Positions 1 to 64,000 of a DNA stretch of 64,000 nucleotides are shown one piece after another (position 1 is the stretch's first letter; each line of letters opens with the position of its first letter). The position numbers were made by a program, and so were the translations under genes. The stretch lies in the NCBI GenBank assembly GCA_963663495.1, contig OY760427.1:2524040-2588039 (forward strand). Direction: 5' to 3'. The notes under the pieces are model-generated. The model searched no databases. It was not told the origin of the DNA and worked only from the letters and a program-made list of their open reading frames with translations. Source of the stretch: Rhodothermales bacterium (GTDB lineage: Bacteria > Bacteroidota > Rhodothermia > Rhodothermales > Bin80).

Positions 1-2344
1 ACAGGGCGTCAAGGGCCTGCCACCTTGGGGGCTCCCCGGTGGGAGCTGTATTGAGTCGGATAATGGTCGTCGGGGGCAGGTAAAGTTCCTCAATGTGCAT
101 CAGCACACCAGGCTCGGCCTTAGCGAGGCGCTCACCTTGGCTTGGCGTGATGCCAAACATCATGTTCAACACATCCGCTCCTGATCCGCAGGCCTCAACG
201 AACTGAGTGAGGGAGAGATCTTGAACTTCCCCGAGGCGTTTGATCGCTTCGGACAGTCGTCCCCCTACCTGTTCACGGAGGAGTTTGAATAGCGGTTCGC
301 GATCGCCGGCTGCGGTCACCTCCACCTGCACCTGGTCACGGAATTTCCTGTTAACGGCCTTCGCTGCACCGTCCAGTAGTCGGAATTCCTGCGCCTTGCA
401 GTCCTCCCATTCCGCCAGCAGGCTGCAGCGGCGCTCGGCGTGGGCCTTCTCGGTGCGTTGGACCGACTCCTGCCGCTTACTCAGAGGCCCCAACGCCTCA
501 ATCTGCCGCCGCACGCGCATGAACTCTTCGCCATCCCAGCGTGACTTCTGCAGCTCTCGGAGGATCTTCTCGTAAGTCTCCTGAACATTTTTCTTACGCA
601 TCTCCCACTTGGTGCGCACCGCGGCGACTCCCTGGTTGGCGCTCGCTAGCGCCTGCTCCAGCTTGATCGTGATTTGCTGAAGCTCAACATCTAACTTTTC
701 GAAGATGCGGTTCAGGCGCTCAAGGATCACCTTCCCAGGCAGATCCTCAAGCGCCTTGGCGGAGAGGAACACGCGGTCCAGCGGGACTTCCTGATTCAGG
801 ATTTTCAGACATTCGTTGAATAACGCGAGGCGCTCTGGAACGGAGGCAAGCAATCGCTCCTCGCGCACTAGCAAACTTTGTTCTTTGAGTCGGTCCTCAA
901 GCCCTGCTTCGCGAAAACGCTCCAGCGTCTCTTCAAGGCTCGGAAGCGCCGCCAAACGCTCCTCAATATGCATCCGATCGGCACGCGTTTTGAGCAGGTT
1001 ACTGCGACTCACCTCAAGCGCGCGGCGCAGATCGGCTTTCCTACGCGGAAGGTCGTCATCGCTCCTGACGAATCTGTCTAGCAGGCGGGTCAGCTTCTCG
1101 CCACTCCTGGTCAGCTCCGAGATTTCGTGCTGACCATAGATCTCAACATCTGGCAGTATTTCCTTGGGCGAAAGGCTGGATACCTCGCCATGTTCGTCCC
1201 GGACCAGCGGCGGGTTCGGGATTGTGCGTTCAATGGTGTACTCGCGAACCGCCGGACGATGGACGCGGACCCGGAGCGAAATCTTAGTCCCGTTCTTTAG
1301 GACATGGCGAATGATGCCCTGGTGGGCCCTGCGGGCCTCATCGCCGATGGCCTCAACACCCAGCACCGTGCGGATGCTCTCAATCACAGTCGACTTGCCG
1401 GTCCCGCGGCCCCCGACCAAGACATTGAGGTTCGGATTGAAGTGAATAGCGGCGCCATCAAGAAATCCTCCTTCCCACGCGATTGCGACGAGCTCAAAGT
1501 GCGCCTCCAGTTTCAGCTTGCCTGCCTTGGAATTTCGGCGGATACGCGAGCCGGGGTCCAGAAAAGCTTGGCGCAGCCCCTCAATCGTTACCTCTGACAT
1601 CTTGATCCAGCAGGTGGCCGATCGATCGTTGAGGTCTTCGGGCTCGGCGATATCCTTCGCGTTAACGACGGCGATAGCAAGGTCATCCTCGGCAGCCGGG
1701 TCGCGCCGATAGTCAGGGTTCCTGTTCTCCACGATCTGCCTGTAGGCGCAAGGCAACTCGCTAACGGAGCCGGGAATCTGGATCGCCTGCAGATCCTCGC
1801 TCTGCCACATCTGGATTCGCGGCTGACCAGTTAAATCCTTGAGCAAGCCGCTATCGTTAGTCACATGGGCAGCAATCGCGACACCGCCCTGCTCGCGCAC
1901 CTTTGCAAGGATATCCACAAAGGACTTATCAGCCAACTTGGTTGAGGGCTCCGTGTCTGTTATGCCGAACCCACCGAGGTAGCGCTCCAGGAGGCTATCC
2001 GAAGTATCGGGGGCATAGATGCACAAAACGTGAACACCCTCGCATGACGACAACTCGAAGCCGGGCAAGATATGGATTCCATGCCCTTTGGCTGCATCTT
2101 GAAACCCGCGAACACCGCCAATATGGTTGTGATCGGTGATGGCGAGCACGGAGATGTTGAGGTCCAATGCCTTGTGAACAATCGCTTCGGCATAGTCAAC
2201 CGCGTCGCCGGACGGTACAAGGCCCCGGTATGTGGACGCGTAATGGTGAGGGTTAACCTGAAGCGCGCAACGATGAAATAACGCGCCGCGCGGGAGGGTC
2301 TTTGCCTTGGTGATTACATCGCTGGTAGCCACGGGGCACCTCAT
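1..2344 (-). CDS. PHP-phosphoesterase + SMC-like P-loop ATPase (TrlF/Ppl-like putative defence protein), 3' end runs off the window
   Basis: Manual translation of the minus strand from ATG 2344 gives an open frame to base 2 (absent from the ORF track because there is no stop). It shows PHP motifs (RCALQVNP, LAITDHN, PGFEL, IAAHV), Walker A GGRGTGKST and coiled-coil segments. It ends at WQALDAL, where an LSxGQ ABC signature would be expected next. Confidence 0.8.
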   Translation of the reverse strand, partial: MRCPVATSDVITKAKTLPRGALFHRCALQVNPHHYASTYRGLVPSGDAVDYAEAIVHKALDLNISVLAITDHNHIGGVRGFQDAAKGHGIHILPGFELSSCEGVHVLCIYAPDTSDSLLERYLGGFGITDTEPSTKLADKSFVDILAKVREQGGVAIAAHVTNDSGLLKDLTGQPRIQMWQSEDLQAIQIPGSVSELPCAYRQIVENRNPDYRRDPAAEDDLAIAVVNAKDIAEPEDLNDRSATCWIKMSEVTIEGLRQAFLDPGSRIRRNSKAGKLKLEAHFELVAIAWEGGFLDGAAIHFNPNLNVLVGGRGTGKSTVIESIRTVLGVEAIGDEARRAHQGIIRHVLKNGTKISLRVRVHRPAVREYTIERTIPNPPLVRDEHGEVSSLSPKEILPDVEIYGQHEISELTRSGEKLTRLLDRFVRSDDDLPRRKADLRRALEVSRSNLLKTRADRMHIEERLAALPSLEETLERFREAGLEDRLKEQSLLVREERLLASVPERLALFNECLKILNQEVPLDRVFLSAKALEDLPGKVILERLNRIFEKLDVELQQITIKLEQALASANQGVAAVRTKWEMRKKNVQETYEKILRELQKSRWDGEEFMRVRRQIEALGPLSKRQESVQRTEKAHAERRCSLLAEWEDCKAQEFRLLDGAAKAVNRKFRDQVQVEVTAAGDREPLFKLLREQVGGRLSEAIKRLGEVQDLSLTQFVEACGSGADVLNMMFGITPSQGERLAKAEPGVLMHIEELYLPPTTIIRLNTAPTGEPPRWQALDAL

Positions 2345-2607
2345 GCTTCAAGTGGTCCTACTTTGTTGGAGCGGAGATGTGCCAGTCATAGCCCGAGTAT
2401 AATGAAGCTCTAGGTTAGGAGAAACCTTCCCCGTGGACGCTGATTTTGATTGTCCATACTTAGAGTTAGTGGTTGCCGCGCAGTACCGTCTGCTCCTTCA
2501 AGTCAGACGGTGGTCTTGGTGGTTGATAAGATCATATCGTAGGACCCCGCACCGGCAAGGCGATCTATCTTGGCTCGTCTATCCGTTAACCAATCCGCGG
2601 AGATCTT

Positions 2608-3355
2608 ATGGAACAACAACCCTTACCATTCACTTCAGCCTCCTCGCTGTTTATCGGCATGGATGTGCACAAAAAGACCGTAGTGCTTTGCGTGTACGAA
2701 AGCAATGCGGGCGTGCGTAATTGACGAACGACAATTATCAAATGATCGACCGAAGATTCACAAGTATTTCCGAAAAATTCAGCGTTGCTACGGTGTTGTA
2801 CTGTGCTGCTATGAAGCGCCGTCCTGCGGGTTTGGCTTGCAGCGGGCGCTGAAAGCGCAGGGCGTTTCGTGTGAAGTAATCGCTCCGTCATATATTCCGC
2901 GCCGGTCTGGCGAGCGCGTGAAGACGGATCGACGGGATGCGAAGGAGCTCGCTACACTGTATGCCGCTGGACTGCTGATGCCGGTGTGTATGCCGGAAGA
3001 AGAGCAGGAAGCGGCACGATCTCTTCCGCGCTGCCGCGCAGACTTGGTGAAGTCCACAACGCAATCCAAACAGCGCATTCTGTCCTTTCTTCAAGTCCGG
3101 GGTTTTCGGTTTACGGGTGGATCGAACTGGACGAAAGGCTTTTCGCACATGGATCCGTACCCTAACGATGACGGGTACGGCATGGTGCCAGATTTAGTAG
3201 GTCTATTTTTTCAAGACCGACTAGGAATGGGTCCGAGATACGATTTCGGCACACATTATAGCAGGGCTTTTCGGAGCTTCGGAAGGTGTGCCGCACAGGG
3301 AAGCTTGCATAATCGGCGTTCGGTTTCCAGCACGGCCACTGCTACCCATCGGTGA
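2608..3355 (+). pseudogene. IS110-family transposase, frameshifted and degenerate
   Basis: ATG 2608 gives MEQQ...FIGMDVHKKT (DEDD N-terminal motif). A frameshift near 2705 leads into CYEAPSCGFGL...VKTDRRDAKELA. The C-terminus is degenerate. Confidence 0.8.
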
Positions 3356-3570
3356 CGCTGATCTGAATTTACCCAACATCTGATCTATCGTGTTTGATTA
3401 CTCAGTTGGCCGTTAACGTTTGTTTGGTGACCTTTGTACCATGCCAAACTACCACTCCGAACGAGACCGAAAAAGGGAATGCGCGGGCACTTATTGGATC
3501 CGCCTCTCAACGCAGTCCCTCCCCAGAGAATGTGCGTATCCGTTACCCTGAACAATAATAACCTTGATTT

Positions 3571-3807
3571 GGGGATTATAGTACGTGAGTGACCAACTGT
3601 ACACAGTGAGGCACTAGTATCAATTTCATGGGTCATAGGGGTCGGTAACCCGAACGCCCCTCGCCGTGCAGCAGCCCCAATCCCGGAGGCCAGTATGTTT
3701 GCAGCCGCATTCAGGTCTGCATGATCCGTATGTCCACAGGACATACACTTGAATTTGCTCTGCGTCTTACGGTTACTCGCTTCTGTGTGCCCACACACAG
3801 AACACCG
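3571..3807 (-). pseudogene. tnpB: 3' remnant of a tnpB element (Zn finger, RuvC-III, omegaRNA core, right TIR)
   Basis: Near-identical to 6986-7221 (RCSVCGHTEASNRKTQSKF.CMSCGH.DHADLNAAANIL). Ends in GGGGATTATAGTACGTGAGTG at 3571. Confidence 0.85.
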
Positions 3808-3825
3808 CGGCGGCGTGCCATAGCA

Positions 3826-4129
3826 GGGAGTGATACCTGCCCCCCAGCGTCGTTGCCGCGCCAACGTTTAGTGCGATGGCAACGGGGATTTGGAAGAGAA
3901 CTGTAAAGACGCCAGAGCTACCGGGCGTTATAGCGCCGACGTATGTCCATCGCATAGGCGTGCGCCTCGCGCATCCCAAATGATGCTACGCTTCCCGCAT
4001 CCCCGGTGCAAGCATCATTCCGGTCCGAGGGCTCCGCACCTCTTGAAAGAACCAATCACTACACCGAACTTGCAAAACAGATTAATAAATATTATACAGT
4101 GTCGGGTATCTGAACTGGGCACACGGTAG
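3826..4129 (+). mobile_element. Right-end fragment of the DUF4338-IS4 element
   Basis: Near-identical to the reverse complement of 39934-~40240. Ends ...ACACGGTAG at 4129, followed by CACTAGCC (CTAG-centred like the TSD at 39926/42635). Confidence 0.85.
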
Positions 4130-4434
4130 CACTAGCCTCTGAAAAAGGACTTCACCGGCAGGAGAAGAGGGGGAGAAAGATGCCTTGGACCGTATAGTTC
4201 ATGTACATGTGCGTCCTCCACAATGTTCCGGTTCTTCTCCCCAAAACCCATGTTTTTTGTCCCAAAAGACGCTGATTGCTGACTGCATTCAGGCGCCTGG
4301 ACGATAAGCTGCACACCACTTCGAAATTCCCATATCGGCACACCAAACCCGGCGTATAATCACCTTGCACTAAGCTCTACAAGCGGACTACGCAGACCAA
4401 TGCTAAGCCCGCTTTACCATGTACTTTACCGTAC

Positions 4435-6041
4435 GAGCCTTTTGCAAAACCCCGGTGTATTCGGCGGCGGTGGCGACCCAAATGCCCAAATTTTCGGGTT
4501 TTTCGACATTACGCCGGGAGCATTGGCATGTGTTGCCTTTGGATCCAGATGTATAGGCGGTCCATAGGCGATGAAGGCTTCCCGGGGGGGCGAATTCGGG
4601 GCAGAATCCGTGCTTTGTGGGCACACCCATACTTGGCTCCTGCTTCGCACAAAACCCGATTAGCGCAATTTACGTCTGGATTCCTGTCTCTATTGCACCA
4701 TACGCAACAGCTGATCTACCGTCAGTACCAGCACGCCGAACATCAAGTGGCATGTCACCTTCTTGTGCCCACGCACGCGGACATTACGACCACCAAACTC
4801 ATCCTTGAGCCGCCCGAAGGCTCGCTCAACCGTTGAGCGCTCCCTGTAACGAACATCCTCAGGCGGTACCAATCCGGCTGCTCGCTGGGCCGTTTTCTCG
4901 CGGATAAGCGCCGCCTTACCTTTGCGTCGCGGATTATGGTCGATAATCGGCACATGCCCCAAGCCTTTACTGTGCTCGTGAATCTGCTTCGCGTCGTATG
5001 CACTGTCCATCAGATCATACAAATTGCGTACCCGCAGTTGAGATATCGTAGCCAACGGAATCGCCGCCTAGCTATCATGCAAAGATGCAGAGGAAACAAA
5101 ACCGCTGATCGGTACTCCTCCGTCGGCCACATCCATGTGCAACTTGTACACCGTCCATTTCTGCGTATATCCCTTCGCATTGCGCTTAACGCCTACCGTA
5201 TATCGCTTCGGTAACTCCTCCAACATCTCCTCTATCCCCATGGTACGCTGGCGCACCAGCCGCGGCAACTCCTTCGGAGGCTTTTCATCCTTGGTAGGAT
5301 GCGATGATTTGCACTCTTCTGGACGCTCCGACTCCTTTTTCAGTACCGGCTTCTCTCGCGCTGCTATTGCGGTCGAATCACGCGATAGGTGCCCCACCAA
5401 CTGCTCCGAATACCCCTCCTTTATCAGGGCCTCATGTACACGCGTCGGCAAATCCGCCTCTGAAAATTCCCTGAACACACGTGAAAAGGTCGCCTCACTC
5501 GGCACATCCTCTAACCGATGCCAACCACCCAAACGCCGCAGCGTCGGTTCCGAACGCAACCGCTCCACCAACGCTCTGGTCGTATCCATATTGAACACCA
5601 TCTTCGCTAGGAACGCCCGCGCGAGGGCAGCACGGCTCTTCAACGGACGCCCGGGTATACCGTCCTGAGCACTGGGCAGAAAGCGCTCAACTCGCACCAT
5701 CTCCAGTACCGAGAGCAGCTTCTTATGGCGCCCCTCCAAGGGGCCAATCGTTTCCTCCACCCAGGGGAAAAGCTCCCGTTGGCAGTTGATCCAGAAACCG
5801 CTTAACTTGGAATTGAAGGACATGAGAACCTTCGTTTCTTGCGAGTTTAGTTTCTCCTCCAAAGATACCTGACACGGAGGTTCCAGTCCCTCAAGTGTGC
5901 TTGTTAGCACACATTTTCATGGCCTGTAGAATCCTCCATCTGCACCCGCCGAGCAGTCAAATCTACCTGACCAGCCCCCTATCTTAGGAAATCGCATTTT
6001 CAGACAAAAACACCCCGATTCAAGGGTTTTGCAAAAGGCTC
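4435..6041 (-). mobile_element. IS5/IS1182-like (DUF772) insertion sequence
   Basis: Perfect 18-bp TIRs GAGCCTTTTGCAAAACCC (4435-4452) and GGGTTTTGCAAAAGGCTC (6024-6041), with GTAC on both flanks. Confidence 0.8.
4690..5823 (-). pseudogene. DUF772/DDE transposase with one in-frame stop
   Basis: ORFs 5068-5910 and 4690-5055 are in the same frame, separated by TAG in HDS*AAIPL. Motifs: VPSEATFSR, SRDSTAI, YKLHMD, MDSAYD, RSTVERAFGRLK. Confidence 0.8.
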
Positions 6042-6403
6042 GTACGGATACGCGGCGTGCAGGGAAACACCTTTCGGGAGGAACGCTAAGACATTGATCG
6101 GGGATCCGAATGGCCCGAGCCAACTTTCTGGGCCAGATCCTCAACGACAGGAATCGGCCGCTCAGTACCAGTGCTGTGTTCCCAGGGATTACTCGCTTCA
6201 CCCAGCCCCTGAGCCCCAGTTGTCGCCTCTCGTTTATCCGCTACTCGTTGCCTTAGCGTCCGCTGCCCCAGGGCAGCGGACAACCGGCCATGGCTTCTGG
6301 AAGATTATCGTCGTCATGGCCACCGTCCCCATAACGCGGCCAGTGCTCAAAGGAGACTCTGCACCACGGCAAAGTGATTTTTCCCGTTGTCGTTGCCTAC
6401 GCA

Positions 6404-6985
6404 CTACTCCTGCGACCCCGGCACCCAATGCTCTACAAGCACGGAACGGCCAATTATTTCAACGATGCGCATATAGCACTCAACGCCGTCCGAGTCGGTC
6501 AACCGGAGTGCTTCGCCGGGAACAAACGGAACCGGCTGCGGCCGACCCCGGCCAACGGAGATATTCCAAGCATACAGATAGGTGCGATCCAGCGTGTCGC
6601 GTATGGGGTTTAACCGCCCCTTCAAGCCGGGTAGACGGCCTGTCGCCTCGGCGAAGATGGCACTTCCGCCCTGCGGCAGCGGAGTCAGTTCAAGAGCGAG
6701 AGCACCGGTAGCGGGCAACCATTCACGCACTAGGCAGGCTGCATGGCCAGGTGCCGCGCCGAACACTATCATCGGCAGCTGGGTCGTATATAGTTCCACA
6801 GCGGCTTCGCCGTTCTCGTCCGCGACTGCCTGCTTCCAAGTTCGGTTCGGGAACAGCGCTAGGACACCCGCTCCTGGCAGGGGCTGATGGTCGGCTCTGA
6901 CAGTGACAACCACGCGGGAGGAAGTGGCGTCCTGCGGTGCGGCGGGGATCCGCAGCAGGATCTCCGCATCGTCAATCAATCTATA
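6404..6985 (-). pseudogene. C-terminal part of the AlbA_2/HATPase gene interrupted by the tnpB element
   Basis: YRL-IDDAEILLRIP continues in frame from RAPKYRL at 8440-8460 once the element and one TSD copy are removed. Confidence 0.8.
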
Positions 6986-6990
6986 GGGAA

Positions 6991-8238
6991 TTATATACGT
7001 GAGTGACCAACTGTACACAGTGAGGCACTAGTATCAATTTCACGGGTCATAGGGGTCGGTAACCCGAACGCCCCTCGCCGTGCAGAAGCCCCAATCCCGG
7101 AGGCCAGTATGTTTGCAGCCGCATTCAGGTCTGCATGATCCGCATGTCCACAGGACATACACGTGAATTTGCTCTGCGTCTTACGGTTACTCGCTTCTGT
7201 GTGCCCACACACAGAACACCGACTGGTATAGGCAGCGGTAACCTTTATCACCTTGCGGCACTTATAGCCCAGCATCTGATCCAACTGGCCCCAACCTGTT
7301 CGCAGTATTCCACGGTTGAGGCCAGACTTCTGTCTGACGTTTGTGCCAAAGCTCTCCATCGTCCCCTTAGCTGAACGTGTCATCGCTTTGATCTTTAGGT
7401 CCTCCAGTATCACCGTTGAGGAGCATTTGGCAATACTGCGACTTACCTGGTGGTTCGCATTCTTGAGGATGTTAGCACGCTTGCGCTGTATGCGGGCGAT
7501 TCTATGCTTCGGCCTGTTACGACGGTTGGAGCCTTTCTTCTGTCTCGCCAGTCTTCGCTGATGCCGCTTCAACTTGACATCAAGACGCTTCGTATCCGGT
7601 TGTCTGATAATGCTTGTATCGCCCTCTGTGGAGACCATAGCGATCTGCCCGCAATTACGGTCAATGCCTACAGCACTGCCGGTATCCTCTATTACAGGTG
7701 CCTCAATCTTGTAGCAGATGACAGCATACCCTTTGCCGGCGTTCTTCTTTACAGTGGCTTTGATGGGTATACCATCAGGGTACGGGTTGCCTCCCCGCCT
7801 GCGGAGCGCCATATATCCCACTTTCGGGATATACAGCTTGCCATCCCGAACCCTTACGTTATCCGGGATCGTGAACGAAGGCGTACTACCACGTCTGGAA
7901 TGGAATCTCGGTCTTCTCTTACCTTCCTTGAAGAATGCCTTCCATGCATCCGCCTGATATTTCAATGTGTATCTAACGACACCAAAGGAGTATTCAGGTA
8001 GCCACTCGACCGTGCGGCGCAGTGCCGTGAACCGCTTCCCCAGCGAGAAGAAGCTTACCGAGGGCGGCTTCTCTCCAGCCTCTTTCGCTTTCTTGTAGGC
8101 CTCGCTCTGCTCTGCGAGGATGGCATTCCACACAAACCTACACGCACCCGCTAATCCAGCAAGTTGCTTGGCGTTACTTCGACTTCCGGGCAACAGCCTG
8201 TATGTGATATTGCGGTATGCACTAACCGTTTCGGGCAT
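6991..8238 (-). CDS. tnpB: RNA-guided endonuclease TnpB, RuvC triad intact
   Basis: 415 aa. HTH (GACRFVWN), RuvC-I GIDRN, RuvC-II LEDL, Zn finger CSVC/CMSC, RuvC-III ADLNAA. Confidence 0.95.
   Translation of the reverse strand: MPETVSAYRNITYRLLPGSRSNAKQLAGLAGACRFVWNAILAEQSEAYKKAKEAGEKPPSVSFFSLGKRFTALRRTVEWLPEYSFGVVRYTLKYQADAWKAFFKEGKRRPRFHSRRGSTPSFTIPDNVRVRDGKLYIPKVGYMALRRRGGNPYPDGIPIKATVKKNAGKGYAVICYKIEAPVIEDTGSAVGIDRNCGQIAMVSTEGDTSIIRQPDTKRLDVKLKRHQRRLARQKKGSNRRNRPKHRIARIQRKRANILKNANHQVSRSIAKCSSTVILEDLKIKAMTRSAKGTMESFGTNVRQKSGLNRGILRTGWGQLDQMLGYKCRKVIKVTAAYTSRCSVCGHTEASNRKTQSKFTCMSCGHADHADLNAAANILASGIGASARRGAFGLPTPMTREIDTSASLCTVGHSRI
7031..7115 (-). ncRNA. Putative omegaRNA 3' scaffold core overlapping the tnpB 3' end
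   Basis: About 90% nucleotide identity with 52158-52243, although the two proteins are clearly diverged. It contains a 34-nt identical block, a GGGG-TCGG-GTTA-CCGA-CCCC nested stem and a CACGG/CCGTG pairing. The 5' boundary is unknown. Confidence 0.65.
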
Positions 8239-8439
8239 GGCACTGTGATATATAACTCCCTAATATATGAAAATTATATTCCATGCGTACCCACGTGTTG
8301 AGTTATTTGAAATAATTGCAGTTTTTCGTGAAAAGCGGGAACCGATTATGAACAACTGGCGAAAGCCATCCTGTCTGCACCACCAAAGCACAATAAGTAA
8401 CTCCTGCGAAAACGCGTGGCATTCAGCCATATAACTCCC

Positions 8440-9605
8440 AATCTATACTTCGGTGCCCGTCCTGATAGCTCGCGGGTCTTACGGATGATTGCAGGAACGC
8501 CATCTCCGCGGCGCTCCATGAAGTAGCGCCGGTCTGCAGAGCCGGGGGTGTCGTCCACTCCCATCCGCCCCATCACGGAGGCGATGGCCTCGTTTCGGGT
8601 CGCTTGCTTCAGCGCCATGCTCTCAATGGTCAGGCTATTGGGGAGCGTGCCGGGCGATTGGATTTCCAAGCGGTCGGAGAACATTGATAGGCGGATCCTG
8701 CTGCCGCGAATTGAATAATCTCGATGCGCCACGGCGTTCACGACCGCCTCAAAGATTGCCTTCTCACTGTACTGCGGCATGTTGATCCGTGCGGGCGTCT
8801 CGCGAGCGGCGACTCGCATGTTACGCCACGCAAACGACACCGCGGCCCTGATCTGTCGCTGGAGCGGACCGGTAATTTCCTGCGAGTCCACTTGTCCGGT
8901 CGTACGATCCGTTCCGCGATAGAGGGTTGCCGTAATGGCGGCATTGGGCAACCACTGCTCGGGGCATTGAGTGCACAATAGTACACCAGCCACGGTCGCG
9001 CATTGGACCCCGGAATCATTCGACGCGAGCAGCGCGAGCTTCGCTAGGCCGACCTCCGGCTCGGCGGCGCCCTCGGCGGTCAGCATCGGCACCCATAGCG
9101 CAGGGTCTAACGTGTCGAACCCTGTTCCCGCCACCGGCTGCTCGTCGAACCACAAGTGCCGACCCTGTGCGCGCCGCTGCCTCAACCGCATCGGTTCGTC
9201 GCCTATCAACCGGCGCTTGCTTGCTCCGACCCGGATCCAACTTCGACCGTCGTGCTCGTGCAGCGACTCGCCCCGTGGCACTTCGACCAAGACAAAGGCT
9301 TTGCCGTCCAGCTCCCGGTGATGCACATTGATGCGCAGGGCAGGCTTGATGGCGTCAGTACTCAACTCGGTCACTAGGTTGTTAAGCGTGGTCATCTGTT
9401 CGCGGGTCATACCTTGAAGGAGCCCCCCATCCGTTACGCCCATCAACAGCCGACCGCCGATCGCGTTGGCAAAAGCGATCATCTCGGCGGCGAGATGATC
9501 GCGACTGGGGCTTGCGAAACGTGTGCCAGAGAACTCTACCCGCTTGAACTCCCACCTACTGTCTTCGCCCAGTTGCAGCCGCTGCCGGATGTCCTCGTCA
9601 CGCAT
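8440..9605 (-). pseudogene. N-terminal part of an AlbA_2 (Schlafen-like) + HATPase_c_4 (RecG-C-like) protein, interrupted
   Basis: MRDEDIRQRLQLGEDSRWEFK, FANAIGGRLLMGVTD, EAVVNAVAHRDYSI, LEIQSPG. Rejoined with 6404-6977 it gives a 579-aa ORF. Confidence 0.85.
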
Positions 9606-9607
9606 CG

Positions 9608-9730
9608 TCAGAAGATCATCTCGGCGATGTACTTGGCCGCGTCTATTGAGTCGAGTAACGTATAGGACATAGCCCACAACTCGGCCTTATAGCTGGTCGT
9701 GGCGCCACTGTCATTCTGCTTGGAGGGCAT
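9608..9730 (-). pseudogene. hsdM: N-terminal remnant of type I R-M methyltransferase HsdM
   Basis: MPSKQNDSGATTSYKAELWAMSYTLLDSIDAAKY resembles the HsdM_N pattern YEAELW.MADALRGSMDAAEY. Confidence 0.55.
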
Positions 9731-10164
9731 CTCCTCTCGCTCGGTTCAGAATCGAATGCCCCGCGCACTGCCGGAGCCCTTCCCAAGATACGACATGTGT
9801 CGTGGCGCCGTACACCCTATCGGAGCAGAACAGGCCTACCCGCAGGTAGGCGTCCCGCGAGCTGGGCCTAGCCGTCTGTGCGCGCGGAGAAACTTGATCA
9901 TTACTGAGATCGGTGTCATCGACCATCTCAGGTAGTCGGACATCAACCCAAGGGCGAAACGGGGCGGTAGCACGCAGACGCTGCTCGGATCCAGGACACT
10001 CAGTGGGCCCGGATTTCCCGCAGATCTACTTGTGGAAGAGGCGGGCGAAGCGGCTCGCCGGAATTGAGGCGAAGTGCGGCTACGCCGCTCCGGTGATGGG
10101 TTCCCGAATCCGGGCTAGATTCCTATCCGAGGCAGCGCTTCCGCTTCCTGATCCCAGCCAAGGG

Positions 10165-10343
10165 CTGCCCTGTACCCATAAATCATCCATTACGGTTCGA
10201 TTGTTCGTCAGGTATGGTCAAATATCGCTGGCATGGCTGTCGGAATATCTCGGGTATTTCGGCCTAACAGGTATGGTGTGTGACTTGAGGTGAATAATGC
10301 CATCCTCTCGTGCGGATACGCCATCTCTTCCTGCGCCGCTTCC
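10165..10343 (+). repeat. 179-bp inverted repeat, partner at 13046-13224
   Basis: Manual alignment gives about 11 mismatches. Confidence 0.85.
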
Positions 10344-10503
10344 CTTGGCGCTGCATTGCCTACATCCACGAACCCTCGGCTGCAGTCTCCTGGCGATACT
10401 TCTGCCTCCAGTAATTCAACGGTCCGTACGAGATGCCGTGCTCTGCGCAAGACGCCGCTGCGGACCGGGTCCTTTCGTTATACTGCTCTACCAGCGGAAA
10501 CAT
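10208..10503 (-). pseudogene. Possible IS66 accessory tnpA remnant
   Basis: MFPLVEQYNERTRSAAASCAEHGISYGPLNYWRQKY resembles the IS66 TnpA HTH. It frameshifts into GFVDV...EMAYPH. Confidence 0.4.
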
Positions 10504-10676
10504 CTCTTCCGCCGTACGTCTGGGCTGTACCAGGCGGACGGTCCGGGGTCTGGGTTCTCACGTCTACGGGTAAGCTCTACAGAACCCGTCACCTAATCAA
10601 GATGCAAGTTCACCGCACGCTCACGCAGGTGTAGCCACTGGGGCATAGGCCCACATCAGGCAGGTTGATATGCCAT

Positions 10677-12986
10677 TTATATGAACCCAGATGAATTCCC
10701 GTGCGAACATGCACTCAATTGTTCGTCTCTTACCTCGTATCCCAATGTCATTAGGTGTAACCTCTCTAGGCCACGCCACATGATCTGGTAACCCACCGGT
10801 CCATCACGAGTGCGGTTCTGATAACCGCCGAGCACCGCTACGATCAGGATAGCAGCTCCCAAAGTACTGGGCTTCGGCAGCTTTACCCGTGCTGCATATC
10901 CATCCAAGAATCGCAGCTCCATCTCCGTGAAAAAGACATCCGCGTCCAGCTCCGGCACCTCCCGACCCAATTGCACCAAGGTCATGACGCGCCAGGATAT
11001 CACACAATACATCGTTATTGCTCGCTGCAGACGCAACGAGGTACGCAGACCCAAACGCTCTACCTTGCACCCACTCTTGAGCACGCGGAAGAAGTCTTCC
11101 ACCCGCCACCGCTTGAGATACATGGCCAACACCCGCCGTGCATCCGCTACGCTCCCTACCTCCATGCTGGTCAATAGCATCCACTCCACCGGCAGCGCAT
11201 CCCCCGGAGGCTCCACCTCCAACACATGCACCCCGTACATCACCACCGGCTCCTCCTCGTTCTTCGGATCCGGCAACAAGAACCTCCCGTAGCGTACCTC
11301 CACATTGACCATCCGGTAACTGCGACCCTTCCGTGCCTGCTTGCGCGCCTGCTTCTTGCGCGCCGTCACCCGCTGTATCTCTATCTCCACATTCCCCGGA
11401 GCCTTACCACTGCGCATTACCGCAAACAGCTTGCGATCATCCAACAGCTTGCGATCATGCTTCGCTCGTATCAATACCTCCGCCTTACCCTGTCTGCGCT
11501 GCTCGGCAAACATAGCAAAGCTGTCCGCCTCCCGGTCCGCAACACAGATCACCTGCGTCTCGCCGGACAGCTCCTCCGCCGCCTCGCATATATCCTTGAA
11601 CCCGTCTATCCACTGCTGCGTCCGCGGAGCATGCGGACCCTCCTCCGGATCCTTGAAGCTGCCACGCAACACCCCCAACGTCAATCCATCCTCCGTCACC
11701 ACCAGCGTCGCATGCAACGGCAACCCCAGCGTCTTCGCCGTCGTCTGATTACTCCCTATTACCTCCAAATCCGTACACGCCGGCCGCGTACTGTACCGCA
11801 ACTTCGTCGTGTCCCGGATGCATAACACGGTCTCCTGACTACGCATGCGCTCTATCGTACGCCCACGATGCGGCGCCAATATGTTCTCCGGCGTTACCGT
11901 TTTGTCCTTCTTGCTCTCCAATAACCGGTAATGCCCCTTCACCGCCGCGCGGTCCGCATCCGTATGCGCGGTAATGCTGTGGCCTATCACATCGGCCAAC
12001 ATGGACGTACTCTTTACCAGTCGCACAGACAACCGCCTGTCTCCCAATGGCGCTCCGCCAAACTCCGTTTCGGCCCACTGCGCACTGTCAATCCCCTCGT
12101 GCGGATCCCTCACCGGACGCAACTCCTCCTCCGGTTCCCCCAAGGTCCCGCGCCATTCTTTGTCCAACTCGTATACATACAGCCCCTTGGGATCCTCTTC
12201 CTTTGCCTCCTTGTGCCGCTTTCCGCCTGCGGTATGGCCGATCAATACAAAATTGTTCACCTCAAAACACGCTCCTTCCCCTTGGGGATCCACATACGTT
12301 TCGACAACCCAGGGACGGTAACAGTACCGTGCCTGAAAATCATCCGCCAACCGTCTCAATACCTTACCCAGTACATGGCTGGCCAAATCCTGACACTGCC
12401 CCCGTATCAGAAAACGACTCAAACACACCACACGGTGCAAATGCGCCTTGCGCTGCTCATCACTCCACGCCATCCAGTGCTCTCTGGGCGCCAGGCACAA
12501 CGCCGCCGCCGAAAATCCCACCGCTCCCAGGTAACCATGGGCACTGCCTATCAGATAGCGTACCTGCGCTCCCACAAATGTGGTCGTACGCCTCGGATGC
12601 TCAAAGTGCAGCAACGTGTTCCACACCATACGCTGCTCGTCCGTCTCAACCAACTCAATCGTCAACCCCCGGACACCGTGTACCGTGCCCGGTAACGCTA
12701 TCGGATCCGGTACCCGCTCCTCGCGCCTACGCGGTTCCGCCTTAGCCGCATTACAATTCTCGGGCTTGGGCAACACAATCCTCCCCCGGGCCTCCAACTT
12801 CGATAAAGCCTGCGCACAGTTGCTCACCTGCGGTTCGCCCCGTGCATCAACAAACCCGAACTCTTCACAGACAGCGCGCGCTATCTGCGTGCGAAACCGC
12901 CAACGATCGTCGGCAAGAACCCTGTCCAAACGCTCTCCATTGCAGGGAGCGGTGAGCGTTCGTAAGACCTGACCTCGTTGAAACAT
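10677..12986 (-). CDS. IS4 (Tn5-like) transposase with N-terminal DUF4338 (DruA-like) domain, intact
   Basis: 769 aa. YLIGSAHGYLGAVGFSAAA (DUF4338), WAETEFGGAPLGDRRL (Tn5-N), DDE residues in IRDTT, ADREAD and RWRVEDFFRVLKSGC. Left end CTACCAC at 13036. Confidence 0.9.
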   Translation of the reverse strand: MFQRGQVLRTLTAPCNGERLDRVLADDRWRFRTQIARAVCEEFGFVDARGEPQVSNCAQALSKLEARGRIVLPKPENCNAAKAEPRRREERVPDPIALPGTVHGVRGLTIELVETDEQRMVWNTLLHFEHPRRTTTFVGAQVRYLIGSAHGYLGAVGFSAAALCLAPREHWMAWSDEQRKAHLHRVVCLSRFLIRGQCQDLASHVLGKVLRRLADDFQARYCYRPWVVETYVDPQGEGACFEVNNFVLIGHTAGGKRHKEAKEEDPKGLYVYELDKEWRGTLGEPEEELRPVRDPHEGIDSAQWAETEFGGAPLGDRRLSVRLVKSTSMLADVIGHSITAHTDADRAAVKGHYRLLESKKDKTVTPENILAPHRGRTIERMRSQETVLCIRDTTKLRYSTRPACTDLEVIGSNQTTAKTLGLPLHATLVVTEDGLTLGVLRGSFKDPEEGPHAPRTQQWIDGFKDICEAAEELSGETQVICVADREADSFAMFAEQRRQGKAEVLIRAKHDRKLLDDRKLFAVMRSGKAPGNVEIEIQRVTARKKQARKQARKGRSYRMVNVEVRYGRFLLPDPKNEEEPVVMYGVHVLEVEPPGDALPVEWMLLTSMEVGSVADARRVLAMYLKRWRVEDFFRVLKSGCKVERLGLRTSLRLQRAITMYCVISWRVMTLVQLGREVPELDADVFFTEMELRFLDGYAARVKLPKPSTLGAAILIVAVLGGYQNRTRDGPVGYQIMWRGLERLHLMTLGYEVRDEQLSACSHGNSSGFI

Positions 12987-13045
12987 GCCGCAACATAAAA
13001 AACAAGTAGCGAAAGGTCAAGCACCTGAAGTGGTAGAATGGCAGT

Positions 13046-13224
13046 GGAAGCGGCGCAGGAAGAGATCGCGTATCCGCACGAGAGGACGGCATTATTCACC
13101 TCAAGTCACACACCATACCTGTCAGGTCGAAATACCCGAGATATTCCGACAGCCATGCCAGCGAGAGTTGACCAGAACTGACGAACAATCGAACCGTAAT
13201 GGATGATTTATGGGGGAAGGGCAG
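13046..13224 (-). repeat. Second copy of the 179-bp inverted repeat
   Basis: Reverse complement matches 10165-10343. Confidence 0.85.
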
Positions 13225-13722
13225 CGCCAAGCCTCCCGGAGACTCCAGAGACTCTGGAGCACGGACGATGTTTTCCTCCTCGGAAGGTGCTTCTGCCAAC
13301 TGCTCCCTAGTGCCGTCTGGAGCCGCATTATCCGACGGAAGCATAACATCCTCTTCCAGACTAGACGTCAACTGCTGCACACACTCGGTGAGGTGCCGCA
13401 ACAAGTCAAATTGCAGCTGCCGACCGGACGCGCCGGCATGACGCAGCCCCTGAATGAGCTGCGATAAATCATCTGATAAACTCATAAGTGATCATGGATC
13501 CGTATGGTGAAAGGGCTTAGGAAACCCAAGCCAACACCGAACCAATAATCACTTTTTCAGCCAACAAGGAATGGCACGCCGCCCGTTGTCGGTAGAACAA
13601 ATGTCCTTTGGGCATGTGTTCATACGTTGTGCCGAATTGGGATTGTCAGTAGGAGCGCATGTGTGAACATATAAGTTCCCCCTTGATGTAGACTTCCACA
13701 GTCCGGGGACTAATGCAAACAT

Positions 13723-14795
13723 CTACGCCTTAGCGTGCATACTGGTGGGGCACGGAGTAGTAGTTCTGTTCCACTTCAATGTGGGTATCCATGTTGAGGC
13801 GGGCCTTCTTCCATCGCCGGTAGACGTAGGGTTGCGCGGGCAACGGGCGCATCGCGGGCAGGTCCATTCCTCAAACTGACTGCACCGGCTTTGCGAGCGC
13901 TTCTGGAAGGGCGCATCATTGAGCTTCTCCAGCAACGGTGCTATGGAGGCATTCAGCTCCGCTATGCTGAAGTGCTTCAGATCACGCAGGGGCGCCAGAA
14001 TACGTCGCTCTACTGTCAATACAGCAAGCTCTGCAATAGGCTTGTCTCGCGGTTTTCTGGAGCGTGCAGGGAAGATTCCTATCCCGTAATGCTCGGCAAG
14101 CTCCTGATAGGACGGGTTAATGTCTGGATCATACCGATGTGCCTTGGTAACAGCCGCCTTCAGGTTGTCACATACCACCGCCTCGGGTAGCGCCCGGAAG
14201 AAATCAAACATCTGCGCATGCGCGTACAGCCAGCTGGCCTCTGGTCTGCCGTGGCTTCCGCATACGTGTAACGGGAACAGCCCGCACCTACAAAAACCTG
14301 GGCATTGAATTCGTGACCGGTATGCTTGCAATAATAGGGCATGGTTTGGCCGGCATAGTCCACAAATACCTTCTCGCCCGCCTTATGCTCAAAGCGCATC
14401 ACTACATCCTTTCTGCCGATGTATTGACGGTATTAATGGCAGAACCGGCTATAGCTGTACCCACCGGGATTCGCTTCCCGGTACTCTTCGTGCAACAGCC
14501 GCAAGGTGACTCCTTTACGGGCCAACTGCCGCTTTATCTCTTCCCAATCCAGATCCCGTTGACGCACCACAGGACCATCAGGCGCAGGAAATAACCGCGC
14601 CACAAGGTCCGCATCCAACACGCCGTCCGGCAGCGGCCAACTCAGTCCGACTACCTTCGCACGGCGCAAATACTTGCCCACCGTGTGGTCAGAAATACGC
14701 AGGCTACGCGCTATACTGCGGTTGCTACACTGAAGCTCATGATGGAGCCGTAGTATGTCTCACATTTTTCGCATGGAGATTTGTTCTCGGGGCAT
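13723..14795 (-). pseudogene. istA: IS21-family transposase IstA, stops and frameshifts
   Basis: RSIARSLRISDHTVGKYL, HKAGEKVFVDYAG, PEAVVCDNLKAAV and PARSRKPRDK are spread over several frames. Confidence 0.85.
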
Positions 14796-14939
14796 AGTGC
14801 TCTTTTATGGTGAAAAAGAGCAGCTGGAATCCCACCGTGACGTAAAGCTTCAGCACCAACCATACGACCCTGTGTCCGTCGAAATCTATCCGAACAGGAT
14901 ACTGGACCTTCTCGGAAAACGCAACAGAATTCGCCCAAT

Positions 14940-14994
14940 TAAGGGTGCGCACTTTCACGGGAATCGGTGCGCACTTTCCGTAGGAATATTCACA
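14940..14994 (-). repeat. IS21 left end with reiterated transposase-binding repeats
   Basis: GTGCGCACTTTC occurs twice (14945 and 14967). The minus strand begins TGTGAATATTCC. Confidence 0.65.
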
Positions 14995-15049
14995 TTGGAG
15001 GATAAGCAACGATCATTTCAAGATGCGTCACCTTGAGGTAGATCACATA

Positions 15050-16010
15050 ACTGACCAACAATCAAGCCATCATTAAGCGGCGATATGCGAATCGTCGCCA
15101 GGCATAGCCATCCCCCTCAATTCAAGTCCGCCAAGCATGATGGGTACCCACGACCCGGGCGATATCCCCGACGGTGAACTCGCGGTGCGTCCGATCCATC
15201 GTCTGGCCAAGCCTACCCTCGTTGATTAAATACATTTCTCCGCGCCGCTGTCACCAGCGCGCCAGTCAGCGCGGGCAGGCCGGGATCTGCGTTGAGCATG
15301 CTTTCAGTAGAAAAGCTGGCCGGCAAAGTAACCACGCACTCAACCATTTCGGCTTCAATCAGTCCCGTCGGTTCCCGCCCAGGCCCTACAGTAGCAACGA
15401 CATTGGCTCGTTGGCCAGCACGAACCCAGCAACACCCGTGAGCGCGAGATGGTGAACCAAAGTCTGCACCCAAACGAAGGTCGCGTTGCCCTTAAACAGA
15501 CCGTCGTAGCACCAATTCTTGTCTTCGGCCAGCCGCCCTCCGGGTACGAGACGTTGATCGCAGGAATAGCAAGGATGAAGTCGGCCTTTAAGTCCAGATG
15601 GTGGTTATCGTAGAGGCTGTCCTCGCGGGCGAGCCCCCCTTCGGTTCCCCGTATCGCACAGTTCATCTTCGTGAGCCGCCACATCGTGCTATTCGACTCC
15701 TGCCCGCAATTCAACGTGCCGCCCTACGCCTTGCCGCTGTTGGCGTGGGCGGATGAACTTGGCCTGCTGCGCAACCATACTTATGACCCACAGCAGGCGG
15801 TTGTAGATCCGCCCCCGGAAGGGCTCTAACACCCCGATGAGCAGTCTTACAACGCAGCGGGGGTTGTAGTACGCACAGCCTCTCTTCCAGTCAGCGCTTG
15901 CGCAATGCGATACGAAGTACTCGAAGAGGGGCCAAAACGCATCCTTGGAGCGGCCCTGGCGTCCCCCACGCGGACATTACCGATCAGATCCATCAACTGG
16001 CCCAAGCCCA
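15050..16010 (-). pseudogene. hsdM: Degenerate type I R-M HsdM (central part)
   Basis: Fragments [49 protein letters not shown] and [13 protein letters not shown] (NPPF motif decayed), with many stops and frameshifts. Confidence 0.75.
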
Positions 16011-16091
16011 ACAATACCATAAGGCTCTCCGATCAGCGACGACTTTCAGTAGTTCCCCGCATCTACGGAAAACGAATATTCTGTTTAATCC

Positions 16092-17312
16092 TCAATCCGT
16101 CCCTTCAACCTGATCCCTGAACAAGAAGGCAAAAGCAATCGTGAATACGGCCGTACCGATGGCGAAAAGCATCCAGAATGTTCGCCATCCCGGAAGGTCA
16201 AGCGTCCCGTTGTCCCCGAAATAATTGACAAATGCCCCAGAAACCTGCGTACCCAGAAAAAAGCCTACCCCCTGCGTAAGCAATACGAGAAGACCCTGAA
16301 CCTGGCCCCGAATCTCCTTCGTCGTCTTTTTATCAATGTAAATCTGTCCGGTAACAAAGAAGAAGTCGTAGCATATCCCGTGAATAAGGATGCCAATCAT
16401 GATGACCCAGAAAGTCCCGGTCATCGCCGCCGCAGAGAAAAGCGTGAAACGTGCAACCCACGCCAGCATACCCAACAGCAGCATCCACTTTACCCCCAGC
16501 CTGGCAAAGAAAAACGGGATCATCAGCATGAAGATGATTTCAGATAACTGTCCAAAGGACATCTCAAAGCTGGGATTTGCGAAATGAGATAAGCTCAGCT
16601 GCCCGTGCAAATCTTGGAAATAGATGGGCGCGTACGGAAAGTATGTCCCAAACGCGATGAAGATGAGCATCGCCGCGACCAGAAAGACCACGAAGGACGG
16701 ACTCTTCAGCTGCTTGAAGGCATCAATACCCGCAATCTGTTTCCATGAGGTCCTCATGCCCGCCGATGGTGGTGGTGTATTCGGGAGCGTGAAGCTGTAC
16801 AGGCCCAAGAACAAAGCGGCGCCACCACCAATGTACAGCGGAATACTTGATGCATCCTGTTGCAGCACGTATCCAATGAAAAGACCAATGGCTGCCCAGC
16901 CAAGCGTTCCGAATACCCGAACCACAGGAAATTCCTTTTCCTGGTTGGTCATGTGGTGAAATGCTAACGATGCAGTCAGCCCAAGTGTCGGGAAATAGCA
17001 CAAGGCATGCAATCCAAGAAGCGGCAGAAATAGGCTTGTACCTGCAAACTGGGGCATAGCAAGCATGGCTACCCCGGCAATCAGGCACAACACGCCCAGA
17101 ACCTTCTCGGAATCGAAAAAGCGATCAGCAACCATGCCTAGGAAAAACGGCGCAATCGTCGCGCATATGGGTCCCAATGCATACGCAATGCTAATGGCCC
17201 CTCCCATGTCCATGGTCTGCATGTAGTTGCCCAGCGTCGGAGCCCATGCCCCCCAGATGAGGTACTGAACAAACATCATCAGACTCAGTCGAGCCGTTAG
17301 TAATACGTTCAT
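16092..17312 (-). CDS. MFS nucleoside:H+ symporter (NupG/YegT family)
   Basis: 406 aa, about 12 TM. RLSLMMFVQYLIWGAW, FPVVRVFGTLGW, GQLSEIIFML, IHGICYDFFFVTGQIY. Confidence 0.9.
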   Translation of the reverse strand: MNVLLTARLSLMMFVQYLIWGAWAPTLGNYMQTMDMGGAISIAYALGPICATIAPFFLGMVADRFFDSEKVLGVLCLIAGVAMLAMPQFAGTSLFLPLLGLHALCYFPTLGLTASLAFHHMTNQEKEFPVVRVFGTLGWAAIGLFIGYVLQQDASSIPLYIGGGAALFLGLYSFTLPNTPPPSAGMRTSWKQIAGIDAFKQLKSPSFVVFLVAAMLIFIAFGTYFPYAPIYFQDLHGQLSLSHFANPSFEMSFGQLSEIIFMLMIPFFFARLGVKWMLLLGMLAWVARFTLFSAAAMTGTFWVIMIGILIHGICYDFFFVTGQIYIDKKTTKEIRGQVQGLLVLLTQGVGFFLGTQVSGAFVNYFGDNGTLDLPGWRTFWMLFAIGTAVFTIAFAFLFRDQVEGTD

Positions 17313-17367
17313 GAACGTTCCGAATGTTTAATCACATGAGGTATGCGCATTGTTGTACATCACACGG

Positions 17368-19347
17368 TCAGCCAGCCAAAGCGGCTATGGCGAGGGCCGC
17401 AGCCAGTACACGCGCGTTCCCAAAGTCCTGGATGGATGCAACCAGTGCCATCAGCGCCGCATTGCGGCTGTCATCCTCCATTGCTTCCGCATCCGTCAGG
17501 CCTTGGCGCAACTCAGATATTGCATCTGCCCCAAGTGCGCCGGCACGCTCAACCTGGTCTAACCGGGCGTGAGCAAGCACAAACGTGTTCGGCCAACGAT
17601 AGGTCGGCTGACCCTGTGCATTGAGGTACGCCAGCTCAACGGTGTTAGCAGCTGCAATTTCATTCTCTGTCAGGTACTCGCTCGCGGTCAGCGCAAAAAT
17701 GTCCAACCCCCGTGCGATCTCACTGCTGACAATCAGGCCGTTATACCAGTAAACGGACCAACTGCCCCCCATCTCCATGCGCTCGTCCGTCACCGGACCA
17801 CGGTCGTGATACGCGATTTCTATAGGATTTGCGATATCAGTCCAATCCATGAGAGAAATGCCCCCCTGATACCATGACTGCACAAACAGGTCGCGCCCCG
17901 GTACAGGGATCAGCGATCCATTGTGTGCTACACAGTTCTCCTGCGGCGTCTGGGGAGCAGGCAGCTTGTAGTAACTCTGGAACTCCATCTTACCGTCATT
18001 CAGCATAAAGAGCGCATTCGCACCCCACTCCGGCGGGTCTGATGCGCGGCATTTGGGGGCACCACCTCCCCCCCACTCGTCCGTGAACAGAATCTTGGAG
18101 CCATCATTATTAAAGGTGGCACTGTGCCAATAGGCAAAGTTGGAATCCGCTACGGCATCAAGCCTGAACGGATTGACCGGATCTGTGATGTCAAGAAGGA
18201 GCCCATAGCCCTCACACGCTCCCCCAGCAAGTCCGATCTCGGGGTAGAGTGTAATGTCATGGCACTGCGTAGGCCCCGGGTCCGGGGCGTCACTCTCTTC
18301 CTCATTTTCCTCCGCATTCCCCCCCATCATTTCAGCAAAGATTGATGGCAGGGCCTCTCTAAACGCCACGGAATCAGCTGCTGTCGCCGGCCCTTCCTTC
18401 CCTTGAGATTCCAGAAAACTCTCTATCAGACCGGCAACATAACGGTCTGGTAACACCGCTTGCCGGCCGGAGTACTCCACAACAAAGGCACCCGCTGCCC
18501 GCGCCTCTTCAATAGCTTTCACGTCATCGGGCGCCATGCCATGCCTGGGAGGCGCCACAAGCCCCTCAAAAATCCTCGGCGAATTGACGATCGCTGCCAG
18601 CGAAGGATCTGCCAGCGGCACCTGAATCACCTCAATCCGGAATAGCGCAGAATTAGGATCCTCGTCTGGCATCATGCCGGAGCACCCGGGTAGCTCCTCC
18701 GCCGGTCGGACCGGTGCAGAACCGGATACGTAAATGTACACATTCTCGTTGTCGTCCGGGTTCTTGAGCACACTGTGCGTATGAGAACCCCGGCATGTCT
18801 GCACGTTTGCAATATAGTTCGGATTCTGGATGTCGCTGATGTCAAAAATACGAATACCACGCAATCGGTCTGCGCTGACAGCCTCCTGCACGCCCTCGGT
18901 TCCGCAGTCCAGCCTGCCTCCCCGACCTTCACCGGACACAAACAGCAGATTCTCATAGACCGAAACATCACTCTGAGACGCCGGGCACAGATAGTCCTTA
19001 ACTAGCACAGGGACGGCCGGATCTGAAATATCCCAGATCAGCACACCGTTATAATTGCCCTGGATCGCATAGTCCCCCATAAAGGCCAAATCAGAATTGG
19101 TAACGCCAACAAACTGCTCCGGCGGCTGCGTTGTAGAGATATGGCCCAGGTTCCATATTGCTTCACCCGCGTCAAAGAGACCAGGGGCAAGCCCGACACG
19201 AGCATCCGACATCGCAGGCGCCATGTCACCAGCCTCAACAGCGGGATCATCCGTCTGCTGCGCAGTGGCAGTGATGGTAACGAGCATGATGGAGGCAAAC
19301 ACCCCCAGTACCTTGAAATCACTCATATCGTTTAATGTTAATTGCAT
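17368..19347 (-). CDS. Secreted LVIVD-repeat protein
   Basis: Signal peptide, NSDLAF, QSDVSVY, CRGSHTH, CHDIT, AYWHSATFNNDG, ENCVAHNG. Confidence 0.8.
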   Translation of the reverse strand: MQLTLNDMSDFKVLGVFASIMLVTITATAQQTDDPAVEAGDMAPAMSDARVGLAPGLFDAGEAIWNLGHISTTQPPEQFVGVTNSDLAFMGDYAIQGNYNGVLIWDISDPAVPVLVKDYLCPASQSDVSVYENLLFVSGEGRGGRLDCGTEGVQEAVSADRLRGIRIFDISDIQNPNYIANVQTCRGSHTHSVLKNPDDNENVYIYVSGSAPVRPAEELPGCSGMMPDEDPNSALFRIEVIQVPLADPSLAAIVNSPRIFEGLVAPPRHGMAPDDVKAIEEARAAGAFVVEYSGRQAVLPDRYVAGLIESFLESQGKEGPATAADSVAFREALPSIFAEMMGGNAEENEEESDAPDPGPTQCHDITLYPEIGLAGGACEGYGLLLDITDPVNPFRLDAVADSNFAYWHSATFNNDGSKILFTDEWGGGGAPKCRASDPPEWGANALFMLNDGKMEFQSYYKLPAPQTPQENCVAHNGSLIPVPGRDLFVQSWYQGGISLMDWTDIANPIEIAYHDRGPVTDERMEMGGSWSVYWYNGLIVSSEIARGLDIFALTASEYLTENEIAAANTVELAYLNAQGQPTYRWPNTFVLAHARLDQVERAGALGADAISELRQGLTDAEAMEDDSRNAALMALVASIQDFGNARVLAAALAIAALAG

Positions 19348-19358
19348 GGTGCGATCGC

Positions 19359-19970
19359 CTAATCCTCCAGCATTGTCTCCATCCTAGCGATCTCGGTAAT
19401 CTGATCCACGTGTATGGCCGACGCCAGCCTGAACGCTTCCTCGTCCCGTCCTACGCCATCCTGGTCAAAGAGGTCACGCACCATCACCACAGCCCCGTGA
19501 TGGTGCGTGATCATATAGGTCAGAAACAGACGATCAAACTCTGCTCCGTGCGCGTTTCGCAGTTCATCCAACTGCTCCTCAGGCAGCATTCCCGGCATCA
19601 TATGATGATGCGCATGACCAGGCATGTGCCCCCCGGCATGAACCTCCGGGACAGGTTGGTCGCGGTCTCGTAGCCATGTCTGCATGAGCTGAATTTCATC
19701 CTTTTGCGCATTGATGATTCGCGCAGCAAGAACAGATACAGCAGGCCCCGCACCGTTGTTCGGCGCTAGTGCAGACATCACCAAAGCCTGCGCATGGTGC
19801 GCAATCATCCCCGTCATGAAGTCTACCTCCGCCTGCACAAAATGGGACCTGGACTCAGCAATTCGCTGCCAGTACAAAGCCTCCAGGCTATCCTGATCCT
19901 GCGCCCAAAGCGGCTGCGTCAATGCAAACATCAATGCAAAACTTGGCAAGAATCGAATCACAGCTGACAT
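19359..19970 (-). CDS. DUF305 domain protein
   Basis: FMTGMIAHHAQALVMS, FLTYMITHHHGAVVM, QITEIARM. Typical partner of LVIVD genes. Confidence 0.85.
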   Translation of the reverse strand: MSAVIRFLPSFALMFALTQPLWAQDQDSLEALYWQRIAESRSHFVQAEVDFMTGMIAHHAQALVMSALAPNNGAGPAVSVLAARIINAQKDEIQLMQTWLRDRDQPVPEVHAGGHMPGHAHHHMMPGMLPEEQLDELRNAHGAEFDRLFLTYMITHHHGAVVMVRDLFDQDGVGRDEEAFRLASAIHVDQITEIARMETMLED

Positions 19971-20030
19971 TTGCTACGTGGCGCACGGGCAAACCTACAA
20001 TATAGCCCGTCGCATACTTGAACCGCAAGG

Positions 20031-23000
20031 TCAGAAGGTAGCCGTCATTTGAAGACGGACGGTATGAATCACCGGTAGCGCATCGGGCGCGCGGCCGTTA
20101 TAGTATAGGTTCGCCCTCAGCGCCCGAGTAAGTTGGTACCATGCCGACAGATTCCATAAACGGGACCTTCCAACTCCCCTCCCGTCGGTGAGCTCATAAT
20201 ATGCGAGCCCGGCCGGCAACGCACCATCTACAGCAACCGAGGTCCCTTCAGCGCCCATGCGGATACTGGCCCTCCCAGCAACACTGTACTCCACCGTTAA
20301 GGGAACCCTCCATACGACCGCATCGGATGATATGGCAGCCTTCTGTGCGAGTGCTGCTCCTATGGTCATGCGCCACGCCTCATCAATCGCGATGATTGCT
20401 GTCGGCTCAAGGCGATAGCTTCGAATGTCGTATGCTCGGGAAATAAATGACTGGCTGGTTGCTTGCTGATGCTCCTGCTCCACCTTCACACGCAGGCGAA
20501 CCTGCTTAATGGGAGTCATAAAACCTTCCAATCCCCATGTGTCCACCGCGCGGGAATCGGTACCTGCAGCTAGTGCATTGTGCGTGCGCACTGTCAGCAA
20601 TGATGTACTTATGCCGTAATCGGATTGATTGCGAAAGAGCGACAGCTCGTGCCTGGCTGACAGTAGTCCGCGGATGGAGTAGTCTTCGTGCCTGAATTGA
20701 CTCAGCCGGAACAGATAGATATCAGAAATATGGGGAGTGCTGCTTTTCTCCTGGATCCTCACGATGGTACGCAGAGATATATTGGCAAATCTCCGTAGCC
20801 ACGGCCTCTCCGCTTCCCGCCAGCGGCGCGCAAAATCCATGGTAAGAACCAGCCGTGACTGCATGCCAATCACGCTTTGCAGCGTGTCAGACGGCAGGAG
20901 CGTGCGCACGTAAACGCCCTCATCCTGCGTTGATTCCGGGACGAACTCCGCGACCTGTCGGATGCCGTCTCCATTGTCGTCATTCCAAACATATTCTCCA
21001 ATCTCGGCACCGGTACGAATGTAGATTTCCTGCATCACCGGAGTACGTTCGGACTGCGCATCGTAGTGCCAGTCAAGGCGGAACAAACGCTGCCACGGCT
21101 GCCAGCGTCCCGACCACTGCAGCACCACCGATTCCTCAGCCCTGGAATTCAGAGTGGTCCGGGAACGCCATCCGACCCGGCCCGAGGCCGAAAGAGCGCT
21201 GCGGGGCCTAATGTCATATCCGGTATCAAGGGTCACCCAGCGACCCTTGATACCTCCATCCGCATCCAGGTCCCAACGCACGCGGACTCCGCCGTCAAAC
21301 TCCAATTGATCCTTCTGCCACGACACGCCCGGACGTATCTCATTGTAGGCCTTTGACTTCAATCCTTGTGCCCCCGGTTCGGTTAGCGTCTGCCTGCGGT
21401 TTGAGCGTTTCAATGCGATCAGCGGTACAAAATGTCCCATGGGTCTGGAAACCTGTCCGGATAATCTCGTCCATGAACCACGCTCTCCAAGCACCGGATC
21501 ACGCGTGCGCATAGCCTCCCGACGATACGCGACATGTGGCCACCGTCCTTCCGCAAACTGCATACGAACCTCCGTTCTGTTCCCGGCAAATCCGTCGGGC
21601 AGAGCGATTCTTCCCACCTCCGCGCGGGCTGTTGAGTTCTCCGATAATTCCCACATGAACTTTGCTTCGTTAGTCTCATCCCCGACTGTGCTTCGCCCAG
21701 CAAGACCGCCCAGATGCCATCGGCGTCCAAACTCCACATGACGTATGCGGTCAAGCGGAGAATAGCGGGTACCTATTGACCTTCTCCGCGCCTCAAAGCT
21801 CATGGCACCAAGTCGCCTCGGCCCTAGCCTTCTGGGACGCACGCGTACGCCCGCCACGTATGCCGTACCCTGATCATCATCCTCATGCAGCGCCGAATAA
21901 CGGTTACCATCCAGCCCGGACGAAGCCCATTCCCCAAAAAATTCCACACCTTCAACAACCGCTAAGGCACCTCTCAGGTCAACGATACGCTGCGATTTCG
22001 GCTTGGGGATAGTGCGCCGCGGTACATAGTCCCCACGCCTAGACCCCCTCCAGACAAACAGAACGCCGTTCGTAGCAGCTCCCCTTCGCACATAATCACC
22101 GTTTCCTGTTCCTACATGCGTAAACTGTACGCGATAAACGGGGCCACCGTTGGCTCCTGTAGCGGGAGCGTAGTACTGCAAAGATGCGCCCTCAAATACC
22201 GTGTCGCGAACCGTGTACTGGACAAAGGGCGCATCGGGATCATACGGTACCGGTGTCGCGCTACTGATGTACACCGCCGAATCCCCAGCGGCAGTTAATC
22301 TGGCTAAATCGTCGTCGCTCAAGCCGAACTCCTCCCCAAATGTCCGTCCGTCAGCTTCTCGGAGCATGGCTGCGCCGAACGTAAACCGTGCCTGATCCCC
22401 AACTCTACCAAAGGATCCACGAATATCATTGGCCATGATGGTACGCGTAAACTCGGTTGTACGGTACTGATATTCAGCTCGGATACGGTGGTGATCCCGT
22501 ATGAGCCTCCGCGCCGTGAACGTGATTTCACCCGTTGCATAGTCAATGACGTAGTCCTCGGTTTCTCCCCGTGCAACCTGCCGACCATCCAAGTAAATCG
22601 TCTCAGACCCCGGCACTACAAAAATGAAGCGCTCACCGTTCTGGCCCAGAAGCTTGTACGGCCCTTGTACACCATCGGTAAGCGGGATACTGCTTCTTGT
22701 GTAAACGCCGCGCGCCGTGCCCACCGCGGATTGGACAGTAATGCCTCTGCCACTAGTTGTTACGCCAACGCCCTGCACCTTGCGCGCAAGCCTTGCCAGT
22801 TCAGCATCCTCGTACCGTACATCAATGTCTCCCAATTGAGCCTGCGTCTCGTGCGCATTGATTTCCACATAGACCCGATCAATCTCGCTCAGGCGCTGCG
22901 TTGTGCCTTCAGGAAGGATAGGAGTACTTTCGTCGGTCAACACGGCACGCACATCTACGTTCTCGGCAACCTGCCCTGCAACCTGCAGCCGAAGGCCGGA

Positions 23001-23483
23001 CTCGATCGTCGCATCCTGCCCATTTCCTGCCAGAACACCTCTCGTGATTGACCCCCTGGGTAGCAGCCTGAACTGATCCGAAGGTTCCGCCAGTTCCGTA
23101 GAAGCGATGCTGTCCGGCGGACCGCTGGTTGCGAACTGCCACTGGTAGCGGTCTCGCAGGCCAAGGTCCCATGTTCTGTACTGCACGGCAGCTGATTGCG
23201 ACGAATCAGCGACATCCATCCATAGATACCCTAAACGGTAGTCGATTTTGAAAGAGGTGGAATCACGCCTGGTACCGTTGAGAAAGACTTGCACCGACCC
23301 CGGCACAATAAATGGCCGTAGCGCAAAAGGCTGTATTGCTTGCAGATCCAGTGAATCACTATGCAGACCAAGCAGTGATGTAGCGGTATTCTGGGCGTCT
23401 GCGCTTGTGACCGCCCAAAAGGCTACCGACACGATGCCGATCCATCCCCGAATCGGGGTTAATAACCCAAATAAACTGTGCAA
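20031..23483 (-). CDS. Large conserved exported/outer-membrane hypothetical protein
   Basis: 1150 aa with a signal peptide, SGLRLQVAG...LTDESTPILPEG, DYVIDYATGEITF and a beta-strand-rich C-terminus ending in F. Confidence 0.7.
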   Translation of the reverse strand: MHSLFGLLTPIRGWIGIVSVAFWAVTSADAQNTATSLLGLHSDSLDLQAIQPFALRPFIVPGSVQVFLNGTRRDSTSFKIDYRLGYLWMDVADSSQSAAVQYRTWDLGLRDRYQWQFATSGPPDSIASTELAEPSDQFRLLPRGSITRGVLAGNGQDATIESGLRLQVAGQVAENVDVRAVLTDESTPILPEGTTQRLSEIDRVYVEINAHETQAQLGDIDVRYEDAELARLARKVQGVGVTTSGRGITVQSAVGTARGVYTRSSIPLTDGVQGPYKLLGQNGERFIFVVPGSETIYLDGRQVARGETEDYVIDYATGEITFTARRLIRDHHRIRAEYQYRTTEFTRTIMANDIRGSFGRVGDQARFTFGAAMLREADGRTFGEEFGLSDDDLARLTAAGDSAVYISSATPVPYDPDAPFVQYTVRDTVFEGASLQYYAPATGANGGPVYRVQFTHVGTGNGDYVRRGAATNGVLFVWRGSRRGDYVPRRTIPKPKSQRIVDLRGALAVVEGVEFFGEWASSGLDGNRYSALHEDDDQGTAYVAGVRVRPRRLGPRRLGAMSFEARRRSIGTRYSPLDRIRHVEFGRRWHLGGLAGRSTVGDETNEAKFMWELSENSTARAEVGRIALPDGFAGNRTEVRMQFAEGRWPHVAYRREAMRTRDPVLGERGSWTRLSGQVSRPMGHFVPLIALKRSNRRQTLTEPGAQGLKSKAYNEIRPGVSWQKDQLEFDGGVRVRWDLDADGGIKGRWVTLDTGYDIRPRSALSASGRVGWRSRTTLNSRAEESVVLQWSGRWQPWQRLFRLDWHYDAQSERTPVMQEIYIRTGAEIGEYVWNDDNGDGIRQVAEFVPESTQDEGVYVRTLLPSDTLQSVIGMQSRLVLTMDFARRWREAERPWLRRFANISLRTIVRIQEKSSTPHISDIYLFRLSQFRHEDYSIRGLLSARHELSLFRNQSDYGISTSLLTVRTHNALAAGTDSRAVDTWGLEGFMTPIKQVRLRVKVEQEHQQATSQSFISRAYDIRSYRLEPTAIIAIDEAWRMTIGAALAQKAAISSDAVVWRVPLTVEYSVAGRASIRMGAEGTSVAVDGALPAGLAYYELTDGRGVGRSRLWNLSAWYQLTRALRANLYYNGRAPDALPVIHTVRLQMTATF

Positions 23484-23580
23484 GCCGATGTTGTACAGCT
23501 ATTGAATCGAGGTGTCATATATCGCGGGCGCCGGGATGCAGCCTCCCCTCGTATCTGCCTCCCTGGTACTTGTTCCAAAC

Positions 23581-24276
23581 TCAGCGTTGTGTCACCTCGT
23601 TGGCGAGCTCATTGGTATCATCTGGACGGATTTCGACGCCGCTCCGCTCCAGAAGCTGACCGGCCATTTCGATTCCAGCTACCATCCCCCCAGCAAGGTC
23701 GCCGCTTCGAATTCCGTCACGAATCTTGTCAACAATGCCGCTCCAATCGTCCTCGTTAACCTTTTGATTGATGCCGGAATCTCCGATAACTTGTATGCGC
23801 CGCTCAAACAGGGAAACGAGCAGCATAATTCCCGTCCGTTCCCGCGTGCAGAACACTTCCTTCTCTACAAACGCTGCAAGCGCCCGCTGCCGTACAACAT
23901 GTGCGAGCCGTGCTTTGCCGACCAGGCTCCGCCGTGCGGCAGGTAAGAACATCGCTATACTTGCCCCCACAATCCCTGCACCAGCAATCAGCAAGGCCTG
24001 TGAGGTGCCGTGGGATAGCCACGACCAGCGCCATCCGACATGAAAAGCCTCAATAAGGAATACAACGAAGCACGCCATAACTCCTAGCAGCAGGGTGCCG
24101 CGGTAGATGGCGATTTCGTGGCTCGCGCTACGCGCCACAACGTAGGGTACAATTTCACCGCTTGTACGAGCTTCGGCACGGGCTACTGCATCCCGTATTC
24201 GGTTAAGTTCAGCTTTAGACAGTGCGTGCTTCATTATTTGGAGCGTCCAGGCATTATGGACTCGGTTGGTGGCCAA
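23581..24276 (-). CDS. TPM-domain membrane protein
   Basis: AVARAEARTSGEIVP, TRERTGIMLLVSLFERRIQVIGDSGI, PDDTNEL. Confidence 0.8.
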   Translation of the reverse strand: MATNRVHNAWTLQIMKHALSKAELNRIRDAVARAEARTSGEIVPYVVARSASHEIAIYRGTLLLGVMACFVVFLIEAFHVGWRWSWLSHGTSQALLIAGAGIVGASIAMFLPAARRSLVGKARLAHVVRQRALAAFVEKEVFCTRERTGIMLLVSLFERRIQVIGDSGINQKVNEDDWSGIVDKIRDGIRSGDLAGGMVAGIEMAGQLLERSGVEIRPDDTNELANEVTQR

Positions 24277-24958
24277 GTCTACGAGTTAGAATGGAATGTA
24301 CGGCAAGGCTGGCCATGGAAAGAAACCCGGCGACAAATACGAGGCGAATAACCTCAGATTCCCCGCTGATACGGTGTAGACTCGTAAAAACTGCTGTAGG
24401 GATTGTCCGCGTTCGTCCAGGAAGGTTACCCGCTATAACGATCGTCGCGCCGAATTCTCCCACGGCCCGCGCGAAGGCGATCACAACACCTGCTGCGATG
24501 CCCTTTGCGGCGAGGGGTAGGGTGACATGGCGAAAGGCTTCCCAGCGCCCGCCTCCGTAAACAAGGGCCGCCTCTTCCCACTCTGGATTTACTTGTTGAA
24601 AGGCTATCCTCATAGCCTGTACCATGAGCGGAAAGGCTATTACGCCGGAAGCAATTGCAGCTCCGAGGCTGGAAAATGCGATCTGTATGCCGAATGCACC
24701 CGAAAGCCACCTTCCTATAGGCCCGGATGGGCCGAGAAGAATCAGAAGTACATATCCCGTGATCACGGGAGGGAGCACCAACGGCAGCTGGACTAGATTT
24801 TCCAGCGCGAATGGTAGGATCCCACGCCGCCTGGCTAGGTAATGGGCCGACCAAATGCCAAAGGGTAGCGCCGCTAGCACAGCAACGACAGCAACCCGGA
24901 CAGAAAGCAGTACGATCTGCCATTCATCTCGCGTAAGGATCAGCGATTCTGCGGGCAT
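24254..24958 (-). CDS. modB: Molybdate ABC transporter permease
   Basis: LPLVLPPVITGY, FPLMV, AFARAVGEFGAT. Confidence 0.92.
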   Translation of the reverse strand: MPAESLILTRDEWQIVLLSVRVAVVAVLAALPFGIWSAHYLARRRGILPFALENLVQLPLVLPPVITGYVLLILLGPSGPIGRWLSGAFGIQIAFSSLGAAIASGVIAFPLMVQAMRIAFQQVNPEWEEAALVYGGGRWEAFRHVTLPLAAKGIAAGVVIAFARAVGEFGATIVIAGNLPGRTRTIPTAVFTSLHRISGESEVIRLVFVAGFLSMASLAVHSILTRRLGHQPSP

Positions 24959-24970
24959 CCGATTTGTCCC

Positions 24971-25726
24971 CTACATTGATTGCGACCGGAAGTCATAGGA
25001 TCGCCAAAGATCCAAGAATAACGTATCAGTAACGTGCGATAACAGCAACCCGGCTGCATTAGCCTGTTTCGTGTTGGTAACCACAGCAGCTCCGTACTGA
25101 ATCATTGGAGCACAGGGGGCATCCAGAGTTATTAATGCATGTACACCGGTAACGACGCTTATATCCGAAGCATACACGACTGCGGCCTCTGCCGCCCCAT
25201 TTGCAACTGTGTGAAGCGCAGCGCGAACGTCAAGCGTCGGAGCCAGATTCGTCTCAAGCGTTTGCCATAACCCCTCGCATTCCAAGGCCTGTCTCGTATA
25301 CACTCCCGCAGGCACATGCGACCAATCGGCGACAGCGATTCTACCAAACCCTTTTAACTGAGCAAGCGAATCCAGCGGAGGTACGGATAACTGCGCTGCA
25401 ACGACCAAGGTATTACCTACAGGCAGTCTTATTGCTGTGAAAACATATCCGCGCTCCTGTAAATGCGCCAGCCACTCCATGTTGGCAGACAAAAAAACAT
25501 CCACCGGGGCGCCGTGTTCAACCTGCCGGGCCAAAGTGGACGAGGCTCCGGTTCCCAATGATACGCGGTAGGATGGATGCGATAGTTCAAAATCCTGTAC
25601 TAATGCCTCGGCGATGTCCGTCAACGACGCGGCTGCTAGCATTACCAATTCCTGCTCTCCTCCCTGTCTACATCCGATCAGGTGAATCCCTGCCAGACAG
25701 ACCAGCCAAAAGGAGCGCCCCGTCAA
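24971..25726 (-). CDS. modA: Molybdate ABC transporter substrate-binding lipoprotein
   Basis: AAASLTD, GASSTLARQ, DVFLSAN, VPAGVY, DVRAAL. Confidence 0.92.
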   Translation of the reverse strand: MTGRSFWLVCLAGIHLIGCRQGGEQELVMLAAASLTDIAEALVQDFELSHPSYRVSLGTGASSTLARQVEHGAPVDVFLSANMEWLAHLQERGYVFTAIRLPVGNTLVVAAQLSVPPLDSLAQLKGFGRIAVADWSHVPAGVYTRQALECEGLWQTLETNLAPTLDVRAALHTVANGAAEAAVVYASDISVVTGVHALITLDAPCAPMIQYGAAVVTNTKQANAAGLLLSHVTDTLFLDLWRSYDFRSQSM

Positions 25727-26736
25727 TCGGCTTCGCGGTCCTGGATGTCCGCAAGCACCTCGCTTGCCCTGCGGTAATGCTCAGACTCTGGAGCGGCTAA
25801 CCCACGAACCTTCTCGAACTGAGCTACCGCCTGATCAAGTCGACTAATACGTGCCAGCATAAGGCCATAATTGAAGTTAGCATTCAGGTGATTCGGATCA
25901 GTTTCCAGCACCTTCTTGATTTCTGCCACCCCCTTCATCGGGTCTCCCGTGTTCAGATAAGCAGTGGCAAGGTCCGTCTGGACATCAATATTGTCCACAT
26001 CCATCGCAAGCGTTTGCTCATAGGCCAACACAGCACCTCCAGCCAGTCTTTGCTTCTTATTAGGGTCCGCCTCCGTTGCCATCGCGTCGTAGAACAGGTC
26101 GCCGGCAAGCTTCCAGTCCTCTAGTGCACCGTTGGATTGGGCCAAAAGGTGCTGCTCGGCCGCAGCTAGATCCGTACGCCCGGCGTCATGAAGAACCAGA
26201 ACCTTTTCGCGCTGGCGCAGAATTTTCTGTATTCCCTGCGCTTCGCTGATTAAGGAATCCAAGACTGAAATCTGAAAGTTCAACTCACCCTCCAATACCT
26301 CCGTATCCGGAAGCGTTGGCATATTAAGCTCCTCTGCGGTTGCTATTGGAAAAGTCGACTTACTAATGGTGCTGACCAGAAACAGGGTTACAACAAGCCC
26401 AAGGCCCGAGCAAACCATAATGGCCACCTGCCAACGTATCGCTGTCGGGTGAGTGGGAGTTGACAAGGGCTTGGATTCTAAGCGCGCACCACACTGGCTG
26501 CAATACACTGCGGCAGGGCCCGAAGGTGCATTGCATCGATTACACTGCTGCAAAGAATCTTCAAAAGCAGGTCTCGTTTCAAGCGACGCAGCGGCCGGGC
26601 CATCCCGGTATGAACGCGGGCCTGATCCTCCTGAAGCAAGGTTAACGTTATCCTGCCCTGTCCAGCCGCACAGATTGCAGGACGCGCCGCGCTCGCCAAG
26701 CCGAGCGCCGCATTCGTCACACGTTGGGTACTTCAT
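25723..26736 (-). CDS. Zinc-ribbon + TPR membrane protein
   Basis: CxxC pairs (CDECG/CNLCG, CNRCN/CSQCG), one TM segment and C-terminal TPR-like helices. Start moved to ATG 26736. Confidence 0.7.
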   Translation of the reverse strand: MKYPTCDECGARLGERGASCNLCGWTGQDNVNLASGGSGPRSYRDGPAAASLETRPAFEDSLQQCNRCNAPSGPAAVYCSQCGARLESKPLSTPTHPTAIRWQVAIMVCSGLGLVVTLFLVSTISKSTFPIATAEELNMPTLPDTEVLEGELNFQISVLDSLISEAQGIQKILRQREKVLVLHDAGRTDLAAAEQHLLAQSNGALEDWKLAGDLFYDAMATEADPNKKQRLAGGAVLAYEQTLAMDVDNIDVQTDLATAYLNTGDPMKGVAEIKKVLETDPNHLNANFNYGLMLARISRLDQAVAQFEKVRGLAAPESEHYRRASEVLADIQDREAD

Positions 26737-26963
26737 TCTCAAGTCTAACTTCGCAGGTAATAACAGGAATTGCGGCGGCAACTATACGCCTCACGCTACC
26801 ACGCATCACACGACAACCAACTCTCTACCCCGAGGCAAGAATGTTAATCGGAGCGCACATATTCACTGCCGGTGGTACGTATATCCGGCGCGGGAGTTCG
26901 CTACCGGGCAACAGGATGGCCAACGAAGCGTTTCCCGGATTACTATTACCGCTTAGGAACACT

Positions 26964-27719
26964 ATGCTCCGGTACCTTTTCTCTACCGCTCTGCTTACCA
27001 TTATTGCGTGTGCAGGTCCGCCATCGGCAGATAGCATCATTGCCCGGGCCATTGAAACTCACGGGGGGCCTGCATTACAGAATGCGAAGGTACGATTTCA
27101 GTTTCGCACGTACGACTATGTGATTCGCCGACAAGGCGGCGAATATTCGTACCAAAGGCGGTACGAGAACGAGGGATTGCAGGTTACCGAGGTTCTGACG
27201 AATGACGGGATTGTGCGTGCAGTGAACGGGCAACCCGTGGAATTGACGACCGAAGAGATGCAGACCATCTCCACTCCTCTTAATTCCGTTCCCTATTTCG
27301 CGCTGCTACCGTTCAATCTTGGGGACCAAGCCGTACAGGCACGCTATTTCGGTACATCCGTAATCAAGGGCGAGCCATACCATGAGATAGAGGTGACCTT
27401 TCGAACGGATGGTGGCGGACTTGACCACGAGGATCGCTTTGTGTACTGGTTTCACCAGCAGCGGTATACCATGGACTACCTGGCCTACGCGTTTCATACA
27501 GGAGACGGCGGAACGCGCTTCCGGGAAGCGTTCAATGTGCGGACCATTGGAGGTGTACGATTCGCGGATTATTACAACTACACCTCCGATACACTAGGGC
27601 AGCCGGGGGACCCCATCGAGACCTTTGATGATGTATTTAATGCGAGAAACACCCGCCTCCTTTCGGAAATCGTACTGGAGAATGTCCTTATAGAACCTCT
27701 AGCGGCTGACCATCAATGA
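26964..27719 (+). CDS. DUF6503-like lipoprotein
   Basis: MLRYLFSTALLTIIAC lipobox, AIETHGG, YFALLPFNL, DGGGLDHEDRFVYW. Confidence 0.7.
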   Translation: MLRYLFSTALLTIIACAGPPSADSIIARAIETHGGPALQNAKVRFQFRTYDYVIRRQGGEYSYQRRYENEGLQVTEVLTNDGIVRAVNGQPVELTTEEMQTISTPLNSVPYFALLPFNLGDQAVQARYFGTSVIKGEPYHEIEVTFRTDGGGLDHEDRFVYWFHQQRYTMDYLAYAFHTGDGGTRFREAFNVRTIGGVRFADYYNYTSDTLGQPGDPIETFDDVFNARNTRLLSEIVLENVLIEPLAADHQ

Positions 27720-30490
27720 GTCCGTTCCATCACACACAGTGTCCACTTCAGGAGCTGGATGCTGAAGTTAGAGGGACAGGTATAACCCGACCTCTGAGCT
27801 GGCAGATAAACCTGCTGGGCAAGCTGTTAGGACGTGCGGTAAACAATCAGGCAGGTGAACGCACTGTGCGTATCGTTGAGCGGTTACGGCTGCTGGCGAA
27901 GGAGGCAGCCGCCGAGTGTGACGATTCAAAGCGGGATGAGGCGGCTAGCATCATCAGGGGCTTAAGCCATACGGACCTTGAATGGGTGCTGCGTGCGTTT
28001 AGCACCTTTTTTCATCTGGTAAATCAGAGTGAGCAGCTGGAAATCATTCGAATAAACCGGGACAGGGCACTCCGCCCGGGTACACGGTCGCGGCCAGAGT
28101 CGATTGACGAGTCGGTTGGAGTGTTGAAGAGCTGCGGCTTGACCGCTGACGACTTGATTGATAACCTGCAGTCACTTGACATACAACCCACGCTTACCGC
28201 CCATCCGACTGAGGCACGAAGGCGTACTATTCTGTACAAGCAGCAGGATCTAGCCGAGCTCGTCCGCCAGTGGCAAAGCACGGAGCCCACGCCGGACGAG
28301 CGGCTTGATCTGACTGAAGAAATCCGCGACCAGATAGCCATTCTCCTAGCCACAGACCAGATTCATTCCAGTCGCCCCACCGTCACTGATGAAGTAGAGC
28401 ACGGACTGTACTACCTGCGCAACGCAATATGGGAGACCATCCCGAGAATCCATCAGGATGTTCGCAGGGCTGTACAGCGCCACTATGGCCGGACCATTGA
28501 AATCCCTGTCTTCCTTCGCTACAGATCCTGGATCGGTAGTGATCGGGATGGCAACCCGAATGTCACCGCAAACATTACGCGCAGGACCTTGGAGATGCAC
28601 CGACGCAAGGTGATTGGCCGGTACATCAGTGATTTAAAGGACCTCCGCCGTGAACTGAGCATTTCTGATGTTAAGGTCAGGTTACCCGAGGCATTGTACG
28701 ACTCTCTAAGGGAAGATGAACGCGAGCTGGAGTTAGCACCATCACAGTACAGGATCTTTGGCCGGGAGCCTATCAGGCGCAAGCTTGCGTTTATGATTGT
28801 GCGCCTGCAGGGCTCCATGACAGATGACGGAAGTAAACCCTACGGTATAGAGCAATTCAAGCATGACTTGCGACAATTGGAATCCGCGCTACGGGATGCC
28901 GGATTCGGATTCCTGGCGGATGAGGGGCGGCTAGGACGTGTGATCATACGTGCATCCGCATTTGGGTTTCATCTGGCGGCCCTTGACATCAGGCAACACA
29001 GCAGCCGACACGAAGAAGCCGTGGCATGCCTTCTTTCAATAGCCCAGGTTACAGACAGGTATGTCGGTTTGGACGAGGTGGACAAAATTGCGGTCTTGGA
29101 GCAGGAGCTTGGAAACCCCAGGCCACTCTTGGCGCCCCGCGAGAAAATTCCGGCACCTGCAAGGGATGTAATGGACACCTTTGAGGTGATCAGAGAAATC
29201 GTGGACTCGGACCCCGCAGCGCTCGGGTCCTACATCGTGAGTATGACACACGGTGTGAGTGATTTGCTTGAGGTCATGCTTCTGGCCAAGGAAGTGGGAC
29301 TATGGACCCTCCGCGAGGGTATTGTCTCGTCGCCCCTGGATATCGTCCCGCTGTTTGAGACTATTGGGGACCTACAGGTAGCGGATCAGCTGATGGCCAC
29401 ACTGTTTGCACTGTCGAGCTATCAGCAACATTTGGAGGCCCGCAGCGGTCTGCAGGAAATCATGCTGGGATATTCTGACAGCAACAAGGACGGGGGTTAC
29501 TGGATGGCTAACTGGGCCCTGCACCAGGCCCAGGGGCGTTTAGGACAGGTGTGCCGGGACCACGATGTAGATTTCAGGCTATTTCACGGAAGAGGAGGAT
29601 CTGTAGGCCGCGGCGGAGGGCGCGCAGGGCAAGCGATCATCGCAATGCCGAAGGCGGCCCAAAACGGCCGCATACGATTCACAGAGCAGGGGGAGGTCAT
29701 CTCTTACCGCTACGCATTGCCTGCCATTGCACATCGCCATCTGGAACAAATCACGGGTGCCATGATGCAGGCCGAGGCAGTTGCATCCCAGGGCGCCGAA
29801 GAATTGCGATATGCTGCGACCATGGATCGCATCGCACGCACCTCCATGGAGGCCTACCGCAACTTGGTGTTGAGCCCTGGGCTTTGGGCGTGGTATACCG
29901 CGATTACCCCAATTGAGCAGATAAGCCGGCTTCCCATTGCTTCACGCCCTGTGTCGCGATCCTCAGCCCGAGAGGTGGACTTCGAAGATCTGAGGGCCAT
30001 CCCGTGGGTCTTTGCATGGACACAGACTAGGTACGTCATCCCCGGGTGGTACGGTGTGGGAGCAGGTCTGGACGAAGCCATCAATGATGGCGCGCTGGCA
30101 GAATTGCGCGAAATGTACCGGTCCTGGCCATTCTTTCGAGCCATCATCGGGAACGCAGAAAGAGAAATGGCGCGTGCGCGCCTGAAAATCGCGGAGCGTT
30201 ATGCAAAACTGGCACAGGAAGATGGCCTGCATGAACATATTGAAGCAGACTTTATCCTGGCAAGTAAGGCGATTCTAGCAATCGCGGGCTCCGATAAACT
30301 GCTGGAAGGAAACCCGGTTATTCGCAAATCTATCGCGTTACGTAACCCCTACACCGATATCCTGAACCTGTTGCAGATTGAGCTCATGCGCCGTTACAGG
30401 AAGACCGATGGGGAAGAGCGGGCCCGTGTGCGCCAGGCCTTGTTTCTGAGCGTTAACGGCATCGCGGCGGCAATGCAGAGCACAGGCTAG
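27716..30490 (+). CDS. ppc: Phosphoenolpyruvate carboxylase
   Basis: TAHPTE, SWIGSDRDGNP, GYSDS, FHGRGGSVGRGG, LRAIPWVF, LRNPY. Confidence 0.97.
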   Translation: MSPFHHTQCPLQELDAEVRGTGITRPLSWQINLLGKLLGRAVNNQAGERTVRIVERLRLLAKEAAAECDDSKRDEAASIIRGLSHTDLEWVLRAFSTFFHLVNQSEQLEIIRINRDRALRPGTRSRPESIDESVGVLKSCGLTADDLIDNLQSLDIQPTLTAHPTEARRRTILYKQQDLAELVRQWQSTEPTPDERLDLTEEIRDQIAILLATDQIHSSRPTVTDEVEHGLYYLRNAIWETIPRIHQDVRRAVQRHYGRTIEIPVFLRYRSWIGSDRDGNPNVTANITRRTLEMHRRKVIGRYISDLKDLRRELSISDVKVRLPEALYDSLREDERELELAPSQYRIFGREPIRRKLAFMIVRLQGSMTDDGSKPYGIEQFKHDLRQLESALRDAGFGFLADEGRLGRVIIRASAFGFHLAALDIRQHSSRHEEAVACLLSIAQVTDRYVGLDEVDKIAVLEQELGNPRPLLAPREKIPAPARDVMDTFEVIREIVDSDPAALGSYIVSMTHGVSDLLEVMLLAKEVGLWTLREGIVSSPLDIVPLFETIGDLQVADQLMATLFALSSYQQHLEARSGLQEIMLGYSDSNKDGGYWMANWALHQAQGRLGQVCRDHDVDFRLFHGRGGSVGRGGGRAGQAIIAMPKAAQNGRIRFTEQGEVISYRYALPAIAHRHLEQITGAMMQAEAVASQGAEELRYAATMDRIARTSMEAYRNLVLSPGLWAWYTAITPIEQISRLPIASRPVSRSSAREVDFEDLRAIPWVFAWTQTRYVIPGWYGVGAGLDEAINDGALAELREMYRSWPFFRAIIGNAEREMARARLKIAERYAKLAQEDGLHEHIEADFILASKAILAIAGSDKLLEGNPVIRKSIALRNPYTDILNLLQIELMRRYRKTDGEERARVRQALFLSVNGIAAAMQSTG

Positions 30491-30930
30491 GACATCCACC
30501 AGAGCGAACAGGGTAAATATTGCTTCTGTAAGCAGATACGATGTTGAAGTCCAAAGGAGCCCGTCAGGGTCGTTGGGGTGCCACTAGGCCCGCGCGATGA
30601 ATGATACAATCGCGGCCAAGTTGATTCATCGGTCCGCATCCATTTATCACCCACGCGTTAATGCAACCTTTTCCTGACGTTCTGCGCACCACGACATGCT
30701 GCATGACTTGATTTGTTGTCTGGAGGCTGGGGTAAGGCCATCAGAGTAGTTGGTACCGGAATCGGTGTTCGGGGCTTTCCGTCCATAGCGGGGGTGCTCA
30801 AACGCGCCAGTTGCCTTCGGATAAGGCGGTACTGTTGCGTTTTGCTTTATGAATGGTTACATTCGTGCGGGGGGCTGTTGGGCAACTAGTGCTCCAGCTC
30901 GGGAAGGATGTTGCGAGCGAGGAATGATTT

Positions 30931-32658
30931 ATGTGTTATTGTAGGCTGGCGGTAGTGATAGTGTTCGTGCTGGTGGCAAGTTGTGACAGTGTGTTCGAGC
31001 CAGACATTGGACCTGCACAGTCCGAACATGTCGGTAACGTCCGGCTGTGGTATCAGGAAGCCATGGGCACCTCAAGTCTTGGCAAGGCGGCAGTGGACAG
31101 CACGGAGCTGGCAATTCTTGCTGCACTTGTACGAGAATATCCGCCCGACTGGCAGCAGGCAGTGGCATGGGTGGACGCGGATGGTGGGGTCCATGTAAGC
31201 ACCGTACTTGGATCGGACAAACCGGCTGTAAGCTTTTCTGATTCGAGTGTGTCAGTTGTACGTACCTTTATTGCCGACTTGGATGAAGCAGGAGAGGTAG
31301 AGGGGGCGAGACTGCTTGAGTTTGCCAATGTCCAGAAGCTGGACCCTGCTGATTTTGTGCAGTACCTGGCCATGTGGCTGACAGGCGACTTTGGCGACCT
31401 TACGATGCTTGTTGCAGAGTACAGTATCGGATATGCTGCTAAGCAGGCGGTGTTCTTTAGGCCCGGCAGCAGTGCTGCTGAGCCTGTAGCACTGTCTTTG
31501 GAGCAGAGGAAATCGGCTGGCAAGGCTCCGCCGGATGGTGTGTGGATGTGTTATGTATCGGAATTCAAACGTGGTTGGGAAATCTGCATAGAAGATGTGG
31601 AACCAGGGTTGGGCAAGGTCGGGTGTATTGAAGGCCCTGCCGAGATTGAGTACACATGTATCTATTTCCCTGGTCATAGCGGTGGCGGAGGAGGATCGGG
31701 TGGCGGCCGTGGTGGAGGAGGTGGAGGAGGTGGAGGAGGCGGAGGAGGCAATGATGACGATGACAACGATGACGAGACCAAGCAGGTCGTTTTTGCGCTG
31801 GATTGCGATAAGACCGTAACTCGCGGTAACAACGGCAGCTGCACCGTTACCGCCACGAAAGAAGACGAGCTGGTTGACCTTAGTCAGTACACCTTTAAAT
31901 GGACATCCTCAACAGGTGCAAGCCGTTCCGGCAAAGGTCTTTACACTTGGGGTGGCATCGCGACCGACAAGACAACCGTAAAGGTAGATGTCAGCGGATT
32001 CAGCGATTCCAAGAAGATCAAAGTGACTGCAAGGTCGAACTGGCGTTCAAAAGCAGTACGGGCAGATTGGGTCTATTCAAACAGGTATCCATATGATGGA
32101 TTCTACGAACTGTTTAACAAAGCCTCGCAAGTTCCAGCGCCGGGGGCAGGAACTGGACCTTGGGCGGGGCGATTCTACATGAAGGACCCGCCTGAAGTGC
32201 ACACGACGATACATATACACCACAAATTCGCCCAGTCGGGCCCTGCCTATCCGGGTGCAAATGACACCTGCGCGCGATCATCCACATTACGGGAAAATGA
32301 AACCCACCGGACTGTCAATAATCGCTGTGGCACATCTAAAGAATTGGAATCATATTTCCACATGGTTTTGGCACACGAGCGGGATCACGAGGCCGGAATC
32401 AACGAGTGTCTTACGTCCAGCTCAAAGGCGAAGGACACGATGAAGAAATTAGAAAAGACCGTTGCCAACAGCAGCGCCGACCTGCAGGATAGTGCACAAG
32501 ATTTATGGGAAGAGTTCTATGATAATTCACTGACACAGTCTGGGCTCTCGGGAAAATCCTATGCAAGCCTTGACGAGCACTTCTGGCACTACGGCATTAT
32601 CGGATGGAAGCTCGGTTGGGTTGTAATAGCTACGGAGAAATTAGTTGATAATTGTTAA
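30931..32658 (+). CDS. Lipoprotein with Gly-rich linker, Ig-like middle region and C-terminal HExxH (zincin-like) domain
   Basis: Lipobox VASC, poly-Gly/Asp linker at 31678-31785, AHERDHE motif. Function is inferred only. Confidence 0.65.
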   Translation: MCYCRLAVVIVFVLVASCDSVFEPDIGPAQSEHVGNVRLWYQEAMGTSSLGKAAVDSTELAILAALVREYPPDWQQAVAWVDADGGVHVSTVLGSDKPAVSFSDSSVSVVRTFIADLDEAGEVEGARLLEFANVQKLDPADFVQYLAMWLTGDFGDLTMLVAEYSIGYAAKQAVFFRPGSSAAEPVALSLEQRKSAGKAPPDGVWMCYVSEFKRGWEICIEDVEPGLGKVGCIEGPAEIEYTCIYFPGHSGGGGGSGGGRGGGGGGGGGGGGGNDDDDNDDETKQVVFALDCDKTVTRGNNGSCTVTATKEDELVDLSQYTFKWTSSTGASRSGKGLYTWGGIATDKTTVKVDVSGFSDSKKIKVTARSNWRSKAVRADWVYSNRYPYDGFYELFNKASQVPAPGAGTGPWAGRFYMKDPPEVHTTIHIHHKFAQSGPAYPGANDTCARSSTLRENETHRTVNNRCGTSKELESYFHMVLAHERDHEAGINECLTSSSKAKDTMKKLEKTVANSSADLQDSAQDLWEEFYDNSLTQSGLSGKSYASLDEHFWHYGIIGWKLGWVVIATEKLVDNC

Positions 32659-32669
32659 ATGGTGACGCA

Positions 32670-33341
32670 ATGAAGATGAAAACGATGTTGTTATTGTTCA
32701 TCCTGATTCCGGTCGGACTCCGGGCGCAATCGAACGGTCTGATGTTTAAGGACGGCGAATGGCAAAAACCGACGCCTGCTGCGGCTCTACGCGCATTCGA
32801 GGCAGACCCAAACGGCGATTCTGACGATTCCGATAAGCCCATCCTTGCCGTATTGCGCCAACGATATCAAGCGTTCACGGATGAAGAGCTGAACGCACTA
32901 GCCGAGAACCTCGTAGTAATGATTCGCGAAGGAACGCCTGAGCAAGCGTATAATGCGTTTGTTGTGCTGCTCTTTTCTGGCCGGCGACAGTTCGCCCCCA
33001 GTGAAGATACCCCATACGCGGGAGCAAAAGATATATTTATTCGCCTGTACGAGTCAGGCCTGGACAGAAGATCAGAGGGTAAGGGATTTTCCATAACCTG
33101 GAAATCCGCACTGCGGGGTGTTTACTCTGCCGGTGGATACGATTACGTTCGGAACCTGTTCGGAGCGAGTGAACTGCCGCCCCCTTGCCAATATCAACTA
33201 AGACGCCCGGTTGAAAATCCGTGCCCGAATAAGGGCACTTGGTGCGATGCCGGATTGATATTGTTGTCAAAAGAAGACGAGCATGCACCAGACAGCGAGC
33301 TGTGGCGCAGGCGCTGCGGCCAACCTAGGATAGGTTTTTAG
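32670..33341 (+). CDS. Secreted Cys-containing partner protein, copy 1
   Basis: Signal peptide MKMKTMLLLFILIPVGLRA|Q. Starts 11 nt after the lipoprotein stop. Confidence 0.75.
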   Translation: MKMKTMLLLFILIPVGLRAQSNGLMFKDGEWQKPTPAAALRAFEADPNGDSDDSDKPILAVLRQRYQAFTDEELNALAENLVVMIREGTPEQAYNAFVVLLFSGRRQFAPSEDTPYAGAKDIFIRLYESGLDRRSEGKGFSITWKSALRGVYSAGGYDYVRNLFGASELPPPCQYQLRRPVENPCPNKGTWCDAGLILLSKEDEHAPDSELWRRRCGQPRIGF

Positions 33342-33570
33342 GTCCATGTAGGAGATGCTGGAATGCAAGCAGCTGCACTGGTGATGGCCGCATTTATGAC
33401 TCTGGACGCAAACGGACGGCATATTGCTTACGGAGGGCGCAAAGTAAACGCCCACACCTACTTTAATGCTTCGTGCAATCAAGGTAGAACCGAGGGAAGG
33501 CAGACCTAGGCCTACCGTTCAACCGGTACCCCTACTTAACATTGTAATTCATGCCGCTTAGATTGGCGGC

Positions 33571-34809
33571 ATGGTGGTTCAACATCAGAATCTGAAGACA
33601 CTGCGTGCCGCTCCATGTGAGTTGACAGAGGTCATGGAGCAGCATCCTGACGATGGTCGCACAGCGATAAGTCGCCGTGTGAGTGAAACGTTTGGCTTTT
33701 ATGATGCCTTAGGGCGTGTGCAGCACAGCAGTTGTTTGCAGGCGCTCAAGACACTCGAAGCCGAGGGGGCGCTGTCCTTACCTACACCGAAGCGCGTGGT
33801 CCGAAGCACAGTGCCTCGTTTGTTGGACGAACCGGTACCTGCGCCTGTTGGAGTGCCGACATTGCTCAAGGATGTGCGCGGCCTGGAGTTGGAATTGGTA
33901 GAAGATGCCGGGCAGCGTGCGATCTGGAATACGCTTGTGGAGGCCGAGCATCCGTTGTGTGCGCCACGGTTTGCCGGACGGCAGTTGCGCTATCTTGTCG
34001 GGAGCGAGCATGGCTACATCGGAGCGATAGGCTTTGCGGCTGCGGCGCTGTATCTGAAGGCGCGCGACAGATGGATGGCGTGGTCGGACGAGCAGCGTGA
34101 GGACTACCGGGACCATGTCGTGGGTTTGAATCGGTTCCTGATTCGCTCCATGGTGCGGATCAGGAACCTTGCCAGCCATACATTGGGGAAGGTATTGCGT
34201 CGTTTTCCGGAGGATTTTGAGAACCGTTCAAACAGGTATCCATATGATGGATTCTACGAACTGTTTAACAAAGCCTCGCAAGTTCCAGCGCCGGGGGCAG
34301 GAACTGGACCTTGGGCGGGGCAATTCTACATGAAGGACCCGCCTGAAGTGCACACGACGATACATATACACCACAAATTCTCCCAGTCGGGCCCTGCCTA
34401 TCCGGGTGCAAATGACACCTGCGCGCGATCATCCACATTACGGGAAAATGAAACCCACCGGACTGTCAATAATCGCTGTGGCACATCTAAAGAATTGGAA
34501 TCATATTTCCACATGGTTTTGGCACACGAGCGGGATCACGAGGCCGGAATCAACGAGTGTCTTACGTCCAGCTCAAAGGCGAAGGACACGATGAAGAAAT
34601 TAGAAAAGACCGTTGCCAACAGCAGCGCCGACCTGCAGGATAGTGCACAAGATTTATGGGAAGAGTTCTATGATAATTCACTGACACAGTCTGGGCTCTC
34701 GGGAAAATCCTATGCAAGCCTTGACGAGCACTTCTGGCACTACGGCATTATCGGATGGGAGCTCGGTTGGGTTGGAATAGCTACGGAGAAATTAGTTGAT
34801 AATTGTTAA
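33571..34809 (+). CDS. Chimeric DUF4338(IS4)-HExxH ORF, copy 1
   Basis: The first ~220 aa match the IS4 at 41457-42575. From SNRYPYDG onward it matches the lipoprotein C-terminus. Confidence 0.75.
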   Translation: MVVQHQNLKTLRAAPCELTEVMEQHPDDGRTAISRRVSETFGFYDALGRVQHSSCLQALKTLEAEGALSLPTPKRVVRSTVPRLLDEPVPAPVGVPTLLKDVRGLELELVEDAGQRAIWNTLVEAEHPLCAPRFAGRQLRYLVGSEHGYIGAIGFAAAALYLKARDRWMAWSDEQREDYRDHVVGLNRFLIRSMVRIRNLASHTLGKVLRRFPEDFENRSNRYPYDGFYELFNKASQVPAPGAGTGPWAGQFYMKDPPEVHTTIHIHHKFSQSGPAYPGANDTCARSSTLRENETHRTVNNRCGTSKELESYFHMVLAHERDHEAGINECLTSSSKAKDTMKKLEKTVANSSADLQDSAQDLWEEFYDNSLTQSGLSGKSYASLDEHFWHYGIIGWELGWVGIATEKLVDNC

Positions 34810-34820
34810 ATGGTGACGCA

Positions 34821-35474
34821 ATGAAGATGAAAACGATGTTGTTATTGTTCATCCTGATTCCGGTCGGACTCCGGGCGCAATCGAACGGTCTGATGTTTAA
34901 GGACGGCGAATGGCAAAAACCGACGCCTGCTGCGGCTCTACGCGCATTCGAGGCAGACCCAAACGGCGATTCTGACGATTCCGATAAGCCCATCCTTGCC
35001 GTATTGCGCCAACGATATCAAGCGTTCACGGATGAAGAGCTGAACGCACTAGCCGAGAACCTCGTAGTAATGATTCGCGAAGGAACGCCTGAGCAAGCGC
35101 ATAATGCGTTTGATGTGCTGCTCTTTTCTGGCCGGCCACAGTTCGCCCCCAGTGAAGATACCCCATACGCGGGAGCAAAAGATATATTTATTCGCCTGTA
35201 CGAGTCAGGCCTGGACAGAAGATCAGACGGTCTAACCAGGAAAGTCGCACTGCTGGGTGTTTACTCTGCCGGTGGATACGATTACGTTCGGAACCTGTTC
35301 GGAGCGAGTGAACTGCCGCCCCCTTGCCAATATCAACTAAGGCGTTCGGTTGAAAATCCGTGCCCGAATAAGGGCACTTGGTGCGATGCCGGATTGATAT
35401 TGTTGTCAAATGAAGACGAGCATGCACCAGACAGCGAGCTGTGGCGCAGGCGCTGCGGCCAACCTAGGAGATAG
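34821..35474 (+). CDS. Secreted partner protein, copy 2
   Basis: Paralog of 32670-33341 with a variant central region and a 2-nt insertion at the extreme C-terminus. Confidence 0.75.
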   Translation: MKMKTMLLLFILIPVGLRAQSNGLMFKDGEWQKPTPAAALRAFEADPNGDSDDSDKPILAVLRQRYQAFTDEELNALAENLVVMIREGTPEQAHNAFDVLLFSGRPQFAPSEDTPYAGAKDIFIRLYESGLDRRSDGLTRKVALLGVYSAGGYDYVRNLFGASELPPPCQYQLRRSVENPCPNKGTWCDAGLILLSNEDEHAPDSELWRRRCGQPRR

Positions 35475-35711
35475 GTTTTTAGGTCCATGTAGGAGATGCT
35501 GGAATGCAAGCAGCTGCACTGGTGATGGCCGCATTTATGACTCTGGACGCAAACGGACGGCATATTGCTTACGGAGGGCGCAAAGTAGACGCCCACACCT
35601 ACTTTAATGCTCCGTGCAATCAAGGTAGAACCGAGGGAAGGCAGACCTAGGCCTACCGTTCAACCGGTACCCCTACTTAACTTTATAATTCATGCCGCTT
35701 AGATTGGCGGC

Positions 35712-36950
35712 ATGGTGGTTCAACATCAGATTCTGAAGACACTGCGTGCCGCTCCATGTGAGTTGACAGAGGTCATGGAGCAGCATCCTGACGATGGTCG
35801 CACAGCGATAAGTCGCAGTGTGAGTGAAGCGTTTGGCTTTTATGATGCCTTAGGGCGTGTGCAGCACAGCAGTTGTTTGCAGGCGCTCAAGACACTCGAA
35901 GCCGAGGGTGCGCTGTCCTTGCCTGCACCGAAGCGCGTGGTCCGAAGCGCTGTGCCTCGTTTGTTGGACGAACCGGTACCTGCGCCTGTTGGAGTGCCGA
36001 CGTTGCTCAAGGATGTGCGCGGCCTGGAGTTGGAATTGGTAGAAGATGCCGGGCAGCGTGCGATCTGGAATACGCTTGTGGAGGCCGAGCATCCGATGTG
36101 TGCGCCACGGTTTGCCGGGCGGCAGTTGCGCTATCTTGTCGGGAGCGAGCATGGCTACATCGGAGCGATAGGCTTTGCGGCTGCAGCGCTGTATCTGAAG
36201 GCGCGCGACAGATGGATGGCGTGGTCGGACGAGCAGCGTGAGGACTACCGGGACCATGTCGTGGGTTTGAATCGGTTCCTGATTCGCTCCATGGTGCGGA
36301 TCAGGAACCTTGCCAGCCATACACTGGGGAAGGTATTGCGTCGTTTTCCGGAGGATTTTGAGAACCGTTCAAACAGGTATCCATATGATGGATTCTACGA
36401 ACTGTTTAACAAAGCCTCGCAAGTTCCAGCGCCGGGGGCAGGAACTGGGCCTTGGGCGGGGCGATTCTACATGAAGGACCCGCCTGAAGTGCACACGACG
36501 ATACATATACACCACAAATTCTCCCAGTCGGGCCCTGCCTATCCGGGTGCAAATGACACCTGCGCGCGATCATCCACATTACGGGAAAATGAAACCCACC
36601 GGACTGTCAATAATCGCTGTGGCACATCTAAAGAATTGGAATCATATTTCCACATGGTTTTGGCACACGAGCGGGATCACGAGGCCGGAATCAACGAGTG
36701 TCTTACGTCCAGCTCAAAGGCGAAGGACACGATGAAGAAATTAGAAAAGACCGTTGCCAACAGCAGCGCCGACCTGCAGAATAGTGCACAAGATTTATGG
36801 GAAGAGTTCTATGATAATTCACTGACACAGTCTGGGCTCTCGGGAAAATCCTATGCAAGCCTTGACGAGCACTTCTGGCACTACGGCATTATCGGATGGG
36901 AGCTCGGTTGGGTTGGAATAGCTACGGAGAAATTAGTTGATAATTGTTAA
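35712..36950 (+). CDS. Chimeric DUF4338(IS4)-HExxH ORF, copy 2
   Basis: As copy 1. Confidence 0.75.
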   Translation: MVVQHQILKTLRAAPCELTEVMEQHPDDGRTAISRSVSEAFGFYDALGRVQHSSCLQALKTLEAEGALSLPAPKRVVRSAVPRLLDEPVPAPVGVPTLLKDVRGLELELVEDAGQRAIWNTLVEAEHPMCAPRFAGRQLRYLVGSEHGYIGAIGFAAAALYLKARDRWMAWSDEQREDYRDHVVGLNRFLIRSMVRIRNLASHTLGKVLRRFPEDFENRSNRYPYDGFYELFNKASQVPAPGAGTGPWAGRFYMKDPPEVHTTIHIHHKFSQSGPAYPGANDTCARSSTLRENETHRTVNNRCGTSKELESYFHMVLAHERDHEAGINECLTSSSKAKDTMKKLEKTVANSSADLQNSAQDLWEEFYDNSLTQSGLSGKSYASLDEHFWHYGIIGWELGWVGIATEKLVDNC

Positions 36951-36961
36951 ATGGTGACGCA

Positions 36962-37630
36962 ATGAAGATGAAAACGATGTTGTTATTGTTCATCCTGATT
37001 CCGGTCGGACTCCGGGCGCAATCGAACGGTCTGATGTTTAAGGACGGCGAATGGCAAAAACCGACGCCTGCTGCGGCTCTACGCGCATTCGAGGCAGACC
37101 CAAACGGCGCTGACGATTCCGATAAGCCCATCCTTGCCGTATTGCGCCAACGATATCAAGCGTTCACGGATGAAGAGCTGAACGCACTAGCCGAGAACCT
37201 CGTAGTAATGATTCGCGAAGGAACGCCTGAGCAAGCGGATAATGCGTTTGATGTGCTGCTCTTTTCTGGCCGGCGACAGTTCGCCCCCAGTGAAGATACC
37301 CCATACGCGGGAGCAAAAGATATATTTATTCGCCTGTACGAGTCAGGCCTGGACAGAAGATCAGAGGGTAAGGGATTTTCCATAACCTGGAAATCCGCAC
37401 TGCAGGGTGTTTACTCTGCCGGTGGATACGATTACGTTCGGAACCTGTTCGGAGCGAGTGAACTGCCGCCCCCTTGCCAATATCAACTAAGGCGTCCGGT
37501 TGAAAATCCGTGCCCGAATAAGGGCACTTGGTGCGATGCCGGATTGATATTGTTGTCAAATGAAGACGAGCATGCACCAGACAGCGAGCTGTGGCGCAGG
37601 CGCTGCGGCCAACCTAGGATAGGTTTTTAG
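36962..37630 (+). CDS. Secreted partner protein, copy 3
   Basis: Paralog with a 3-nt in-frame deletion. Confidence 0.75.
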   Translation: MKMKTMLLLFILIPVGLRAQSNGLMFKDGEWQKPTPAAALRAFEADPNGADDSDKPILAVLRQRYQAFTDEELNALAENLVVMIREGTPEQADNAFDVLLFSGRRQFAPSEDTPYAGAKDIFIRLYESGLDRRSEGKGFSITWKSALQGVYSAGGYDYVRNLFGASELPPPCQYQLRRPVENPCPNKGTWCDAGLILLSNEDEHAPDSELWRRRCGQPRIGF

Positions 37631-37859
37631 GTCCATGTAGGAGATGCTGGAATGCAAGCAGCTGCACTGGTGATGGCCGCATTTATGACTCTGGACGCAA
37701 ACGGACGGCATATTGCTTACGGAGGGCGCAAAGTAAACGCCCACACCTACTTTAATGCTTCGTGCAATCAAGGTAGAACCGAGGGAAGGCAGACCTAGGC
37801 CTACCGTTCAACCGGTACCCCTACTTAACTTTATAATTCATGCCGCTTAGATTGGCGGC

Positions 37860-39098
37860 ATGGTGGTTCAACATCAGATTCTGAAGACACTGCGTGCCGC
37901 TCCATGTGAGTTGACAGAGGTCATGGAACAGCATCCGGACGATGGTCGCACAGCGATAAGTCGCCGTGTGAGTGAAGCGTTTGGCTTTTATGATGCCTTA
38001 GGGCGTGTGCAGCACAGCAGTTGTTTGCAGGCGCTCAAGACACTCGAAGCCGAGGGGGCGCTGTCCTTACCTACACCGAAGCGCGTGGTCCGAAGCACAG
38101 TGCCTCGTTTGTTGGACGAACCGGTACCTGCGCCTGTTGGAGTGCCGACATTGCTCAAGGATGTGCGCGGCCTGGAGTTGGAATTGGTAGAAGATGCCGG
38201 GCAGCGTGCGATCTGGAATACGCTTGTGGAGGCCGAGCATCCGTTGTGTGCGCCACGGTTTGCCGGACGGCAGTTGCGCTATCTTGTCGGGAGCGAGCAT
38301 GGCTACATCGGAGCGATAGGCTTTGCGGCTGCGGCGCTGTATCTGAAGGCGCGCGACAGATGGATGGCGTGGTCGGACGAGCAGCGTGAGGACTACCGGG
38401 ACCATGTCGTGGGTTTGAATCGGTTCCTGATTCGCTCCATGGTGCGGATCAGGAACCTTGCCAGCCATACATTGGGGAAGGTATTGCGTCGTTTTCTGGA
38501 GGATTTTGAGAACCGTTCAAACAGGTATCCATATGATGGATACTGCGAACTGTTTAACAAAGCCTCACAAGTTCCAGCGCCGGGGGCAGGAACTGGGCCT
38601 TGGGCGGGGCGATTCTACATGAAGGACCCGCCTGAAGTGCACACGACGATACATATACACCACAAATTCGCCCAGTCGGGCCCTGCCTATCCGGGTGCAA
38701 ATGACACCTGCGCGCGATCATCCACATTACGGGAAAATGAAACCCACCGGACTGTCAATAATCGCTGTGGCACATCTAAAGAATTGGATTCATATTTCCT
38801 CATGGTTTTGGCACACGAGCGGGATCACGAGGCCGGAATCAACGAGTGTCTTACGTCCAGCTCAAGGGCAAAGGACACGATGAAGAAATTAGAAAAGACC
38901 GTTGCCAACAGCAGCACCGACCTGCAGGATAGTGCACAAGATTTATGGGAAAAGTTCTATGATAATTCACTGACACAGTCTGGGCTCTCGGGAAAATCCT
39001 ATGCAAGCCTTGACGAGCACTTCTGGTACTACGGCATTATCGGATGGGAGCTCGGTTGGGTTGGAATAGCTACGGAGAAATTAGTTGATAATTGTTAA
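37860..39098 (+). CDS. Chimeric DUF4338(IS4)-HExxH ORF, copy 3
   Basis: As copy 1. Confidence 0.75.
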   Translation: MVVQHQILKTLRAAPCELTEVMEQHPDDGRTAISRRVSEAFGFYDALGRVQHSSCLQALKTLEAEGALSLPTPKRVVRSTVPRLLDEPVPAPVGVPTLLKDVRGLELELVEDAGQRAIWNTLVEAEHPLCAPRFAGRQLRYLVGSEHGYIGAIGFAAAALYLKARDRWMAWSDEQREDYRDHVVGLNRFLIRSMVRIRNLASHTLGKVLRRFLEDFENRSNRYPYDGYCELFNKASQVPAPGAGTGPWAGRFYMKDPPEVHTTIHIHHKFAQSGPAYPGANDTCARSSTLRENETHRTVNNRCGTSKELDSYFLMVLAHERDHEAGINECLTSSSRAKDTMKKLEKTVANSSTDLQDSAQDLWEKFYDNSLTQSGLSGKSYASLDEHFWYYGIIGWELGWVGIATEKLVDNC

Positions 39099-39109
39099 AT
39101 GGTGACGCA

Positions 39110-39763
39110 ATGAAGATGAAAACGATGTTGTTATTGTTCATCCTGATTCCGGTCGGACTCCGGGCGCAATCGAACGGTCTGATGTTTAAGGACGGCGAAT
39201 GGCAAAAACCGACGCCTGCTGCGGCTCTACGCGCATTCGAGGCAGACCCAAACGGCGATTCTGACGATTCCGATAAGCCCATCCTTGCCGTATTGCGCCA
39301 ACGATATCAAGCGTTCACGGATGAAGAGCTGAACGCACTAGCCGAGAACCTCGTAGTAATGATTCGCGAAGGAACGCCTGAGCAAGCGCATAATGCGTTT
39401 GATGTGCTGCTCTTTTCTGTCCGGCGACAGTTCGCTGAAGATACCCCATACGCGGGAGCAAAAGATATATTTATTCGCCTGTACGAGTCAGGCCTGGACA
39501 GAAGATCAGACGGTCTAACCTGGAAAGCCGCACTGCAGGGTGTTTACTCTGCCGGTGGATACGATTACGTTCGGAACCTGTTCGGAGCGAGTGAACTGCC
39601 GCCCCCTTGCCAATATCAACTAAGACGCCCGGTTGAAAATCCGTGCCCGAATAAGGGCACTTGGTGCGATGCCGGATTGATATTGTTGTCAAATGAAGAC
39701 GAGCATGCACCAGACAGCGAGCTGTGGCGCAGGCGCTGCGGCCAACCTAGGATAGGTTTTTAG
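39110..39763 (+). CDS. Secreted partner protein, copy 4
   Basis: Paralog that is 6 nt and 12 nt shorter at two in-frame positions than copy 1. Confidence 0.75.
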   Translation: MKMKTMLLLFILIPVGLRAQSNGLMFKDGEWQKPTPAAALRAFEADPNGDSDDSDKPILAVLRQRYQAFTDEELNALAENLVVMIREGTPEQAHNAFDVLLFSVRRQFAEDTPYAGAKDIFIRLYESGLDRRSDGLTWKAALQGVYSAGGYDYVRNLFGASELPPPCQYQLRRPVENPCPNKGTWCDAGLILLSNEDEHAPDSELWRRRCGQPRIGF

Positions 39764-39933
39764 GTCCATGTAGGAGATGCTGGAATGCAAGCAGCTGCAC
39801 TGGTGATGGCCGCATTTATGACTCTGGACGCAAACGGACGGCATATTGCTTACGGAGGGCGCAAAGTAGACGCCCACACCTACTTTAATGCTCCGTGCAA
39901 TCAAGGTAGAACCGAGGGAAGGCAGACCTAGGC

Positions 39934-42634
39934 CTACCGTGCGCCCAGTTCAGATACCAGACACTGTATAATATTTGTCTGTTTTTGCAAGTTTGGTGTA
40001 GTGATTGGTTCTTTCAAGAGGTGCGGAGCCCTCGGACCGGAGTGATGCTTGCACCGGGGATGCGGGAAACGTAGCATCATTTGGCATGCGCGAGGCGCTT
40101 GCCTATGCGATGGACATACGTCGGCGCTATAACGCCCGGTAGCTCTGGCGTCTTTACAGTTCTCTTCCAAATCCCCGTTGCCATCGCACTAAACGTTGGC
40201 GCGGCAACGACGCTGGGGGGCAGGTATCACTCCCGGCTTTGGGTACGTTTATTGCTTCGCGTGCTCGTCATTCTCGCTTAACGATGAGAACTTCTCTCCG
40301 TATCATATGGTATCGCTTCTCAAGGACGGCAAAGGTCTTGGCCCCTATCTCCAACCGGCTGTAGCCGCGCCAGATGACCTTGGAGCCTGGAGGCCGGTCC
40401 TTCTTCCGATCCATATAGCCACCAAAGACGGCCACCACCCGAATAGCAGCCCCGAGTGTCTTTGGAGGCGGCAGTCCAAACTCGTCGGCAAGCTCGTGCA
40501 ACAGGCGCAGTTCCATCTCATCAAACAATCCTTCCGGCGACGCTTCGGGTTCCTCGCGCCCCAGAAGCGTCATCAATAGCAGGCGCCACGCCATCACCAT
40601 ACAGATCGTAATGGCATTGTGCAGACTCTTGGCCTGCCGCATACCCAGCCGCTCTACCGCACAGCCGCTCTTGAGCACACGGAACATGTCTTCCACACGC
40701 CACCGCAACACGTAGTAGCCTACCACCTCAATAGCTTGCTCCAGCGTCGTAACCTCTTGGGTCGTCAATAGATACCACTGTACCGGTCGCTCTCCGGCTG
40801 GCGGCTGCACCTCCCGAACATGAATCGCACTGACCTGCACCGGATCCTCCTGCGACTTACCCGGCGCCGGAAGCGATAGGCGGCGGAAACGTACCTGCAT
40901 CCGCGCCAGACGGCCCGACCGCCCCTTATGCTTGACTCGACCTGACTTCACGCGGCGGCTCAAACGAGCAATCGGCACTTCCATGTGTCCTGCCGGACGG
41001 CCCGACCGCATGGTCGCAAACAACTTGGGAGACTTTTTACCCAATAGCCGATTCACCTTGGCTCGCACCAATATGTCCACACGCCCTGCGCTGCGCTGCT
41101 GCGCCAGGATCGCAAACACATCCGCCTCGCGGTCCATGACACACAGCACACGGGTACGACCACTCAGATGCGAGGCGGCTTCCGCTATGTCCCGCACGCC
41201 GTCTATCCATAACTGTGTCTTAGGAGCAGGAGCCTCTTGGTCGGTTGTATAGGCACAGCGTAAGATCCCCAACGGCACACCGTCCTCACCCACCGCCAGC
41301 GTAGCGTGCAAATGCACTCCTTTTGCCTTTGATGTGGTCTGATTGTGCCCTATCACATCCAACCCCTCGCACGCCGGACGAGTACTGTAGCTGATGTCCG
41401 TGCCATCCTGGATGCACAGCACCGTCCGTTGCGTACGCATCCGCTCTATCGTGCGATCACGATGCGGCTGCAAAATCTTCTCCGGCGTGATCTCGTTCTC
41501 GGCCGCTTTCTCCAAAAAACGGTAGTATCCCCGCCCGATCAGCGTCCAGATTGGCCGTGATCAATTCTCCTGGAGTGCGTGAAAGCATGGCCACGCTGTG
41601 TACCAACTGGTCCGAACGGCGTTTGTCCCCCAACGGCGCTCCACCAAACTCCTGTTCTGCCCATGTATCACTGGCCAGCCCCGCACCCACCTCCAGCTCG
41701 GGATACGCCTCCACAACCGGCACTCCAAGCTCCTGCCTCCAATCACCACCCAGATCATACACGAAAACCGCCTTCTTCTCTTTGGTGCATGCATTACCAG
41801 GAGCATGACGCCCACGCCCCTTGGTTTTTCCCACACACTGAAACCCCGCAGCCCGAAAACACGTGCCGCGATGTTCGGGGCTCACAAAGGTCTCTATCAC
41901 CCACGGCACATACCCGTAATCGTTCTCAAAATCCTCCGGTAAACGACGCAATACCTTCCCCAGTGTATGGCTGGCAAGGTTCCTGATCCGCACCATGGAG
42001 CGAATCAGGAACCGATTCAAACCCACGACATGGTCCCGGTAGTCCTCACGCTGCTCGTCCGACCACGCCATCCATCTGTCGCGCGCCTTCAGATACAGCG
42101 CCGCAGCCGCAAAGCCTATCGCTCCGATGTAGCCATGCTCGCTCCCGACAAGATAGCGCAACTGCCGTCCGACAAACCGTGGCGCACACATCGGATGCTC
42201 GGCCTCCACAAGCGTATTCCAGATCGCACGCTGCCCGGCATCTTCTACCAATTCCAACTCCAGGCCGCGCACATCCTTGAGCAATGTCGGCACTCCAACA
42301 GGCGCAGGTACCGGTTCGTCCAACAAACGAGGCACTGTGCTTCGGACCACGCGCTTCGGTGCAGGCAAGGACAGCGCACCCTCGGCTTCGAGTGTCTTGA
42401 GCGCCTGCAAACAACTGCTGTGCTGCACACGCCCTAAGGCATCATAAAAGCCAAACGCTTCACTCACACGGCGACTTATCGCTGTACGACCATCGTCAGG
42501 ATGCTGCTCCATGACCTCTGTCAACTCACATGGAGCGGCACGCAGTGTCCTCAGAATCTGATGTTGAACCACCATGCCGCCAATCTAAGCGGCATGAATT
42601 GCAAAGTCAAGTAGGGGTACCGGTTTAACGGTAG
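39934..42634 (-). mobile_element. Full-length DUF4338-IS4 element
   Basis: Imperfect 18-bp TIRs starting CTACCGT. 8-bp TSD ACCTAGGC at 39926-39933 and 42635-42642. Confidence 0.9.
40268..42575 (-). pseudogene. DUF4338-IS4 transposase, frameshifted
   Basis: Split into 41457-42575 and 40268-41515 at DADRA/GYYRFL. DDE residues in IQDGT, MDREAD and RWRVEDMFRVLKSGC. Confidence 0.85.
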
Positions 42635-42797
42635 ACCTAGGCGGCGACTTCCAGGATGCACTGCGACACCGCGCCGACGAAATCAAGAGCTCCCAACCAC
42701 AGAATCGGATGTTCGCCGAGAACTCTCCAAAACGGGTTCTCAAAGGCACATCGGAGCAAACAAATGCTCCGTCCACCGGCCTATTCTGACATGCGCA

Positions 42798-43610
42798 TTA
42801 CAATTCCGATCGAAGACAGCGCAGCCGTGCTACCACGGACAAATGATCGGATGCAGTCATGCTCGGGATCGTTTCAAACGATAGCACCTCCAACTCCGTA
42901 CTCACCAGAATGTAGTCCAGTCGCCGAAGCAGCATACCCCTGAATCCGGTATAGGTCTCTTCCGGTCCCGACGGCGCGCTAAGCGGCACGGACCGCGCAT
43001 CAGCCAACCTGCCGGCAGTCAGCGTTTCCAATACTTCTGAGCCAGGTAACGCATTGAAATCACCCATCACAACCACGCAGCCCGTCGGGGATAAGTTGTC
43101 CGCCCTTTCCACAATCAAACGCGCACTCTGCAGACGAGCCTCCTCGCCGCGATGATCGAAGTGGGTGTTGATTATCATTGTCGTGTCCTCACTGATCTTG
43201 TCCTCAAACGCAGCCCATGTCGCAATCCGTGGCAAAGCAGCATCCCAACCGACACTCCCAATTTCCAGCGGAAACTGAGAAAGCCAGAACCTGCCACTGC
43301 GAACCACACGGAAACGGTCACGCCTGTAAAAGATTGCCGCGTACTCCCCGCCTTCATGCCCGTCATCACGCCCTACACCTATCCACCCAAAAGCCGGCAG
43401 CACTCGGGCCAGGTTCTGCATCTGGTGATGCAATGCTTCCTGAATACCGATGATATCCGCAGCGCTCATGATAGCGGCTACCTCTTCTGCCCGGTACTGC
43501 CAGCTCCGCTCCCCATCGCCGGGATTGTCATACCGAATATTGAAGGTCATAACCATTAACGAGGTGTCTGGAGATACACCTAATAGCCCTAGCAGAATAA
43601 GTACCGCCAT
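42798..43610 (-). CDS. Endonuclease/exonuclease/phosphatase family protein
   Basis: VMTFNIRY, IGIQEA, NTHFDH, GDFNA, RLDYI, SDHL. Confidence 0.9.
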   Translation of the reverse strand: MAVLILLGLLGVSPDTSLMVMTFNIRYDNPGDGERSWQYRAEEVAAIMSAADIIGIQEALHHQMQNLARVLPAFGWIGVGRDDGHEGGEYAAIFYRRDRFRVVRSGRFWLSQFPLEIGSVGWDAALPRIATWAAFEDKISEDTTMIINTHFDHRGEEARLQSARLIVERADNLSPTGCVVVMGDFNALPGSEVLETLTAGRLADARSVPLSAPSGPEETYTGFRGMLLRRLDYILVSTELEVLSFETIPSMTASDHLSVVARLRCLRSEL

Positions 43611-43614
43611 GCTC

Positions 43615-44697
43615 CTAACCTCCTATCGTTATCATGGGACGATTTTGTGAGGCGGCGATATTGAGCATGCCTGCGTGCCGCGCGTGTTTTCGCGCGACCG
43701 CACTACTGATTACCTGAAGCAGGTCACCATCCGAGGCTCCCATGCGAATCACATCGCGCAAGCTTACCTCCGCGGCACCAAACAGGCATACCTTCAGGTT
43801 ACCGTCGGCAGTAATCCGCAACCTGTTACACCCCTCACAAAAATTCTCGGTCATTGAGGTGATAAAGCTGACAGTCCCTTCAAAACCCGGAACCCTGTAG
43901 GTCTTGGCAGTGTCGTGGCGCAGGTTATGTACGCGCTCCAGCGGAAACCTTTGCCGGATGTGACGGAGCATGGCGCGGTAGGAATACAGGGCATCCACAC
44001 CCCACGAGTTGCCGTCAAACGGCATAAACTCTATAAAACGAACATCTACGGGTTTGTCGCGAGTCCACTCCACAAAATTCCCAAGCTCGTCGTCATTCAT
44101 ACCGCGCATTACGACACAGTTAACCTTTAGCGGGCAAAACCCCCTCCTGATCGCGCCGCGGATCGCAGCCATAACCAACCCACGTCCGCGGCGCCGCGTG
44201 ATACTGAAGAAGCGGTCGTCGCGCAGCGTATCCAGACTGATGTTTAGCTGGCTCAACCCAGCCGCCTGCAGCCGATCCAGCTTCTTGCTCAAAAGCAGAC
44301 CATTGGTTGTCATGGCCAGCGTCGAAAGGCCGGGCAGCGCCGCCAGACGGGCAACGATCGTTTCTACACCCGGCCGCAATAGAGGCTCTCCCCCGGTCAG
44401 TCTGATTTTTGTCACCCCCTGCTGCACAAAAAGGCGTGCGAGCCGCACGATTTCCTCATCCTGCAACAGCTCCTCCCCGGGCGTCCACTCAAGACCATCT
44501 TCAGGCATGCAGTAGCGACATCGCAAATTACAATGCTCTACCAGAGAAATTCGCAGGTACGTATGCCGACGACCAAAATTATCATCCAGAACATGGCGCT
44601 CTCCGCTGGACGGGTCATGCCGCAACCCGAAACCCTCCGGTACATGGTCCTGCGGATGGCTGCGCCGGCGGTCCTGCAACTGGTCAAGCTCTATCAT
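43615..44697 (-). CDS. moaA: GTP 3',8-cyclase
   Basis: CNLRCRYC, CEGCNRLRITADGNLKVCL, C-terminal IGG. Confidence 0.95.
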   Translation of the reverse strand: MIELDQLQDRRRSHPQDHVPEGFGLRHDPSSGERHVLDDNFGRRHTYLRISLVEHCNLRCRYCMPEDGLEWTPGEELLQDEEIVRLARLFVQQGVTKIRLTGGEPLLRPGVETIVARLAALPGLSTLAMTTNGLLLSKKLDRLQAAGLSQLNISLDTLRDDRFFSITRRRGRGLVMAAIRGAIRRGFCPLKVNCVVMRGMNDDELGNFVEWTRDKPVDVRFIEFMPFDGNSWGVDALYSYRAMLRHIRQRFPLERVHNLRHDTAKTYRVPGFEGTVSFITSMTENFCEGCNRLRITADGNLKVCLFGAAEVSLRDVIRMGASDGDLLQVISSAVARKHARHAGMLNIAASQNRPMITIGG

Positions 44698-45266
44698 GTA
44701 TCCAAGGCCGCAAGATCCTCTGGCGTATTGATGTTCACAAGGTACTCCTCTGCTACACGGACGTAGCGCGTATCACTAAGTGCATTCACAAGCGACCTGA
44801 GAGAAAGGATGCGTTGCCGCAGATGCATCTCCACCAAGGGTAGTGTGCTCTCGTGATACGCTGCACACAGCGGATGGACCCTACCTCCGGGCTCCACGCT
44901 GATTACGGCAGAAACAGGGTACATGGTCTGTTCAATGATTCTCCCCAGCAGTGACGGCGTAATGCGCGGCACATCGCAGGCGAGAACCAGGAGCCAAGGA
45001 GTCTTCATGGCCGTAAGGCCTGCATAGATTCCTGCAAGAGGACCCGCATCAGGCATCGGATCAACGACATGGATGGTTCCAGCCACACGGTAGTCTGTGC
45101 GATCGTCCCCTACACCGATGAAAATTCTGGTCGTCACAGTGGCAAGCGCAGCGGCTACATGGTCGATAATTCGCATTCCCTGCCACTGACATGTTGCTTT
45201 GTCACGCCCCAATCGCCGGCTGCTGCCCCCTGCCAATATCAGGCCCGTTATATTCGCACACCGCAT
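44694..45266 (-). CDS. mobA: Molybdenum cofactor guanylyltransferase
   Basis: LILAGGSSRRLGRDKA, GPLAGI, LACDVP, NINTPED. Confidence 0.92.
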   Translation of the reverse strand: MRCANITGLILAGGSSRRLGRDKATCQWQGMRIIDHVAAALATVTTRIFIGVGDDRTDYRVAGTIHVVDPMPDAGPLAGIYAGLTAMKTPWLLVLACDVPRITPSLLGRIIEQTMYPVSAVISVEPGGRVHPLCAAYHESTLPLVEMHLRQRILSLRSLVNALSDTRYVRVAEEYLVNINTPEDLAALDT

Positions 45267-47509
45267 CAGTCCAAGCGGATAACCACGGACTTTGACGCTG
45301 GAGTATTGCTGCGGGAAGCCGTATGGCTAATCGGCACCAGTACATTGGCCTCCGGGAAGTAGGTGGCTGCGCACCGCGACGGAATGGGATACGGTATGGC
45401 ACGAAACCCTTGTACGGACCGCGATTCGCCATCATACAAACTCGTAATAACAACCTCCTGACCCGCACTAATGCCTTCACGCTTCATGTCCTGCGGATTA
45501 AGGAAGATTACGTTGCGCCCCTTCTTTATGCCTCGGTAACGGTCTCCCAGTCCGTATACTTCAGTGTTGAACTGATCATGACTCCGAATAGTCATCATCG
45601 TGTACTCTCCGTCATCAAGGCGAAAGGACGGAGGATTGTGAATTGTGAACTGCGCCTTTCCCGATGGTGTAACAAATTGCCGGTTGCACGCAGGGTTCGG
45701 AAGTGCGAAGCCATTCGGGCGGCGAACAAGCTCATTATACCGGTCAAAGCCGGGGATCACTTCCTCAATCGCGGATCGAATATGATCGTAGTCGCCTGCA
45801 AAGTGCTTCCACGGACTATGCTCTCCGAGGACCCGTGCGGCCAGACTGGCAACTATCCATATTTCACTCCGTAAGTCACTGGACGCCGGCTCAAGAACAC
45901 CGGTGGTTCCGTGAACGATGCCCATGGAGTTTTCTACCGAGAGCACTTGGGGGCGCCCCCGCTGCACGTCACGCTCAGTGCGTGCCAGGCACGGCAGAAT
46001 AATTGATTCCTTCCCGGGTGTCAAATGGCTACGGTTGAGAGTCGTGGAAACGTGAGCCGCCAAGGTGCAGTTCGACAACGCCTCGGCGGTATAGGTTGTG
46101 TCCGGTGCAGCAGATACGAAGTTGCCTCCCAAAGAAAGAAAAACCCCTATGTCTCCGCGATGCATGGCCCGGATTGCATCAACCGTGTCTAGTCCGGGCT
46201 CAAGCGGCGGACGAAAACCAAAACGGTTGCCCAAGTACTCCAGGAAGGCAATCGTGGGTCGGGAAGTGATCCCGACCGTCCGATCTCCCTGTACATTGGA
46301 ATGGCCGCGCACAGGACACACTCCTGCACCTGGCTTTCCAATGCACCCCTTGAGTAACATTAGGTTTACGATCGACTGAATGTTGGCGACCGCATGCTCG
46401 TGCTGCGTCATTCCCATAGCCCAGCACGCAACAATACGATCTGAACGCATGATCGCCTGCGCGATCTTTTCAATCACACGTGACGGCACACCACTGAGCT
46501 CAACGAGGCGCTCGTCACTCATTGACATCAGGTGGCTACGCAGTTCTTCAAACCCCTGCGTGTACCGATGAATGAACTTGCGGTCAAGAACATTACCGGG
46601 GTCATTTTCCTCGGCCTCAAGCATTTGCTTCATCACCGCGCTCAAGAACGCCACATCTCCCCCAATACGCACCTGAGCAAAATATCTTGTCAGCGGAACA
46701 GCCTTGCCGACAATGGCTGCGAGTTTTTGCGGATTGCGAAAACGCGACAGACCCGCTTCGGGCAGCGGGTTAACATGAACTATAATGGCACCACGCAGCG
46801 CAGCCTCCTCCAGCGTTGACAGCATGCGAGGATGATTCGTGCCCGGGTTCTGACCGATCACCAGGATGAGGTCCGCACGCGAAAAATCTTCCAGCTTTAC
46901 CGTGCCTTTCCCCACGCCCAAGGTCTCCTTCAACGCGACACCGCTGGATTCGTGGCACATGTTAGAGCAATCCGGCAGGTTGTTCGTACCAAATCTGCGA
47001 GCCAACAGTTGAAACAGAAATGCTGCTTCGTTGCTTGCCCTTCCTGAGGTATAGAAGACAGCTCTGTCCGGACTGCTCAGTGCCCGCAGATGGTCTGCAA
47101 CCGATCGCAGCGCCGTATCCCAGGAGATGGGTTGGTAATGATCTTTACCCTTGTGCAAAACCATGGGAGTCGTGAGCCTCCCTTGCCTGTTCAGCCAGTG
47201 ATCCGGCTGCTTCCCCAGTTCGACCACGGACCAACGCCGGAAAAACTCAGGTGTCACCCTTTTCCTGGTGGCTGCATTCGCAACGGCCTTAACCCCATTC
47301 TCGCAAAATTCTGCTGCGGAAGGAACGGTCGGGTCCGGCCAGGCACAGCTTGGACAGTCAAAGCCTTCCTGCTGGTTAACAGCGCGAAGTGTTTTGATGG
47401 TGCGCACAAGTCCCATCTTCCCTAGTCCGTGACGCGCCGCACTTAGGATGGCCGCCAAGCCTCCCGACTCCTCCTTCGGCGATGACCACCCGACTTTCTT
47501 CATCCTCAC
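45266..47509 (-). CDS. FdhF/YdeP-family molybdopterin oxidoreductase
   Basis: GFDCPSCAWPD, EFCENG, NLPDCSNMCHE, RGHSNVQGDRT, RSHDQFNT. Confidence 0.9.
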   Translation of the reverse strand: MRMKKVGWSSPKEESGGLAAILSAARHGLGKMGLVRTIKTLRAVNQQEGFDCPSCAWPDPTVPSAAEFCENGVKAVANAATRKRVTPEFFRRWSVVELGKQPDHWLNRQGRLTTPMVLHKGKDHYQPISWDTALRSVADHLRALSSPDRAVFYTSGRASNEAAFLFQLLARRFGTNNLPDCSNMCHESSGVALKETLGVGKGTVKLEDFSRADLILVIGQNPGTNHPRMLSTLEEAALRGAIIVHVNPLPEAGLSRFRNPQKLAAIVGKAVPLTRYFAQVRIGGDVAFLSAVMKQMLEAEENDPGNVLDRKFIHRYTQGFEELRSHLMSMSDERLVELSGVPSRVIEKIAQAIMRSDRIVACWAMGMTQHEHAVANIQSIVNLMLLKGCIGKPGAGVCPVRGHSNVQGDRTVGITSRPTIAFLEYLGNRFGFRPPLEPGLDTVDAIRAMHRGDIGVFLSLGGNFVSAAPDTTYTAEALSNCTLAAHVSTTLNRSHLTPGKESIILPCLARTERDVQRGRPQVLSVENSMGIVHGTTGVLEPASSDLRSEIWIVASLAARVLGEHSPWKHFAGDYDHIRSAIEEVIPGFDRYNELVRRPNGFALPNPACNRQFVTPSGKAQFTIHNPPSFRLDDGEYTMMTIRSHDQFNTEVYGLGDRYRGIKKGRNVIFLNPQDMKREGISAGQEVVITSLYDGESRSVQGFRAIPYPIPSRCAATYFPEANVLVPISHTASRSNTPASKSVVIRLD

Positions 47510-47814
47510 GTATGTCTACAGGGCAGGTCCATCTCAATTAACACCCTAATCTTACCAGCGGTCCCGTTCCAAAGCGTCGCATTTTTCGACTTATCCCAGC
47601 CTTGTACCGCGAGCTTCGGTATACGCACGGTGATAGCGCCTGCCTCAAAGGCAGCTTCCAGGTTTTCCTTACCGATCAGGACCCGATAGATCAAACATTT
47701 ATCGTTTGAAAAAGGCAGTGCACAAACTACCTCACCTGACGTTGTGAGGGTTGAGACATCCGCTGCTGATAGCCGAATTCGCAGCGAATCCCCGTGGAGG
47801 CGCAGCTTCACAGG
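47506..47814 (-). CDS. Small conserved hypothetical protein
   Basis: (M)KLRLHGDSLRIRLS...VLIEMDLPC. A GTG start is assumed. It lies in the fdhD operon. Confidence 0.6.
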   Translation of the reverse strand, partial: PVKLRLHGDSLRIRLSAADVSTLTTSGEVVCALPFSNDKCLIYRVLIGKENLEAAFEAGAITVRIPKLAVQGWDKSKNATLWNGTAGKIRVLIEMDLPCRHT

Positions 47815-48632
47815 ATCCTGTTCCGACCTGCGTACACATTGAATTGGGTGCATTTTGCAAATCCGACAAGTGTAAGCCCATACTTCCGTGCCAGGTCCAC
47901 GGCCAGCGTTGTTGGTGCTCCGACAGCAACAATGACAGAAATCCCTGCCATATATGCCTTTTGAATGACTTCAAAGCTTACGCGCCCGCTCACGGCTAGT
48001 GCCGCCGCACGCGGGTGCGCATACCCTTCCATGACCTGCCAACCTACAACCTTGTCCACCGCATTGTGACGTCCCACATCCTCCATCACTATCATTAACT
48101 CCCCGGTCTCCTGCAGCAGGGCCGCGCCATGCAGTCCTCCTGTACTCCGGAAAACAGTCTGACTCGCAAGTAGCCGATCAGGAAGCTCCCGAATCACATC
48201 GGCCCGCATTGTTACCTCCACGGGGGCAAAACGGCGCCGATTCGGCAGATCCAGCGCCTGCTTGGATTTCTTGCCACACACGCCGCAACTGCTGAAAATA
48301 TTGAACAACCGATTCAGCCGCTTGCACGCCGTCCTGGGATGGCGACCGAGCGAGATATTTACAGCGTCCGTCAGCCGAGGATCGGGACCCGCACGGATAA
48401 CATCGGACAACGAATGGATTATCCCCTCTGCAAAAAGGAAGCCAACAGCGAGCGCTACATCATCTCCCGGCGTACGCATGGTTACAGCCACCGTCTGCAC
48501 CCGCGCATTCGGCTGCTTCATGCGTATCTCCAGTGGTGCCTCTACCGCGACGGAATCTTTTACCTTGGAAATCGCAGTCGTCGTATACCGTGTCACCCCC
48601 CTCGAAAGCGCTCCGGGGCGTGTCGTTTTCAT
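47808..48632 (-). CDS. fdhD: Formate dehydrogenase accessory sulfurtransferase
   Basis: EAPLEI, MRTPGDD, SSCGVCG, TGGLHGA, EDVGRHNAVDK. Start moved to ATG 48632. Confidence 0.93.
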   Translation of the reverse strand: MKTTRPGALSRGVTRYTTTAISKVKDSVAVEAPLEIRMKQPNARVQTVAVTMRTPGDDVALAVGFLFAEGIIHSLSDVIRAGPDPRLTDAVNISLGRHPRTACKRLNRLFNIFSSCGVCGKKSKQALDLPNRRRFAPVEVTMRADVIRELPDRLLASQTVFRSTGGLHGAALLQETGELMIVMEDVGRHNAVDKVVGWQVMEGYAHPRAAALAVSGRVSFEVIQKAYMAGISVIVAVGAPTTLAVDLARKYGLTLVGFAKCTQFNVYAGRNRIL

Positions 48633-48738
48633 GCTAACCTTTTGCACAAGACAGCGCATACATGAATATACGACAGGATGCGTGTAGCAACCTTTTGACC
48701 CGCCTTCCGGTTGAACGGGCGCCCAAATAGGTTTCGTA

Positions 48739-49941
48739 ATGGCGATAGCATTAGCTTTCAGCGGCGGTTTGGATACATCGTTCTGTGTTCCGTATCTGAA
48801 GGAGACATTCCGGGAGCCCGTTATTACCGTGACCATCGATACGGGCGGGCTGGAGCCCGGCGCACACGCTGCGCTGGAAGAAAAGGCCCTGAGCCTTGGT
48901 GCCTCTCGGCATTTTACCATTGATGGAAAGCCAGCTCTCTTTGATGACCACTTGCAGTACCTCATTATGGGCAATGTCCTGCGTGGCAGCGTTTACCCGC
49001 TGTGCGTGGGTTCCGAACGCGTGGTGCAAGCCACAAAGCTGGTGGAGGTGGCCAAGGCACAAGGCGCCCGTGCCATCGCTCATGGATGCACCGGAGCTGG
49101 TAATGATCAGGTTCGGTTTGATGTGGTTATCCGCCTCCTTGCGGACGACATGGAGATCATCGCCCCAATTCGAGATAAAGGGCTTACCCGTCAGGAAACT
49201 ACGGAATATCTTGGATCAAGGGGCCATACCATACCACCATCAACTACCTCTTACTCGGTAAATACCGGCCTCTGGGGCACCACTATAGGAGGAGCTGAGA
49301 CGCACACTACCACCGCTCCCCTCCCCGACCATGCATACCCTGACACCATATCCCCAACAAAAGCTCCCGACGCTGCAGAATCTATCGAGCTGATTTTCGA
49401 AAAAGGACTGCCCGTGGCACTTTCCGGCCAGCCGCTGGACGGCGTTGACCTCGTACTTGGCTTAAGCACCGTGGGGGCACGGCATGGCATCGGACGCGGT
49501 ATCCATGTGGGCGACACGATTTTGGGACTCAAAGGACGCGTTGCATTTGAAGCACCAGGGCCAATGATACTGTTGGCAGCCCATCGCGAACTGGAAAAGA
49601 TCGTGCTCACCAAGTGGCAACGGTTCCAGAAGGATCAGTTGGCAGAATTGTATGGCATGCTGCTCCACGAGGGACAACACTTTGATCCGGTGATGCGCGA
49701 TATTGAGGCATTCTTGCAGTCGTCGCAGACGGTCGTCAGCGGTACCGTGCAGGTACGGCTCTATAAGGGGAATGTCTCGGTGATCGGTTGCGACAGTCCC
49801 CATTCCATGTTCAACACGGATATCGCTCATTACGGGGAACATGCCTCCTTGTGGGACGGACGCGATGCGGAAGGATTCTGTCGCATCGTAGGGTTGCAAG
49901 CCTATCTGGCCCGCAAATCGCGAGTGGAGCCCGGTGATTGA
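48739..49941 (+). CDS. argG: Argininosuccinate synthase
   Basis: ALAFSGGLDTS, AHGCTGAGNDQVRF, KGRVAFEAP. Confidence 0.96.
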   Translation: MAIALAFSGGLDTSFCVPYLKETFREPVITVTIDTGGLEPGAHAALEEKALSLGASRHFTIDGKPALFDDHLQYLIMGNVLRGSVYPLCVGSERVVQATKLVEVAKAQGARAIAHGCTGAGNDQVRFDVVIRLLADDMEIIAPIRDKGLTRQETTEYLGSRGHTIPPSTTSYSVNTGLWGTTIGGAETHTTTAPLPDHAYPDTISPTKAPDAAESIELIFEKGLPVALSGQPLDGVDLVLGLSTVGARHGIGRGIHVGDTILGLKGRVAFEAPGPMILLAAHRELEKIVLTKWQRFQKDQLAELYGMLLHEGQHFDPVMRDIEAFLQSSQTVVSGTVQVRLYKGNVSVIGCDSPHSMFNTDIAHYGEHASLWDGRDAEGFCRIVGLQAYLARKSRVEPGD

Positions 49942-50968
49942 CTGCATGTCCTGCGAAACCACATCGTCTGTTGCAGTGCTGCATGGCGGAGGCTATGCAG
50001 GGCGTGAGCTGATCCAACTCCTTGTACGCCATCCCTACACGGCACTGACTGCGGTCACAAGCCGCACATTCGCCGGCGGGCCCGTCCATACCGCCCACCC
50101 GTCGCTACGCGGCCAGACGGACCTGCGATATGTGAACCCCGCAAATGTGGACCTGCTTGCAATGGATGCCCTTATCCTCGCTGCCGAGCACGGCAAAGCA
50201 GCTGCCGTCGTCCATCAACTGGTCCGGGCCGGATACGATGGTGTAATTATTGATTTAAGTGCAGACTTCAGGTTTGCGGATGCCGGTGAGTATGAAAAAC
50301 GGTTCAACCGTTCTCACCCGGCCCCGGATCTGGTGCCACGTTTTTCGTACGGGCTTGCAGAGGTTTGCGCACCGTACGGCGGGCGCTTCATTGCGAATCC
50401 CGGCTGCTTCGCCACTGGCATTGCGTTGGCCTTGCGGCCGATTTCTCAGGCTATAGGTGCGGTGACAGCGCAGGTCACAGCCCTTACGGGCGCGTCCGGA
50501 TCAGGAACACTACCCAAACCCACGACCCACTTTCCGTCGAGAGACGGAAATGTGCGTGCCTACCGCCCGCTGAACCACCAGCACCTGCCTGAAGTGCTGA
50601 GCATGTTGGAGCCGGGATCCAATGTGGCCTTTGTGCCTGTTTCCGGGCCTTGGACGCGCGGAATTTGGGGGATGGCCTATGTGCAGCTGCCAGGCAGCGT
50701 AAGCATGCAGGAGGTGGACGGCTGGTTCAGTGCGGCGTATCCGGCCGGCCGCTGTGTGCGCACATGGTCCGGCCAGCTCCCCGAATTGCACTATGCGCTA
50801 GGAACACCCTATTGCGATATTGGGTGGACCATCAGAGACGGCGTGCTGGTCATCGTTTTCGCGCTGGACAACCTGCTGAAAGGCGCCGCCTCCCAAGCGG
50901 TGCAGAACCTCAATCTGGTAATGGGCTGGCCAGAAACAGCCGGATTGATAAGGGGTTTATATGCCTGA
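49934..50968 (+). CDS. argC: N-acetyl-gamma-glutamyl-phosphate reductase (last codons altered by an insertion)
   Basis: GGGYAG, DLSADFR, ANPGCFAT, DNLLKGAASQAVQN. Confidence 0.93.
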   Translation: MIDCMSCETTSSVAVLHGGGYAGRELIQLLVRHPYTALTAVTSRTFAGGPVHTAHPSLRGQTDLRYVNPANVDLLAMDALILAAEHGKAAAVVHQLVRAGYDGVIIDLSADFRFADAGEYEKRFNRSHPAPDLVPRFSYGLAEVCAPYGGRFIANPGCFATGIALALRPISQAIGAVTAQVTALTGASGSGTLPKPTTHFPSRDGNVRAYRPLNHQHLPEVLSMLEPGSNVAFVPVSGPWTRGIWGMAYVQLPGSVSMQEVDGWFSAAYPAGRCVRTWSGQLPELHYALGTPYCDIGWTIRDGVLVIVFALDNLLKGAASQAVQNLNLVMGWPETAGLIRGLYA

Positions 50969-52270
50969 GTACCCCCGACTATGAACCTTTGGCTTGATGG
51001 ATGTTATGCCCGCAAAGGGTTGTAACAATTCTGCCCGCGTTTGTTCTGTCTATAGAACAATTGAATACCGGCTGCCTCCGGGGAGCAAGAGCAAGGGAAA
51101 GAAACTAGCCGGGATTGCTGGTGCTTGCAGGTTCGTGTGGAACGCCATACTGGCGCAGTGCATCCAGGGATACAAACGGGCAAATGAGTCGGGAGAGAAG
51201 CCTCCGTCCGTGAAGTACTTCTTCCCTCTTGGAAAACGGTTTAAAGAACTATGAGATCGCACCGAGTGGCTGCCGAAGTACTCGTTCAGCGTGGTGCGCT
51301 ATACGCTGAAGGTCCAACCCGACGCATGGAAGGCTTGCTTCAATCAAGGTAGGGCTAAACCGAAGTTCAAAGCCAAATACAGAAGCAATCCATCATTCAC
51401 CATTCCTGAAGCGGTCAAGATAAAGGATAGACGGATGTTCATCCCCAAGCTTGGATACCTGAAGATCCGACGTAAAGGAGGCAACCCGTATCCGGATGGG
51501 GTTCCTGTAAAAGCCGTGATTCTGCAACGGGTGGGCAAATGGTATGCCTGCACATGCTACAGGATTGAAGCACCTGAGATAGAAGACAATGGCGTTGCCA
51601 CAGGGATAGACCGTACCTGCGGACAGGTTGCCACCGTCTCCACCGATGGCAAGCGCGAGATCATACGGCAACCGGACGGTAAGCGTAATACGGCAAAACT
51701 GCACCGGTATCAACGGAAATCAGCCCGACAGCAGAAAGGATCCAACCGCAGATATCGCACTAAGAAGCGACTCTGGAAAGCTCACCGAGCGATTGCGATG
51801 ACCCGCAGGGATACCAATCACCAAGCAAGCCGGAGGATCGCGAATCGCTCTTCTACGGTTGTGCTGCCAGATCTTTATGTCGTGGCGATGACTTCATCTG
51901 CCAAAGGGACTGCTGACAATCCAGGCAAGAACGTCGCCCGGAAGGCAGGGCTGAACCGTAGCATTAATGCCACCGGATGGGGGCAGTTAGACGGGATGCT
52001 GCAGTACAAATGCCGGGAAGTGCTCAAGATCCCAGCCCCTTACACGAGTCAGGACTGCAACAACTGCGGTCGCCGGGACAAAGCGAATAGATTGACCCAA
52101 AGTAAATTCAAGTGTGTCTCATGTGGATACACCGACAATGCGGACCCTAACGCTGCCGCAAACATATTGGTCTCCGGGATTGGGGCGACTGCACGGCGAG
52201 GGGCGTTCGGGTTACCGACCCCATTGATCTGTGAAATTGATACGCGAGGGCACTCACGTAGATAATTCCC
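50952..52270 (+). mobile_element. Second TIR/TSD-bounded tnpB element
   Basis: Left end GGGGTTTATATGCCTGAGTA, right end CACTCACGTAGATAATTCCC. ATTGATAA is duplicated at 50944-50951 and 52271-52278. Confidence 0.9.
50994..52265 (+). pseudogene. tnpB: TnpB with an in-frame TGA (51252-51254) and RuvC-II E replaced by P
   Basis: ORFs 50994-51254 and 51291-52265 are in the same frame. Motifs GIDRT, LPDL (LEDL in the other copy), CNNC/CVSC, ADPNAA. Confidence 0.9.
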
Positions 52271-52294
52271 ATTGATAACCTAACCGGTACACTC

Positions 52295-53452
52295 TTGACC
52301 ACTGCACAAATTATTGCAGCCGAACAGGCGTGCCTGATCCCCACATACAGCAAGCTACCGCTAGCGCTTGTAGCGGGCGAGGGGCCATGGGTATGGGATG
52401 CAGACGGCAACCGCTATCTGGACTTTTACGGAGGACACTGCGTAGCGCTGCTGGGTCATTGCCCTCCACTTGTGACATCTATGCTGGAACGGCAAGCCAA
52501 TAAGCTGCTGTTCTACTCGAATGTGGTATATAGCGATGTCCGGGCTCGCGCCGCAGCGTCCCTGACACGCCTGGCCCCCTCCGGTCTGGATCGGGTCTTC
52601 TTCTGTAACTCCGGTACGGAGGCTGTGGAGACGGCTCTCAAGCTGGCTCGAACAACAACGGGCAGGCCGCACATTATCACAATGGAGGGCGACTTTCACG
52701 GCCGCACACTGGGTAGTTTGGCCACAACGTGGAATCCCGAATACCGCGCCCCGTTTCAGTCCCTGCTGTCTGAAGTATCGTTTGTGCCCTTTGGTGACCT
52801 GAATGCATTAACAGCAAGCATGGATGCACACGTGGCCGCCGTTTTTCTGGAGCCCATTCAAAGCATCGCGGGCATCCGAGAAGCGCCACCAGAATATTAC
52901 AGAGAGGCGCGGCGCCTCGCGGATGCGAACGGCTCACTCGTCATATTCGACGAAATTCAAACAGGTGTCGGACGCACCGGGAAGTTTTCTGTCGCTGAGC
53001 ACTACGGTATGGTACCGGACATCATCACGCTTGCAAAGAGCCTGGGCTCCGGCTTGCCTGTTGGTGCCACCCTCACGACGGAATCCATTGCCAATGGTGT
53101 ACAGCTTGGCGATCACGGCTCCACCTTCGGTGGCGGCATGATCGCCATGGCCGCCGTGGAAGCTACGTTGCAGGCAATTGAACAAGGCGACCTGATGGCC
53201 CGCGCAGCCCATATCTTTGATGCCATTGCGGCAGGCGTTGCTCCGCACATAACCGGGATTCTCGGTCGGGGCTGCCTTATCGGCCTCCAGTTCAAACAGC
53301 CGGCGTCCACTATTCTCACCGAACTGCGGTCCGAGGGCGTACTGGTGGGCGCATCGGCCGATCCCTGTGTGCTCCGGGTAATGCCACCAATCATTGCGAG
53401 TGATCAAAACGTAGCCTTTTTCGCGGACGCATTAGCTAAAGTGTGTACCTGA
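52295..53452 (+). CDS. argD: Acetylornithine/succinylornithine aminotransferase
   Basis: YLDFYGG, NSGTEAVE, FHGRTLG, FDEIQTG, AKSLGSG. Confidence 0.9.
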   Translation: MTTAQIIAAEQACLIPTYSKLPLALVAGEGPWVWDADGNRYLDFYGGHCVALLGHCPPLVTSMLERQANKLLFYSNVVYSDVRARAAASLTRLAPSGLDRVFFCNSGTEAVETALKLARTTTGRPHIITMEGDFHGRTLGSLATTWNPEYRAPFQSLLSEVSFVPFGDLNALTASMDAHVAAVFLEPIQSIAGIREAPPEYYREARRLADANGSLVIFDEIQTGVGRTGKFSVAEHYGMVPDIITLAKSLGSGLPVGATLTTESIANGVQLGDHGSTFGGGMIAMAAVEATLQAIEQGDLMARAAHIFDAIAAGVAPHITGILGRGCLIGLQFKQPASTILTELRSEGVLVGASADPCVLRVMPPIIASDQNVAFFADALAKVCT

Positions 53453-54459
53453 TGGACAAACTGCAGCACTTGTTGACATGGGCTGAGCGGAGCAATGCAG
53501 ATTGGGAGCACCACCTGCATGCTACGCAGTCGCACCGCGATACCCCGGGCATGCGCAAGAACCTGTCACGCTGTTTGGGGCTTGTCTTCTTTAACCCTTC
53601 GCTCCGCACACGCACATCCATGGAGGTTGCTGCAGCCCACTTGGGTGTGCATGTAACCACAATAATACCCGGTAGCGGGGCATGGCAGTTTGAGTGGCGA
53701 GACGGTGTAGTAATGGACGGAAAGGAGCCAGAGCATATTCGCGAGGCGATCGGCGTGCTGTCCCGCTACTATGATGCATTGGGCGTCCGCATTTTTGCTT
53801 CTGGTTCGGACCTCACAATGGACCGGAACGAAACGCTGTTTCGAGGCATCCTCGCATCTGCCGGCGTTCCTGTGATCAACTTGGAATCCGCTTTCTACCA
53901 CCCGTGCCAAGCGCTCGGGGATGCTGCTATGCTACGCGAGCATTTTGGCGGCGCAACTCGCGGACAGAAGCTTGTCATCGCCTGGTGTTACCACCCGAAG
54001 GCGTTACCTCTGGCGGTACCGCATTCCGCGCTACTCATGGCATCCCGCCTCGGCATGGATGTAACCATCGCACGTCCAGAGGGCTTTGACCTGGATGCGT
54101 CCGTAATGGACCGAGCAGGTGCGTTTGCCGAGGATAACGGCGGCAGTGTGAGCATATCAGCTGATTTGGCGGCGGCAGTGCGGGGGGCAAGCGTTCTGTA
54201 CGCCAAGGCATGGGGAGGCATGCGGCGCTATGCGGATGCCGACGGCGAGGCTATAGTGCGAGAACAGCACCGCCAATGGCGCGTCACCGAAGAACTTATG
54301 CAAACCATGAATGATGGCATCTTTGTGCACTGCCTGCCTGCTCGAAGAGGTGTTGTGGTGGACGACGATGTTCTGGATGGCCACCAAGCGCGCCACCTAC
54401 TACAGGCCGAGTATCGCCTGCACGCACAAAAGGCGATTCTTGACACGCTCCTGAGTTAG
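53452..54459 (+). CDS. argF: N-acyl(acetyl/succinyl)-ornithine carbamoyltransferase ArgF'
   Basis: FNPSLRTRTS (SLRT), HPCQAL, YHPKALP, HCLPARR. Confidence 0.88.
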   Translation: MDKLQHLLTWAERSNADWEHHLHATQSHRDTPGMRKNLSRCLGLVFFNPSLRTRTSMEVAAAHLGVHVTTIIPGSGAWQFEWRDGVVMDGKEPEHIREAIGVLSRYYDALGVRIFASGSDLTMDRNETLFRGILASAGVPVINLESAFYHPCQALGDAAMLREHFGGATRGQKLVIAWCYHPKALPLAVPHSALLMASRLGMDVTIARPEGFDLDASVMDRAGAFAEDNGGSVSISADLAAAVRGASVLYAKAWGGMRRYADADGEAIVREQHRQWRVTEELMQTMNDGIFVHCLPARRGVVVDDDVLDGHQARHLLQAEYRLHAQKAILDTLLS

Positions 54460-54460
54460 C

Positions 54461-55234
54461 ATGCTGCACACGACTGTCGTAAAGCTGGGCGGCGCAGTAA
54501 GCACCGGACCCACGTTCTGGAGACAGGTTCTACAGCTGTCGGCAACGCGCCGTATCGTGATCGTGCACGGCGGGGGTGCACAATCCACAAGAATGGCGCA
54601 CCGGCTGAACCACATCCCGAAAATGGTACACGGTCGCCGCATAACCGGAGATATTGACCTTGATATTGCACGGTGGGTGATGCGCGGGGCGGTCAATTTG
54701 GGGCTTGTCAGCGAGGCTCTAACGCATGGGATAAGGCCTGTAGGCCTGTCTGGCGTTGACGGCGGCATGGTACGTGTCACGCGCAGGCCCCCATGGACCA
54801 TTGATGGCGAGAAGATTGACTTCGGGTGGGTCGGCGATATCGACAAAGTCTGTACTGATGCGCTCACTGCGCTGATGGCCGGGGGATTCCTGCCTGTCAT
54901 TGCTCCACTGGGCGTTGATACGCTGGGGCAGATCTATAATGTAAATGCAGACACCGTGGCGGGGATGGTAGCAGAAGCGCTGGATGCACATACATTGCTC
55001 CTTGTCACCCCCTCCGGCGGTTTGCGCCGTAAGGCAAATGACCCGACTACTTTGGTTTCAACGTTCGCAGCAGTGGATTGGGACGAGGCACAACCGGGGG
55101 GATGGATTACAGATGGGATGCGGGTAAAGATGAGCGTAGCCGCGCGCGCTGCGGCCTCTGGCATAGAAGATGTATTCGTTCTGGGGCCCGATGATCTTGT
55201 TAACCGCGCAACCGCTACACGCGTCACACCATGA
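54461..55234 (+). CDS. argB: Acetylglutamate kinase
   Basis: VVKLGG, VHGGGAQ, NVNADTVA, GMRVK. Confidence 0.88.
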   Translation: MLHTTVVKLGGAVSTGPTFWRQVLQLSATRRIVIVHGGGAQSTRMAHRLNHIPKMVHGRRITGDIDLDIARWVMRGAVNLGLVSEALTHGIRPVGLSGVDGGMVRVTRRPPWTIDGEKIDFGWVGDIDKVCTDALTALMAGGFLPVIAPLGVDTLGQIYNVNADTVAGMVAEALDAHTLLLVTPSGGLRRKANDPTTLVSTFAAVDWDEAQPGGWITDGMRVKMSVAARAAASGIEDVFVLGPDDLVNRATATRVTP

Positions 55235-56334
55235 GTGGCCGCATCCTATCCGTTGTAGACTTTCTCAGGGAGCTCGTGCGGTTTCCGTCGTTGAGCCTTG
55301 AGGAGGAGTCCGTGGCGACGTATGTCGCATCCTATGTGGAGGATGCAGGGCTCACGGTACATCGCTATCAAAACAATATTTGGTTTGGTCTCGGGACCGG
55401 TCGGAGGCGCCTGCTCCTGGCCTCTCACCTTGATGTTGTGCCCCCCTCCGCGGGCCATCCCTATGATCCTTTTGATCCTGTCATAGATAAGGATTGCATC
55501 TTCGGGCGCGGGTCAGTGGATGCTAAAGGGTGCGGAGCCGCCATGACGACGGCACTGCTGCAACTGTATAAGGAAGGATATTATCCGGCGGAAGGTACCG
55601 TGATGGTTGCGCTGACAGCCTGTGAGGAGAGTCATCCCGAACTCAACGGGCTCCGCCAAATTCGGCCGCGGCTACCGCGCCTGAGTGCAGCGCTGGTAGG
55701 TGAGCCTACAAACATCACTCCCGTTGTCGCGCAAAAGGGGTTACTGGTCTTGAAGGCAATTGCCAGAGGGCGCAGTGCGCATGCTGCACGTGCTGCCCTC
55801 GGGGACAATGCCATTCTCAAAGCTGCGAGGGATATACAGCTGTTGACCGAATATTCCTTTGAGGGTGAGGATCCCGTACTTGGCCTACCGACCTTGGAAG
55901 TTACGACTATACATGGAGGCACTGCCAATAACGTGGTCCCCGATACCTGCACGTTTGAGATTGATATCCGCTCTACTCCCGCGTATACACACAGAGGGAT
56001 TGTCAAGAATCTGCGGGCTCAGCTGGAGTCCGAGGTGGCGGTCCATAGTCAGCGGATTATCCCGGTCAGCACCGCAATTAACGAGGACATTGTACAGGCG
56101 TGCCTCACCGCAATTCGCGGATCGGAACCCCTCGGATCCCCGACAGCGAGCGATTGGATCTACCTGTCTGACGTTCCTGCAGTCAAGATTGGCCCGGGCA
56201 GCAGTGCGCTATCCCACACGGCGATGGAGCACATGCCGATATCAGAGCTGGAGGAATCGGTTACTGCGTACAAGGACATAATCAAGGCGTATTTTGCCCG
56301 GCATGCGGGGCGCATGCCGGCAGCGTCAGACTGA
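55231..56334 (+). CDS. argE: M20 acyl-ornithine deacylase
   Basis: SHLDVVP, GRGSVDAKG, ACEE, VGEPT, SAHAA, GPG...HT. Confidence 0.82.
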   Translation: MSGRILSVVDFLRELVRFPSLSLEEESVATYVASYVEDAGLTVHRYQNNIWFGLGTGRRRLLLASHLDVVPPSAGHPYDPFDPVIDKDCIFGRGSVDAKGCGAAMTTALLQLYKEGYYPAEGTVMVALTACEESHPELNGLRQIRPRLPRLSAALVGEPTNITPVVAQKGLLVLKAIARGRSAHAARAALGDNAILKAARDIQLLTEYSFEGEDPVLGLPTLEVTTIHGGTANNVVPDTCTFEIDIRSTPAYTHRGIVKNLRAQLESEVAVHSQRIIPVSTAINEDIVQACLTAIRGSEPLGSPTASDWIYLSDVPAVKIGPGSSALSHTAMEHMPISELEESVTAYKDIIKAYFARHAGRMPAASD

Positions 56335-56457
56335 CTGGCGGCTGCCCCGCGTACTGAATCTCTGCTTCATCGGCAGGTGTGGATGCGCTTCCACCGGGAA
56401 CAGCACGCCTACCGCACATGGGAGGCGGCACTGCGATCGCGCGTTATTCCACTAGCT

Positions 56458-58062
56458 TCACCCCGCGGCGGCAATGGCAGAAGCGTTGGTCTCACGGCGG
56501 CGCACAAGGAAATAGCGGATACCATCCGATAGTGCCTGCCAGCTGGCCTCCAATATGTTGGGCGAAACCCCAACGGTATTCCAAGTGCTCTCGCCTCTGG
56601 TATCGCTGTGTTCAATCAACACCCTTACCACGGCCTCGGTGGCATCCTGCGGGCTGAGCACCCGCACCTTGTAATCCACGAGGCGAATATGCTCCATTTC
56701 CGGGTAAGACCGGCACAATGCCTTGTGCAGCGCCTTGGACAGCGCGTCAACGGGACCGACGCCCTCGGCCACCGCCAGTTCGCGGTGGCCGTCCACCTTG
56801 ATAGCAACCGTGGCTTGGGACCAGTCAAGACTATCCTGGACCCGTTCGCTATGCACATGTACGCGATCCAGTGTGAACATCTCGGTTTGCTCCCCCTGAA
56901 CGCTCCGCAATAGCAATTCGAACGATGCCTCAGCCCCCTGAAACTCGTATCCGCAGCTTTCCAGCTCCTTGATTCGCTTGACAGCCCGCCGTGCCTCGTC
57001 GCGATTACCCAGCTCAAGCCCCATCTCGCGGGCCTTGTAGCGCACATTCGATCGGCCGGAGAGGTCGGATACCAATACACGGCGTTTATTACCGACAAGA
57101 GAGGGCTCCAGGTGTTCGTATGCCCGAGGTTCTTTCATCACCGCAGAGACATGTATCCCCCCTTTGTGCGCAAACGCGCTACGTCCAACAAACGGAGCCC
57201 GATCAAGGGGCACAAGGTTTGCTACCTCGTTTACGAATAGAGAGAGGTCAGCCAGCTTGGCCAAGGCAGTTTGCGTGACGCAGTCAAAACCCATCTTGAG
57301 CTGCAGGCACGCTATCGCCGCACAAAGGTCTACATTGCCCGTTCGCTCGCCAATGCCGTTGATGGTGCCCTGCACATGGCGCGCCCCCGCTTCCACCGCT
57401 GCCAGCGTATTTGCGACGCCGCAGCCGCTGTCGTTATGGGCATGTATTCCGATCACGCCATCAAACGCTGCACACACATCGGAAACCATCGCCAATATGT
57501 CGCTTGGTAATGTACCACCGTTTGTATCACACAGAGCCAGCACATCCGCACCTGCCTCGGCAGCCGCCTGCAGGGTGGCGTGCGCATATTCCTTATCCGC
57601 CTTGCACCCGTCAAAAAAATGCTCCGCGTCATAAATCACGCGTCGTCCCTTGCTTCGCAGGTAAGCAATGCTGGAGAAAATCATGTCAAGGTTCTGGTCG
57701 CGCGTCACACCAAGCGCGCGTTCCACATGCAATGTCCAACTCTTCCCGAACAACGAAACCGTGCCGGTCCCCGCTGCCAGCATAGCCTTAATATTGGGGT
57801 CATCCTCTACAGTCCGGTCAGAGCGCCGCGTAGATCCAAACGCGCAGATGTCGGCGTGCGACCATCGCCGCGTACGCGCACTCTCGAAAAATGCATGATC
57901 CTTGGGGTTGGAACCCGGCCACCCTCCCTCAATAACGTCAATACCAAAAGCGTCAAGCCGCTGGGCTATGCGGACTTTGTCACGGACAGACATGGTGACG
58001 TGTTCACCTTGGGTACCATCACGGAGCGTTGTGTCAAAGAGTTCTATCGCAGGGCTAGGCAT
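56458..58062 (-). CDS. cimA: Citramalate synthase
   Basis: DTTLRDGTQGE, IEGGWPGSNPKD, YDAEHFFDG, SAFAHKGGIH, VSDLSGRSN. Confidence 0.9.
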   Translation of the reverse strand: MPSPAIELFDTTLRDGTQGEHVTMSVRDKVRIAQRLDAFGIDVIEGGWPGSNPKDHAFFESARTRRWSHADICAFGSTRRSDRTVEDDPNIKAMLAAGTGTVSLFGKSWTLHVERALGVTRDQNLDMIFSSIAYLRSKGRRVIYDAEHFFDGCKADKEYAHATLQAAAEAGADVLALCDTNGGTLPSDILAMVSDVCAAFDGVIGIHAHNDSGCGVANTLAAVEAGARHVQGTINGIGERTGNVDLCAAIACLQLKMGFDCVTQTALAKLADLSLFVNEVANLVPLDRAPFVGRSAFAHKGGIHVSAVMKEPRAYEHLEPSLVGNKRRVLVSDLSGRSNVRYKAREMGLELGNRDEARRAVKRIKELESCGYEFQGAEASFELLLRSVQGEQTEMFTLDRVHVHSERVQDSLDWSQATVAIKVDGHRELAVAEGVGPVDALSKALHKALCRSYPEMEHIRLVDYKVRVLSPQDATEAVVRVLIEHSDTRGESTWNTVGVSPNILEASWQALSDGIRYFLVRRRETNASAIAAAG

Positions 58063-58074
58063 AATGCGTGGAAT

Positions 58075-58638
58075 TTAGGTGGCAATAAGCCCGGACTGCC
58101 GGGCGTATTCAAACACGTTGCCAGCCCGCAAGATATCCGCCACATCTCCCAGAGGCCGGAGCAGGTGTTCTTCTCCAGTTGTCTTGTTTACTAGTAATCC
58201 CAACTTAGTGTCTATTGAAACAATATCTCCAGTGCGAACGCGATCGTTAACGCGCTCCTGGGACTCAAACGGAACCAGGAACCCACCATCCACCGCGTTC
58301 CTATAAAAAATGCGTGCGTAGCTCGTTGCCACTACAGCCTTGCCGCCGGCTTCCGCCAACGCAAACGGAGCATGTTCTCGACTGGAGCCGCACCCAAAAT
58401 TGCTGCCTGCGATGACGATGGTATACTCTGATTGATAGGCGTCCGAGCGCGTGAACGGCAGGCTACCAAATGGTAGTCCCTGACCAGTGTCAGGAATCCC
58501 GCTCATCGCAAAACGGCCATACATACGGCGCTCCTCTGGCCTGCGCAAACTGTACACCAGATGTTCCGCAGGGATGATCTGGTCTGTATCTATGGCATCG
58601 CCTACTACATAGGCTTTCCCTTCCATCATTGCTTCCAT
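58075..58638 (-). CDS. leuD: 3-isopropylmalate dehydratase small subunit
   Basis: IDTDQIIP, NFGCGSSREHA, ARIFYRN. Confidence 0.9.
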   Translation of the reverse strand: MEAMMEGKAYVVGDAIDTDQIIPAEHLVYSLRRPEERRMYGRFAMSGIPDTGQGLPFGSLPFTRSDAYQSEYTIVIAGSNFGCGSSREHAPFALAEAGGKAVVATSYARIFYRNAVDGGFLVPFESQERVNDRVRTGDIVSIDTKLGLLVNKTTGEEHLLRPLGDVADILRAGNVFEYARQSGLIAT

Positions 58639-58641
58639 TGC

Positions 58642-59934
58642 CTATACCAGAACTGTTCGTGGATCAGTAATTACACCGGACAGCGACGATGCAGCCACCG
58701 TAAGAGGTGAAGCCAGGTAGACGGAGGCCTGCTTGGAGCCCATCCTGCCCGGAAAATTTCTATTGGTCGTCGAAATGACGACCTCCGTACCCATGTTGCG
58801 CCCGAACGTATCTGGAGGGCCGCCCAGGCACGCTGCGCAGCTGGCGTTGCCCAGCTTGCATCCCGCCTGCTCAAAGATGTCATACAAAGACATGCCATCC
58901 ACATGCGTGGAATGCAGCGCGCGCCCGATCTCTGTAGTAGCAGGAACGATGAAGGTATCAATAGCCACCTCATTGCCTTTGATTATGCCGGCGGCGGCCT
59001 CAAAATCCTCCAGCTTGCCCCCGGTACAACTGCCCACATAGGCCCTATCAAGGCGGGTTCCAGCGACTTCGGTCACCATCGCTCTGTTGTCCGGGCGGTG
59101 CGGTTTGGCGACCACAGGCTCAAGCTTGGAAACATCGTACACATACTCGGAATGGAATCGTGCCGATTGCCCGCTCCTTACAATTTCGAAGGACGCATCC
59201 GTCCGTTCCCGAACGTATGCCATCGTAACATCATCGGGCGCAATAACACCGTTCTTGCCGCCAGCCTCTATAGCCATGTTGGTCAGCGTCATACGCTCCT
59301 GCATGTTAAGACTGTACACCGCCTCACCATCGAATTCCATCGCCCGGTACGTCGCGCCATCACAGCCAATCTCCCCTATGACGGCAAGAATCAGATCTTT
59401 AGCCATAAGGTATGGCGGCAACGCACCATCAAAGACAAAACGCATCGTCTCAGGAACCTTTAACCAAATCTTACCGGTACCCATAATCAGCGCCGCGTCG
59501 GTATTGCCCACGCCGGTAGAGAACAGCCCAAAGGCGCCTGATGTACAGGTATGGCTGTCGGTTCCGATGAGAAGCGATCCTGGGCGGTTAAAGCCTTCTT
59601 CCGCAAGAGCTATATGACAAACACCCTTGTACCGTGGAGTGCCCACATCATAAAAATGTGGCAGGCTCTGGTCCGCTGCAAACTCCCGTAACAGCCGGAC
59701 ATTGCGGTTCGCGTGGTGGTTTGCGGTAAAAATGTAGTGGTCCGGTAACACGACGAGCTTCTCGGGATCCCATACGCGCGCATCCTGGCCAAACTCCCGT
59801 CGAAAAATGTCAATCGTGGGTGGACCGCAGACATCGTGCGTCATGAGGATATCAACATCCACCCAGATGCTGTCACCTGGTGCCACCCGTTTTCGGCCTG
59901 CGTGTTTCGCGAGAATTTTTTCCGTGATTGTCAT
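58642..59934 (-). CDS. leuC: 3-isopropylmalate dehydratase large subunit (short, homoaconitase-like type)
   Basis: MTITEKIL, DSHTCTSG, GSCTGG, SCAACLG, TNRNFPGRMG. Confidence 0.9.
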   Translation of the reverse strand: MTITEKILAKHAGRKRVAPGDSIWVDVDILMTHDVCGPPTIDIFRREFGQDARVWDPEKLVVLPDHYIFTANHHANRNVRLLREFAADQSLPHFYDVGTPRYKGVCHIALAEEGFNRPGSLLIGTDSHTCTSGAFGLFSTGVGNTDAALIMGTGKIWLKVPETMRFVFDGALPPYLMAKDLILAVIGEIGCDGATYRAMEFDGEAVYSLNMQERMTLTNMAIEAGGKNGVIAPDDVTMAYVRERTDASFEIVRSGQSARFHSEYVYDVSKLEPVVAKPHRPDNRAMVTEVAGTRLDRAYVGSCTGGKLEDFEAAAGIIKGNEVAIDTFIVPATTEIGRALHSTHVDGMSLYDIFEQAGCKLGNASCAACLGGPPDTFGRNMGTEVVISTTNRNFPGRMGSKQASVYLASPLTVAASSLSGVITDPRTVLV

Positions 59935-59935
59935 G

Positions 59936-61549
59936 CTATTCCATACCTCCTTCGAACGACTGTATGATACCGCCGCCGACAAATTCTACGCTCTTGCGAT
60001 CCGACCGGAATGATTCCAGTTGGTTCAATGCTTCAATGTAAGCATCTGCTGACGCCTTGAGAACATCGGTGCTGCGCGCTACACCGCGAAAAAAGGCTCC
60101 ACCATCCTCCACGAGCACCGTAACCTCTCCCATGGCGTCCTTGCCCTCGGTCACAGATCGAATGGCGTAGCTGTTGAGGTCATGGTGACTACCGGTTGCC
60201 TGGTCAATTGCCTTATATATGGCATTTACCGGACCATCGCCGGCGGCAACTTCCTTGCAGGTCGTACCGAGGCCATAATGAAACACCAGAACCTCCGCCC
60301 TTGGCCTGCGAGCGGTACCGCACGAGACATGCATCTGATCCAAGCGGTAGTAGGTCCGTTCCGGCTTGCCTTCGGCCTCGCGAACCAAGTGTACGAGGTC
60401 TTCGTCAGATATCTCCTTCTTGCGGTCCGCGAGCTCCACAAACGAGCTGTAAATCTCTTCGCGGCCATCGTCACTGACATTAATGCCCATCTTGGTCAAC
60501 CGGCTGAAGAGCCCGCGCCGGCCGCTGTGCCTGCCTAGACGGATTCTTTCAGCCCGCTGCCCGACATCCTCAGCACGCATGATCTCATATGTCTCACGGC
60601 TTTGCAGCACACCGTGCTGATGAATGCCGGCCTCATGGCTAAAGGCATTACCTCCCACCACCGCCTTGTTCGGCGGGACAGAAAATCCAGTTGCTACGGA
60701 TACCATCCTGCTTGTTTCCGTCAGGAGGGGTGTCTCTACGTTAGTATGCGCATCAAACCGAGCACCGCGCACCGCAAGTGCCATCACGACCTCCTCCAAC
60801 GATGCGTTACCTGCACGCTCTCCGATGCCATTTACCGTGCATTCCACTTGCCGGGCACCGCCCACAATTCCTGCAAGCGAGTTTGCAACCGCAAGGCCCA
60901 AGTCGTCGTGGCAGTGCGTAGAGAGCACCACATCGCTCCCGATACCACAGCGCTTCGTCACAGTCTTGAAGATTTCGGCGTATTCCTTCGGGAGGCAGTA
61001 CCCGGTTGTATCCGGGATATTTATCGTAGTGGCTCCGGCCTCCACCGCCACCGCTACCGCCTCACACAGAAAACCGATATCCGTTCTGCCGGCATCCTCG
61101 GCGCTAAACTCCACATCGTCCGTGACAGCCCTCGCCATACGTACCGACTCGTCAGCCATGCGAAGGATCGTCTGCCGCTTTTCTACCAAGCTCTGGCCGA
61201 ACCTGCTGTCAGCAAACTTGGCCATGAGGTGAATATCACTCGTAGCGACAAAAGTATGGATCCTCTTTTTGGAACCCGTACACAATGCCTCTGCGGCGGC
61301 CTGAATGTCGCCGGGTACCGTACGAGCAAGCGCACAGATTACGGGGCCTTCCACATCAGACGCAATACGCTGCACCGCTTCGAACTGTGTCGGCGACGAA
61401 ACCGGGAAGCCGGCCTCAATGATGTCCACGCGTAAAGCTGCCAATTGCTTCGCGATTCGCAGCTTCTCTCCAAGCGTCATTGCCGCACCCGGGGCCTGTT
61501 CCCCGTCGCGCAGCGTCGTATCAAATATCAGGACTTGCCTGCCTGCCAT
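59936..61549 (-). CDS. leuA: 2-isopropylmalate synthase
   Basis: DTTLRDGEQ, EAGFP, PDTTG, HCHDDLG, NGIGERAGN, HEAGIHQHG. Confidence 0.95.
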   Translation of the reverse strand: MAGRQVLIFDTTLRDGEQAPGAAMTLGEKLRIAKQLAALRVDIIEAGFPVSSPTQFEAVQRIASDVEGPVICALARTVPGDIQAAAEALCTGSKKRIHTFVATSDIHLMAKFADSRFGQSLVEKRQTILRMADESVRMARAVTDDVEFSAEDAGRTDIGFLCEAVAVAVEAGATTINIPDTTGYCLPKEYAEIFKTVTKRCGIGSDVVLSTHCHDDLGLAVANSLAGIVGGARQVECTVNGIGERAGNASLEEVVMALAVRGARFDAHTNVETPLLTETSRMVSVATGFSVPPNKAVVGGNAFSHEAGIHQHGVLQSRETYEIMRAEDVGQRAERIRLGRHSGRRGLFSRLTKMGINVSDDGREEIYSSFVELADRKKEISDEDLVHLVREAEGKPERTYYRLDQMHVSCGTARRPRAEVLVFHYGLGTTCKEVAAGDGPVNAIYKAIDQATGSHHDLNSYAIRSVTEGKDAMGEVTVLVEDGGAFFRGVARSTDVLKASADAYIEALNQLESFRSDRKSVEFVGGGIIQSFEGGME

Positions 61550-61574
61550 GCCGGCTTCCAGTTTGGTTTAGGAA

Positions 61575-61966
61575 TTATGAGGCTGAGGTACCCCCACAAA
61601 TCTGCATCGTCAGCACTTTCTGGATTCCCTCACCGTTGGCGCTGTTGTGGAAAATCACTTCGATGGGTTCCGCGCCGCTTGTCCACAAGCGAACCGTAAC
61701 GAGACCAGCCATCGTGCCGCCGAACTCAACCGCAAACTTGCGACCTTAGAGAGCGGCACCGTGATGTAGTTCTTCTTGGTTCCGGTTATGCCCTTCTTAT
61801 CAATGGTGAGAATGCGGCGGTCGGTGACGATGAACAAGTCCCGAATTGTCTTGCAGGCGTACTCGACAGGCTCGCCGTCCGCCAGTACATGAGCGTAATC
61901 CGCCTGCACTCGTGCAGTATCAATACCCCCGTACATCTCCGATAGCGTCTTCGAAATACTGCCCAT
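61575..61966 (-). pseudogene. Bacterial PH-domain protein, apparently frameshifted
   Basis: IRDLFIVTDRRILTIDKKGITG matches bPH_1. The expected KFAVE...VRLWTSG continuation is in another frame after ~61740. Confidence 0.6.
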
Positions 61967-62045
61967 AATGCCCCTGAATAATGCTAATTGATCAAACGAG
62001 AATGAAAAGGCAGTTAAGGTCGCCTTGAATCCCCCTTTGGTGTAC

Positions 62046-63119
62046 CTATATCGCTGACGGGTTTACATGCATCGCCGCCATACGTTGCAGCACGACACTT
62101 GCTACTTCCCTGGTTGAAGCGCTCCCTCCCAGATCTCGGGTGAGTACGCCTCGGTTGATGGCCTCCGTGACTCCGCTACGGACCTGATGTGCGGCTGATG
62201 CCTCTCCTAAATGGTCCAGCATCATTGCCGCACTCAATATCGCCCCCATGGGGTTGGCAATGCCCTTTCCGGCGATGTCCGGTGCACTACCGTGGACCGG
62301 CTCAAACAGGCCTGCGCTGCCGCCAACGCTCGCCGATGGCAGTACGCCCAGGGAGCCGGGCAGCGTTGCGGCAAGGTCGGAGAGAATATCGCCAAACAGG
62401 TTGGCCGTCACGACCACATCAAACCGGCGCGGGTCCAGCACCATTTGCATTGCCGCGTTATCCACGTACAAGTCTGCGAGCTCAATTTGGTCAAACTCCT
62501 CACTATGTAATGCGTGCACGGTGTCACGCCATAGTCGCGAAACCTCCAGAACATTGGACTTATCCACCGATGTTACACTTCCGTTACGTGCTTCGGCGAG
62601 CCGGAAGGCAATCCGTGCAATGCGGATTATCTCTTCCCTATCGTACCGCATCGTATTGATCGCCGTGCCGTTGGCATTGCCCCTGGGCTCACCGAAGTAA
62701 ATCCCTCCGGTCAACTCGCGGACAATCACCATGTCTGCGCCTGCCGATGTTGCTACCGGTGAAAGTCTACCCAAGGCATCCGGGACGCTGATAGGACGCA
62801 GGTTCGCGTAAGCATCAAGAAGCTTCCGCAGAGACAACAACCCTGCCTCACAGCGCCTAGGTCCCGTCTCATGGTCCCATTTTGGGCCTCCAACAGCTCC
62901 AAGCAGGACCGCGTCGGTATCCGTGCAGGCTGCCCGCGTGGCTGCGGGCAGCGGATCTCCGGTTGCATCCAAGGCCTCCCCTCCCACCAGATGAAAAGCG
63001 AAGTCCATCGAAAAGTCGAAGGCCTCTGCCGCACCCTGCAAGATACGCACGGCTTCTCCTGTAACCTCGGGTCCTACTCCGTCTCCGGGTAGGACGACAA
63101 CATTGTACGCGCGGCTCAA
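62046..63119 (-). CDS. leuB: 3-isopropylmalate dehydrogenase
   Basis: LPGDGVGPEV, RELTGGIYFG, VDKSNVL, NLFGDILSD, EPVHGSAPDIAG. Confidence 0.96.
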   Translation of the reverse strand: MSRAYNVVVLPGDGVGPEVTGEAVRILQGAAEAFDFSMDFAFHLVGGEALDATGDPLPAATRAACTDTDAVLLGAVGGPKWDHETGPRRCEAGLLSLRKLLDAYANLRPISVPDALGRLSPVATSAGADMVIVRELTGGIYFGEPRGNANGTAINTMRYDREEIIRIARIAFRLAEARNGSVTSVDKSNVLEVSRLWRDTVHALHSEEFDQIELADLYVDNAAMQMVLDPRRFDVVVTANLFGDILSDLAATLPGSLGVLPSASVGGSAGLFEPVHGSAPDIAGKGIANPMGAILSAAMMLDHLGEASAAHQVRSGVTEAINRGVLTRDLGGSASTREVASVVLQRMAAMHVNPSAI

Positions 63120-63125
63120 AGTGTA

Positions 63126-64000
63126 TTACGCCGCCACGGGTTCTTCCTGCGGCACTTCTGCCCGCCGCAGCCAACTCATCATTTTGCGCAACTTTTTGCC
63201 AACAACTTCAACCGGATGATGCCGGGTTCGTGATCGGAGTCGATTAAAGTTGCGGTATCCGGATTCGCATTCGTTGATCCATTCCTCGGCGAAGGCGCCC
63301 GTCTGTATCTCATCCAGTATGCGGCGCATTTCCTGTTTAACCGTACTGTTAACCACGCGTGCTCCGCGCGTGTAGTTGCCATACTCAGCGGTGTCGCTGA
63401 TGCTGTAATTCATATACTCCAGCCCGCCTTCATAATACAGGTCAACGATGAGTTTCAGCTCGTGCAGGACCTCAAAATACGCGAGCTCGGGGGGATATCC
63501 GGCCTCTACCAGCGTTTCAAACCCGGCCTGAATGAGACCCTGAGAGCCTCCGCACAGGACTGCCTGTTCTCCAAACAGGTCGGTTTCTGTCTCGTCTTTA
63601 AAGGTGGTTTCGATCACGCCAGCCCGCGTACCGCCAATGGCATCGGCATAGCTGAGCGCAATGTCCAGCGCATTACCGGTGGAGTTCTGGGCTACCGCAA
63701 CCAGGCACGGCGTGCCGATGCCTTCGGTGTAGGTACGGCGAACCAGGTGTCCGGGTGACTTGGGCGCCACCATAAACACATCCACCCCCTCAGGAGGATT
63801 TATCTGACCGTAATGAACATTGAAGCCATGTCCGAAGGCCAGCGCGTTGCCCGGACGCATACGATGCGCGATCTGCGCATCGTACACCCGCTTCTGGTCC
63901 TGATCAGGGATAAGAATCATGACCACGTCTCCCCAGGCCGCCGCCTCTTCGATGCCCAAAGTCATAAGTCCGTGGCGCTCTGCCTCCGCTTTGGAAGCGG
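63126..64000 (-). CDS. ilvC: Ketol-acid reductoisomerase, 5' end outside the window
   Basis: [49 protein letters not shown]. Confidence 0.96.

Follow-up and report, generated by a model that had tools for sequence, protein, structure and literature searches.

The argC and argD genes of this Rhodothermales bacterium are separated by a stretch of DNA that carries a tnpB-like gene, and the locus raises the question of what this stretch is, how it came to lie in the last codons of argC and whether its nuclease gene still has a function. In the analysis of the surrounding 64-kb stretch of DNA (here called the window), the feature is very probably an old, defective, non-autonomous transposon of about 1.3 kb with IS1595 (ISNwi1-type) ends, whose only cargo is a TnpB gene and an overlapping ωRNA, and for which mobilisation in trans and homing are proposed. 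The parts of the locus are as follows.

49934-50968, + strand: argC, with Pfam semialdehyde dehydrogenase domains; the ORF ends ...WPETAGLIRGLYA*
50943-50943, + strand: G just 5' of the left TSD copy, a candidate last TAM base in view of the family statistic given below
50944-50951, no strand: left TSD copy, ATTGATAA, 8 bp, the final codons of argC before the insertion
50952-50974, + strand: left TIR, GGGGTTTATATGCCTGAGTACCC, 23 bp, IS1595/ISNwi1 type
51006-52265, + strand: tnpB pseudogene, 419 codons (Pfam, NCBIfam, homology to P0010)
52115-52270, + strand: conserved structured RNA region, putative ωRNA scaffold (RNAalifold, covariation)
52248-52270, - strand: right TIR, reverse complement GGGAATTATCTACGTGAGTGCCC
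52271-52278, no strand: right TSD copy, ATTGATAA, a perfect match to the left copy
52271-52290, + strand: predicted ωRNA guide (TSD and right flank), ATTGATAACCTAACCGGTAC, placed from TnpB biology (PMC10711439; PMC10691335) on the assumption that the scaffold ends at the element end
52295-53452, + strand: argD (class-III aminotransferase), with its TTG start at 52295

Read directly from the sequence, the element occupies 1,319 bp (50952-52270), and the perfect 8-bp repeat lies exactly outside its matched TIRs. The TIRs themselves are imperfect, with arms that agree at 17 of 23 positions, and in the right TIR a nearly invariant T is replaced by G (TAGATAA vs TATATAA). The insertion alters the C-terminus of ArgC from GLIT* to GLIRGLYA*, such that the final T is swapped for element-encoded RGLYA, and pushes argD 1,327 bp farther from argC. 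In ArgC homologues the conserved core stops at ...WPETAGL(I/L) and the tails are variable. Removal of the element and one TSD copy in silico gives ...WPETAGLIT*, followed 11 nt on by the TTG of argD. The nearest available relatives, L082 and L083 (ArgC 75% and 67% identical, respectively), are insert-free, with argC abutting argD. Judging from these sequences, the ancestral state is argC adjoining argD. The element-free argC-argD allele deduced for this genome is GCCGGATTGATAACCTAACCGG; the exact empty argC site (GGATTGATAACCTAA) has no matches in JGI metagenome contigs. The insertion is decaying, altered one ArgC residue and presumably persists because it is nearly neutral. It may have changed argD-argE expression. 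A promoter and terminator scan of the element found nothing above chance, and a + strand terminator is absent.

Two other copies of the element are present in the window.

6986-8439, - strand: copy 1 (the first insertion), with the same TIR type and its own perfect 8-bp TSD
3571-3804, - strand: third copy, 5'-truncated, in which ~230 nt from the 3' end of tnpB, spanning the entire RNA scaffold region, and the right TIR remain

Copy 1 encodes a 415-aa TnpB (6991-8238) with 61% amino-acid identity to that of the argC copy (copy 2) and a one-codon deletion in the TSQ motif. Its TSD, AATCTATA on the + strand, is perfect (6978-6985 and 8440-8447), and it has both an outer left TIR (8418-8439) and an inner, canonical one (8239-8260). 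The window thus holds two independent perfect 8-bp repeats exactly outside matched TIRs, an arrangement that is not due to chance.

The same architecture is found well beyond this genome. A genome scan identified 373 relatives, of which the best 80 loci were examined. Thirty-six of these 80, all from other genomes, have a TIR of the form GGGRNTTATAT... and a perfect 8-bp TSD whose sequence differs from element to element. They come from several bacterial phyla and carry tnpB only (family sizes 1,273-1,565 bp). When the two elements in the window are added, perfect 8-bp TSDs are found in all 38 selected elements (38/38). The TIRs are 20-23 bp in length; those of the Rhodothermales copies agree completely between left and right over their terminal 13 bp. 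The TSDs show a symmetric preference, WWWNNWWN, which is tighter than that of autonomous IS1595 controls. A single genome contains a 212-member tnpB cluster. One locus, L056, has an extra 1.3 kb within the element that is probably a secondary insertion, as it has no ORF and no similarity to IS1595.

The earlier note on this DNA had described an independent, TSD-bearing insertion into argC that turns GLIT* into GLIRGLYA* and comes between argC and argD, together with a diverged tnpB paralog that has the same TIR and a different perfect TSD, and had argued for a family that moves as a unit rather than for chance nesting. This description holds: the argC repeat differs from the TSD of copy 1, the change at the argC end is seen in the sequence and reversed by in silico deletion, and 36 further tnpB-only elements combine the same TIR with different perfect TSDs. 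An assembly chimera (or chance nesting) at the argC junctions would be conceivable in a very repeat-rich source that is probably a metagenome-derived assembly, but deserves almost no credence given the exact junctions and perfect TSD, the return of both the in-frame stop and the argC-argD spacing of relatives when the element is removed, and the recurrence of the architecture at 36 independent loci.

The ends of the tnpB elements are, on comparison of their sequences with those of autonomous elements, IS1595/ISNwi1-type ends, a point missing from the earlier note. The comparison set comprised about 30 transposase-bearing IS1595 copies, both plasmid and metagenomic. Plasmid elements annotated 'IS1595 family transposase' begin GGCGATTATATCC..., GGGGATTATGTATTTGAC..., GGCGATTGTATACTTGAC... 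or GGGGATTATATACTTGACACC, and 21 complete metagenomic IS1595 elements have the TIR consensus GGCGATTATATACTTGAC and perfect 8-bp TSDs (21/21). The control transposases pass NCBIfam transpos_IS1595, and a 78%-identical homolog is named 'ISNwi1' by NCBI. Measured against the best IS1595 TIR over 16 positions, the left ends of the tnpB elements match at 12.5 on average and the right ends at 11.6, compared with 5.1 for random 16-mers; the ends of the argC copy match the best autonomous TIR at 13/16 positions. The argC element has the 8-bp TSD of the IS1595 type and TIRs with a GG... start and an ATTATAT core, but lacks the Zn-ribbon and DDE_Tnp_IS1595 transposase, tnpB being its only gene. Because the transposase is absent from its interior, it can only be a non-autonomous IS1595 derivative, and the match of its ends to autonomous (ISNwi1-type) elements identifies it as a tnpB-carrying, non-autonomous transposon of IS1595 type.

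Known IS1595 members make 8-bp TSDs, and the TIRs of Merlin elements, their eukaryotic relatives, begin with GG (PMC8101967). The ISNwi1 group of this family, some of whose members carry passenger genes (Siguier et al. 2009, summarised in PMC8101967), has the same 8-bp TSD as the tnpB elements. Across the ~30 elements checked, its TIRs also share with them the GG start and the core GG(C/G)(G/A)ATTATAT(A/C).TTGAC, and in both the cargo adjoins the right end. The autonomous elements of the group carry toxin-antitoxin-like cargo, whereas the tnpB elements carry tnpB and an ωRNA, have no DDE_Tnp_IS1595 and, unlike the autonomous elements, show a one-sided G beside the TSD (discussed below).

An HMM from a published alignment detected no IS1595 transposase in the 64 kb of the window, nor in the ~650 kb that surround 83 tnpB and related loci. 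In a profile search aimed at IS1595 transposases of the sponge-MAG contigs, the top 120 matches are all Roseobacter-type and none is from a relevant contig. As 0 of 80 metagenomic IS1595 loci carry tnpB, no transposase-plus-tnpB intermediate is known; no such composite was found in viral contigs either. A search for a partner transposase in the DNA flanking the 80 tnpB loci, by ORF clustering and Pfam, recovered only group II intron RTs, ISL3, IS630-type and housekeeping genes. Another DDE family with 8-bp TSDs (ISL3, IS256, IS6 or IS66) might accordingly be thought to move the element, as no IS1595 transposase was found nearby, ISL3 and IS256 transposases are present near some copies, and several families have 8-bp TSDs and GG-starting ends. 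This is improbable: the ISL3 element beside one copy (L006) has a different TIR, GGCTCTTCG, and the TIRs of the tnpB elements agree with the IS1595/ISNwi1 type at 12-15 of their first 16 nt, many more than chance would give.

It is more improbable still that the argC feature is an ordinary IS200/IS605 (IS1341-type) tnpB-only element that a Y1 TnpA mobilises in trans as single-stranded DNA, and that its TIRs are misread subterminal hairpins. Such an origin would account for the OrfB_IS605 domain architecture, and solo tnpB elements of IS1341 type are common (PMC13565253). However, IS200/IS605 elements have no TIRs or TSDs and insert 3' of a fixed 4-5-nt motif (PMC13565253), whereas the 38 elements are bounded by genuine inverted repeats that reach their very ends and by perfect 8-bp duplications that vary in sequence, and the protein scores under the NCBIfam IS200_TnpB cutoff (180.5 vs 425). 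Membership of IS200/IS605 (IS1341 group) was rejected on the presence of TIRs and variable 8-bp TSDs, and that of IS607 (serine recombinase, no TIR/TSD, GG crossover) on the 8-bp TSD and an IS607_TnpB score below the cutoff (86.4 vs 350). A non-autonomous IS1595-type transposon remains the preferred identification.

The tnpB frame of the argC copy extends from an ATG at 51006 (with an in-frame TTG at 50994) to 52265. Its product has the Pfam domains HTH_OrfB_IS605, OrfB_IS605 and Cas12f1-like_TNB, and so the HTH, RuvC and Zn-ribbon TNB regions of a TnpB. NCBIfam guided_TnpB (cutoff 100) scores copy 1 at 236.7 bits and the copy 2 (argC) fragment at 180.1 bits. TnpB is the ancestor of Cas12. The best natural PDB sequence matches are RdCas12n (9J09) and ISDra2 TnpB (8H1J), with an AI-designed nuclease (9yyg) scoring higher. 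RdCas12n (type V-N) aligns over the C-terminal RuvC/TNB half, including the SAKGT..G.NV..K.GLNR insertion (E-value: 1.9e-23), and ISDra2 TnpB over the whole protein (E-value: 1.1e-21). Unlike RdCas12n, the element here is without a CRISPR array, and neither the reported RdCas12n PAMs (AAC, AAG) nor the ISDra2 TAM (TTGAT) resembles the G signal of the tnpB elements. A tblastn search of plasmids with TnpB returned only ~35%-identical IS605/IS609-type relatives.

The argC copy of this gene is a pseudogene. A TGA (51252-51254) follows codon 82, the RuvC-II Glu is changed to Pro (CTG CCA GAT CTT = LPDL; Pro codon 51867-51869) and a Leu beside the RuvC-III Asp is also changed to Pro (52146-52148). 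Of 106 family-invariant residues, five are altered (R83*, A105P, N204T, E288P and L381P). The RuvC D-E-D triad is therefore broken along with the ORF, with both Asp residues retained (GID, ADPNAA). Copy 1 and P0010 have the full catalytic triad, and every relative, like copy 1, has LEDL at the RuvC-II site. P0010, at 88% identity the closest homolog, is intact, with LEDL and ADLNAA.

It had been suggested that this copy is either decaying or was already nuclease-dead (TldR-like), with the presence of LPDL in close homologs that lack the stop as a check. P0010 does not carry LPDL, and the E-to-P change is private to the argC copy; of the two states, decay is borne out by the TGA, the five altered invariant residues and the LEDL of P0010, and the TldR-like state is not. 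A domesticated, nuclease-dead TnpB that regulates the arg operon under RNA guidance would fit the catalytic E-to-P change, the placement of the gene in the operon in the same orientation and a predicted guide that would match the argC-argD junction. It is nevertheless very improbable, in view of the in-frame TGA after codon 82, the four other altered invariant residues, the intact triad of the closest relative, the remaining TIRs and TSD, and a subfamily cluster made up mostly of truncated variants. A TldR has a catalytic loss common to a conserved, intact, immobilised clade; here the ORF is broken, the ends and TSD are still there and a conserved inactive clade was not seen. Because the 88%-identical closest relative keeps LEDL, the comparison supports ordinary decay rather than a TldR-like repressor.

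The structured RNA region falls within the last ~190 nt of the element, where it overlaps the 3' end of tnpB and extends into the right TIR, reaching the right end as in TnpB/OMEGA systems. From 38 sequences, RNAalifold predicts 26 pairs, 16 of them with compensatory double changes. In the alignment, 95.5% of cells are paired, compared with 30-49% with slid partners, and 0 of 500 shuffles are as high. The argC copy has one broken pair and two G-U pairs. This covarying 3' structure is likely an ωRNA. An Rfam scan of the whole 64-kb window, the ωRNA region included, gave no family match.

The insertion sites carry a second, one-sided signal. On the side upstream of tnpB, 35/38 tnpB elements have a G directly 5' to the TSD, compared with 6/31 autonomous IS1595 elements (p=4e-10), and the mirror position is G in only 14/38 tnpB elements (p=6e-7 for the two sides). 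A G is found at ~92% of surviving insertions on the tnpB-upstream side only, where ~20-29% would be expected. From its position, this upstream G looks like a one-base TAM of TnpB, and the bias suggests that the nuclease may help an IS1595-type transposon to persist. A further possibility, put forward tentatively, is that TnpB became adapted to a TSD-making DDE transposon through relaxation of its TAM to about one base (G) next to the duplicated target, and that RNA-guided cutting of empty sites, for homing or restoration, is close to required for persistence and for >200 copies per genome, or else that TnpB shares in the choice of insertion site or orientation. The G could instead reflect a target preference of the transposase(s) of the tnpB elements, or some other orientation-linked effect. 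The tighter, symmetric TSD preference relative to autonomous IS1595 controls indicates that this transposase may differ in target choice. However, the G bias is one-sided (35/38 vs 14/38), the transposase has little basis to distinguish the sides given the identical terminal 13 bp of both TIRs in the Rhodothermales copies, and the G is exactly at the TAM place if the guide begins at the first base past the right end. A transposase preference or another such effect is less likely than not to be the explanation.

The model that we propose, with the G as TAM, runs as follows. Insertion would be the work of a DDE transposase of IS1595 type acting in trans. In intact copies, TnpB would use the ωRNA with the right-flanking DNA (TSD and flank) as guide and would cut the element-free allele, for which the near-universal G that precedes the TSD upstream of tnpB would act as TAM. 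Recombination repair would then restore or spread the element. The occupied site would be shielded from cutting by the element end (...CCC). In the argC copy, this system is presumably dead.

To our knowledge, the only elements for which a natural role of TnpB has been established are IS605 and IS607, whose excision is scarless. What homing by TnpB would gain is harder to see here than for IS605/IS607, because DDE cut-and-paste excision leaves a double-strand break (PMC13565253). DDE-associated and trans-mobilised solo TnpBs do exist (Altae-Tran et al. 2023, PMC10691335), and the DDE families named with TnpB are IS630 (PMC10691335) and ISL2 and IS1031 (PMC13565253). In the DDE-associated TnpBs of PMC10691335, tnpB likewise lies between symmetric inverted terminal repeats with its 3' end <=250 bp from the end, and solo copies are presumably trans-mobilised like the tnpB elements here. 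The present family differs in its IS1595 ends, its variable 8-bp TSD and the fact that no transposase-linked copy was found; moreover, its 212-member cluster in one genome contrasts with the absence of TnpB clusters above 30 copies in PMC10691335. IS1595 is named in the main text of neither PMC10691335 nor PMC13565253. The TnpBs of IS1341-type (IS200/IS605) and IS607 elements resemble the TnpB here in domain architecture and in having an ωRNA overlapping the 3' end and running to the right end, but those elements have Y1 or serine recombinases and no TIRs/TSDs, and the TnpB here is under both NCBIfam family cutoffs. Fanzor2* and Fanzor1 elements (Yoon et al. 2023, PMC10711439) are eukaryotic TIR/TSD transposons that also captured a TnpB-type nuclease, with a guide RNA through the TIR. 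The tnpB elements, in contrast, are bacterial, and their 8-bp TSD is variable, which prevents its incorporation into an unchanging RNA scaffold of the kind proposed for fixed TSDs (PMC10711439). DDE-associated TnpBs are thus known (2023), the link to IS1595 was not found in the literature searched, and the one-sided G is new.

Although the argC copy by itself is of little importance, the family combines a compact (~400 aa) TnpB, a covarying putative ωRNA, borrowed IS1595 ends and an extreme copy number in one genome. Its hosts are spread across several phyla, apparently in marine host-associated genomes (one MAG is Candidatus Poriferihabitans). The one-sided insertion-site signature predicts a minimal G TAM, and a near-absent TAM requirement, if true, would be of interest to genome editing. 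The family offers a natural test of whether RNA-guided homing benefits a DDE cut-and-paste transposon, a question raised in PMC13565253.

The argC gene carries an element at its 3' end in which tnpB is the sole gene:

49934-50968, argC ORF with semialdehyde dehydrogenase domains
51006-52265, tnpB (Pfam HTH_OrfB_IS605, OrfB_IS605 and Cas12f1-like_TNB; passes NCBIfam guided_TnpB)

Read directly from the sequence, the target-site duplication (TSD) ATTGATAA at 50944-50951 is repeated at 52271-52278, enclosing 1,319 bp (copy 2). The element ends are imperfect inverted repeats matching at 17 of 23 positions (left terminal inverted repeat [TIR]: GGGGTTTATATGCCTGAGTACCC; right end, reverse complement: GGGAATTATCTACGTGAGTGCCC). 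The argC ORF runs into the element and ends in ...WPETAGLIRGLYA*; deletion of the element and one repeat copy regains ...WPETAGLIT*, with the argD TTG start (52295) 11 nt beyond. The tnpB frame is interrupted by a TGA at 51252-54, and its RuvC-II motif is LPDL, as opposed to LEDL in relatives. The earlier note's description of this insertion is correct in every detail (TSD, TIRs, ArgC tail, stop and LPDL).

In two relatives, whose ArgC proteins are 75% and 67% identical, the genes are ordered argG-argC-argD-argF-argB-argE. Because their argC and argD overlap by 4 bp or lie 5 bp apart, the insert-free state is ancestral. The conserved ArgC core stops at ...WPETAGL(I/L), and since homolog tails past this core are anywhere between 1 and about 20 residues long, the replacement of T* by RGLYA* is probably harmless. 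A scan of the element found no plus-strand terminator-like site, and read-through to argD is possible.

Copy 1, a paralogous element, lies on the minus strand at 6986-8439 (protein 61% identical; plus-strand TSD AATCTATA). A search through one genome of each species yielded 373 relatives. At 36 of the best 80 loci there is a tnpB-only element of 1,273-1,565 bp with TIRs starting GGGRNTTATAT and a perfect 8-bp TSD, different in sequence at every site, which bears out the proposal of a family that is mobile as one unit bounded by TIRs. The host MAGs are labelled Rhodothermales, Paracoccaceae, other Alphaproteobacteria, Pseudomonadales, Arenicellales and Candidatus Poriferihabitans; the family is thus spread over more than one phylum, with protein identity falling to about 41%. 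Two intact relatives, P0001 (99% identical to copy 1) and P0010 (88% identical to copy 2), are encoded on the same 5,919,514-bp contig as the window, whose own ArgC (P0149) is recorded there too. The P0001 cluster has 212 distinct member sequences in the source genome (14 of the 15 members listed sit on this one contig), which is unusual given that TnpB has been reported without clusters above 30 copies (Altae-Tran et al., PMC10691335).

Copy 1 has two left TIRs (8239-8260 and 8418-8439, minus strand) 179 bp apart, with 157 bp of extra sequence. The inner TIR is at the canonical site directly before the ATG, as in the related locus L007. The outer TIR is the one paired with the TSD, which means that the latest move used this end. 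A Schlafen AlbA_2/HATPase_c_4 ORF (8346-9677, minus strand) extends 94 nt into copy 1 and derives its last 31 residues from it. With copy 2 in the end of argC, both full copies are thus at extreme 3' gene ends. In a Pseudomonadales MAG, locus L056 (L056:1610-4259; 96% identical to its sister L049) has an ORF-less insertion of ~1.3 kb in the 5' untranslated region relative to L049, without a clean TSD. The window's first 13 kb are a junkyard of mobile elements. Fragments of other insertion sequences and DruA-like genes were noted as follows:

2705-3355, plus strand, IS110-type DEDD transposase fragment
5068-5910, minus strand, DUF772 (IS5/IS1182-type) transposase fragment
10677-12986, minus strand, DruA-like (Druantia) N-terminal domain fused to a Tn5/IS4-type DDE transposase (769 aa)
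33571-39763, plus strand, three ~2.1-kb units in tandem, each made up of a DruA-like ORF of 412 aa and a 223-229-aa ORF without Pfam match
40268-42575, minus strand, second DruA-like/DDE transposase copy, split in two ORFs

The hypothesis tested was that the element ends come from IS1595-family transposons of the ISNwi1 group. Both known TnpB carriers, IS200/IS605 and IS607, have neither TIRs nor TSDs (PMC13565253), and the protein scores under the NCBIfam cutoffs for both IS200_TnpB and IS607_TnpB. IS1595 members are reported to produce 8-bp TSDs, and the TIRs of their eukaryotic Merlin relatives begin GG (PMC8101967). A published transposase alignment (supplement of PMC8101967) was used to find transposase-bearing elements in plasmids, genomes and metagenomes, and their ends were read. 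The transposases of these controls pass NCBIfam transpos_IS1595, and one homolog (78% identical) is named ISNwi1 by NCBI. Control TIRs include GGCGATTATATCCTTTACGC, GGGGATTATGTATTTGACAAAC, GGCGATTGTATACTTGACAAACC and GGGGATTATATACTTGACACC; 21 complete elements from metagenomes, each with a perfect 8-bp TSD, have the consensus GGCGATTATATACTTGAC. The tnpB-element consensus is GGGgATTATATacaTgA, and some elements are near-identical to true IS1595 ends (L045: GGCGATTATATCCTTGACTG; L073: GGGGATTATATACTTAACTTGAC). Over the first 16 nt, the match to the best IS1595 TIR averages 12.5 (left) and 11.6 (right), compared to 5.1 for random 16-mers (99.9th percentile 10). Because its TIRs and TSDs match those of transposase-bearing IS1595 elements, the tnpB element is, by sequence, a non-autonomous IS1595-type transposon.

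An HMM search detected no IS1595 transposase in the element, the window or about 650 kb around tnpB loci, and none of 80 metagenomic IS1595 loci scanned contains tnpB. Given these two absences, we only infer that the element would be mobilised in trans by an IS1595-type transposase. The place of tnpB in the element corresponds to the stretch of autonomous IS1595 elements, from the transposase to the right TIR, in which their toxin-antitoxin-like cargo is found. The autonomous ISNwi1-type elements (L086, L107-L123 and L124-L203) are 1.8-3.9 kb in size and regularly hold such cargo (PIN, SocA_Panacea, DUF433 plus PIN_10). In Roseobacter-group copies the transposase start always lies 69 bp downstream of the left TIR.

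DNA conservation is far higher in the final ~150 nt of tnpB than elsewhere in the gene (82.7% between a window copy and the fragment, versus 65.8% overall). When the terminal 220 nt of 38 elements are aligned, a consensus RNA structure of 26 pairs in six helices emerges, with compensatory double changes at 16 of the 26. Paired cells amount to 95.5%, versus 30-49% when partners are slid by 1-3 columns, and double-change cells to 111 versus 4-20; none of 500 shuffles reached the observed values. One hairpin lies within the AFGLPT-motif codons, where the peptide varies (AFSLET, AFALAT, ALPLGT) together with the stem. The structure terminates in the right TIR and looks like a TnpB guide RNA (ωRNA) scaffold, making it a putative ωRNA; an Rfam scan of the whole window found no family matching it. 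All that is left of a third, 5'-truncated copy (3571-3804, minus strand) is ~230 nt from the 3' end of tnpB plus the right TIR GGGGATTATAGTACGTGAGTGACC. This copy retains the entire covarying scaffold and could be a stand-alone ωRNA with its own predicted guide (AAATCAAGG...); stand-alone ωRNAs are mentioned in PMC10691335.

The earlier note left open whether copy 2 is decaying or TldR-like (a nuclease-dead TnpB-like repressor). Residue by residue, P0010 has Arg at the stop, LEDL for LPDL and ADLNAA for ADPNAA. At 106 invariant columns, defined from ten diverse family members, copy 2 deviates at five (R83*, A105P, N204T, E288P and L381P) and copy 1 at one. In the right TIR of copy 2 a T that hardly varies across the family is replaced by G, one pair of the copy's RNA structure is broken, and the P0010 cluster consists mostly of truncated variants. 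A domesticated TldR-like repressor would need an intact, conserved and immobilised gene, and the argC copy is none of these. With five changed invariant residues, the stop among them, and LEDL kept in P0010, it is an ordinary decaying insertion.

The 38 empty sites, rebuilt in tnpB orientation, have the consensus G|WWWNNWWN. The G immediately 5' of the TSD is present at 35 of 38 sites (1.46 bits), as against a C at the mirror position after the TSD at 14 of 38 (Fisher p=6e-7). Autonomous IS1595 elements have this G in 6 of 31 cases (5/21 metagenomic and 1/10 left ends from plasmids and genomes; p=4e-10 versus the tnpB elements). The G could instead reflect a target preference of the transposase, a less likely but live explanation. 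The terminal 13 bp are identical in both TIRs of the Rhodothermales copies, so an end-acting transposase has little means to distinguish left from right. The G is also exactly where the target-adjacent motif (TAM) of the nuclease must lie if the guide starts with the base directly following the right end. We infer from these sequences that the TAM consists of this G or ends in it. In the proposed model, insertions with a usable TAM would be those that persist, and the occupied site, which carries a C there (...TTCCC), would be shielded.

The AT preference of the TSD is much tighter in the 38 tnpB elements than in the 21 autonomous controls. G or C occurs at TSD positions 2, 3 and 7 in 0-1 of 38 elements (controls: 8/21 at position 2, 4/21 at position 7), and G at position 1 in 0 of 38 versus 7 of 21. 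Either a different transposase or a TnpB seed/TAM effect may be responsible.

The general idea of tnpB in DDE transposons is already published. Altae-Tran et al. 2023 (PMC10691335) described tnpB enclosed by the symmetric ends of a DDE transposon, solo tnpB copies moved in trans, and six DDE-associated branches, IS630 being the one named; a 2026 review (PMC13565253) added ISL2 and IS1031, and Yoon et al. (PMC10711439) reported eukaryotic Fanzors captured by TIR/TSD transposons. No paper linking TnpB to IS1595 was found in the literature searched, which included the main text of the 2023 paper. The present family differs from published DDE-associated TnpBs in its transposon family (IS1595), variable 8-bp TSD, extreme amplification and TAM-like insertion-site signature. 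Among natural proteins of solved structure, ISDra2 TnpB is closest to it in sequence, together with RdCas12n for the C-terminal half; an AI-designed nuclease (9yyg) outscores both. The family behind the argC copy offers a directly testable hypothesis on the use of TnpB to a DDE transposon.
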